Both the position numbers and the translations under genes were made by a program. Under the pieces are notes generated by a model. The model had not been told where the DNA came from and did not search any database. It saw nothing but the letters and a program-made list of their open reading frames with translations. DNA of 63,176 nucleotides, filler included, from Intoshia linei (Eukaryota > Animalia > Orthonectida), in NCBI GenBank assembly GCA_001642005.1. It is 4 parts of 4 records of this genome, joined end to end, with 100 filler letters (N's around TTAATTAATTAA, not from the genome) between each part and the next. Parts side by side here need not be neighbours in the genome. Positions count along the whole stretch, not along the records: positions 52,835 to 60,987 come from LWCA01001478.1; 3 more parts are not named here. One strand, given 5' to 3'. Below, piece by piece: positions 1 to 63,176 of this stretch; the first letter of the stretch is position 1, and the number at the start of each line of letters is the position of its first letter.

Positions 1-1038
1 GAGTTATACTCAGAACAGCTCTAGAAAATAGAAATTCTAGCTGCGCTGAAATCTTTAGAAAATTACAAACTTAAAATGTTAATGTGTCAAGGTTAACTGT
101 TAATCGTAAACTATTGGAGGCAGGTTACAGATCTTATCGAACAACAAGAAAACCCCTCCTTACTTAAAGAATGAAAAAGACAAGATTTTTGTGGGCAAAA
201 CGTCATGAAAATTGGAATGAACATAAATGGAATGAGGTTATTTATTAATAAGTAAAATAAATTGTATTATATTATATTCATTAATTTTGTACTAATTAAT
301 AAAAAACCAATTAATTTGTAATTTTATAGGTTATTTTTTCAGACGAATCAATGATTTGTGTGATGGGCAACCAATGTAAAAATATGCGCAAAAGATCATG
401 CGAATCATCAAGGCCAGAATGCATCATACAAACAGTAAAATTTCCAACAAAAGTAATGGTTTGGGGGGCTATATCTTCTGTGGGAATGGGTGAATTACAG
501 ATTTGTGAAGGTATAATGAACCAGTATACCTATAAAAATTTATTACACAATTTTTTTGATGAAATGACACAACGGCACATTGATCAGGAGTATATATTCT
601 AACATGATTCCGCTTCATGTCACAAAGCCAAATCTGTAACTTCATATTTGCAAAATAAAGGGATTACCGTTCTTGAATGGCCCGGAAATTCCATAGATAT
701 GAATCCAATCGAAAATGTGTGGGCAAAATTGAAAGAGGAAGTACATAGAATTCCAATAAGATCAAAATCGGAACTGATTATTCACCTACATACAGTATGG
801 AACAATTCTCTTATTTTGAAAAAACTGGCAAAAGACTTTATTAATAGTATGCCACGGAGAATTATTGCTCTCATACATGCTAAAGGAGGGATTACAAAAT
901 ATTAATTAATTCGAATTAAACATAAATATATGTGTAACTTATTTTCAAAATTTTATTTAATTTCATCTACTCATTAGTGAATTAGTAACCACAGAATATG
1001 TAAAAAGCAATTATTATAATCTATTGAACAACACTGTA
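1..1038 (+). mobile_element. Tc1-family (DD34E) DNA transposon, 5' end outside window, transposase pseudogenised
   Basis: Spliced translation gives KPLLT*..RFLWAK..W..VIFSDES..VMVWG..F*HDSASCH..LEWPGNSIDMNPIENVW..SMPRRI..GGITKY, with D-34-E spacing. In-frame TAA at ~166 and 600-602; GT-AG intron 237-329; right end CAACACTG|TA at 1036-1038. Confidence 0.9.
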
Positions 1039-1199
1039 CATACTTCTATATTATAGACATTCATATCAGCGCAATTTATAGAAATTGTTATGAGAATTTT
1101 ACTATATTTTTTTATGTATAACAATGATATTTACTATATGAAATAATAATATTCAATTATTCAAATTTTGAAGTGCTTAGGCCCAAGTTTTTTTTTATC

Positions 1200-2520
1200 C
1201 TTTTTTAATTGTGCAGTGCACAATGTGCACTTCTCAAGCGGCTCTTTAATGTGTGTGGTGTCCTATTGTCTTTTCAAAAAAAAATCGAATTTACACCTAT
1301 CCCGGAAACTCCAAACTGAAAATCTGGAAATAGTTATCAAAAATATGATTTCGATGACCACTTCTTATTAATTAGATTTATAGATTTATAGTTAGTTTAA
1401 TGTACAAAAAAATACTAATATCCAGCTTCACAATCTTTACATGAATTGATATTGTTAATGACCACATCATATGTTCCAGCTATGCAAGGTTTTTGACAAT
1501 TTGAATATTTGTACAAATTAATAAGAATAATCAATGTAAATGTATATTTCATTGGATAAACGTATTTATAATTTTGTCATGTATTTTATTTTTTTATTAA
1601 AATGTAAAAAAAATTTATATTAATGTTATTGTATCAATTTAAAATATTAGATTTAAATACACTTGGAGATTTTAAATAAGATAGATGTTTTGCTTTATTA
1701 AATTTTATAAAATAACAATGCATGTTTTCTCGTTTCCAGTTTTAATATTTAGCGGTACATTGTTATTTGTTTACTTTTAGCTAACATCTAAGTTTCAGTT
1801 TGTAGTGTCTAATTAACAAAATTAACGTTTCTATAAATTAACTTTTGTACAATGTTGCAATGTCTTCATTTTAAAATGTTGAATTGTATGTTTAAAAAGC
1901 ATAATCTATAATATATTTTCATTCCATTTATATTATACATGTGTGTGATAATGTTCTTTGTATATTTTTAAATAATTTGTATGAAAATATATAGTTTGAA
2001 TTCGATTAAACAACAGAATGAATAGATGAACCAAACATTTTTTGTAATTATTATATAGGCGGTACAATTTTTATCTTTCTCGTGATCACAATATTTTATT
2101 TACGTGTCTGAGTGTAATGTTTACTAAAATTATCATTTTCAATACGTCATATTTATGTTAGTCTAATATACTTACAATTTTACAATACTTACTCAAAATC
2201 CGGTACTCCATTTTAAAGTCTTCTATGTTGACAGAATTCCCTGTATTCTGTTTTATCGACATGAACGATTTGACAATTTCAAATAATGATTTGTCAAAAT
2301 ATAAAGCCCTAATATAATGAAACACAATTAAAAGTACATGAAACTATCCAATCCGCTTAAATATTATATTGACATTGTATCAATTTTTAGACCATTCATC
2401 TACAGTGTAGTATGTTTAATCTGACATGTATCAGTTGATAATATTGTCACTTACTAATCGAGCTAGAATTTTCATTTTAAAAAATTTTTCATCTGAATCA
2501 CTTGATAAAAATTAGAAATG
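1200..2520 (-). pseudogene. Possible degenerate extracellular protein with a Cys-rich module (NCD3G or ephrin-receptor-like pattern)
   Basis: Minus strand ~1510-1415 reads KYSNCQKPCIAGTYDVVINNINSCKDCEAGY*. EKCTLC lies at ~1230 and an exon-like AG..GT block at ~2190-2310. Several in-frame stops. Confidence 0.3.
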
Positions 2521-4625
2521 TTAACATGTATGAAAATAAAGAAATTAATAAATAAAAATAATGACGAAAAGATTTATTTTCATCATGCCCCGAAGGAAAG
2601 CAAAAAAACTTTGAAATTTAATAGATGTTTACTAAATAAAAAGGATATAGTCAATATTTCAAAATCTTTAATCGAAATTAAAAAGACTCACGAAACTTAG
2701 AAGTTAGAATTTACCACAAAAACTACTAATAGAATTAAAGCCAAGACTGTACTATTGTATTTTCTAGTATCAACAATGTTCCCATTGACCCTTGCATGGT
2801 AAACTTCTGAAAAAGAACAATAAATCAAATAAATAGTGAGGCCCGAGGTCACTAAAGTGTAAACAATGTTATAAGAGTGACAGTTTTTCAGGTTTGATTT
2901 TGATGATTTTCTTTTCATTTGATTTCCAAAATTTTTGTATGTTGTCATAGTTTTAATTCATTTACTTTAATAATGTAATTTATTATGTAATTAATCAACC
3001 ATAAAAATATGGTTGAATATGATGATTACATTCCAAATTACATTAAATTTAAATTGACTGTTGTCTGAATTTATAAATTACATGAATAAATTTGTATTTT
3101 GTGATTTTAAAACAATATTGATATTGTGAGTCACAATTACAATATAATTAAATTTTGTATGACAGAAGTTTAACATGAATCTATAGTAGAACATTTACAT
3201 TTTATAAAACATTATAAGGACACCGCTCCAGTTAAGAAAATATTTTATAATGTTACATTTTAAGCATTTTTTAAGATTGTATAAAACCTTACTGGTGTAT
3301 AGAGTAGGATAATACTCCCATATTTATGTACTATTATATAAGGACTAATATTTTTACTGTTTGATGATAATTCTTTCGTTAATATCGAAAAACTGTGGAT
3401 CTTCATTATTCTGCAAAAGACACACAGATTTTGTTAATTACTAATCAATGATAAGTAAATCAAAAAATAAAAAATTAACAAAATGTATGTATTATTAAAA
3501 GCACTTCACAGTTATAAATATAAAATTGAAAACTTTTTTCATACAAAATAACAGCACGCAGTTAAAACTTTAATTAGATTACACTCTTTGTATTTTTTTA
3601 ATAATTACAATTAAAAACAAGCGATTCAGATGAAATTTCACATATTTGAATGCGACAATTGAAACATACAAAATGTAATATATATATTTTATAATTTGAT
3701 AGCATTATCATAATAATCATGAAACATGCCAATTAACAGATGAAATAACGAATTATTTGACACACAATAAAACGTTAGTGATTCTATTGGTTATAAACAT
3801 AACAGCAAATGTTGTGTTCATTGAAGCGGATATTAGCGTGATAGTTTAATTGTAGTTATTAATCATGACTAGAAATCATTATTATAAATATTTTGCAGAG
3901 TTAGCATCATTTTTGTTTAAAAAATAAATATTTACTAAAATTTTTATTACGCATTCAAAAGAAAAAAGAATTCAGGAATAATTGTTGGTATAACTATTCA
4001 GAATTAACCAGTCATAATTTCAATTACCAAATACAAAGGCTACCGGTTAATAATTCAGAAAGCACCAATGTCCCCACAAAATGATATTATTAATGATCAC
4101 CAATACATACATATGTTCGTAATGTGTTAGTATACAATTTACCACTTACCTCTAATAGATACAGTCATATGCAAGGGTCTCCGTAACTATGCCTAATAAT
4201 TGTAACACATCATTTAATGTGGCACCATTAAAAATACTGCTCACACCAAAAATGTAACAGTAACAGTATATCAAAATAAAAGCATTGCTAAAATGAAATC
4301 ACAAATGAACCCTTATACCAAAAATTCGCTCAAATAATCTGGACCTGTTTGAATAATGTTGTCATTCATTGATGTAGTCTTAAAAATAAATCTAATCATG
4401 TCATTCTTTCTAAATTTTAGATTCTAAAACAATTTTATTGATTTTATTGTCAGTTTAAAGTCCATTTTATCGGTGTATTATTTATATTTTACTTGCTTAT
4501 TGAAATAAACACTTTAAGACATTTAATTTTATATGTGTAAAGATTCCACAGTTGAAGTATCATAAATTTTATCACAAATCGACAAGCTGGAGTGAACGAA
4601 AACAGAATAAATGAAAAAAATGTAT

Positions 4626-7199
4626 TTATCTAAAGTAGGGCAAGTTTAACAATTGTTTAGCTGGTTTTCTTTTTTGTGGGTCTAGGATAATGAGATTCTT
4701 GATTAGTTCCACAATCTTGACATTTGGTATACTCTTTGTCATTATAAGATCAATTTCACATTTTCCCGTCATTTTTCGAACTCTGGGGTATCCAGGTAAT
4801 TTAGTTACTCCAGGCCAACTTGATTCATTTATTGGTCCAAGAATTTGACACATCAATTGTAATAATTTGTCAATATCTTTTTCGGGAAACAAGTAATACA
4901 TGGTAACAATTTTGTAAATTAATATTCCTAAAGACCAAAGGTCAATTGTTTCATCAAAATTAGATTTTTCAAGCAAAAGTTCTGGAGCCTGATATATCCG
5001 AGTTCCAATGCGTATTGGATCGCTATGTTTCTTGTCTTTCACCACAGGCCTATATTATTTATGAATATAAAATACATACAATAAACTCTCAAAAAGCGAC
5101 CTCTTTATTTACCAAAGTAAAAATAACGATGTGTCTATTGTTATACTATTAATTAACCCTTTGACACTAAATTGTCATATATGATACTTTTTTATGAGCT
5201 CTATCATCGTTTAAAAAGAGCTATATTTCTCAAATACTAACTTATTCATTAAAGCCGGGGTCATATATTTTTTTGTATTATACTTCGAAAATCTTGTTTA
5301 TATAAATCTTAAAAAAAAATTTTTACTAATACCACTTTATTAACGAATTATTAAATTGAATTGCTATCAAAAATGTTTTTAAAATAATTTAATCAATTTT
5401 ATATTAATATAATTTTAAAAATAATCGAGGCCACATATGAAGAAAACTATATAATATACTTTTCTATTCTCGGTTATCATTAATTTTGTGAAGGGTTTTA
5501 AAAAGTAGTAACTTTTCCAGAGTCGACTCAGTTATATACAATATGGGCTACTGTATTACATTTCAAAAACAATATATACAATATGTAATAAGAATTATTT
5601 TGAATTACCTACAATGACCGAAATCACAAATCTTTACGACAAAATCCATGCTAATGAGAATATTTTCTATTTTGATGTCGCCGTGCATGTACTATTTAAA
5701 TATATGAATTATTATATAATAAAAATAGCTTGAATGTTGCGTACTTTGTAGTTCGCCAAGGGCGGATTTTTCAATTCTAGCAAAAAAATAAATTTAATAA
5801 AAAACCAACATTTGAGGAAGAACTCCATCTTTTCCAATATTTATATTGTATTTTAATTTTATACAAGTAGAAATGTTATTATAGATTTGAATTTGCACAT
5901 CAATAATAATTGCTATTAATAGTGTGACTAATATGGCTTTATAACATTTGTCTGACGCGAGGTGAATAAGGTTGGGAAGGTCTGCTCTAGTGTATAATCT
6001 TACACTATTAAAAAGAATGTAAGAACTGTAATATTATAGTTAACACCTGAAAAAGGTGATAAATATCAATAATTCCAGAAAAATAAAATTGTAAATACCC
6101 ATGTATAACAATCATAATTTGAAATAACGAAAAATCGGATTTTTGGAGTATTATTAAAATAATACTTGATTTATTTGTAATATTCCCAAATTTATGAAGA
6201 AAAAAACTTGCATAACTTTAATGTCCGTAAATTAACTTAACGTGAAAAAAAGTGGTTTTCAATTGGCTTAAGGCACAGCCAAACATACTGCTATATATAC
6301 CATGTTCGAAACTGCTCAAAAAATGAAAAATATGATCTAAAATGTTCGCAAACGATTCTTAACCCATATCCCTCTCGACGGGTCTGGGTTCAGACTTTGG
6401 ACTCGATAATTTAAATTTGACACAAAAAATAATTATGAATCATAACTTAAGTAAAAATATTTTTTTTTGAAATGGGGCCATCATTTAAGAAAAATTTGAC
6501 CACTGCATTGTACGAAATGTAAATGAAATAGTAATAACAATATTTTGACATATTTTTGCCTCTTAGCAGTTAAGAGGTTTTTAATGAAAATTTTCAGTGA
6601 CAATAAAATAATACAGCTTGAGAATCTTCATTTTTTTTAATTACCTTTTTTGCATGCATATATGTAAGTCCCACAATAATTTGCTTAATAAATATCTTTT
6701 TTAGACCATGCGATACAATGAGAGAATTATCTAGAAAGTGCTTTAAATCAACTTTAGCTAATTCCATGAATACATTGACGATTAATTTATCATATTCTAA
6801 ATTTACATATAAACAATAATTTGATTATAAAGGTATTCAAAGAATAAATATTGATTATAATCACTATGATTTTTTTATTAATCGTACCGGTTCTAAATTG
6901 GTAAGCTATCATTTTTATTAAATACTTGTGTTTTAATGTTTTAAGTGCGTCTAATTCGAATGATGCTGATTGTGGAACCTTTAAATTGTACATTATTTTT
7001 AAATTAGACGCTATTTTACCTTGTTTCCTTTGACAATAGATTGCTTGCACGCATATAATTTACCATTCCATCTTATTTTATAAACAGTACTAGAAATATA
7101 AATATTTTGAAAATATAGATTATACCCAAATGCTCCTCGACTCATTATAGATTTTTTTTCAAATTCACTGACGTCATCGTAATCCGACGATTTCATCAT
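4626..7199 (-). CDS. Divergent CDK-like (CMGC) Ser/Thr protein kinase, 6 exons
   Basis: Phase-compatible exons: SRGAFG|TVYK..YACK..GNK|VPQSASFELDAL..|..FMELAKVDL..YMHAKK|YMHGDIKIENIL..KICDFGHCR|..GTRIYQAPELLL..IDLWSLG..LGPINESSWPGV..LDPQKR..PYFR*. The Lys, alphaC Glu, HxD and DFG catalytic residues are present. Confidence 0.85.
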
Positions 7200-8099
7200 T
7201 TTTTGATAAAAAAATATCAACCAGTTTTTCGGAATTTTCGTAAATGAATAATTTTAATCATCACTAATGATGAATGGTAATTATCAGTACATATTATTAT
7301 TAATTTAGCTCATGTTGGTACCAGATGTATTAATGTTTATAAACAAAATATTAGCAACGTAAACAAATTTAGTCAATTTTAATTAATACACTAATTAGTG
7401 TCACATACTATTATTTTAGCACTTCATTACAGTGTACTGCTTCACGTCATAGCAATGAGAAAGTTAATTACATTTATCGACGCTTTTAGTGGTCAAAATT
7501 AAGAATTCGTACATGTTGATCAAAATATATAAAATTTGATTTGCTTATTATATTATTGTATTTTGCTATAATTAATATAAATATTTAATAATCCTTATAG
7601 TGATCAAGAATTTGGCTACAGTGATATAAAACTGCAAAAAAGTAGTTAAGTATTGTACAATGTACAAAGTACTTGAAAATAAAATAATTATCCTTACTTA
7701 TTTCGGATAAATAATACATTGACAATGTAATATTCGTCAATCATTGATAACCACTATGCTAAAATTTACTATAAGATACATGTACCGGCGCGTAAAATAT
7801 TTTTACAATTTCAACACTCCAAAGATGTTTATAAAATTTATCCAAAATTTATATAATTCATTCCTTCGCAATTTTCAAAACATTTTGTATGAAATTGAAA
7901 TTAAAACTAAACAACGACTATTAAAAGTAATACAACTTTGTTATTATCATTTTTATATTAGTAGCGTAATCGGGTGTATAACTCATAAAAATGAAGTTAT
8001 AAATACATTTGGTAACAAGATAATGATATTAAGTACTAGCAGTAACTTCAATAGTGTACTACTAGAAACTTATATATCAAACATTATATTTCATGTAAA

Positions 8100-8700
8100 A
8101 AATGAATTAACATAATATATTCATTCTAGAGTGAAGTGAGTTTAACGATAGTTACTCTAAAGTTGCTTTATCTTTACTATATTTTTTACAATTTTTTGCA
8201 ATATTGGTAAAATTCGCCTGAAATACATGTTTGTTTGTATGTTTATAAAGTACTAAATTGATACTGAATATATATTATCACATTGATATTGACAAATTAT
8301 GTTTTTATAATTTATTTTTTCTAGAATTTATACTATTTATGACAATTTTTAGGATTGGACTGTTTTTACTTTATTTTGAATATTATACACACATTCTATC
8401 TAATAAATTAAAAAAATGGGATAACAATTGTTTTTAAAATTCTTTACGAATGTTAACAAACAAAAAATTAAAATAAAATAATTCACTATAGTAAAAAGTA
8501 ATATGATATGATGGTTCCACCTGAAACAAGTTTGGGAACCACTTTTTTAAAATATTGATAATAGTGAATAGTAGGACTTTGAAGTTAGATTTTCAACGAG
8601 AATTTATTTTTTTGGTAGAATAAAAATATGCCTAAAAATGGCAGTTAATAAAATGTGAATGTTTTAATTAATTAGAACACACACACACACAGAGACACAC
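8100..8700. repeat. Partial copy of the dispersed Helitron-like family
   Basis: Shares GGTTCCACCTGAAACAAGTTTGGGAACCAC and TTATACACACATTCT blocks with 47270-47600 and (reverse) 20610-20960. Confidence 0.7.
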
Positions 8701-9049
8701 AAACAAAAATCGCGTAGCCGTTTACATAAGTTAGGATTATGTCATGTGTGACGTTTTTACCATAAACAAATACATCCAAGTGCTGAAATTATTTATCAAT
8801 TCAAAACAGCTATTCAACATTAATACTAATCATAATAATAATAAGAGGTTTTTTCATAAGAGGTTTTTCTCATAAAATTTCGTAAAGTCGGATTTTTCCA
8901 AAAACTATTGGAAAAAGTTGATTTTTTATTTGGTTTGATTGAGATTTTTTTCATAAATCAAGAAGTACTGCAATTTCAAACTAAAATTTTATTTATCAGA
9001 ATTAACTTAATTTATAATTTGTTAATTTGATGCTTGTTAGGGGTGTTTT

Positions 9050-9304
9050 TTACATAAATATAACTAATCGATTAATATTGTTTTGTTGAGTCGTATTCTT
9101 AAAGTACCACATTAGTTCATGTCGATCTTGTTTTATTATTTTTGTAAATATGTCAGAAACAGCAGAAAATCCTTCTTCTACCAGCCAGGTAGATGAAAAA
9201 GATGTAATTATATGAAAATAATTGAAAATATTAAAGAATTTTATTGTTATCTTGAAATTTGGCTGTGGACTACTGGTCCACATGAACCACGTTGGCCATC
9301 ACTG
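9050..9304 (-). mobile_element. hAT (Buster/Charlie-like) remnant with dimerisation-domain fragment
   Basis: FSSTWLVEEGFSAVSDIFTK resembles the hAT C-terminal FxSTYLCExGFS motif; CAGTGATGGCCAAC terminus at ~9304. Confidence 0.6.
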
Positions 9305-10978
9305 GTCTAGGCTTTGGATGAATTGCCAACACCTTGAAACTCTATAATAAATATTAAAAATAAAAAAAAGTTGATTAAAATTTTTCTATATTTTGTTTGA
9401 ATGTTACGAACCCCAAGGAATATAATTTAGGACCTCAATCAGGAACCACTGTTTTAATGTATACATTATTTATAAAAAAAAGTAATGATTCATGGTACAA
9501 AACAAATACTATACATATATAATACACAATAATACATAATCAACACGTTTTTACTATATCTATTGAATTTAGATGTAAATGCGTTCGAAGCGTAAGTTGA
9601 GTTTGTAATTATAATTACAAAGCTTTTAGTATCCCAATTACTGTATTAAATAGTTTACTAAAACATTTAAGAGTATATTATCTGATATTCAATATATCAA
9701 AATTTTGTGACACAATACACCATATTAATAAATCACACACATGTTAATTTTACTGATACTGTACATTATTGACAATCTATATTGTAAATATTAAACAATT
9801 ATATTGATAAATTTTTTGAATTCAATTTTTTACACTATAATTTAATATAATATGAAGTACGTATTTTGTGATATGAAAAATAAATAAATATTTAATCGAG
9901 CCCAACAAAACATTATGTAATTCAATAGTAAAACAAAAAATAAATTCATTGATTCATTCAATGTAAACATGTCAATAAATAAATAATATTCACAATTTTA
10001 TATAATTTAAATTAATATCGATTATTATATTTCATCTTAAGTAATATTATTACTATCCCACAAATTGAGTGTTATGTAGATCATCTTGAGTGTTTTTGAT
10101 TATAGATTATAGATAGAATTTAGACTAAAATTAATTAGATACTCCAACTCGACATGTTGAAATTACGTCAATATTTATAGATATTTGTTAATAGTGTAAT
10201 TTTTTCAATTAATATTACTGCCATATTAAACAATCCCACTTTAAGGTCTGTAAATCATCAATACTTTTTATAATTGTTCACAGCATTGCATTTTTATATT
10301 TTATATATAATTTTCACTTTATTTAGCGTTAATTGTCATTTCAATAATTTTAATGTGCTAATATACTCGAAATACACAAATTAAGGTATTTTTTATGTAA
10401 AATTTAAAAGTACAGTTTAAAATGTATATAATGAATCCCATCAATAATAAATTTCTATGATAATGCACCAGTTTTAGTCCAAATTGAAATCTTCTGTAGT
10501 TAATTTTTTATACATTCATTAATTTTCGCAATTTTGAAATCATTAATGCGAAAAATAAATGAATATTTGTTTATTCGGAATCAAGGTATGAAAAAAATTA
10601 TTATTAAAATTTGTCAATTTTTTGTTAATTTAATAATATTTTTATATAATATTTATATTTAATTTACTTACACTGTTAATAACTATCTTTGGTCAATTTT
10701 TAGAGGAGTAATTTTATAAAAAAAATTAGAAAATGTGGTGTACTATCTAAAATATAATAGGGATAATTGATTAACTCAACTAAACTAAGTGTTTAAGAAA
10801 AATGATAAAATAATTAACAAAAAGGTGTCGTATCTATCTCTGTAACAACCATAATATTGTGAAATATCAAATTCAGGGCATTTAACCGGTTTCAACTTGA
10901 TTTGTTGCACCAATTATGCAGTGCAAAAGAGTCAACAAATTAATACATGTATAAGTAATGTAAACCATGTATTATGAC

Positions 10979-11738
10979 TAGGGTAAACTTTTTATAACCT
11001 ATAAAATTAAATTTGTAATTCATTATATTTGTAATGTCATTGGTTTTCAACCTTTTTTCTATGTAATGAAGAATTTTGCATGGACCTGGAACAAAATTTA
11101 AATTTTGTAATGTTTCAAATGCTTTATTAATGTTAAATGAGTCTTTTGCCAATTTAATCACATCTATTACACTGTTCAACAATTTGAGATTTTTTTTCGA
11201 CCTCCCGGGATATTTTTATTTAGAATGAAAGACATTTTGACAAAACTAATATTAAAAAAAAATTAGAAATTTTTATAGAGTACTTTAATAATTAAAAGGG
11301 CGTATTACTCCAAAAAATCAATAAATAATAATCATTATTTTGATTATATATTGTTTTATGTAATTTTTTCAATTAAAATAAATTGTCTATTACAGTATTT
11401 CCGTGATGCTGAATTTTTACCCACTCTTAAAAACACAAAATGTCCATGGTACCACTAAAATAATGCATGATAAAGTTTTAGAATATTGCTGATTTTTTGG
11501 CATACTTATATATCAATAGTACAAAAAGTAACATAATATTACTTTTATAACAAATCGTAATCAGTAAAATTCAAAATAAAATGCACGTGTAACAATTAAA
11601 TATTTCAAAATGTAACTTTATTAACTTTATTAACCTATAAATTTTTTAATTAGTCAATTAATATAGATAATTTTGGTACCACCATGTTTGAAATTTGAAA
11701 CTAATTAACATATCAAAAATTAACTTTTGCTTGCTCTA
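10979..11738 (-). mobile_element. Non-autonomous hAT element (TAGGGCAA-type ends), copy 1
   Basis: TAGGGTAA...TTGCTCTA ends flanked by a perfect 8-bp TSD ATTATGAC (10971-10978 and 11739-11746); internal homology to 20974-22212. Confidence 0.88.
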
Positions 11739-12199
11739 ATTATGACATAATAATTATTTCATGATATGCTCAGTAAGCATTGCTTACTTTCAGGTAACTT
11801 ATCCTTTTAAACGAAAAACCAAATTTGTTTGGCTTCTAAGTTAATAATTTTTTAAATTAATAACTGAAACTGGTGGATCAGTGTTAATATTACTATTTTA
11901 TTGTGACTGTTTTTGATGCATCAAATGAAAGTCACTAATACTATCAAATACATAAGAAAAACAATTATGAAACGTTGATAGATAAATCTACAAAAAATAT
12001 AGCACATACGCAGTATGGTGTATTCTATTAGAATCTAATAATAATCTAATAATTAAATAAATAAAAATATCTATATTATTGATTCTGATTTTTCACGATA
12101 CATTTTGTTTACAATTCATTCAAAATTCAATACTGTTCAAGTACTATTATGATATTATGCACATTACTGACAATTCGTTTTAAAAATAATAATTAGCAC

Positions 12200-12480
12200 C
12201 AGTATTTAATGAAATAGTTAAAAATTAACAAGAGAGCCGAACCTCTCGTTTCGAGGTTCATTAAGGTATCGGTAACTTTGACAATATTATAGTAATATAG
12301 TGCTTTGTTTTTTCAATTTGAACATTTATTAAAAAAGTATTTATTACAAATTTTGTAAATTAATATTCCTAACAACCAAAGGTCTATCATTTCATCTAAA
12401 ATGAATTATTCAAGCAAAAGTTTTTGAGACTGGTATATGCGAGTTGTAATATGTATTTTTATGAATGGTGTTTCAAATGT
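12200..12480 (-). pseudogene. Degenerate duplicate of the last exon of the CDK-like kinase
   Basis: 12361-12450 aligns by eye with 4920-5010. It reads ITTRIYQSQKLLLE*FILDEMIDLWLLGILIYKI versus IGTRIYQAPELLLEKSNFDETIDLWSLGILIYKI, with an in-frame stop. Confidence 0.8.
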
Positions 12481-13718
12481 AAATTTTCAAGTTTATACAA
12501 GTGGAGAGGTAGCTATGGAGATAGGACTAATACCTACTCACTTATTAGTAGATCCGAATCTATCCCACTGGAGGTCACCCGAAAATTAAAAATAATTTCC
12601 TCTAAAAAAAATCGCGTCGTATCTGTGTTATATAATATATACACATATATAACTTCTTTCCACATTTCTAACGATCTTGAATAGACATTTTAAATGTAAC
12701 ACAAAATAGATCTGATATTCAAGAATACATTTTTAATTTAATTTTTTTAATGCTCAATTTGTAAAAATGACGCCACCATTTTACAAAAAATTTCATTAAG
12801 CAACTCTGAAGCGTCAATTCTTTATCCTAATTTTGATCAGTAAAATCAACGCAATCTTCGCCAACATTTTTCAAAATAAATAACTGAAATTTTTTCATGT
12901 CTTGGTCTTTTCTATTATACACATTTGGCGATCCGCACTAGTAAAATTATTCGATAAAACTGTATTAACTTGTAAAACTTTATTAACACACCTTTTGCAA
13001 TATTTTTATCATTGAAAAGTTTCATAATAATACTACTTTTTAAAAAAAATTTGTTAGGGCAGCCATAACGCAGTTGAGGAATCTTAAACTTAATTTAACA
13101 TGTTTCAAAGTTTTCAATGTCGTTTACAATGTGATAATTACATCCTGATGAAAATGCTTCTTTTTCATTACGTAGAAGTCGATATATAATGTAATTAAAT
13201 TTATAATACAATATTCACTTTAATTTAATTTTTGTGTAATTTCCAAATATGCCTCATGTACTATAGTTATTTTGTATGTAAGAAACATTTGTAAATTTTG
13301 CTATAGCATCAGTTTACTGGTATCTCCATTTTTAAAAACTTGTAAATTAATAAACTTTCTCAAAAATGTATTAAATCTTGTTATATCCGTTTTGATGGGA
13401 TTTGTAAAGGCTTTAATTGAAAATTTAAAGATATGAATGTAGCGTTGTTACCTAGTAACAATACTATTCCTAGTGTGCTTTGGTAGTGCTGTGTATTCCA
13501 ATACCATATAAGATATTTACTTCACAAATATTGACTGCTTGATAGTAGCAATGTTTAGTGTACAGTCCTTATCATTATATTCTATGTATATTATGGGATT
13601 CACAGCCAGTCCTTTTGGTCAAATATCCTCTTCACATTACAATGAAGATATTAAATATAAGAAAAAATAATGTAATTAAGACTAAAGTAGGTAACAAATA
13701 TACAAAATTATATGTAAA

Positions 13719-13845
13719 GTGGCCAGAAAAATACGTACCATTACTTTTAGTTTATTTTGAATAAATTTTAAGCCGAAAAGTTTTATTCGTCATCATATAT
13801 AAGTAGTTTTGGCTTTACATTTAACACCAAATAAACTAAAATTTA
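13719..13845. mobile_element. Truncated copy of the TAGTGTGGCCA MITE
   Basis: GTGGCCAGAAAAA..CTTTTAGTTTATTT..AAGCCGAAA..GGCTTTACATTT matches 26776-26934. Confidence 0.7.
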
Positions 13846-14710
13846 ACACGAACCATGGACTCCAAACAAATGCTGTGCATTTTGCTACAGGCATGTGATG
13901 AATAGCAATAAATTTATCGATTCACCCAGGATTTAATCTCCACCTAAATCCAGTTATGATTGCTACTTCTTCTATGTTAAAGAAAATATTAATTTAAAAA
14001 AATTCTGATGAACATGGGAACGTTTCCATAAAACGTTGAAAAAATTTGAAAACAAATTCGCCGGAAAAAATATGATATCCATGATTAAAGATTATTTGTG
14101 GTACACAGAAAACACTAAATCGTCATAAATTTATTACTATTATTATTGTATTATTATTGTATTAATAAATTTTCTTAAACATGAATGTACTTAGTTTTAA
14201 CGCTATAGATTTTTTTAGAGATCTAACCAGCATTTTATTCCTAATACAGTATAAGGTACTTATTTTGGGGTACATGGTATATATCAAAATTTTCTGCTCT
14301 TCAAAAAAAACCAATTTTTATCTACAGTAGATATTGTAAATTGTTCATAACACCGTCCAACAAAATTACGAATTAAAATATCACATGTTTTAGATCTTAA
14401 ATTATAAAAATATGTATATTGTTAGAATCACTAAAATTAGCTGATTATTTTAATATATGTTGCATTTAGTTTCTTTATGCAATTTTGGACAGTGTAATAA
14501 TAGATTATATACTTATATAAAATCGACGCTAATTTTTTATTTTTTTGAAGGGTCACAAAATTAAATTTAACATCACATTGAATATAATTTTATTTTATGT
14601 ATTACATAAATTTCCTTTTATATACACTTTAAAAATAAAATATCTCAAGATTACAATCTAATCAGATAGAATCACAAACATCATTTGATTCTTGACAGTG
14701 TTATCTAAAC

Positions 14711-15210
14711 CAGTGATTCCCAAAAAATATATTGTCGACCCCCCTAACAGTTTACAAATATTTTATTGAGAAGATCAATAAGTACAAAATAGTGAATATG
14801 TTTATTATATTATTATATCAACGATTAAAAAAATGTTATCTTTTAATATTAATATTACTGGTTTTTTTTTTCGTTATAAATCATACTTTAGTATAGTTGA
14901 CACCCTAGTTACTAAGGCCTAGTATACAAACAATTGAAAAGTTATGATTGTTCTTTTTTGTTTATATACGTGTCATTGTCTCGTAAGAGTTTATAACATT
15001 TAAATTTATTATAATTTAAAATTAATCCGAATTTCAAGAATATATTAATTAAATATCTAATACTATATCAAATTAATGATTAAAAATTACTATAACTAAA
15101 AAATTAATGTTAATGATTCTAATTCAATTTAAAAATGTTTCTTAAATATGCACCCCCTCAGACTTTGTAAGCCCCCTGGTTGGGCCATGTCCCCCATTTG
15201 GGAACTACTG
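14711..15210. mobile_element. hAT-type MITE
   Basis: CAGTGATTCCCAAA / TTTGGGAACTACTG TIRs and a perfect 8-bp TSD ATCTAAAC on both sides. Confidence 0.88.
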
Positions 15211-16071
15211 ATCTAAACCATTAACTAAATCTCGTTTTGATATTTTAAAATTTTCGGATAATGTCGTACAGTGTTATTAAAGATGTGTTCAATTTACAAG
15301 TAACAACGTGTCTTAGTATGAATAGATACACTGTTCTGTTCCAATTGACAACTATATAAATTTATACCATAGAAATTACGAGAAAAAAACTATTACACAA
15401 TGATAGAGATTTCTAAAGTCATCCCACAATCGACTTTCGAGCATTCAAAGATTGGCAAGTAGAAAGCGATCGACTAATTGGATACCTTTGCCCTATAACA
15501 TATATCGCCCGCTAGGAATCAGTCCACTATTATATTTAATAATTTACATGTGCTTTAGAGATTAATTTTTCATCATTATGAATAACCCACGCTATCAAAT
15601 AGTTGCCACCCTAATGTACATTGTACACTATAGAAATAAAATGAATGTATGTAAATGATTTATTCGATATCATAAAACAAAATACAAAATAAAATCTAAA
15701 CTTATCGATTTATTGGCAACATAATAAGTGAAAATTTTGATTAACATTCAATTAAAAGTAAAAATAAATTAACCTGATTAGTAATTCACACATAATTTAA
15801 ATGTGTTATCATAAAGTCAATATTTAAAATTTACATAATCTAAATCGATTTTAAGATAAGTGATCCTTTCTAAAAAATTACAAGATGTTTTCTAATATTT
15901 TTAATACACTTTACAAGATACATTATATTCATTGACATATATATTTTAATCATAACATTCAGGATGTGTATTCATATTGTAATGCATTTTATTTGGTTTA
16001 TAAAAAATTTAATGATATATTAGATACTAGATCAGTCAATTATTTTGTAAAATCAACGAACTTACCTAGAA

Positions 16072-19000
16072 ATGAATGAAAATTCAGAAAAACTAAATTT
16101 TATTTCAAATAAAAGTATACATTTCAAACATCTTACACCTCTTCCAATTCGCAATGACAGTCTATTGACAAGTTTAAGAAATAGTGTCAAATTTCGATCT
16201 CAAGACATTATCGAAAATTCTGATCAGACCATTCCATTACCAGCAAATAATAATAGGAGAAGGTCTACAATTGCGCATGGTAAAATTGAAGATGTTGATT
16301 TGAAAAATTATTTAAATGTTAAGGTAATTTTTATGCATATCTATTCTCATTATTTTAGTATATACATATTTATTATATACATCATTAGTGCATATCAAGT
16401 GAATTTGAACGACTGGGTTCCCTGAAATGTTTTTATTACGGTATAATTGTCATTGGCAACAATACAATTATTATGGATATATTAATAAAAAAGGTTAATA
16501 ACATCTGTAGTAGACCAGTGGTTGCCGATTACATGTCCCATGATTATAACGGTCATTAAAAAAAAGTAGTTGTGTTTTAGTGGTAAAGATGCCAATTTTT
16601 CATTTTGAAATGTATCTTACTTCTAGGGCGGACAAAAGTGATTAAAAGTGAATAATTTTTGAAATTTATGGAATTGACAGTTATCTCAATATATAGTTAT
16701 ACAAAGACACATTTTAAAAACTTTACTTTATTTAAATAAGAATATGTAAAATTAATATAAATAAAGAAAAATACATAAATGTATTATATTGCGTGATTTT
16801 ATTTCGTAATAAGGCTTTTTATTATTCTTTCTGTAGGATTCATCTCCATCGTCCTTTGAAAAAAAAGTTATAAGTCGAAACAGAGTACGGAGCGACAGAT
16901 CACATTCTAGAAGAACTTCAATTATGGTAGATCAAAGTGGAATTGGAATATTATTAAATTATGACAAAGAGCAGAGCATTCTAAGTAAACCTATTTATAT
17001 TTATTTAATTATATTTGCATTAAAATGATAAATTATTAACATTTAGTATATTCTATTTTATTCCCATTTTATAAACTATTATACGGGATGGTCATGTTTT
17101 GATTTTCTTGCAATTATATTACCAGTTTATATTGATTAACTCTTAGACTCAAAGTACTCAGATATGACTCATATCATATGAGTACTCAAAATTTAATAAA
17201 ACAATTAAGTTAAATTTAATCGATACAAAAAAATTGGGTAATTGCGTGAAGTGACAGAAATATAAAAATTATAAAATTATTTTTTCGCCTATGGCAAGAA
17301 AATTAGCATCCAAAAGCAAAATATTAAAAAGTTTATCAATACAATAATTTATATATATTAGGGTTGAGATTACTTCGTACAATAAGCGGTTAGCTATGCC
17401 GATGATCAATATTTTAATCTTATTTGATTATAGACAATGCTTGTATCATCTTAAAAACTATCCAATTATTAAAACCCTAAAGATGGTCCTAATTTATGAC
17501 TCATAAATAACATGAATTCCAGTGTATTGTTTTAAATATAAAGATATTTTGAATATAAAGTATATTCGGTATTTTGAATATAGGGTGTCCACTTTTGATG
17601 TTTTGTTTTTTTTATTAGAAAACCTATTTTACATGTGAATATCTTTTTTGGTTTTTAGCATTTACCATTCCAAAAAATGTAATCGGTTAATATTTACCAC
17701 CTCTCGCCCCCTTAAATGTAATTATTGAACTTCATACAAAAATGTAGGATACATTTAAAATATGACTTTATTTTATGTATAATCAGCTTAAATTATGTTT
17801 CTAAAGATAATTATGTTGCTATTTCCTTTGATGTGTTTATCATGCTTTGTGGACCATTTTTTTTTTTAATTTATTTTGGTTTTTAATGATATTTGAATTC
17901 CCCACAATTAACCCCAAAAAATATAAATAAAGTTTATTATAAAGTTTATTATAAAGTCAAAATGAATTTCATAACCAAAATAAATGAGCTAGAAATGAAT
18001 TTAAAAAGATAAAATAGTTCACAAAACATGAGCAACACATCAAAGGAATTACAGATATAGAAACCTACATGAATTTGATAATTTTTGATAAGTGTAACTT
18101 TAATATTTTATTATATAAATAAGATTAATTGTTTGATTGACTTTTTTCCTTTGGTTAGTACGATTTAAGATGATATATATTATCTTTATTATAGTTACAT
18201 ATTCAATTTATTAATGTATTATTGCAATACAATTAGAGCCGTCTTAAGCCACTTCGTGGCTGTGAGCTAAGCAAAGGGCCGGAGGCCCTTTAAAGTTTTG
18301 AGTGAAGCGATAAAAAAATCTAGGGCTTTTTTTAGAAGACAGGGCATACTGTTGGTTGGAGACTTAGAGTCTTATTTCATTAATAAAAGCATTAAAAGAT
18401 ATTATGTAGGTTTCTAGTAACTTTTATTAATACTTTGCAACTTACCTACTTTCTTTTTTGAATATTCATTTAATAGAAAGGTCTTAATGTTTAATATTAT
18501 CATTTGAAACAGTTTTTATTTCAATATTATATGATAAACATTGCATAATATATTTTAAATTGAATAATTACCAGAACTTTGATTCTTCAAACTATTTTCT
18601 TTTTAGCTATTTGATCACCCACACTTTAAAACTTATAAACTGTCTCTTAAAATATAAATGTGAAGTATTTTTTAATATATGGTGGCCTCTTGTTAAAATA
18701 TAAAGTACTTTTATTAATTTTGGGGATTTTGTTTAATGAGTGGCCCTGGGCTACAGCCCATATTTAACATGTATTAAAACTATATTATTTTATCATTAAA
18801 TCTTTTTTAATTTAAATTATAGAATTAACCTTAAATCGATTCACCATTATAAATAAAATCGGAGAACAAGAAAATGAAAACATTGCAAATTTAAAATATT
18901 ACATCAAAATCAAGACAGATCATTCGTCTATTGAACACTGTAGTAAATTGTATGACTTAAAAAAGACTTGTTTGAAATGGTTTAAGGAAGATTTTTTATT

Positions 19001-19243
19001 TTCTGTACCCGAAGGAGATTATACTAAAGATTACATATACTTTCGTGTATTTACACATTCACCACTATATTATGACGAGTTTATAGCTGAATGTGATATT
19101 CCGATAAAAATGGTTAAATTAGGAGAATCTATTCTATTACCACTTTATAAAACTGTACATTTTGATATTATATTATATTTTATTGGTTTTGTAAACAGAG
19201 CCAAACCTACCGTATTGTGAGACCTATCTGCGGGCCTCTTTGA
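16072..19243 (+). CDS. C2-domain-containing protein (synaptotagmin-like single C2), about 4 exons
   Basis: Exons ~16072-16323, ~16837-16984, ~18823-19154, ~19199-19243. The C-terminal part KYYIKIK..KKTCLKWFKEDFLFSVP..IYFRVFTHSPLYYDEFIAECDIPI follows the C2 pattern (K-T..FxExFxF, LxxxVxD, D-xFIG-xxxIPL). Confidence 0.6.
18235..18765. mobile_element. Degenerate hAT-like MITE in intron
   Basis: GC-rich ends (GCCGTCTTAAGCC..GGGCCGGAGGCCC and GGCCCTGGGCTACAGCCC) typical of CAGGGCCG-type hAT MITEs; TSD not clear. Confidence 0.45.
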
Positions 19244-20556
19244 AATTTTTCCAAATTGATCATTTGTAAAAAGATTAACAGGAAAGTTAAGTTCCTTGGA
19301 GAGGTGACAAGAGGCTATATGACACTACGCATAGTTTCACATTTTTTTGGTGCCCATTTTTTATTTTCAGTAACCTCGAGCTAGGTAGGTTCCGCTTTAA
19401 TTATATATTAGAGTGTTTCACGATATGACACTAATTGGAATGCAAAGTATTTACGTTAATATATAGTAAATTCGAAAGTTATATGGAAAAAATTTCAACC
19501 ATAAATACGAACAAAAATAATATTTATTTTGATTAACATTCAGTTTACCTTTTATATAATATTTGTATAATAATATTAAAAATTCTGTGCCTAATTCAAA
19601 ATAAAATATTGTCAATACCCTATATTGTTCTAAAATCGTACTAAATTTTAAATAAATATTAAAAATGTGAAACAACTTTTTCAATACGGACTATTATAAC
19701 AAATATAATTATATACAATATTAAATTAAAATTTATGACAATGATAATAGTTTTAAAATCTGTATCGAGTGCATATTTTATTAAATTTTAGGACTCGCTT
19801 GATTTCAAAAAAAAGGATAATTGGGGTTTTTTAGGGGAAGAGGTAAGTTTCTGGATTGAAATTTATTTTAATTTCTACCCGAAAAACCTGAAAATTGGAA
19901 TTTGTGTTTTTTAAAATTCTAGGACTCTTAGTTATTGATAAAAACTGCAACAGACAAACAGACAAATAGACACACATAATTCAATTTTATATGTAAATAA
20001 AAATGTATGTCTACGTCCGTTTGGCAAACAATTATTTTGCTATTATTTAAAGTTATTTGACAATTTCAGGCAAAGGGAAGAATTTTTTCGCTTTGATAAT
20101 AAAATTTATAATTATTAATAATTTCTCAAAGAAGCCACATTTACTAAACCTTTATAAAATTATCCATTTATACCAACCCTTTGAGAAAAATTTAATTCTA
20201 CCAAACTTTTATGAAAAAAATATATATCAAATGTTTATTTTATTATACAAATTAATAACGTAATAACTATTAAAGGTATGCAACAAAGCGAGTATTTCCA
20301 TTGCTTTTAAATACTTACAATTATCACACCGATTGAATGTTCTCATAATGGAAGGAAGGAATTTCGATGGAATCAACATTTCCTCAAAATCCAGTAATAT
20401 ATTTGATTAATTATTAATTGCAGGTATACCTCGGTCATAATCTCGGTAAATATCAATATAATCAGTCAATATGTAATAAATAGATGGAACATCCATATTA
20501 AGTGTACACAATATTTATTTACTAACATATGGACCGACAAAGAAAATATTTACAGA

Positions 20557-22749
20557 ACTAGCTTGACCGTTTTGTACATTTGTCATTGCTTGTCCTGACT
20601 TTGTCGAGGGCATATTTTTATTATACCAAAAAAATAAATTAACGTTGAAAATCTAACTTCAAAGTCCTACTTTTCACTATTATCAATCTTTTAAAAAAGT
20701 GGTTCCCAAATGTGTTTCAGGTGGAACCATCATATCACATTACTTTTTACTTTAAACTGAATTATGACATCTTAATTTTTTGTTTGTTAACATTTGCGTA
20801 AAGAATTTTAAAAACAATTGTTATCCCATTTTTTTTAATTTATTAGACAGAATGTGTGTATAATATTAAAAATAAAGTAAAAACAGTCCAATCTTAAAAA
20901 TTTTCATAAATAGCATAAATTCCAGAAAAAATAAAATTATAAAAACCTATTTTGTCATTTTCAATTTGATGACTAGGGCAAACTTTTTATAACCTATAAA
21001 ATTAAAAAAATGTAACCTATAAAAAAAATTTGTAACTTTATTAACCTATATAAAATTTATAAACTGTTTTCAGTTAAATTCATGCTTCATCGATTAACAA
21101 AAGTGGCTATTACTTGGAAAGTCATACAAATAATTATTTAATACTTTATTATGGTACAATATTAAATATTTCTTTATATTGTTGTGCAAAATTTCTTTTT
21201 TTTGTTTAGTTTATTCAACATACTAAAACTTCTCTCTATTTCATTAGATGTTGATAGTCTATTTCTTAATTTATTGTAGTGAAGGAGACTTAGATTTATC
21301 CCAAGCCATTATTATATTTGTAATTTCATTGGTTTTCAATATTTTTTCTATGTAATGAAGTATTTTGCATGGATCTAGAACAAATTTTAAATTTTGTAAT
21401 GTTTCAAATGATTTATTAATGTTAAATGAGTCTTTTGCCAATTTAATCACATCATCAATAGTGTGCAGTACAAGTTGGCCATTCATATTACTATCAATTT
21501 TTTTACAATCGAATAGCATTAATTTCTAAGGGTTTTCTAATGTACCAACCATAACATTAACATATTTAACACAATTTAAATATGTCTCATCCAACATCAG
21601 CAATATCAATTGATTTGAGCAACACAGTTTAATTCTTTCAATTTCATTCGAATATAATAGGTCAACTTTACCACGAGTTATTTTCAGATGGTAAAGGTTT
21701 ACCTATATTGATAAATAATTCTTTTAATTTTATATTATTTAATTTATATATAGTCTGCTGACAAAAAAGCTTCTAACACTTCCAATGCAAAATCACTCTT
21801 AACTTTTAAGTATTTTCGTATAGGAATAATGTACATAATGTAATTTATCAAACGAGACATTGCAATTGCATCTTAAACAAAATAAATTGTTGTCCATCAT
21901 TTTAAATTCAGTTGGATAAAGTTTTAGAATATTGCTGATTTTTTCCTGTTTCGATTTTGGAATTTTTGCCATACTTAAATATCAATAGTACAAAAAATAA
22001 CATAATATTACCTTTATAACAAATCGTAATCAGTAAAATTTAAAATAAAATGCACTTGTAACAATTAAATATTTCAAAATGTAACTTTAATGTATTCTTT
22101 ATTCCTATAAAAAATGTAACTTATGAGGAAAAATTTATTATTCTTTATAATCTATATATCGAAGACGAATCTCTATAATCTTTATTAACTTTATTAACTT
22201 TTGCTTGCCCTAGTGATGACATATATTCAGTACCAATTTAATAAATACTTAAAATACCAATTGTGTATCAATAATTAACTGAATCTTCAATTTATAAACA
22301 TTTCAGTCAAATTTTACCATTATTGCAAAGGATTGTAATATAAAAATGAGATTAACAAAGTTTTTTTAGTTTCTTATTTAAATTTGAATGTGTTAATAAA
22401 AATGTTTTAAAAAAGAAAATTTGAAATTTAAAAATTGCGTCGCAATGAAAAAAATTCCGAAGGAATGAATTATATAGATTTTCACCTATATGTCTTTATT
22501 GGAAATGTGTAGACGTACAATGCACATTTTTTTTGAAATTGTAGGATCAATATTTACATTTTCAATTTTTGATTTTAATCGAAATATTTGAAAAATATTG
22601 GTTGATAGTATATTAAAAATTATTTTTCACCGGGAATGCGTAGATTTCTGGGATTGAAATTTTTTATTTATATTAACTGGAATAAGCTCTATCAAAATAA
22701 TCTTTTTTTTTTAATTTTCGGATAGTTAATTATTTCACATTTTTTGTTT
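20557..22749 (-). mobile_element. Helitron-like non-autonomous repeat (3' part), interrupted by hAT copy 2
   Basis: The minus strand ends ..GCCCTCGACAAAGTCAGG..CAAGCTAG|T (GC hairpin then CTAG). The body is homologous to 46359-47636. Confidence 0.7.
20974..22212 (-). mobile_element. Internally deleted CGGBP1-like hAT transposon, copy 2
   Basis: TAGGGCAA..TTGCCCTA TIRs with TSD TTGATGAC/GTGATGAC. Fragments read FALEVLEAFLSAD, LMLDET..YVNVMVGTLENP, and STSNEIERSFSMLNK (hAT dimerisation motif). Confidence 0.88.
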
Positions 22750-22849
22750 NNNNNNNNNNNNNNNNNNNNNNNNNNNNNNNNNNNNNNNNNNNNTTAATTA
22801 ATTAANNNNNNNNNNNNNNNNNNNNNNNNNNNNNNNNNNNNNNNNNNNN
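22750..22849. other. Assembly gap with TTAATTAATTAA spacer (also 52735-52834 and 60988-61087)
   Basis: The same 100-nt N-run/TTAATTAATTAA/N-run layout occurs three times and gives stops in all six frames. Confidence 0.95.
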
Positions 22850-23190
22850 CGTATTTTCGAATTTCATATGTATTTACATCTTTAATAAATTTTGAATCAG
22901 GTTTATCACAAATTGATCGATGGATGCGTTCATTGGTTTGTAGTACCATGTAGTCAAATAATTCATCCGTAAAAATCAAGTAAAAAATTTTTTCAATAGA
23001 ATCAGAAATTTCCACATTAATTTTTTTTTCACCAGTAAATATGGGATAAATTAAATTTTTTATTTCTGTTTTCCAGGTATTTTCCGATATAATAATTTAA
23101 GTAATAATTTAACAGTAATTTGGAGACAAAAAAGAAAAAATGTCAGTTTGAAAGTCAAATTCATATTTTTAGTTAAGTACAAAATACTTA
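22850..23190 (-). mobile_element. piggyBac transposase 5' fragment
   Basis: IFYLIFTDELFDYMVLQTNE..KDVNTYEIRKY matches the DDE_Tnp_1_7 N-terminal FxLFFTDELxxxIVxxTN..EI pattern; cut by the gap. Confidence 0.7.
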
Positions 23191-23319
23191 AGGTTTTGCA
23201 CTCCAAGTTCAACATGCTATTTTTGCGTTGTTAATATATGAGCTAATTTTTAAACATGCTCTTTTTGCATTGTTCGTCTATGTATTGTTTTTTATATAAT
23301 ATTATATAAAATATTATAA

Positions 23320-25236
23320 TACAAACAAAAAATTAACTGAATTTTCACTTTATAAACATTTCAGTCGAATTTTACCATTATTGCAAAGGATTGTAATATA
23401 AAAATGATATTAACAAAGTTTTTTTAGTTTCGTTGTTTAGTTTATTTAAATTTGAATGCTTTAATAAAAATGTTTTGAAAATTTGAAATTTAAAAATTGC
23501 GTAGGAATGAATTATATAGATTTTCACCCATATGTCTTTATTGGAAATGTGTAGACGTTCAATACACACTTTTTTGAAATTGATAATATCAATATTTACA
23601 TTTTCAATATTTGATTTTAATCGAAAAATATTGGTTGATAATATATTAAAAATTATTTTTCACTGGTAATGCGTAGATTTCTGGGGTTGAAATTTTGTAT
23701 ATATATCAAATAGAATAAGCTGTATCAGAATAATTTTCTTTTTTTTACATTAATTACCTTTTAATTTTGTTAATAAAATAGTTTCGAAATAAAAAAATGA
23801 ATACTAAAGTGATTTTTTAATCGTGAATTTATGAAGTTAAATTGAATCGCGTCACTTATTTAGACTGAAAATTTTTGTGTGTGTTAACAGGATACAACTG
23901 TATCATCTGTATTTTTTAAAATTCTAGGGCTGTTTTCATTTAAAAAAAATGGAAAAATGTGATTTTGATCATGAAAATAAACTTTTTTGAGTTGTTATTT
24001 CTGATAATTCTTATGATTTTAAAAATTATCCCAAAACTTATGTTTATATAAAATTTTAGGATTTTTTTCATTTTTAATAAAAAGGGTAATTTGGTGTTTT
24101 GGCCGTGAAGATATAAGATTTTGAAATTGAAAATGATCGTAATGTTGATGATTATAAAATCTTGGTCAAATTGGGTATTTTTCATAATTCTAGGACATAT
24201 TGGTTCCTGACCTTGAAGGACTTAATTTCCAAATTGAAATTTCACTTATCGTAAAACATGAATCTCGAAAAACTTTATTAGAAACATGAAAATTTAAAAT
24301 TTGACTCCTCTACTTTCTTAAATAAACTGGATCGGACAAATATATATAATATATTATATATACAAGTATTTATATCAACTGGACTAAGCTATATCAGAAT
24401 AATCCTTTTTTAAATGTACGACCGTTAATTATTTCAAATTTTATGTTAATAAAATAGTTTCAAAATAAAATAAATGAATATTAAAGTGCTTTTTTGACCA
24501 TGAAGGCGTGACTTAATCAGATTGAGATTTTTTGTGTGTGTTAACTTGATATAAATGTATCATCCGTATTTTTTTTAAATTCTAGACTGATTATTTTTAA
24601 AAAAAATGTAATATGTTTTTGACCGTGAAAATTACCTTTTGGGAGGTTACCATTTATGATAATGCTTATGAATTTAAAAGCCATCCCAGAATTTATGTTG
24701 TATAAAATTATAAGACTTTCTTAATTTTTACAAAAAAAGATAATTTGGGGTTTTGGCCGCGAAGATATAAGATTTTGAAATTTATCATAATATTGATGAA
24801 TTTAAAAACAAAGGACGATTGGTATTTGTAACTTTGAAGGTATAATTTTTAATAAACTTCAATTTCTAAAATTGAAATTGCGATAAAACACACTCTGGAA
24901 AACTTGTTATAGGAATATGGAATTTGTAAAACTCGACTATCCTTACTTTCTTAATTAAACTGGAACAAACAAATACATAAATAAACAGACATACATTTTT
25001 AACCATTTTACTTTATATAAGTAAGGATATTCAGTTATTTTTCACCGAGAATGCGTTCTATTTTGACAATGAAGCACTTAATTTCTAAAAATGAAATTTG
25101 CGATAAAATCTTACTGTCGCAAAACTGTATTAGAAAATAGTATTTTAGAATCCCGACACTTCTTACATTCTTAAATAAATGGTAACTTACACAAAAATGT
25201 ACATTGTCAGTTAAATTACTTAAACAAGTAAGGATA
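23320..25236 (-). repeat. Tandem or compound copies of the Helitron-like family
   Basis: Repeated blocks (GGAAATGTGTAGACGTTCAAT, GCGTAGATTTCTGGGGTTGAAAT, AAGCTCTATCAGAATAAT). Family 5' terminus TCCTTACTT lies on the minus strand at ~25027 and ~25234. Confidence 0.75.
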
Positions 25237-25914
25237 TCTAACTTCTTACAGAATATTGTGTGTGTTTATTTTGAAATGAAAGACAATCACATGAATATTA
25301 AAATAATTCATTAAAAAACTTAATTAGACCCCAATTACCTTTTTGTATTGATATTTTGAATATTTCAATAAAAATCATTATAAATCGGAAATTAAATAAA
25401 ATGTGTTAAAATTAATTATCAAGAATAATATTAACAATGTAAAAATATATTGGTTTTATTTCAGATATTTATGATAGTATAATATTATTACATCGTTATT
25501 TACCTATTTATTTATGTAAACTCGTCGATTACAATGACATTAACATAAACATAGTGTATTTTCTTTATTATAATGAAAGTCCCAACATTGACAAATTAGA
25601 GAGATCATACAATATTCATTATTTTAGACTAAAATGTAGTCCATATTTAACATTCTTTCCATTTAATTCTTGTTAACTTAAAGTATATGTTAACCAGACA
25701 AATAGAAAAGTACGATAGTGATAACATTACCACATTCAACAATATAATTTAATATTTATTTTCAACTACTGAATATTTCTATTTCGCATCAAGGTAAATG
25801 GTTTCAAATTTATTTAGAACAACTTTTTAAGTAGTTTGAATTTAATGTTAATGTGACCTAATTGATATTAAATTTCGAAAATATTATTCCATTTAAATTT
25901 TTAGAGTATAAAAA

Positions 25915-28170
25915 ATGTCATCAAGTAAATATTCAATTCGCGAGTTTGGTAGACCTCATAGCATCGATTACAGGTGTTATATAGGTAAAAATTAAAATTG
26001 ATGTACATTGTACATTAATTATCAACGCTTTTTAAGGGTTTATTTTAACTTTATACATTTAGAAAAAGACAATAAGATAATTTCGCCATTTCATGACATT
26101 GAATTGTACCCATTCACTGGCCGAAAAGATATCATCAATATTGTTATTGAAATTCCTCGTTATTCCAATGCTAAGGTTGAAATTTCGATGAAGGACAGGT
26201 ACAATCCGCTAAAGCACGACATTAAAAATGGTGCTGTTCGATACATTAAAAATATGTTTCCGTACCATGGGTATCCATGGAATTATGGTGCTATTCCACA
26301 GACTTGGGAAAATCCAAATTTAGCTGATAAGCACACTACCTGTTTAGGAGATGATGACCCCGTTGATGTCTGTGAAATTGGAGAAAAGGTTGTTGCGTGC
26401 ATTTTATAAATTAATTTTATTAGATTCATCCGGCCGGATCCGTTGTTCAAGTGAAGCCATTAGGCGTGATTGCTATGATTGATCAAGGTTTTTAATTGTT
26501 CAAAAATTAATAACATTTTACAAATATCCGTTTAAATGTGGTATAAGGTCCAATCACAATAGAGGGTAAATTTGCAACTGACACTTTAAAATTGTTTACT
26601 GGTAAAATCAAAGTAGAAGATTATTTCATTTAAAGCAGTGCTCTCAAAGTGCTCCACAGCTAAAGTAATATATTAGTTCAGAAATTAATTAATATTATTA
26701 TGGAGAAAATCGAAATTTATTAATTCTTAAGACAAAAATCCACATTGTAAATTTTTTTAGAAAAAACATCTTAATTAGTGTGGCCAAAAAAAAGACGTAC
26801 TATCACTTTTAGTTTATTTGGAATAAATTTTAAGCCGAAACTTTTTATTCGGCATCATAGATAAGTAGTTTAGGCTTTACATTTATCATCAAATAAACTA
26901 AAATTGATACTACGTCTTTTTTCTGGCCACACTATCTTAATCCAACCCTAAAAGAAAAAATTCAAATATACTAACCCTTAATAATATAATTAATAATACT
27001 AACCCCTAATATAAAAATCTTAATTAAAAATGATTAATTTAAGTGACCACTTTTTCAACATAAGTTAAAATCATAATGTCACTATAGTTACATTTTATTT
27101 CAAATACCGTATTCATTTTACATACATTTATCATTTTCCATCCTTTTTTAATTTTTTAAAATCTTCCAATTCTTCATTTTCTGCTATATTGATATTGTCA
27201 ATATCGTCATTAATTTGGTCTTCAATAAAATTGACGTTTTAATTTATATTTTTGGTCACACTTGGGAAGTGGTCACCCGTGTCTACTGTAAAATGATGAA
27301 AAAAATATTTACATATAAATATTTTAGGGTCCATGATAAATGATTTTTCAATTTTGGGGGTTGACGACGTTTATTACTTTGAGAAGCACTGATTTAAAGC
27401 ATTCAGTATTGCAATGATTTTAATGAATTAACTAATTGTGTAATTTTTACATTTTAGGAGAAACTGACTGGAAAATTATAGTAATTGATATTTCTGACCC
27501 TATGGCCCAGAAATTGAATGGTATAACAAAAAAATTAAATAAATAAATAAATTGAAACTTTAGATATATCTGATATTGAGAAGCTCATGCCAGGGTTTCT
27601 TAAGGTTTATATTATTTTTATATTGATGTATATTTTTTCGCTAGGGCACACAAAATTGGTTAAGGTATTATAAAGTACCTGAAGGTAAATCCGAAAATGA
27701 ATTTGCATTCAATGGAAATCCTAAACCTTGTGTATTTTAAAAAAAATTTAAATTTAATATTTGAATCAACAAATTTTTAGTCTTTCGCAAAGGAAATAAT
27801 CGACGAAACCCATGAGCAATGGAAAATTTTACTGAAATCTAAACATTTGAGAGAAAAACGTGCATGGTATTTTATAAACTATTTATATTACTGTAATTTT
27901 AATTAGTTACAATACTACATTAAAGGGAACTGAAACGTATACGGAAGAGAACGAGGCTAATCAAGAGACTAAAAAGGTAAAAACTATCGTAACTTACGTT
28001 AAAATTAAATTCATTATTTACATCATTTAATGGTCAATTTTAATAATTTTTTGTTAGAATCCAATATACCAAAAAATGGAAGGACTTTCATCTGCAGGTA
28101 ACTTGATTGCCTAAAACCTATTTTTAATTGTAACTTAGTTCATCGACAATACTACGTGCTACCTCAATAG
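25915..28170 (+). CDS. PPA1: Family I soluble inorganic pyrophosphatase, about 10 exons
   Basis: [12 protein letters not shown]..|..[45 protein letters not shown]|..MIDQG|ETDWKII..|..[16 protein letters not shown]|..THEQWK..|..YYVLPQ*. Confidence 0.95.
26636..27391. mobile_element. hAT-type MITE in PPA intron
   Basis: CAGTGCTCTCAAAGT / ACTTTGAGAAGCACTG TIRs and a perfect 8-bp TSD ATTTAAAG. Confidence 0.88.
26776..26934. mobile_element. MITE (TAGTGTGGCCA TIR) nested in the preceding MITE
   Basis: TIRs of about 40 bp (TAGTGTGGCCAAAAAAAAGACGTA / TACGTCTTTTTTCTGGCCACACTA), flanked by TCTTAAT on both sides. Confidence 0.85.
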
Positions 28171-28225
28171 TTTAATTGTTATAAATAAAAAATTTAATAA
28201 GCATAAATATATATGATACATTACA

Positions 28226-31200
28226 TTATTTATCCGAATTTACAATAATTTTTGAAGGAGATTTTTCAATGCATTCGTTTGATATCAAATCAGATTTTTC
28301 CAGCTTTTCAGGCGAATCCACACTAGATGAAGTTGAAGATGGGTAATCTGTGTGAGCATTATGTTCGTGTTTAAGTGCAATATTTTCAGATTCCATTTTT
28401 ATTTTTTTGGTACTGGGTTCATCAAAATCATGGCAATGTCCGTTAACATTAGTCGGTGCATTTAAATCTGTATTCTTGGATTTAAGATAATCTTCAAACA
28501 TTTGTAATTGCGCTTTATTAAACGGAGAAAAAGATTGGGTTTGAAGGATATTTAATAGTTCATTAGGATTCATTTGGTAATTTTGATTAAATTGGTTCAT
28601 TACACTTGGAGATTGGTTCATTAATGGCGGGAAAGGAAACATTCCATTTTGAGGTCGATTGAAACGCATATTTTGATTAAAAAGTGGTGGAAAAGGGAAT
28701 TGTCCCATTGTATTTCCGTTCACTTTATTATGCATGTTGTTCATTATTCTTTTGTACTCTTCAGCTCGAATGCATTTCTTTTTTTGCCTAATTTTTAATT
28801 TTTAAAAATTTCATATATCGTAAATCAAAAAATTGTATTTATTTTGTTTAAGTTAAAATTAAATAATTCATTCACTAGTTCATTTAATTTAGACTACAGA
28901 CCCAAGTTAAAACTGAAATATTAAGATACCATATTATACCATCATATATTATATATATAGTTTATTTTTTTAAGATCTTTTAATAGTGCACCAACATCAT
29001 TACATATACAGGCTAATTCCTTGTTAACGGAATAATTAGTATGAAAAAAATCTAATTACGTTAACGAGAATGTTTTTCCATCAAAATTCCTCGTTAACGG
29101 AATTATTTATAAATAATGTATACATTAAAACAGTGGTTCCCGATTGGGGTTTAAAATCATAAATGGGATCCGTGAGATTCAAATACCATATAGAAAAATT
29201 TTCATCCATTTTTGTTTATTTTTATGGGATAATATTTATTACAGATTTTCTTCCGTTCTGAATTTTTTCCGTTAAATAGGAATTAACCTGTATAATCAAT
29301 CAATAATTACCGACAAGGCTGACACCATTCATAAAGCTTATTTATTCCATATCTGGCTCTGCATTTTTTGAAACATTCTGGAGCTAAATGTATAATGTAT
29401 CACATCTGACATATTTATGATCCATTGTAAAAATGACCCATTAAAAAAAATTTAAAAAAAGTATAAACTTTAAATTAATCATACTGTTATTATTAAAATA
29501 TTAAAATTGGTAAGAGGTAATTAATGTTTGTTTTAGCATAAAGTCTAAAATAATTAATTTATTGTAATTATTCAAAAATTCAATCTTAATTTATTGCTAA
29601 TAAATTAGTTCTTAAATACTTCATAACCGTTTAGATATCAAATTACTTGGTGCACCATTCATATAATTCATATTCTTTTTTCTTTTAGAATGTGTGGCGT
29701 AGTTGTCTCTAGCAGACCATTGTGGATATCTTTTGTTGTGTAAATCCTTTTCTTTTTTGGCAAGAATGTAATATTTTTCTTGTTCTTCTTTACTCAAAGA
29801 ATGCCACTATATAATTTAAAGCTTAATTTAAAACTTAAAAATTACAATGTACAATGTAATTTTAATATTACCTTTCTTCCTAGAATTTGATTAATCGCAG
29901 CAGACTCTTTGAGAGTATGTTCCTCAACAACACTAGATCTATTTTCTTTCATATAAATCATGAATGCGTTTAGTGGTTTCTTGACGTAATTTATATCCTT
30001 TTTGGTTTTTTTAGGTGCCAGTGGTGTGTCATTACGATTAGAAAGATTAAGAGTAGCGATAGGAGAACGCAATTTATCCAGATTGCTTGGGTCCATCATG
30101 TGTAAAAATGCTGGGTTAGAACCACCCATCTGACTTAATGATGGGTTCATCATGGCATCATTCCACATTTTCATGTTATACATGTTTAAATTTGGATTTG
30201 AGTATTGTGCAACTTTTACATCTCCTTAATTTGAATGAAAATAAATAAAAATGTACAATTACCAATATGAGCTGGTGGAGGCTGAATGGAAGGATTGGAA
30301 GAACTGAGTCCATATATTGAAGCCAGTTGATTAGATGATGGAAATTGTGGCATAAAAGGACAACCCGTGCCATTCTAAAATAGAAATTTATTTTTATAAC
30401 CGACAGAGATTAATAATGGACAACGGTTCATGAATAAGTATAAAGAAATCAAAAAAATTGACATGCTAGTTATTTAATGAGACATTATATTCCCCTCCAG
30501 CACATTTTTAATTTAGATGGAAAATATAAATTACATTTAACGACACTTAAATATACATAAATTGAAAATTCAAAGTTAAATTACACTAGCGGTCCATTTA
30601 TTACATGTAAATTTTTGACTAATAAATATATTGGAAAGGCATTTTCACCACATTCTCACGCCTTTTTAGACATTAATTATACATCTGACAGTGTTCGTGA
30701 AAATGCATTAATAAAATTTATATTTATGCTTATTTTTAGTTTTCCGAAAATTAATAAATATAAAATATTCTGTTTAATGTTTAAATACATAATATTAAAT
30801 TTATAACGATTAAAGTTTAAGTTTATAAAATTAATTGGTAAATACATGTAATTGAATTTTTCTTCTTTCAAATTTTTATGAATGGATATTCTTAAAATTA
30901 TAGGACCCCATTAAATATCGACAAATGTAAAAATTTTGATTAATCATATTTAATCAAGTGGAATATTATTTAAATTAATAGGATAAATGTAGTACCAATG
31001 TATATTTTATAACATTCATTTTGTATTAAAAAATTTAAAGTAATTTAAACAAATGGGTTCATACTCTTTACTTTTAGAAACCCGCAGGATCCCAATTGAG
31101 AAAAAAAAACAATAACATAATACTTTTTCTAGTTTATTCGAAAATATACAAAAACCTATAAGTTATAATTCGAAATGTCGGTTTCATCTATATTTTAAAA

Positions 31201-34200
31201 ATTTAATGTATTTTTTATTTTTGCTCAATGAGCATTGCTCGTAATATTAATTCACTTACATTAGATCTCTTTATTTGTATTTAGGTTAATTATTATTATT
31301 AGGAGTAATTATTATTTAAATAGTTATATAAAAATAAAATTTTCAAATCCCGTTGGACAACTAAACATTCCAAGACATAGATGTAATTATATAGTGTTCA
31401 TTTGATTGTATCAAAGAGCGATTATCTCATTAAATGTTTAACGTTGTTGAAGTATGCGTCACTAGTTTCAAATCAATATAATGTACGTTATTGTTTATGT
31501 ATTTACAAAAACGTCTCATTTGAAGTGGTTATGTCAAGTCCATTAATAAATAATAATTATTTAAAAGAATATTCTTAAACCCAACCATTTTTACTAAAAA
31601 TCCACTTTTAGCAACCTTAAAAGGAAAATTTCAATTTTTCCAATTCTTAAGTAGTGTGGCCAGAAAAAAAACGTAGTATCTATTTTAGTTTATTTGATGA
31701 TAAATGTCTAACTATAAAACCAAAACTACTTATCTATGATAACGAATAAAAATTATTCCTAATAAACTAAAAGTGATCTTTTTTTCTGGCTTCACTACCT
31801 TAATTGAAAAACCAACTTTTCAAACCTATTTAGGGAAAAATCCACTTTTATAAATCCTTAGGTGACAATTTCAATTTTGCCAGTCCTTAAATCAAAATCC
31901 AGTTTTACCAACCCTATAATAAAAAAATCAGTTTTACATACCCTTAAGTGAAAATTACTATTTACCAACCCTTAAGAGAAAATTCGACTTTTACAAAACC
32001 TTAAAGAAAAATCCAATTTTACCAACCCTTAAGGGAAAATTCAATTTTTAGCAACTATATGTATTACATGCTATTCTAAAACACGCTCTTTTCATTTTAA
32101 GTATTGAATTAGACTGCTTTATGCAAACACGACATTCAATTTAGTTTACAAAATTATAATTTTTAAGGCAAATTTTTTTCAATAGATAAAATGTTATTAC
32201 TTTCACCCTTATTGAATTGAAAAACTGTATATTTTATGTACTGTGTATTATATGGGTTACTGTGAATTTATATAAATGTATAATTACTTAAGATTTATAA
32301 AATTGCATAAACTATTTCATAAAAGATGAAAAATATTCCACTTTAAAAAATAAAAATTTAAATGATACGTAACTAAACCTTGTTTACTCATGGAATCTAT
32401 TTCTTTTGATTTTTTTCTTATCAACAGATAATAAATTAAATTTTCTCAACCGGGGTAGCGACCGTTAAGGGTCGCAAAATTTCTCAGGTAGATTGTTTGA
32501 TTGTTTAGTTTTATTTTTTGTAAGGTATATTCATTTTATTACAATTATGGAACAATTCTTATTTTGCAGTCAACTCTTTACAAATAAAAAACAATGGATA
32601 AAAAATGTATAAAAAAATATATGATTTTTTATTGAAGGAAATTTAAATTGGAACAATATATGTGGTGTTTATAATGATGGTACACCAGTTATGCTTCGAT
32701 CCAAAACTAAGTTTCAGGTAAAAAAAAAGAAAAAGTTCCTGGTGTTAAAAGGACAAATTTCTCATTAATTTTATATTTTTAATCATTAGAAATAATTTTT
32801 TTAAGATTCAAAAGGTTTCAAAATTATGAAAAGTATGTAATATAATAAATTAATGTGTGTTACCGTTTATTTAAAAAACCCACTTGCTAATACAATTTTT
32901 CAAGAGTGATGCATCATTGCAAATTTTATTTTCAGAAATTGAGTTCCTCACGATAAAAGATCAATTTAATTTTTTTAAAAATAAAATCAGCGCTAATATT
33001 TAAAAAAGCATATATTATGGAAAACATTAAACTCGTCACCATTGGCGTAAAATAATCTTGAATCTTAATATTTAAAAGCCTAAATTAACCTTGTTTTCAT
33101 AAATGAAAAAAGTCCTAAATTTTTATAAAATGACCACCATTATATAAAAATTCAAAATAATAACTAAATTTTAAATTACTGAAATTGTTTAAATAATTTA
33201 TTTTTGTCATTATAATTTATAACGAAAAAACATTAAAAATGTAAAATAAATTGGTCTTAAAAATGATTGAAATTCCACCTGAAAAATAACGGTAAAACAA
33301 AAACATTACACAAAGGAATTGTCAATAAAGAATAAGTATCCCACAAAGATAAAAGAGATAAAATTGGTTAAGCGCGAACACAACAATTCAAATGGTTAAT
33401 GCTTATCTGACGATTGAGTATATAATTAAGATAAGATTATTTACATTTAAAATTAAAATTTTTGTCATCAAATACCATACTAAAAACGATACAGTATAGA
33501 AAATTTATAAAGACAGACAAGTGAAAACTGACAAATTGTGGAATAATTATTCTTATTGTAAAGTGTTACGTATAAGGATAAAAAAGTAAAATCAAGTCAA
33601 AGTGTAAAGTCCACATTATTTATGCGTCAATTATCAGTGTCTTTTATATATCTGCCAATAGTATGCATCATCGATTCTTTATAAAGGAATCGAAAATTTT
33701 AAAATATCAGTCAATCTGCCACATTCAATTCAATCAAAAAATAAATAAATCTAATATACTTGTATCTCAATAATTCAAAAGTGCAACTTTAATAAATTTG
33801 TAAATAAGTATCATAAATAAATCAATTTCTCATACTGTTAACAAGCTATTTTTACATATTCATGACAAAAATGGACATTGAATTGACTAGTAAATAATCA
33901 AATAAATACCATTGGCGGTAAAGGTAAATTGTATTGAGAGAAATTGGGCAAAAACATGTTATTTTTGCTTGCAAATGACCCGTTTTGTGAACCAATCTTT
34001 GGCAATGAGATTGGTGGTAATTTTGATTTAGCATTATGGTTAGCAGAATCTAAAAGTTGATGCATTATAAAATAAACTAAAATAACGCCAATAATAATTG
34101 GCGCCAATTTAAAAATCTGCAACAGGTAATCTTAGGATAAACTTTGAGTTTATAAATTTACATACATTGACGCAATTTTACAAGATTTTTAAAATACAGC

Positions 34201-35348
34201 TGATTTCATTCAGTAGAAGGTTATTACTAAAACGAAGAAAACCAAACAAGATAGATTGCAAATTGCAATCACCCGTAGAGAATAGTAAGATTAGATCAAT
34301 TTAATTTAAAACATTTTTCTAATGTTTCAAAGAATAACAGCATGACCAACTATGTTTGTTTCCGATTCCCATGTTATGAATTATTGATCAATTCAATTTT
34401 AAACCTTAAGAAAAATGAATTTATATCATGAAAGGGGCGGTGAAAAGATAGTTTCGTGGATAAAAACACAAGTGATAATTAAATATTCGATTGAATTAAA
34501 TTAGATGTTGATTTTTCCAAATTGGATTTGATGAAATATAAAAGCTGTTTGAATTAGCCACAATGGAATCACAGGACGTAATTAAATATGGGCTCAAGTG
34601 GTAATCGAGAAGTGACACTTTTATTAAATTACAATGAAGATTAATGGAAAAGATTGAATGAATACAATTCAGATTAGTAACACAGTCGGTCATTGTATTG
34701 ATTAAAACTAAACTATAGGTCCAATATGTACAAACTTTGAATGCGGCATTATGAATGAAATGTTGATTTAAATTTTAAAATGACGTCAGTTGGTAAGTGA
34801 AATCGAAAACGCGATTAAAATTGAAATTTAATACAACCGTACAGTTGTGCCTTATAGTAAAGTAATTCGACGTGGAATTAATTTTATACTGAGTAAATCT
34901 GAACGGCCACAAGAGATTATGTTTCATTGTTTGCATAGTATCAACTTTTCAATAAATGCATGCATTATGAATTTCCATGCATTAAAGATAAAATAACGAT
35001 TAGTGTCACATGTCAGACTAACAATCATAATTTGAAATCTTGAAATTTTGAAATGCAAAATTTGTACAAAATTAAGTTTAAATTAAAATTGAAAATTACC
35101 AGATATATTTTTGGAAATAAGCTGACTAATGTTGTAAACGTTGCTTTTTTCCTAAATACATTATAGTTCCTCTAGATTAAAATAACCTTTTTGCGATTTT
35201 CAGTTTCTGATAGCAAACCAATTTTATCTTCAGATAAATTTTCCGCCAGAGGAGAAAATTTACCTTCATCTTCACCGCCACCTTCGTGTTTATAAACTTT
35301 GATTTCATCTTTTGAAGCTAAATCTATTTCGGATACAGGTTCCGTCAT
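28226..35348 (-). CDS. TCF: TCF/LEF (pangolin) HMG-box transcription factor with beta-catenin-binding domain and C-clamp
   Basis: Exon 1 (35348-35187) [28 protein letters not shown]; a Pro-rich exon at ~34056-33910; PPPAH at ~30270; HMG box [30 protein letters not shown]|[23 protein letters not shown]; C-clamp [14 protein letters not shown]|QKKKCIR. Some middle exons are uncertain. Confidence 0.95.
29009..29290. mobile_element. Tc1/mariner(pogo)-type MITE in TCF intron
   Basis: TA|CAGGCTAATTCCTTGTTAACGGAA ... TTCCGTTAAATAGGAATTAACCTG|TA; contains a hAT-end fragment (CAGTGGTTCCCG, 29131). Confidence 0.8.
31560..32060. repeat. Degenerate ~30-bp minisatellite (AAAATCCACTTTTACCAACCCTTAAGG), with a MITE inserted at 31652-31797
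   Basis: More than ten imperfect units; the same unit occurs at ~26930-27060, ~53700-53760 and ~60030-60600. Confidence 0.75.
32440..32760 (+). mobile_element. Buster-type hAT transposase remnant in TCF intron
   Basis: [22 protein letters not shown] resembles the Buster/ZBED CxDGAPAMLG..GF motif; degenerate end TTCTCAACCGGGG at ~32443. Confidence 0.55.
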
Positions 35349-35364
35349 AATTATTGACAAGAAT

Positions 35365-35585
35365 TCACTTTGATTGAAAATATATTCTTTGATGTGAATA
35401 CGCCGTTACAAATTCGTTAATGAGGAATTGTGTATTCTAAAATTGTGTCGCCTAATAAAACCTTATGATCAAAGCGTATAAAAGTCGGCCAATCAATAGT
35501 TTATTGCAGTCGCATATCAAGCTCTAAATTTTATGTCTTATGCACCAAGAAAGTGATTACAATACACCATGACCACGCCTATTTC
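35365..35585 (-). promoter_or_regulatory. TCF 5' region with three TCF/LEF core sites, GCCG helper-like motifs and a CCAAT box
   Basis: CTTTGAT 35368-35374, CTTTGATG 35387-35394, GATCAAAG 35467-35474; GCCG 35402-35405, CGGC 35486-35489; CCAAT 35489-35493; CCACGCC at ~35573. Confidence 0.55.
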
Positions 35586-35898
35586 TATTGTTAAACTAGC
35601 ACTATCAAACAAGTATGATAAAAACCGACAATTTTTTGTTTAGAAACCAGCCGAGTGTCGATAAGTACAAAATATTTGTGACGTTGGCCAAATGTTACAA
35701 TTTTGTATCCATGTTACCACAATTGATGCTTATCTATTTTGTTTAAAATTCAGTACGATCTTTATCGGCATTAATTTAACAGCGGTAGTTGTTTTATTTC
35801 AAAAGTCTACTGTATAATTATATTTCAGCACGAACAGTAATTTAATTAAATATTATACTTGATGACCCCAAAACATTAACGTAAGATGTTGAGTTTAT

Positions 35899-38800
35899 TT
35901 AAATACAATATATTACAATTATGCGTCTTTCATGTTATTGTCGATTCCATACAAGTTTAATGTCCTATCCAAACTTACACTATACACACGATTTGAATTT
36001 AACCCGAATCGTGCCGATGTGACCAATTCTGAGTGGTTTTCGAAACTGTTTATCATTTCCCAATGTTTTGAACTGTACAATCTAATTTGAAATTAAGTTT
36101 TATAAATTATATTGAGAAATTGAATGGTTCACATTTATGGTAATATTTAATATAGGATAACCTCGCTTTGGTGCACTTAACGACTCAAAATCGGGGTGCT
36201 CATAAACCGATATTAATAAAAGTCAAGTTGTTATTTTTTTAATAAATTAATTAGTAATTACAATATGGTACTACAAGATTATCAATGTTGATATAGAAAT
36301 TAAAGGAAAAAAATTTGAAATCGACTTTGATAGATGTTGGTAGTGTCGAACCTACCATACACAGGGACGTGGAGAGCCACCAGTAGGCCCTGTAAAAATT
36401 TTATAAAAAATGTGACCTCTACATTGTTTAATCGATCATTCACTATCTAAAAATTAAAAATAACACTTGGAAATCTCATAGGTCATCGAAATAGGGTATA
36501 CTTAACATAATAATATAATATAATATATTATTAATAATTATTATTAATATATTAGTATATTAATATGGCCCTAGCCCTCTTTTCACGACCCTGACCGTAC
36601 CTAAAACTCCTTGGGGCCTTAAACCCGGGACCTTGACCAAATTTTTATAAAATAGGTCATATTTATTCCAAATTGAGCATTAAATATTTTTTGTGTTAAA
36701 ATTTAACTTAAATAGAAAACGTCAAGTTAAGCCTTAGGTTGATGGCTAGGGGTATACGACATCCGCTCGTGTTTGAAAGTTTTTAAAGGGCCAAAATAAT
36801 TTTTAATATATTATCAACCAATATTTTTCAAATATTTCAATTAAAATAAAAATGAAAATGCAAATTGATCCTACAATTTTAAAAATAAAGTGCAATTTGT
36901 AGCCATATACATTTCCAATATAGAAATATAGATAAACTACTGTATTTATTATTGATTATTTATTGAATTTAAAATATTTAAAACTTAAACTTTAAATTAA
37001 ATTTTAATTTTGTAGTTATAATAATAGGTTTTTCTTCATCACGATTTGATATTGATTGACTATTGACACTGACTAACTCAATATGTGAAAATAAAACTTA
37101 TCTAACGAAAAATAGTATTAAAAATTAGATTTTTTGTTTGAAATTGATAATTAATTTTTAAGCGATAGTAAGCAAATATAAAGATAAAATTATTCAAATA
37201 AACGATAACACACAGACAGACAAACAAAAAGTTTTATATAAGTAAGCATACCAAACCCTGTCGTTAGAAAATAAAGTAATGAGATTTTCTCTTAAATTTT
37301 TTAGTTACATGAAGGTCAAAAAGTTAAAAATAAGTTTTCTTAAATCAAATTGAACCATATTAATCTATTAAGATATTTCAAACATATACCTTAAATCGGT
37401 TCCAGCAACACATAAATAACAACCACTTTTATCAAAACTAATATCGTTTATCTAAAATAGAATGAATTGCATTTAAAAACAATAAACAGTGTAATCCAGT
37501 TGAGGTTTGTTTAAATTGATTGATTTAAAGTTCTTAAGTTTCCTTAAATCCCATAATTTCAATATACCATCATGTGTAGCTGAAGCAAGGTAATAACCTA
37601 AAACAAGAATTACTAAAATATTAAAAAAATAAAAGTGCAAACGCAATCAACAATCATATCAAATTCAAAATACTAATTAGTAATTACAATGCATTGTAAT
37701 TAAATTATAATACCGTTTTCTGAAAATGAAAGACTAATAACGCTTCCAGTGTGACCCTCAAAGGAGGCAACATTTTCATTTTGCTTTAAATCCCAGATTT
37801 CAATAATTGAATCTTTTCTTCCAATACCAAAAATCAAACCATCCGGATGAAATTCAGCAGAATATTGAGCTAAACAGAGATCATTTTTTGAAATATTAAA
37901 AAAAACGTATTTTTCTATTTGATTTTGATTTTGTTACAATTTTTCCAATATTTATATCTGAGAAAGCCCACATCTAAAAAAATATACACGGAATTATAAA
38001 GTACATACTCCATCTTCCGATGAACTAATAATGTGGTTTTCTATTGCATGCATAGAAATCCCAGTGACACCAGCGTCATGAGCCTTTAGTGTATAATTGC
38101 AAGAACTATTTGGAATGTCCCAAACTTTGATACGGCCATCCAAACTTGCTGAAACGACATTTGCCTAGATGATAATAATTGTAAAAATTATTAAAAAATA
38201 TTACAATACCTCATTGTTGTGATATATAACATTGGTAATTTTCTTAGTGTGCCCTTTAAAGTTTGAAATGATACTTTCTTCTTTGTTATCAAATACAATA
38301 ACGTTTTTATCTTTACCGCCTATATTTTATCAATCAATAGTTTAAATTAAACTTACCAGTTACAACTCGACTGTCATTTTTAAGGCAAACATCCAAACAA
38401 GATATACCCGGTAGACTGGCACTATGCAAACCCTAAAGTTAAATTTTTATAAACCATTTAACAATGTAAATAAAAATAAAATAAATTCAAATTTACCGAG
38501 TTGGATTTTAGTATTTCATAAGTTCTAACGTCCACGGGCTTTGCAACATGATCTGGAATTGATTTTCCACGTTTCTTACGTTCTGCTGTCAGCGATTTCG
38601 AAAACAATTGAATCTAATAAATAATAACACTAGCATTCTTTTATTAACCTCATTCAATAATTCATCTGACATGCCAATTTCCTCAGATATTTCGTTGGCA
38701 TATACAACATCCTTCATTGATTCTCCGTCTCTTAATTTATTCCCATACTAAATTTACAAATTAAAACGTTTGATTCAATTTTTACTTGTGAAGATTCATT

Positions 38801-39948
38801 CTGAATAAGACCAGATTGTTGTGGTTTTAATACAGCCAAAGCTAAATTAAAAATAAAAAATAAATCATAAAATTAAACCTTCTCTGACAGCAGTAAGTTC
38901 TTTTGTTAGTCTGGCAATGACACGACACGCAGCGTCGTGTTGATAAAGAGTATGAGTCAACTCTAATATTGGTTTATAAATAAAAACGTTCATAAAGTTA
39001 AAGTACCTTGACGAGTGGTATTTAATTGATGTCTTAAGGAAAATGTGTGCAACATGAGTGAATCCTAAATAAATTGAAAAAAATATACGATAATCTTCAA
39101 TATTCAAACAATACAGTATACTCCCTACAATTTCCCCCAACATTAATTGAAAAGTTATTATTAATTGGGAGCCAAAAAAAGGTGGAACCTACCAAACTCG
39201 AGGCCACAGAAAATGAAAAATAGGCCCTAAATGTTTTTTACAAACAATGCAGTGTCATTTTAGCTTGACATTTAAAATTTAATACACAAAATAGTTGATA
39301 TTCAAAAATATTTTTTTCAATGCTTAATTTGGAAAAATGATTCCGCCATTATACCAAAATTTCGTCCGTACCCAAGAAGGTCTTGTGTATTTAAAAAATA
39401 TGAAACAATTTTTAAAAATGAACATGGTATAATATATCGTTTCTATGGTTATATTTTATATATTATTCTAAAATTAAGTAGAGTAACTTGATTCAACATT
39501 GGCGAACTAGAAATAATACTGCAAATACAAAAACTTTAAATAATTTTAATAAAATTCATTTATCTTGTCAATTTTTAAAAATTACCCATTCGTCTTGCTG
39601 ACACTTTAAAATTGATGGTATGCTGCTAAAATTTGCTGGACGAGGTCTGACAATATTGGAAACTAATTTTGAATAAAAAAAATTTGGTAAAAATAAAATT
39701 GAATCAATAATTGAATTAACCTTTCATAGATATTAAATCGTCTGGTAGCAAGGTATCTCCTGAAATGGGGTCTGTTCCATTTTCTGTTATGAATTTTTCA
39801 ATTAATCGTTTCTCAAAAATGCATCCAGATTTCGTTGAAATGACCGGTACTTCTGGTACTTCATTGCTAACTAAAATATTTTTAATATAATTCTTTCAAA
39901 TTAACATTAAAAAGATTTTTATATATTACTTGAACACACTAGCGACAT
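35899..39948 (-). CDS. PRPF19: Pre-mRNA processing factor 19 (U-box, coiled coil, WD40)
   Basis: MSLVCS|[27 protein letters not shown]; PSILKVCQDEW|DSLMLHTF; [19 protein letters not shown]; [10 protein letters not shown]; WD40 repeats ([23 protein letters not shown]); last exon ..[11 protein letters not shown]. Confidence 0.95.
36362..36593. mobile_element. hAT-type MITE in last PRP19 intron
   Basis: CAGGGACGTGGAGAG / CTCTTTTCACGACCCTG TIRs; flanks ACCATACA / ACCGTACC resemble a degenerate 8-bp TSD. Confidence 0.65.
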
Positions 39949-40239
39949 TTTACTTTAATTTTAACTTTAAAAATGTTAAATATAAATTAAACTTCTTTTT
40001 AAATGTTACCGTGGTTTTGAATGTATTTTATTATAGATATGATAACAATACAAACGTGGTAATAAACAAAATCGACTTTGTACAAAACTATAGATTTTAG
40101 AAAATGTAAAAAAACAACTTGTGAGACAGAAACCAATATTTTTGTATTTTAAATACATTTTATATTATTTTAACAAGGCTAATAATTTTTTTTTAAATTA
40201 TTGGATGAATGTTTAAATTTTTATTTTTGAAAAATTTAA

Positions 40240-41030
40240 AAAATATTTGTTGATAATACTGCTAATTTTACCAACATTGCAAATAATTGTAATAAATACA
40301 AAAATGATAACAACAAAGTTATACTATAGTTGCTGTAATTTTAAAATAAATTTCGTTACATTTTTTGAAAATGAGTATTTGAGAATCAAAAATTGCGTAG
40401 CAATGAAAAAAAATCAGAAGGAATCAGTTATATAGATTTCCACCCATATTTTTTTATTGGAAATGTGTAGACGTTCAATGCACATTTTTTTTAAAAATGT
40501 AGGATGATTATTTTCTTTTTTAGTTTAATCCAACATTTGAAAAATATTGGTTGATAATATATTAAAAATCATTCTTCACCGGAAATGCGTAGATTTCTGG
40601 AGTTGAAATTTTGTATTTATATCAAATGGAATAAGCTCTATCAGAATAATCTTCTTTTTTTAATTGTAGGACCTTTAAACTATTCCACAATTTATGTTTT
40701 GTAAAATTTTAGGACATGTTTCATTTTTAAAACAAAGGGTAGTTTGTGATTTTAAATATGAAATTATGCGTTTCTAAAGCTGAAATTAACGACAATGTTA
40801 ATTATTTTAAAACGCGTTCCAAAATGTATGTTTTATTAAATTGTTGGATTGATTTGTTTTTTAAACATACGGGAAAATTGAGTTTTTAACTCTGAAGGAC
40901 TCTAATTTTGAAACTGAAAAATAGATAAAAACACGTCCTAGGAAAAACTATATTAAAAATTGGGTTTGTTTAAATTCTACAACTGTCCACTTTTTAACAC
41001 ACACATACATTAATTTTTATAGAAGTAAAG
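40240..41030 (-). repeat. Helitron-like family copy
   Basis: Same internal blocks as 46359-47636 in reverse; the 5' end is degenerate near 41030. Confidence 0.7.
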
Positions 41031-41092
41031 ATATATAAAAATAACATCGTAGTTTGTAATTAATGTGATTTAATGTTTTTGTTTGTTATCAT

Positions 41093-41592
41093 TAAGGCAA
41101 GCAAAAGTCAGAAAAGTTAAAATTTGATATGTTAAATAGTTTAATATTTTCACCATGATGGCACTAATATCGTTAATATTAATTGGCTAATTAAAATTTT
41201 TTACAAATGTTAGAATTTTTTTAAAAGTTCATAATATTTTAAGAATATTTCCAAATAAATTTAAAATGAAGGCCGGCAGTTTAATTTGTATCAAATGCAA
41301 TTATGATGTCTCATTTGAGAAATTATATGATGTCCAGAGTCATAGGTCGTCTGTTAAACACAAATCATTAACTTTGAATGATACTACTCCAATCCGTAAA
41401 TATTGCAAATTAAAAAGTGATTTTGCTATTGACATAGTAGAACTTTCTGCCTCGTTAGACCTTATACAAGTTAAACAACAAAAACTTAAAGGAATTTTTT
41501 ACCAACATGGGCAAATCGCTATCATCTGAAAAGAATTGTCGTGGTAAAATCGACCAGGTATATTTGAAAGAAATTGAAAGGATAAAATCGTG
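41093..41592 (+). mobile_element. CGGBP1-like hAT, 5' part (copy 3) with BED-type zinc-finger fragment
   Basis: TAAGGCAAGCAAAAG terminus; LICIKCNYDV..QSHRSSVKH (CxxC..H..H), then DFAIDIVE..LYKLNNKNLKEFF; homologous to copy 2. Confidence 0.75.
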
Positions 41593-43188
41593 AAAATATT
41601 TTTATTGTATTTTCATTATTTTCTGAATCATCTATAATTAATAATTCATCAGCATTTCCAAGGTTAACCAAACTTTCAAACTCAGTGTGGATTTTTCTTT
41701 CAGTGTTGATAATTAGATTAGATTGAGTATTTATATGAGACTCCAGTTTTTTGAGTAGTGATGTATTAACAGTATATTTTAATTGTTTTTCTTTCATGTC
41801 TTTTAGCTTCGCAGTATTGTTTAATGTTAATTTTGTTATAATGTATGGGCCAAATTGCCGAGCACCTAATTTTCCTAACCGATTTTGGTATCGTTTTGAA
41901 TTAGTTTTTCAAACTATGTCGTTAACAATCAATGATGTTACGTTTCTTTTTTTATTATGATACTGAATGTTTTTTCTCCAGCCACTCTAATTGCCTCCTT
42001 TAATTGATCTGTTCTATTGGTTATGCTTTCTTCACTGACAATGTGCTCAGAAATACGACCTAATGTACCACAGGATGGGTGTTCCTATTCCACGGGAAGT
42101 TTAGGTTTTACATTAAAAACTACTTCATATGGAATTTCTTTGGTTGTACTATGTTTTCGTGTCCTTTATGCAAATAACACAGCATTAATGTATTCATCCC
42201 AATCATTTTTATTGTTAGAAACAAATTTCATTAATGATGTTACAATTGTTTGGTTCATTCTTTCAACTATACCATTCGTCTGAGGATGATACGCTGCTGA
42301 CCTTCGATAATCAGTATTTAGGATGGAAAGTATTTGATGTAATAGTTTATTATTAAATTCTTTGCCCTGATCAGATTGTAAAATTTTAAAAATTCCATAT
42401 CTGTAAATAATTTCATAAACCAGAATCTTCGCAATGGTATTAGCTTTTTTGTTTTTGATTGCGAAAACTTTTGGCCATTTGCTGAAATGGTCAGTAACAA
42501 CCATAATGTACACATTTTCGTTTTTTGCCTGGGGCAGAGGACCAACAAGATCGATTACTACCCTTTTCATGAACATAGAACTCTGTATTGGCTTAAGTTC
42601 AGTTATGATTTTTTTAGGAATATTACATTTGTTACATTGTACACAATTTGCTATTTTGGTTTTGACAAATTGACATATTGAATGAAAATAATATCTATCA
42701 TTAAATTTTCGAATTGTTGTTGTAATACCAAAGTGGGCGCCTTCTTTGAATGTATAAATAAAATCAAAAATGCTATCAATCTCTTTTTTTAAAACAATAA
42801 TTCGATGATTTCCAATTAGCATTTGTTGTTCCACGTAAGCATCATTATAGTCACCTTTAATATTATGAATAGTTTTATCATATTTAATGTTGATTATTAA
42901 ATTGTCGGTTTTGCTGTAGTACAGTATTTTAGGCAGGATATATTTCAGACGCAGCTTTTCTTTGGTAGAAACACCCTCAGGGAACATTTTAAAATGTAAT
43001 GAAATTTTTAACAAATCCTTCATATTAAGCATCTTAATTTTTTCTCTTATTTTGTATTTTTTTATTATATTAATAATTTTTGATTTTATTATAAACTAAT
43101 AATTGATGATTGTGAGGATACAATGTAATAAGGAATCCATACTAAAGATCAAGCACTCCACAACAGACCAACAATATCGATAGCAACA
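41593..43188 (-). mobile_element. Ginger-like (Gypsy-integrase-related) element, degenerate
   Basis: ORF 43032-42166 has HFG..CVQC and DLVG..SDQG..VER (DD35E), continuing through stops and a frameshift to FGPYII (GPY/F). There is no RT, RNaseH or gag upstream of its Met; a candidate TGT terminus lies at 43188. Confidence 0.75.
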
Positions 43189-43885
43189 TTATACTTATTA
43201 AATCATTTTTATTTATTAAAACAAACTTTAAAATTTTAATTTCTTTGATTTTACGATCGGTTTGTTATCGTATATATTTTTTTAAATAATTTTTTATTTA
43301 AATTTATGACAATATTTATGAATTTAAAATCTGTATCAGAGTGTATATTTTTTTAAATTCTAAAACTTGTTTAATTTTAAATAAAAAAAGGATAATTGGG
43401 GTTTTTGACTGTTAAGATGTGAAATTCTGAGATTGAAGTTTTCTTACTTTCACCCTCGGAAAAACTATAATAGAAATGTGGAGTTGTTAAAATTCTAAGA
43501 AATTAGTTATAGAAATAAACAATAACACACAAACAAAGAGTTTTATATAAGTAAAAATTATAATGTATACTGAGAAGGATAATAATAATTTTTATACATG
43601 TATATAAAAAAGTAAAAAGATTTGCACGTGTTAATAAGCAATAACTGAAAATTTAATGTTTAGTCTGTTGAAATTTGACATTTAATGAAACATTATACAT
43701 GCATTTAAATTTGGATTAATTTTGATGAAAATAACTAGCCAATTTTATTAAAACGCAACAAATGTGAAATATGATACTAAAATAAAGAGTATCTTAGCTA
43801 AATAGATGAAAAACATTCTGTAATTTACATGAGAATATACATTTTGGAAATAAATCGATATTTGTAAGCGAATTCATACAATTAA

Positions 43886-44857
43886 ATGTCATCCGCAGTA
43901 AGTACAATAATAATGCAACCAATAATAAATTTAGAGAAAAAATTTTATAAAAAAAAAAGATGATAGCCCTATACTAGGTCAAAAAAATGTCAAAAAACCA
44001 TCAACCCTAGAAAAAAACAAAACCAATGTTAATAGAAAATCTTCTAATGCAAAATCAATCGAACTGGAAACTCCAAAAGAAACTACCGCGCCAAAAGAAG
44101 TTTCAGAAGTTAAACTAGAAAGTGAACATTTAAAGAAAAAGGAAGTTAAAGATGTAAAAAAACCCAGACACACTAGTAATGTATTTGCCTTATTCAAACA
44201 AGTGCAAATTCAAGAATTTAAAGAGGTTACGTGACTATTAACGGTGCATTATGAATTTTAGGCTTTTACTATGATTGATCAAAATCGGGATGGTTTTATA
44301 GATGAAAACGATTTGGCTGCCATGTACGCAAATATAGGTAGTTTTTATAAAAAATACTCGTCACGTTAGCTTCAATTTAATCAATAGTCACCATCAATTT
44401 ATTTTGTCTCATTTTTTAGTTGCATTAAATGTTATATATACTATTATATAGGTCGCGACGCAGATCCAGAAACTTTACATCAAATGCTTAATGAAGCACC
44501 CGGTCAACTGAACTTTACAACCTTTTTAACGCTTTTTGGGGAAAAAATGCATGGAAGCGATTCTGAAACTATGCTAATGGATTCATTTGCCATGTTTGAC
44601 AAAGAAGGGAAAGGGAAAATTCCATTCAACTAGTAATACCCTACATTTAAAAGGATTTATACACTAATTTAGTTTTAAAGAATTACTAACGGAAGTAGGG
44701 GACCAATTTACTGAAGATGAGGTAATACAAATAAATTTAGTTTAAATTCATACATTTAAAGCTACGAAATACATTAAAAGACGCTCCAATCGACAATGAT
44801 GAACTGGATTATATAAAATTTGTGGAAACTATAAAACATGGAAATCAAGAAGATTAA
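43886..44857 (+). CDS. Myosin regulatory light chain with ~90-aa N-terminal extension, 6 exons
   Basis: MSSA|(37-nt intron)RKNFIKK..KKPRHTSNVFALFKQVQIQEFKE|AFTMIDQNRDGFIDENDL..|..MLNEAPGQLNFTTFLTLFGEK..|..GDQFTEDE|..LDYIKFVETIKHGNQED*. Confidence 0.93.
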
Positions 44858-44944
44858 ATGTTTAATAAATTTTACCAATTAAACATAACAATTAAAATTT
44901 ACTGAAACAAATAACATGATAAGATACAGTTATTCTATTAAGAC

Positions 44945-50119
<5,175 letters not shown>

Positions 50120-51529
50120 TTAAAATAAATGTAGGTATAAAATTGTGTAAAAATAGGATGGACGATATAAATAAATTTATATGGAATGCAAAGTGTAATT
50201 GTAGAATTTAATTTGACAAGTATTTAATTTACTACAGGCTAATGTTAACAAATTTAGTGGATAAATATTTTTTGCACTACAGAAACAATGACTACTAATA
50301 TTCACAACAAAAGAATACATGTAGTATAAATTTGCACAGCTATTTTACTATACCAAGCTAACTTTGACTGATAGATCAAATGCCTCAAAGTAATTGTATA
50401 ACTTACAGATTTTTATATACATTTATTTATTTTATAATTTTTAGTGTTTATTAAAAGTTTTATTGAAAGTTAAACAATTTATATAAATTATCAAAAATTT
50501 TAACCCCATTAACTTTCTTTGTTCTTGATATACTTGATTACATTTTTTTAAATTAAAAAATTTTTTTATTGTCATAAATGTGTAGTAATATTGTACAGTA
50601 TTTTATTTATATAATTATTTAATTATAATCGATATAAAATGCATTTAAAATTGACAGTAATCTCATCAATTACAAGTAGATTTAGGATAACGGCTAGCAA
50701 GGTACTTTTAGAAAATTTTAAATCTTGGATTTAAAAATTATTAATACAAATGTGTCATGCACAAATTTTTTAAATTACATTAAATACTCAATAAATGAGT
50801 CATACTTCAATAAAAATGACACATTGACCTGCTAGGCTTACTTGGTAAGTTTTCTAATTATAATTTTGAATTTACAAGTACAATTTGTACATTTTAAAAT
50901 TTTTTGATGATTATAATTAATGAAAATAAATAAATTAATGTAAATATGTTACATTTTAGCCTATTTCAGGTAGTGATTGTAATTTATCGGAAAATTTAAA
51001 AAGTGATAAATTAATTTACTTGTTAATTTGCAAATGTTAACAAACATGTTTTAAAACACATAAATTTTGATTTTTACGTATGAAGACCCGACTCGGGTCC
51101 CGTGTTAGTCATAGAATTCTACATAACCTTTTACTTACTTACCAAGTATTGTTCAGCATCACAGTTTCAATGAGCTGTAAAATTATATTAAATTTTTCGA
51201 TAAATCCCGAGAATATGACTGACACAATGCCTAATTGTAGGGAACTGGAAACTATTTGTACTGTATGGTTTTCCATATACAAATTTTGAAAGAGTTTTTT
51301 GTTAGATATTTATATTTTGATTATAAATTGTTTTTAACACGTTTAATCAATTTACATTTTATTTATTTTAATAATTCAAAGTTTCAAATTTATAGACATG
51401 GAAATGACAATTTTATAGAGTTTTTAAGGGAATATTTTTAACATTTTAAGGTATTTTTCCCAAAATTTTCTTCAAAATCTTTGAAAATTGGGTAAAAAAA
51501 ATGGTTACCTTAAATACCATTAAAAACAA

Positions 51530-52488
51530 AATATTTTGAAAATGAGAATTTGAGAATGAAAAATTGCGTAGCAATGAAAAAAAATTGGAAGGAATTAATT
51601 ATATAGATTTCCACTTATATTTCTTTATTGGAAATATATAGAAGTTCAATTCACATTTTTTTTGAAATTGTAGGATCAATATTTACATTTTCAATTTATA
51701 ATCGAATATTTAAAAAATATTGGTTGATAATATATTAAAAATTATTTTTCACCGGGAATGTGTAAATTTCTGGAGTTAAAATTTTGCATTTATATCAAAT
51801 TGAATAAGCTCTATCAGAATAATATTTTCTTTTAATTGTACGACCGTTAATTAATTCAAATGTTTTGTTTTAATAAAATAGTTTCGAAGTAAAAAAATGA
51901 ATATTAAAGTGCTTTTTTGGTCATAAAGACGTCACTTAATCAGATTAAAAATTTTTGAATGTGTTAACTGGATATAACTGTATCATCTGTAATTTTTTTT
52001 AAAATTATAGGGCTGTTTTTATTTTTAAAAAAAAGGGTAATCTGGGTTTTTAACCTTGAACATTACCTTTTGTGAGGTTACCATTTATGATAATGATTAT
52101 GAATTTATAAACTATTCCCGAATTTATGTTGTATAAAATTATAAGATTTCCTTAATTTCTACAAAAAATTTGTTGTTTTGGCCGTGAAGATATAAGATTT
52201 TGAAATTGAAAATTATCATAATATTGATGAATTTAAAACTTTTGATTAGAATGTGTAATTTTTATAATTCTAGGATGGGTTTGAATTTTAAAAAAAAAGG
52301 ACAATTGGAGTTTTTAACCTTGAAGGACTTAATTTCTGAAATTAAAATTTGCGATAAAACAACACTCTGGAAAAAAAGTAATAAGAATATGGAATTTGTA
52401 AAATTCAACTCCCCTTAATTTCTTAAATAAACTGGAACAAACAAACAAATATACATTTTTAACAATTTTACTTCATATAAGTAAGGGT
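51530..52488 (-). repeat. Helitron-like family copy
   Basis: Shared internal blocks; the terminus ATATAAGTAAGG is at ~52486. Confidence 0.72.
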
Positions 52489-53080
52489 ATGCAACTTTAT
52501 TGATATTATCCATAGCACGTATCCGTAGTCGAGTAATGATAAAAAACGAAAGGAATCAATTGAGATTAAAATAGTGTCCAGATTTTATAAGTACTAAATA
52601 AGTACTTTTCGAAATGTTTTAGAAACAAAAAGAACAATAAAATTTGAATTAAAAGTTCTAACAATTTAAAATATGAAATTTAAATGTTAATTTTATTGGT
52701 ATTTATCATTGCAAATTATTTTTTTACATAATTCNNNNNNNNNNNNNNNNNNNNNNNNNNNNNNNNNNNNNNNNNNNNTTAATTAATTAANNNNNNNNNN
52801 NNNNNNNNNNNNNNNNNNNNNNNNNNNNNNNNNNCATGATTTGTACACTTACTCCATTTTTATTGTTTCATATTTCATTTTATAAATTCAAATTATTATA
52901 AATTAATTAAATTTGTTAGTTTTAAAATAATTTTTTGAGTAAAGACTTTTTTGTGTGGCCCGCGTAATATTTTTTTTTCACATTCGGCCCGCCAAGCACA
53001 TCAAGTGTGACACCCCTGATCTATACATTTACTGCCTATTGCCTATAGGCAAGCTGTGTTTATAGCAAGTATTTAATATA

Positions 53081-53295
53081 CAGTGAAACCGTTTTATAAA
53101 CAAACCCCTCTATAAACAAATTATCATGTTTTTAAAAATATGTCAATCCTATATAATTTGTTTATTACATTTTCACATATCAACAGTTTACGTTGTATGA
53201 AATATTTATAACACTTATCACGCTTTTTTGATACTCAAAAAAACAAATTAGTTGTTAAATTTTCAAAATCGTATGTTTATAAAGAGGTTTCACTG
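53081..53295. mobile_element. pogo/Tigger-type MITE
   Basis: TA|CAGTGAAACCGTTTTATAAACA ... TGTTTATAAAGAGGTTTCACTG|TA. Confidence 0.85.
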
Positions 53296-53856
53296 TATTA
53301 CCTTAAAACTTCTTAAATATTTTGTAATTTGAATGGAATTTGATTAAAGTGGACCCAATTATATAGTGTATATAAAATTATTACAAAATTTCAATTTTTT
53401 TCATTTAAAGTGGATTTACAAAATTTTCACAAATATATATTCAAAATAATATATAAATTATATACCTTTTTACGCATCTGTTTAATAAAAGTATATATGG
53501 ATCGGTTAACGTTTTCATAAAATGGAAATTAAAGTATAATTATTTTAGTAATACAATGATATTGTATTTTTAAAGTAATAAATGTCGTGGGCCCCGAAAA
53601 TGCAAAAAATATTTATATGTAAATATTTTTTTCATCATGTTATATGCTTTAATTATTAAATTTAATTTATTAATTTTATATAATTATTTATTGTATTTTT
53701 AATTAGACAGTTTTTAAAAAAAATTAAAAAAGTGGATTTCTACCTTAAGGGTTGATAACTTTGGCTTTGTTCTTTCACGAGTGGATTAAGTGATTTTTGT
53801 AGTTATAAAGAGTGTAAAATTGAACATTTGTATAAAATTTATATAAAAAAATTTAG

Positions 53857-56800
53857 ACACTGAAAATACTGACCTATATTTCACTACAGATGGAACAAAA
53901 CCAAATCCTTATAAATTAAAAGTAAACGGTAAAGAAGTTACATTTAAATATGTTGGACCATTTTTACTAAAAAATGGGAAACGAACCGTAAAAGCAATAG
54001 CTATAAAATAGTAATCATATATGTTTTATTACAATTTATTTAAATTCATAAATTAATTATTATGATAATATATTATGTAGTATTTATATTATTTGAATAT
54101 CTTAAATTGAATATATTAATAATGATTTTAGCGAGGAAGACATACTAAGTAGCGTAACGACAAAAACGTTTGTTGTAGGAAACCAAACTTTAGAAAAATC
54201 CAACCCTAAACAACAACTTGTATCGCAACCACAATATGATGTACTTTTATATGATGGGGATTTCATTACTACGCACAGGATAACTTTAGAAATTTATGAA
54301 ATATTTATAAATTTACCCAGTACCATAAAAGACTTACATGTACTGAGAACCTAAAAAATAAACCATGTTTCTTATTCAATTGGCTACAAATCATATTTAT
54401 GACACACACTCTGTGTATGAACAGTGCATTGTTCATACATTTAATTATTTAAATTTAAATGTAAACAAAATGATTATATATTTAACCAAAATATAGAATA
54501 GCTTTACTGGACTTCAGAATACCTTATAAACTTTTTAACGTGATTTAAGACTTGTTTGGTTTCAATGTGAGAGGGTTTTTTTCACTAAAATGTCGCACAT
54601 GATATTAGTATTACTTATCATTTTTATTATTTCTTATAGAATCAATCATTTTCAAAACCGAGAAGAATAAATAAAAATGAAGTTAAAGCAACGGTCGAGG
54701 AAAGTAAAAATAACAACTGTTTAGGTAAATTATTTAGGTTTATATTTTCAAAATAAGCAAGTAATCTTAAAAGCCCTTAACCATCCACCTCGAACTAGAG
54801 ACTTGGAAATACAAAACTAAAACAATTTGTCAACCATTTAAATACCATTAATCCAGTGGTTCTCGATTGGGTCCAGGACCCTTGAGTATCCAAAACTATA
54901 TGCCTGGAGGTCCCAGAATATTGACATTTTATTGTTTTTTTTTATCTTCAATTTTAATAATTTTATTTCAATTTGAATAATCGAATTTACTTTTGGCTAT
55001 ATTTATAATAATTTAAATTACCACATTAGAAATGCAACCAATTAATGCATCCATAAACTTACCAGATGGTCCATTCACAACAACAAATTATTCTGGGACT
55101 CAAATAAATGTATGGGGTGTTTCTCCGCATGCTATATATCCGTTTGGGAATGGTCAAAATAATTCACAATTTAATGAAAACACTGAAGGGTAATTTTATT
55201 ATACTGGGTAATCTCTTTTGTATATTTTTATAATTTGTATTAACTACATCTACATCTGCAGAAGGCAGATGTTTCCATAAATAATCACATTCTTAATATC
55301 GACATTTTGCCAAAATATTAATGGCAGTATTTAAATCAAGGGTTCCCTAACTCATTTTGTCTACCTCCACTTTTCAGCAATATATTTTTAACACCCTCTT
55401 GAAAACATTTTCGACTACGTATTATAATATGTCTTTATAAATTTACTCAATAATTATATATGTCAATTAATATTTAATCCCCTGGGCGGGCGATATCGCT
55501 AACTTTGGGAACCCCTTATTTAGATATAACGTTATATCCAATAGATCATAGATACGGTTAATACGTATGAATAATAAAACAGTAAAATAATTATAAAATT
55601 TAAGCATAGTAACGGTATTGAGGAATGACGACAGGCGTTATTTTAAATAATTTTTACAGCTAAAAATCATTTTTAAATTTTTTTTATTTTTACAAAAATT
55701 TCCTTAAACTAGTCTTTTCAAAGTTGCGGTTGGTTTATAATATTATCGGATCATATCTGTTTTTATTATTCTTATAATTGACTATGTTGACTGTTATGTA
55801 CTACGTACAAACAGCACCTAGCTCTGCCGAGGGCACATTTTTATTATACCAAAAAAATAAATTCACGTTGAAAATCTAACTTAAAAAATCCTACCATTGT
55901 ACTACTAAAATGGGAATTTGAGAATGAAAAATTGCGTAGCAATAAAAAAAATTCTGAAGGAATGAATTATATAGATTTTTACCTATATTTCTTTATTGGA
56001 AATGGGTATACGTTCAATGCACATTTTTTTGAAATTGTAGGATCAATATTTACATTTTCAATGTTTATTTTAATCGAAATATTTGAAAAATATTGGTTGA
56101 TAATATATTTAAAACAATTTTTCACCAGGAATAAGTAGATTTTTGAGGTTGAAATTTTGTATTTATATCAGCTGAAATAAGCTCTATCAGAATAATCGTT
56201 TAGTTTAATTTTCGGACAGTTAATTATTTCACATATTTGTTTTAATAAAATATTTTGGAAAAAAAAATATATGAATACTAAAATGCTTTTTTGACCATGA
56301 AGTCTTCACTTATTCGGATTGAAATTTTTTGTGTGCTGTGTTAACAGGATACAACTGTACCACCACCTGTAAATTTTTTTATATTCTAGGGCTGTTTTCA
56401 TTAAAAAAAAAAGGGTAATTTGTGGTTTTGGCCGTGAATATTTAATTTTTTTAAATTTAAATATATGATAATGTTTATGATTTTCAAATTTGTATCAGCG
56501 TATATATTTTTTTAAATTCTTTAACTTGTTTCATTTTCAAAAAAAACAACAATTGGAGGTTTTTGACCCGTAAGATGTGAGTTTGGGAGGTTGAAATTTA
56601 TCTTATTATACAGTTTTTGACCCGTAAGATGTGAAATTGGGAGGTTGAAATTTATCTTATTATACGGTTTTTGACCCTTAAGATGTGAAATTGGGAGGTT
56701 GAAATTTATCTTATTATACGCGGAAAAAAACTGTAATTGAAATGTGGACTTTATACAATTCTATGACTGGTAGTTATTGAAATAAACGATAACACACAAA

Positions 56801-59800
56801 AAAATATTACAAAGCATATTATATAAGTAAGGATTAGAGTGCTCAAAGAATTCTTTTTTTTACAAATTAAATTAGATTTTAATTTTGAAAAACATAACAT
56901 AGCATTTTTATTACGAGTAATTTTTTTATAACTACACAACTTAAAATAAACCTTGGTGGCGCAAAACCGTGAAAATGGCAAGTGTCACATAGACCGGTAT
57001 AAAATGATGAGCGTATATTAAAATTACCCACTATGTATTACACAAACATATACAATGTACATTGTACAAATGTTTACATTTATATGAGTGAGAATATTTT
57101 TAATTTTTTTGTGCTATCCTTCATAAGACAATAATTATTTTATTACATTTAATATTAGGTGTGCTGATATAACTAATGCATTATTGAAAACTCCAATATC
57201 TAATACACCTAAAACTGAATCTGTAACTCGAGAAGAGATGGAATCAATGATGAATAATTTTATGGATAAAGTTAAAAGTCAGAAACAGGAAAAAGTAAAC
57301 ATTATACCCGCAAAACCAATTGAAACAAAATTTTCGCCGATGATGGAGGATAAATGTGAAGGAAAAGGTTTTAATATTTACCATATTTTGGTCAAAACCG
57401 AAAATATATGCTTGAGCTTCTCCGAAACCCAAAATAGGCCACTGACCATGACCATGGCAATTTAAATTTGATACATAAAACGGTTGATTTTGAAAAATAT
57501 TATATTTGTAAGTGCTCACTGGGCTCAGTTGGAACAATGGTGATCCCATTATGCTAACATTTAGTCGAGACCCCGAAAATTTATTGCTCGACCTAGAATG
57601 AAATATTATTATATCAATTTAACTAGATTTGTTCCAAGTTATGAGTCACATATGGGCACACACTGAAAATTACTGTGGAAAGAATACAAGTTTTCGAACT
57701 AATTTTTCTACTTTAAAAATAGGAAAGGTTTGTAATTGCATATAGAGTATATTAAACACTATATAAAATACAGTAATGTATATTAACTATGATGATAAAA
57801 AAAGGCGATAATTTTAGAATATTTTTGAAGAATAATATTGAATAATAAATTATTCAACAATAAAATAATCAATAAAATATATAAAAATCAATAAAAAAAT
57901 AATTTATCATTTTAATAGAATATCAGACAATTTATTTTAGTTATTAAATGCATTTGTGAGTAACGAAACAAATGGATTAAACATAAATTTCCGATTTGAA
58001 AGTTTTAATAAACCAGCCAGAAAAGCTTCAATCGTACAACAAACACAAGTTGCACCACCTAAACCAATTTCAGTCAAAAAAGTTGAAAAACCACCAGTGA
58101 GAAAAATCAGCATAAAACCGCCTCCAGCAGAAGCAAATAAAAAGAAAATTGTTGGTCGTAGATCTTCCATGAAGGACAAAAAATTGGAAGCAGACAAAGC
58201 GTATCTTGAAACAGAGGAATATGAGGTTATTTAATTAAAATTTGAACATCGAATTTGATGTATTAAATATTTTTAAACCTTTTAAATTATCTTGTATAGC
58301 AAGCTGGTACACTAAAGTCCTGGGAATGTTTTAATTCTGAAAGAGATGCAGAATTGCTTAGAACCTCAATGAAAGGAATTGGAACTGATGAAAAACAAAT
58401 TATTAACATTATGGGATATCGCTCATTTGATCAGAGAGCTGAGGTGGTAGAAATGTTTAAAACTTTGTTTGGAAAGGTATATATATATAATAATATCTAC
58501 AATAATATTTGATTAATGTAAATTTTTATATTTAGGATTTGATTAAAGAATTGGAAGGTGAATTGTCTGGGAATTTTGAAACAATTTGTACTGCACTTTG
58601 TTTGAGGCCGGCAGAATTGGATGCAAAATATATATATGATTCCATTAAAGGTCTTGGAACAGATGAAGATTGTTTGACTGAAATTTTGTGTACTAGGACT
58701 AATAAACAAATAAAAGTCATAAAAGAAGTTTATGAAAAAAGTAACATTATTCATTTCGAGAAGTGGAAGGGGTTTTTTAAATGTTTATGGAATTAAATCG
58801 AATCATTTTTAGTTTTAAGTGTAACGTAAGTGTGATAATTATATAAATATCTAGAATACAAAAATAAATTGGAAAGTGACGTAAAGGAAGATACGAGTGG
58901 ATGTTACAGAAAAGTCTTATTGTCTCAAGTAGCAGCCAACCGTATAGAAAATCCAGAGTTTGATAGAACTGCAGCTAAGAACGATGCAAAAAAATTGTAT
59001 AGTGCTGGAGAAGAAAAATGGGGAACCGATGAATCCGCGTAAATAATATAATTAAAATTAAAATGATTTAATTAATTAATTTACAAATACGATATTTTTC
59101 ATAGAATTCAGTAATGATTACAATTGTTGTGCATATTTCACATGAAATAACATTAATTATTCATTTTTAGATTTATAAATATTTTGTGTAAACGCAGTTT
59201 TCCTCATTTGAGAGCAGTTTTTGAAGAGTATACTACTGTATCTAAAAAAAATATGTTAGAAGCAATTGATAGTGAATTTTCTAAGGATATTAAAACTGCA
59301 TTAAAAACAGTTGGTAATTTTAAATTCACTCTTACAATGCTTATACTAAAATCTACAGTCTATTTATCCCTGTCCGCGATTTTAAGATAATGATTCTAAA
59401 GTTTGTCATGTAGCCCATGTTAGGGTCAAATGAAAATATTTGAGACACAGGAAAAATTATAGTATATGATTCACATAAATATATGTTTATTTATATTATT
59501 ATAATACCTGATAGTTAATAAAAATGTGTTCCTAATTAGTGGCCACTGGCCACGATTCAAGGTTTATACACTTTAAAATGTTATTAGGTTAAGAAATGAT
59601 AAATGGTCCATAAGTACATAATTCTTATTAATTAATTGTAATCTTTAATTACATTATACAATTATACAATATGATAATATTATACAATGTATAATATTAT
59701 GTATAGTACGAGTGATACAGAATAAGCCTGCCTATTTTGCGTATAAATTGAACAAAGCAATAAAAGGTATGGGCACAGACGATGACGCTTTGGTACGTAT

Positions 59801-59888
59801 TGTAATATCTCGATGTGAAATTGATATGGTTCAAATAATGGATTCTTTCCAAACTCAATTCAATGAACCATTATCCAAATGGATTGAG
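53857..59888 (+). CDS. Annexin with long N-terminus beginning in a DZANK1-type (CHB_HEX_C/Fn3-associated) domain; first and last exons not seen
   Basis: Twelve phase-compatible exons from DTENTDLYFTTDGTKP..FKYVGPFLLKNGKRTVKAIA to four annexin repeats (MKGIGTDE, IKGLGTDE, KWGTDE, IKGMGTDD..ISRCEIDM). The annexin core (58300-59888) is certain; its linkage to the upstream exons is inferred. Confidence 0.8.
55337..55517. mobile_element. hAT-type MITE
   Basis: AAGGGTTCCCTAAC / TTTGGGAACCCCTT ends with ATTTAAAT / ATTTAGAT flanks. Confidence 0.65.
55801..56833 (-). mobile_element. Helitron-like copy with both termini and an internal deletion
   Basis: Both termini match 46359-47636 (TCCTTACTTATATA; GCCCTCGGCAGAGCTAGG..GTACGTAG|T). 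Confidence 0.72.
56560..56720. repeat. 3 x 54-bp tandem repeat inside the Helitron-like copy
   Basis: TTTTTGACCCGTAAGATGTGA..GGGAGGTTGAAATTTATCTTATTATAC, with GACCC at 56565, 56619 and 56673. Confidence 0.92.
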
Positions 59889-59929
59889 GTACATGTTTAA
59901 ATGTTAGATATTTTTAAATTATATAAATC

Positions 59930-60620
59930 AGTGATGGCAATCAAATTAAATGTGGTGCAGACTCTGCACTGCAGAGTTGGCAGATGTTGGGAATTTATCC
60001 CAAAGCCTAGCTAACCGCTACATTATTATTTCAAAAATCCCACTTTTATCCCACCATTAATAAAATTTAATAATATTTAATAAAAAATACCATTTTAAAT
60101 CGTTATCGAAAATATCTACTTTCACGGACATTTTTTTTAAAAAATCCAATTTTAACAACCCTTAAGAGAAAAATCCGATTTTACCAAATATTATGAAAAT
60201 CACCTTCTTAATTCAACCCCAAAATTTAAAATGCAATTGTACAAACCCTTAAGGAAAAAATATCATTTTTTCTATATTTTTTTGAAAACTCTACTTAGTC
60301 CAACCTAAAAACTTTTATGAAGTATATACATATATACAATTATATTGTATTATATTTAATTTTACATAAAAAAGTTCATGTTACCAAAAATAAAAAATTT
60401 ATTTATCCAATATTTTTTTTGAAAAATTCGAATTTACCAAATTTGATGAAAATCAACTTATTAATCCAACCCAAAATAAAAAATGCTATTTAACCAACTC
60501 TTAAAGAAAAATCTCCTTTTTACATAATTTTTTTGAAAAATTGGAATTTACTAAACTTTATGAGAAAACCTCTTAATCAAACCACAAACTAAAAAATCCA
60601 ATAAATAACGACATTTTAGT
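59930..60620. repeat. hAT-end (CAGTGATGGC) element with degenerate minisatellite in annexin intron
   Basis: CAGTGATGGCAA at ~59929, followed by AAAATCC..TTTACCAA..CCTTAA units like those at 31560-32060. Confidence 0.55.
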
Positions 60621-61294
60621 TCAGAGTTGTTATTTTTAGTAGTTTCCCTTTCGTTAAAACATCCAAAAACATGATTAAATAAATAATTTAAATATTTCAC
60701 CCAATTCAAAAATGTAATAAAATTAGTCTTAAATGTCTTAGTCTAAGGTAAATAGTTCAATTTGACAACATCTTAAAAAAAATTTAATTTTAACTTTAAA
60801 TTCTTGATAATTAAAATCAAGATTATTGATACATTTATATACAGGGATTGGAATTAATTGATTGCAATTAATTGGTAAAAATTATTGAAAAAAATCCATT
60901 ATTATTAACATTTTATTATACAATATCAAACTATTAGTTGCATTATATTTTATTTGCAAAATAGTATTTAGAAAATATTTTCATATTNNNNNNNNNNNNN
61001 NNNNNNNNNNNNNNNNNNNNNNNNNNNNNNNTTAATTAATTAANNNNNNNNNNNNNNNNNNNNNNNNNNNNNNNNNNNNNNNNNNNNAATAAAATAAGAT
61101 GTTTGGTTTAGCTGTTTTTGAGTATTCCACTTTTTCAAGATTACACAATATCAATTGGCATTTACATTAAGTGATATAAAAAAGGATAATTCATTTTATG
61201 CAGGAGTTATGCATTGATTTTTTTTTCTCCTTGTGTATTTCCTTAATCCGCAATATTTATAACTTATCTATAAAATGTACGCATTAAAGATTGA

Positions 61295-61810
61295 TTGACA
61301 TTGATAATTTTTGTATTATTTAAACCACTCTTCACGTGTGATTTTGATATGTCGGAAGGCAAGCTATGCTTAAGTGATTTCCTTTTACTTATTAATATGG
61401 ATGGTTTTATTTATATGCGTGAACAATTAATTACTTTATTTACATTTTATAATACTTTTATTTTATCCAATATGACTTCTCGTCAATTGGACTTTGCTGT
61501 TGGTCATTATTTTGATTATGATTTTAACCTAAATAAAATACTCTCAAGAAAAGATGTTCTTCGAAGAATATTATGTTTGAAACAAAGTAAAAAAGTATTC
61601 GTTTTCAGAATAATTAGTGGTGAATTGAGTGAAACATATTAAAACTGGGTTAAACATTATTGGAAGAAAGAGGATGGAAGACAATTAATAAAGTTATATA
61701 AATTATAGAAAAAAAATATAGAACTCGCTCATGCAGCGAAAAGGGTAATTATTGTGTTGGAACATGTTATGAATGGAAAACGTGTAACGATACTATCTGT
61801 CTAGTTAATG
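61295..61810 (+). mobile_element. Possible piggyBac-like C-terminal transposase remnant
   Basis: FYNTFIL..ILSRKDVLRRIL followed by a frameshifted Cys-rich tail (RSCSEKGNYCVGTC..TC..IC); weak. Confidence 0.3.
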
Positions 61811-62724
61811 GTATTTTATTAATTAATTATGACTTAAAATTTACAATGAAAAGGTTATTATAATGTATTATTGTTCAATTAGTCATTATATGTATCAAAT
61901 TATTAATTACTCTTGTAATAATAATTTAAATGTACTATAATATATTAGTATATATCAATGATGCCTAACGTGGGTGGTAGCGAGCATCTAGGAGCGCTAA
62001 AGTTTTTTTTGGATGGAAGATAGAAATTTTAACTTTTGGGCCTTGGACTAAATTTGGTATTTTATTATAATTAATTTGATTATTTTTTATTTTTACTTAC
62101 ATTTTAATCATAACGATGAATTATGTGTTCACTGAAAACTGGCCACGTTGAATAACTTGTATTTTGTACAATTTTAATCCAGTAGAGTAACACTGAAAAA
62201 AGTTTTTTAATTTTTGGATTATACAATGGAGAGAGGACCTAAAATATTTTCAATAGGTAAAATTGTATCATTCCATCTGAACGGACCATTCTGTCTAGTT
62301 AACTTTCCACAGTCTGGCCTAGTTAGAATCTGTTATAAATGAGTTTTGCTTACTTATATATAAAGTAAAAGTATATAAAAATGTTTGTCTGTCTGAACTT
62401 ACTGACAGTCAGAAATTTAAAAAACAAAAACCTGAATTATTTCTTTCTGCGCAGAAATTAATAAATTTCTATTCCAAAATTTTTTGCAAAAACTTGTTTT
62501 AGTTATTGGCAATATTATATATTGTTATAACTTATAACATACACAATGTGGTGTATAATCCAAAAATAGTAGTAGGATTAGCAGTAGAATATTTTTATGA
62601 CGCTGAGGTCAATTATGTAATTACGCAATTTTTGCATTTATTTTTGATGCATGAATCAAAATAATTATATCTTTGGATTTAAAATAATAACAGTGAAAAA
62701 AGAATTAAAATAAACATGTTGTAG

Positions 62725-62777
62725 GTATATTTGGAAATTGGAACGACTGGCTTCCTTGTGATCATAATTGTGGAACG
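62725..62777 (+). CDS. Exon encoding a thrombospondin type-1 repeat start (partial gene or pseudogene)
   Basis: TTGTAG|GT ATA TTT GGA AAT TGG AAC GAC TGG CTT CCT TGT GAT CAT AAT TGT GGA AC|GTGAGT reads GIFGNWNDWLPCDHNCG, matching the WxxWxxWxxCxxxCG pattern. Confidence 0.5.
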
Positions 62778-63176
62778 TGAGTTTATAGTTTATCTTAACT
62801 ATTTTATTGTCATAAAAGTCATCAATCAAAAGCACTAAACGAAGATTTACTGTTCCTGGAAAACCAACAAAAAAGTATTGGATGTATCGCTGGTCCATTT
62901 ACAAAAATTCACCCGTATACACCTAAAAGATTTAAGAAAATAAAAATTATAAATGAAACTCAAATGGAGAGAAAAAGTGGAATATAAATGCACTTTGAAT
63001 ATGATTCAAATACAAATATTTTCAAAGGTAAGCTGCAATATAAAGATATTAAAACTTTGTTATCAAACCTATGTACCAAATTCAAATTATCCTACAGAAC
63101 TGTTAAGAAATGAATTATATAAATTTTTACCCATATTTATTTATTGGAAATGTGTAGACGTTCAATGCACATTTTT

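Follow-up and report, generated by a model that had tools for sequence, protein, structure and literature searches.

An annexin core joined to the modules of DZANK1 in Intoshia linei and across invertebrate phyla

The gene A3Q56_07249 of the orthonectid Intoshia linei joins modules shared with the cilium-base protein DZANK1 to a C-terminal annexin core, and the protein it encodes is not a one-off chimera but a member of an old family conserved across invertebrate phyla. That the gene is a spliced fusion (through exon 5), that its Ig-like and central domains are homologous to those of DZANK1, that it has neither zinc ribbons nor ankyrins, that the calcium-site sequences of annexin repeats I-III are intact, and that the arrangement is conserved across phyla may jointly be regarded as nearly certain.

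Gene Model and Transcript Support

The window analyzed, a stretch of 63,176 nucleotides, is made of four contigs joined by artificial linker, so synteny was rejected as evidence. Within it, 12 GT-AG exons (Table 1) splice into a single open frame of 664 residues with no stops, identical to residues 1-664 of the 665-residue NCBI model P0001 ("hypothetical protein A3Q56_07249, partial [Intoshia linei]"). Eight of these exons had been named in an earlier, sequence-only reading of the same DNA; their AG/GT ends and phases (2,0,1,2,1,0,0) all hold, as do their bounds except for the start of exon 6, which moves from 57628 to 57627.

Table 1. Exons of A3Q56_07249 present in the window and what each encodes
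Exon	Positions	Strand	Content
1 (of those present)	53857..54010	+	Residues 1-50; DZANK1-type Ig-like domain (Fn3_assoc/CHB_HEX_C_1); Pfam E 5.1e-9
2	54132..54240	+	Final Ig-like strands (modeled to residue 66), then start of disordered spacer
3	54640..54724	+	Disordered spacer, poorly conserved; pLDDT < 50; joints on both sides in both runs
4	55030..55189	+	Conserved linear motif with GTQI core, residues 128-145, ~55065-55118; candidate LC8/DYNLL strand
5	57159..57367	+	Helix (residues 193-208), then start of DZANK1 central domain
6	57627..57727	+	Two helices of DZANK1 central domain
7	57941..58225	+	Beta-hairpin closing central domain, Lys/Pro-rich disordered stretch, conserved lead-in to annexin core
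8	58300..58476	+	Annexin repeat I with GxGT loop; Pfam E 5e-14; acidic cap at exon 9 start
9	58536..58740	+	End of repeat I and repeat II with GxGT loop; Pfam E 1e-16
10	58855..59038	+	End of repeat II and start of repeat III; Pfam E 1e-7
11	59171..59313	+	Remainder of repeat III with acidic cap; Pfam E 7e-12
12	59707..59888	+	Most of repeat IV; Pfam E 1e-14; GT donor at end

RNA-seq or long-read support for the junctions had been proposed as a check. Two public runs (one study) contain spliced contigs that join exons 1-5: introns 1-3 are skipped at exactly the predicted GT..AG sites, and the loose end following exon 4 matches the first part of exon 5. Reads were mapped to positions 52840-55600, which covers the joints through exon 5; the later junctions are predicted from the open frame, the public model, and the alignment of homologues across the exon 5/6/7/8 joints.

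The copy in the window is cut at both contig ends. Upstream of exon 1 the spliced contigs carry 187 and 163 extra letters, and a 30-letter piece of this part of the transcript is absent from the window, from which an upstream coding exon is missing. No further annexin exon was found in the window after exon 12, and the contig stops at 60987, before the gene does; about 1,680 letters of spliced contig fall beyond the exons of the window.

That gene prediction merged two neighboring genes and that no fused protein exists is very improbable, and this reading is already largely refuted. It draws on the partial state of the public model and on the span of the read mapping, which covers joints through exon 5, and a contig spanning two genes is not by itself proof of one transcript. 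Against it, one spliced contig (3,860 letters) starts upstream of exon 1, reaches exon 5, and extends 3,162 letters more, the homologue alignments span the exon 5/6/7/8 junctions, several of the homologues described below that carry both domains come from contigs of 3-5 kb containing the whole frame, and an oyster cluster has 119 members.

The DZANK1-derived N-terminal Half

A Pfam search with the spliced protein, another check that had been suggested, places Fn3_assoc in the first exons (residues 1-64, E 2.3e-8) and annexin in the later ones. The sequence-only reading had likened these first exons to DZANK1, and the likeness is stronger than it proposed. Human DZANK1 is the sole significant match of exon 1 among PDB sequences (E 1.9e-6; one of three rows), the HH probability for the likeness of the Ig-like domain to DZANK1 is 99.7, and a profile of the domain built from the fusion family scores DZANK1 at 100.7 bits, as compared with at most 31.2 bits for the repeated Fn3_assoc of three unrelated metagenome proteins. 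An Atlas search with the Ig domain alone returned mostly bacterial Fn3_assoc clusters, with DZANK1 not among the matches listed.

The stretch of about 300 residues that had been described as a linker is present but is not a plain linker, as it contains both a conserved GTQ motif and a folded 65-residue domain that DZANK1 also has. This central domain (residues 229-291, spliced over ~57337-57997) is predicted to adopt an alpha-alpha-beta-beta arrangement with pLDDT of about 90. It matches canonical DZANK1s pairwise in five of five comparisons (E 4e-5 to 1e-3), and a family profile from which both Intoshia and DZANK1 were left out gives 61.9 bits for bat DZANK1, 30.8 bits for Intoshia, and less than 0 for other annexins. 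The Intoshia copy, at that score, is divergent. Among the best 150 of 287 matches to the profile, 86 have zinc ribbons and/or ankyrins without annexin, 12 have annexin, 4 have the Ig domain as only companion, and 48 have nothing else (47 of them shorter than 300 residues). No Pfam model was found for the domain, and Foldseek with the predicted structure gave no matches at E 0.001 or better. A resemblance to the cyanase fold (VIA best Z 2.9, rmsd 4.5, 57 aligned) was within noise and was set aside. The DZANK1 chain of 11xu was not among the fold-search matches, and that structure may postdate the libraries searched.

The S/T/A-GTQ core occurs in 48 of 50 members of the fusion family; P0123 is one of the two without it. 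In A3Q56_07249 the core reads T-Q-I, as compared with the canonical anchor TQT, and lies within predicted disorder (pLDDT < 50). LC8 anchors on TQT, or on variants of it whose -1 and +1 side chains are branched, within disordered regions, and many TQT peptides are among the non-binders (both in PMC6607443). The GTQI motif is a candidate, or putative, LC8/DYNLL-binding strand. In 67 of 80 DZANK1-type proteins a TQT precedes the same central domain, at a distance of mostly 25-45 residues, whereas in the fusions the spacing is 80-113. Comparison of the motif flanks with bat DZANK1 gave nothing above 5 bits, and the helix that follows TQT in DZANK1, a possible doublet-binding element, has no clear counterpart in the fusion.

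The zinc ribbons and ankyrins that had been reported as missing are indeed so: a CxxC pair occurs in none of 50 family N-terminal halves (bat DZANK1 has eight CxxC), and Pfam detects no ankyrin repeats in A3Q56_07249 or in any of five family members scanned. The disordered spacer begins at the position where DZANK1 has its zinc ribbons. The Lys/Pro-rich end of the former linker also stands, with 18 K/R, 4 D/E, and 9 P in the 62 residues of the exon 7 stretch, and a net charge of +5 or more precedes the annexin core in 43 of 50 family members.

The Annexin Core

The C-terminal region belongs to the annexin superfamily, having four repeats of ~70 residues (Pfam E 4.9e-80) with type II calcium-site sequences. 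Repeats I-III have a GxGT loop and an acidic cap (E, D, and E, respectively); repeat IV has the loop, and its cap lies beyond the contig. For each repeat, 35-45 of 38-47 family members retain the cap. Of the four-repeat core first proposed, the four stretches stand; a complete fourth repeat does not, as it ends at the contig edge, and the full-length Intoshia core probably has eight.

The core is 39-46% identical to solved annexins, with a model rmsd of 1.2-2.5 Å. The canonical forms (A4, A5, A7, A11, and Hydra annexin XII) share its GxGT loops and acidic caps, but no top match among solved structures extends over residues 1-360 of the query. Canonical four-repeat annexins have N termini that are short or of low complexity.

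Distribution and History of the Family

The search for this architecture in other metazoans that had been advised finds Fn3_assoc together with annexin in 45 proteins besides the query among 120 homologues listed. The family is present in molluscs, annelids, nemerteans, a brachiopod, flatworms, a rotifer, and Priapulus; no description of a DZANK1-annexin architecture was found in the literature searched. Members have either four or eight annexin repeats. Two four-repeat cores are present in most, and the nemertean, brachiopod, and flatworm members have a single core. Oyster entries of 1,046 residues were considered as an isoform in which some of the Ig domain is skipped, but their sequences diverge from the very first residue and probably reflect shorter start calls.

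As the linker holds the GTQ motif and the central domain common to DZANK1, the fusion reads, at the level of sequence, as a DZANK1 paralogue without zinc ribbons and with annexin repeats in place of ankyrins. It is considered a separate paralogue because Mya, Pinctada, Tubulanus, Macrostomum, and Priapulus each carry an ordinary DZANK1 beside it. In a FastTree analysis of 47 proteins over a short alignment of 170 columns, all 20 fusions fall apart from the canonical DZANK1s with support of 0.895. The order of modules is the same in both, from Ig-like domain to TQ motif to central domain to a C-terminal repeat block. DZANK1 differs in having zinc ribbons, which form its NINL-binding part, together with ankyrins and a TQT nearer the central domain, whereas the fusion has TQI or TQV and one or two annexin cores.

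The name "annexin A6-like", which databases mostly give to the family, arises because most members have two four-repeat cores. Vertebrate annexin A6 (PDB 1m9i, 1avc) likewise has eight repeats but not the 350-550-residue DZANK1-derived half. The fusion is not an ANXA6 orthologue: in FastTree trees of 54 and 40 cores, with ordinary single-core annexins left out, all fusion cores lie outside both A6-half clades and do not descend with them. Doubling of the core thus looks independent of that in A6.

A DZANK1-like protein of the starfish Asterias rubens (XP_033629438.1, P0199) shares with the fusion the Ig-like domain, the lack of zinc ribbons, the central domain, and four annexin repeats, but keeps the canonical TQT and has ankyrins between the central domain and the annexin core; ankyrins and annexin occur together only in this form. 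Because TQT and ankyrins are retained, it appears to be either an intermediate or a fusion that arose in parallel. One possible, if tentative, history is that a second DZANK gene arose before protostomes and deuterostomes diverged and lost its zinc ribbons, that annexin was added behind the ankyrins (the starfish state), and that the ankyrins then disappeared in protostomes. Its product would connect transition-zone doublets to the ciliary membrane in a calcium-switched manner.

Possible Functions

At a probability of roughly one half, we favor a dimer that LC8 clamps together at the ciliary base and that, as calcium rises, would bind acidic membrane and so tether microtubule doublets to it. 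The proposed steps descend in certainty. First, the annexin cores would bind calcium and phospholipid. Second, the GTQI motif would bind LC8 and so pair two chains. Third, the central domain would dimerize and, with LC8, dock on transition-zone or basal-body microtubules in the manner of DZANK1. Fourth, and least certain, the basic Pro-rich spacer would give the cores reach to the membrane, and a rise in calcium would switch the tether on. The protein may thereby couple membrane binding to the ciliary machinery. The module order shared with DZANK1 and the retained acidic caps speak for this reading. DZANK1 is reported to pull down DYNLL1/2 and to be brought to the basal body together with them (PMC4617706), and bioRxiv 10.64898/2026.06.11.731632 places a DZANK1 dimer and an LC8 dimer on the A-tubule of the transition-zone doublet. 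Markers shared by larval ciliary cells of oyster and flatworm include annexins of unspecified type (PMC10396302). A screen for spiralian-specific ciliary-band genes (PMC7441323) mentions annexin neither in its text nor in four supplement files. Against the tether, the TZ-linker is called specific to mammalian multiciliated cells in the same preprint, bioRxiv 10.64898/2026.06.11.731632. The TQI/TQV form of the motif, its wider spacing from the central domain, its flanks without a match in bat DZANK1, the missing counterpart of the helix after TQT, and the divergence of the Intoshia central domain also count against it.

With an ordinary DZANK1 still present beside it, the paralogue may no longer be ciliary. 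It would then be a calcium-dependent membrane scaffold with 8-16 annexin repeats, merely dimerized by LC8 and the central domain, that serves membrane cross-linking, repair, or cortical organization while the Ig domain has a different partner. We consider this rather unlikely. LC8 is a general dimerization hub with many non-dynein clients (PMC6607443 and PMC12017986), the DZANK1 retained in the five species named above would free the paralogue, and many members have a doubled core, a feature shared with vertebrate annexin A6. That Priapulus, flatworms, and molluscs alike keep all three DZANK1-like modules in the same order is, however, more than dimerization alone would need.

A vesicle-to-dynein adaptor, the second option of the sequence-only reading, is unlikely. 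Here annexin would grip vesicles, and the DZANK1 end would connect them to cytoplasmic dynein by way of LC8 and a ninein-like adaptor. According to PMC4617706, loss of zebrafish Dzank1 causes vesicle build-up and impaired retrograde transport, and the binding of DYNLL1/2 by DZANK1 would also fit. The same study reports that NINL binds the zinc-finger segment of DZANK1, a region absent from the fusion, which weakens the NINL/dynein-transport version; moreover, the two light chains are the only dynein-1 subunits it reports in the DZANK1 complex, which a dynein-independent LC8 client would match too.

Significance

How the transition-zone doublet is tied to the membrane is loosely defined, and DZANK1 and LC8 have only lately been placed there. 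That DZANK1 modules are naturally combined with a lipid-binding core dependent on calcium suggests a microtubule-membrane link that can be switched, and this is testable in ciliated model invertebrates. The fusion family also marks out which parts of DZANK1 form its working core, a conserved motif and a folded domain that had no annotation, and it indicates that many invertebrate "annexin A6-like" entries are misnamed. If the second-gene history is true, calcium would have a direct means of controlling how cilia are gated, arrested, or shed in the multiciliated cells of invertebrates, through a link concealed in databases under that name. The fusion has been retained even in the highly reduced genome of an orthonectid.

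A conserved family across invertebrates

The Intoshia gene (53857..59888) belongs to an old fusion family that joins two known protein families, those of DZANK1 and the annexins. The pairing of Fn3_assoc (PF13287) with Annexin (PF00191) recurs widely in other metazoans, being found in 46, the query counted, of the 120 matches listed out of 518; named carriers are gastropods, bivalves, a chiton, cephalopods, annelids (Owenia, Paralvinella), nemerteans, a tapeworm and the rotifer Seison, and Macrostomum, Lingula, trematodes and Priapulus widen the range. Most members have about 1,100 residues and eight annexin repeats, whereas those from nemerteans, a brachiopod and flatworms carry four. An Atlas cluster named "annexin A6-like" (158 members) carries Annexin in 100% and Fn3_assoc in 98%, and in an oyster cluster of 119 members the whole frame lies within contigs of 3.5-4.5 kb for many. 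The Priapulus model P0243 has 11 annexin repeats, the last three resembling, by eye, a near-copy of repeats 6-8; these may be an assembly duplication.

The fusion is apparently undescribed. The domain pair is visible in automatic database annotation. The sequence-only reading did not know the architecture as a characterized one, and no description was found in the literature searched, mostly as titles and openings of abstracts, with few subscription papers covered. In the portions available, an invertebrate annexin survey that used the core only (PMC3795353) makes no mention of it, nor do PMC13082021, PMC13594227, PMC12249979, PMC10396302 or PMC7441323 describe it.

Gene model and transcripts

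All eight exons first proposed have the expected AG/GT ends and phases, with the start of exon 6 corrected from 57628 to 57627. Together with four further exons they form a stop-free frame of 664 residues that agrees exactly with residues 1-664 of the 665 in A3Q56_07249, the public partial model of the orthonectid Intoshia linei; the contig of that model has 8,153 bases, the same size as window 52835-60987. In a Pfam scan the spliced protein shows Fn3_assoc over residues 1-64 and annexin in four stretches.

Two public runs from a single study, their kind unrecorded, contain 0.26 and 0.24 of the words in 53600-60100, a region where 0.25 are wholly exonic. Within 52840-55600, the region compared with transcripts, introns 1-3 are skipped at the predicted GT..AG sites in both runs, and the loose contig end past exon 4 matches the beginning of exon 5. 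The fusion gene is real and expressed, with transcript junctions covering exons 1-5; that it is a prediction artefact is extremely improbable.

One spliced contig of 3,860 letters extends 187 letters 5' of exon 1 and 3,162 beyond exon 4. Read by eye, its final 30 upstream letters form ten stop-free codons in the frame of exon 1; this piece is absent from the window. As exons 5-12 account for 1,484 of the downstream letters, about 1,678 are left. These could be a long 3' UTR, but they suit a second annexin core, which takes 1,095-1,170 letters in two relatives with eight repeats, as against the 57-72 needed to complete one, so that the Intoshia gene probably encodes eight repeats.

DZANK1 origin of the N-terminal half

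The N-terminal half of the chiton homologue retrieves bat DZANK1 at E 3e-34. With profiles made from 49 family members, Intoshia and DZANK1 being excluded, the Ig-like domain scores 100.7 bits in DZANK1 versus at most 31.2 for Fn3_assoc repeats of three unrelated proteins, and the central domain scores 61.9 bits at DZANK1 residues 430-492, 30.8 at Intoshia 229-291 and below zero on other annexins. Intoshia by itself matches both regions in all five canonical DZANK1s examined, in keeping with the DZANK1 likeness first seen in the initial exons. The stretch once taken for a plain linker of ~300 residues does lie between the two ends, but it contains this central domain and is, judged by similarity, DZANK1-derived.

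The predicted fold of the central domain comprises two helices and a long hairpin (pLDDT near 90); the domain has no match in Pfam or in structure-library fold searches. When 1.84 billion representatives were searched with a profile in which one row was DZANK1, 287 matched. Among the best 150, annexin accompanies the domain in 12, zinc ribbons and/or ankyrins without annexin in 86 and the Ig domain as sole extra in four, and 48 have no other domain (47 being shorter than 300 residues).

Of 50 family members, 48 have a GTQ motif upstream of the central domain, and in 67 of 80 DZANK1-type proteins a TQT lies no more than 60 residues away from that domain. Against homology of the two motifs, their flanks do not cross-score, the family has I, V or M after the Q, and the spacing from motif to domain is two to three times longer in the family. 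Zinc ribbons are absent as proposed, a CxxC pair occurring in none of 50 family N-terminal halves.

Paralogy and trees

A fusion and a DZANK1-type gene coexist in each of Mya, Pinctada, Tubulanus, Macrostomum and Priapulus; the fusion is a paralogue of DZANK1, not its replacement. In a 170-column tree of 47 proteins, 20 fusions stand apart from canonical DZANK1s (support 0.895). Two starfish species, Asterias (P0199) among them, have no zinc ribbons and combine the Ig domain, a canonical TQT and the central domain with ankyrins and four annexin repeats; a DZANK paralogue in the hemichordate Glandiceps (P0214) also lacks zinc ribbons and has ankyrins but no annexin. In the tree of 47 proteins, which is unrooted, these forms lie, with weak support (0.66), between fusions and canonical DZANK1; in a tree of annexin cores, the one from starfish nests with those of the fusions (0.898). 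These placements agree with one old fusion event after which protostomes lost the ankyrins. The starfish fusion might instead have arisen in parallel: the trees include no ordinary single-core annexins, and the whole fusion clade reaches only 0.47 in the core tree that includes starfish.

Fusion cores differ from vertebrate annexin A6 in lying outside the A6 clades in both core trees, where the Intoshia core joins annelid first cores (0.98, 0.99). In four eight-repeat annexins without the DZANK half (P0093, P0095, P0114 and P0120, from a beetle, a tardigrade, an unnamed record and a frog), each protein's two halves pair with each other, which suggests that such cores doubled repeatedly and independently.

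Other features of the window

The window is four artificially joined contigs, the spacers not being sized gaps, so gene order and neighbours across them are uninformative. The integrase stretch at 41191-43095 is likely part of an LTR retrotransposon, and the HMG box is presumably TCF/LEF-like. Two open frames, which by eye we take to resemble a myosin regulatory light chain (43935-44630, +) and a TIR-like segment (61295-61639, +), gave no Pfam match when scanned as single exons. In intron 4 a unit of roughly 57 bases occurs, by eye, in three near-identical copies (about 56550-56720).

Features located in the window
Feature	Position	Strand	Basis or remark
DDE_3 transposase fragment	330-902	+	
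Protein kinase exon(s)	4629-7253	-	Pfam
C2 domain exon	18816-19217	+	Pfam
Inorganic pyrophosphatase exon	26002-26406	+	Pfam
HMG box exon	29845-30225	-	Pfam
Prp19-like WD40 exon	37703-37933	-	Pfam
Integrase core and H2C2 zinc-binding domain	42169-43095 (within 41191-43095)	-	Domain matches
Smad-family gene, MH1 (E 1e-40) and MH2 (E 1e-28) exons	44948-50119	-	Pfam; different contig from fusion
Three identical spacers (44N-12 base-44N)	22750-22849, 52735-52834, 60988-61087		

Proposed function

In the accessible text of PMC4617706, DZANK1 binds DYNLL1/2 and travels with them to the basal body, and its zinc-finger segment is the partner site for NINL. LC8 anchors are described, in the parts available, as TQT or variants in disordered regions, with two clients per dimer (PMC6607443, PMC12017986). 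A 2026 preprint, as far as its available text goes, assigns one dimer each of DZANK1 and LC8, partly by AlphaFold fitting, to the surface of the A-tubule in the bovine transition-zone doublet (10.64898/2026.06.11.731632); PDB 11xu contains four DZANK1 chains.

Compared with DZANK1, the fusion retains both folded domains and a candidate strand for LC8 while dropping the NINL-binding part, and, unlike DZANK1, it has annexin cores that follow a basic, Pro-rich spacer. A role as a vesicle-dynein adaptor is unlikely. GxGT loops occur in all four Intoshia annexin repeats and acidic caps in repeats I-III (per repeat, in 35-45 of 38-47 family members), so the calcium sites look intact from sequence. 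A membrane scaffold unconnected with cilia is a doubtful explanation, if a somewhat better one than the adaptor. The simplest reading, at roughly even odds, is that the fusion protein would be a dimer held at ciliary-base microtubules, and that a rise in calcium would cause this dimer to grip membrane.
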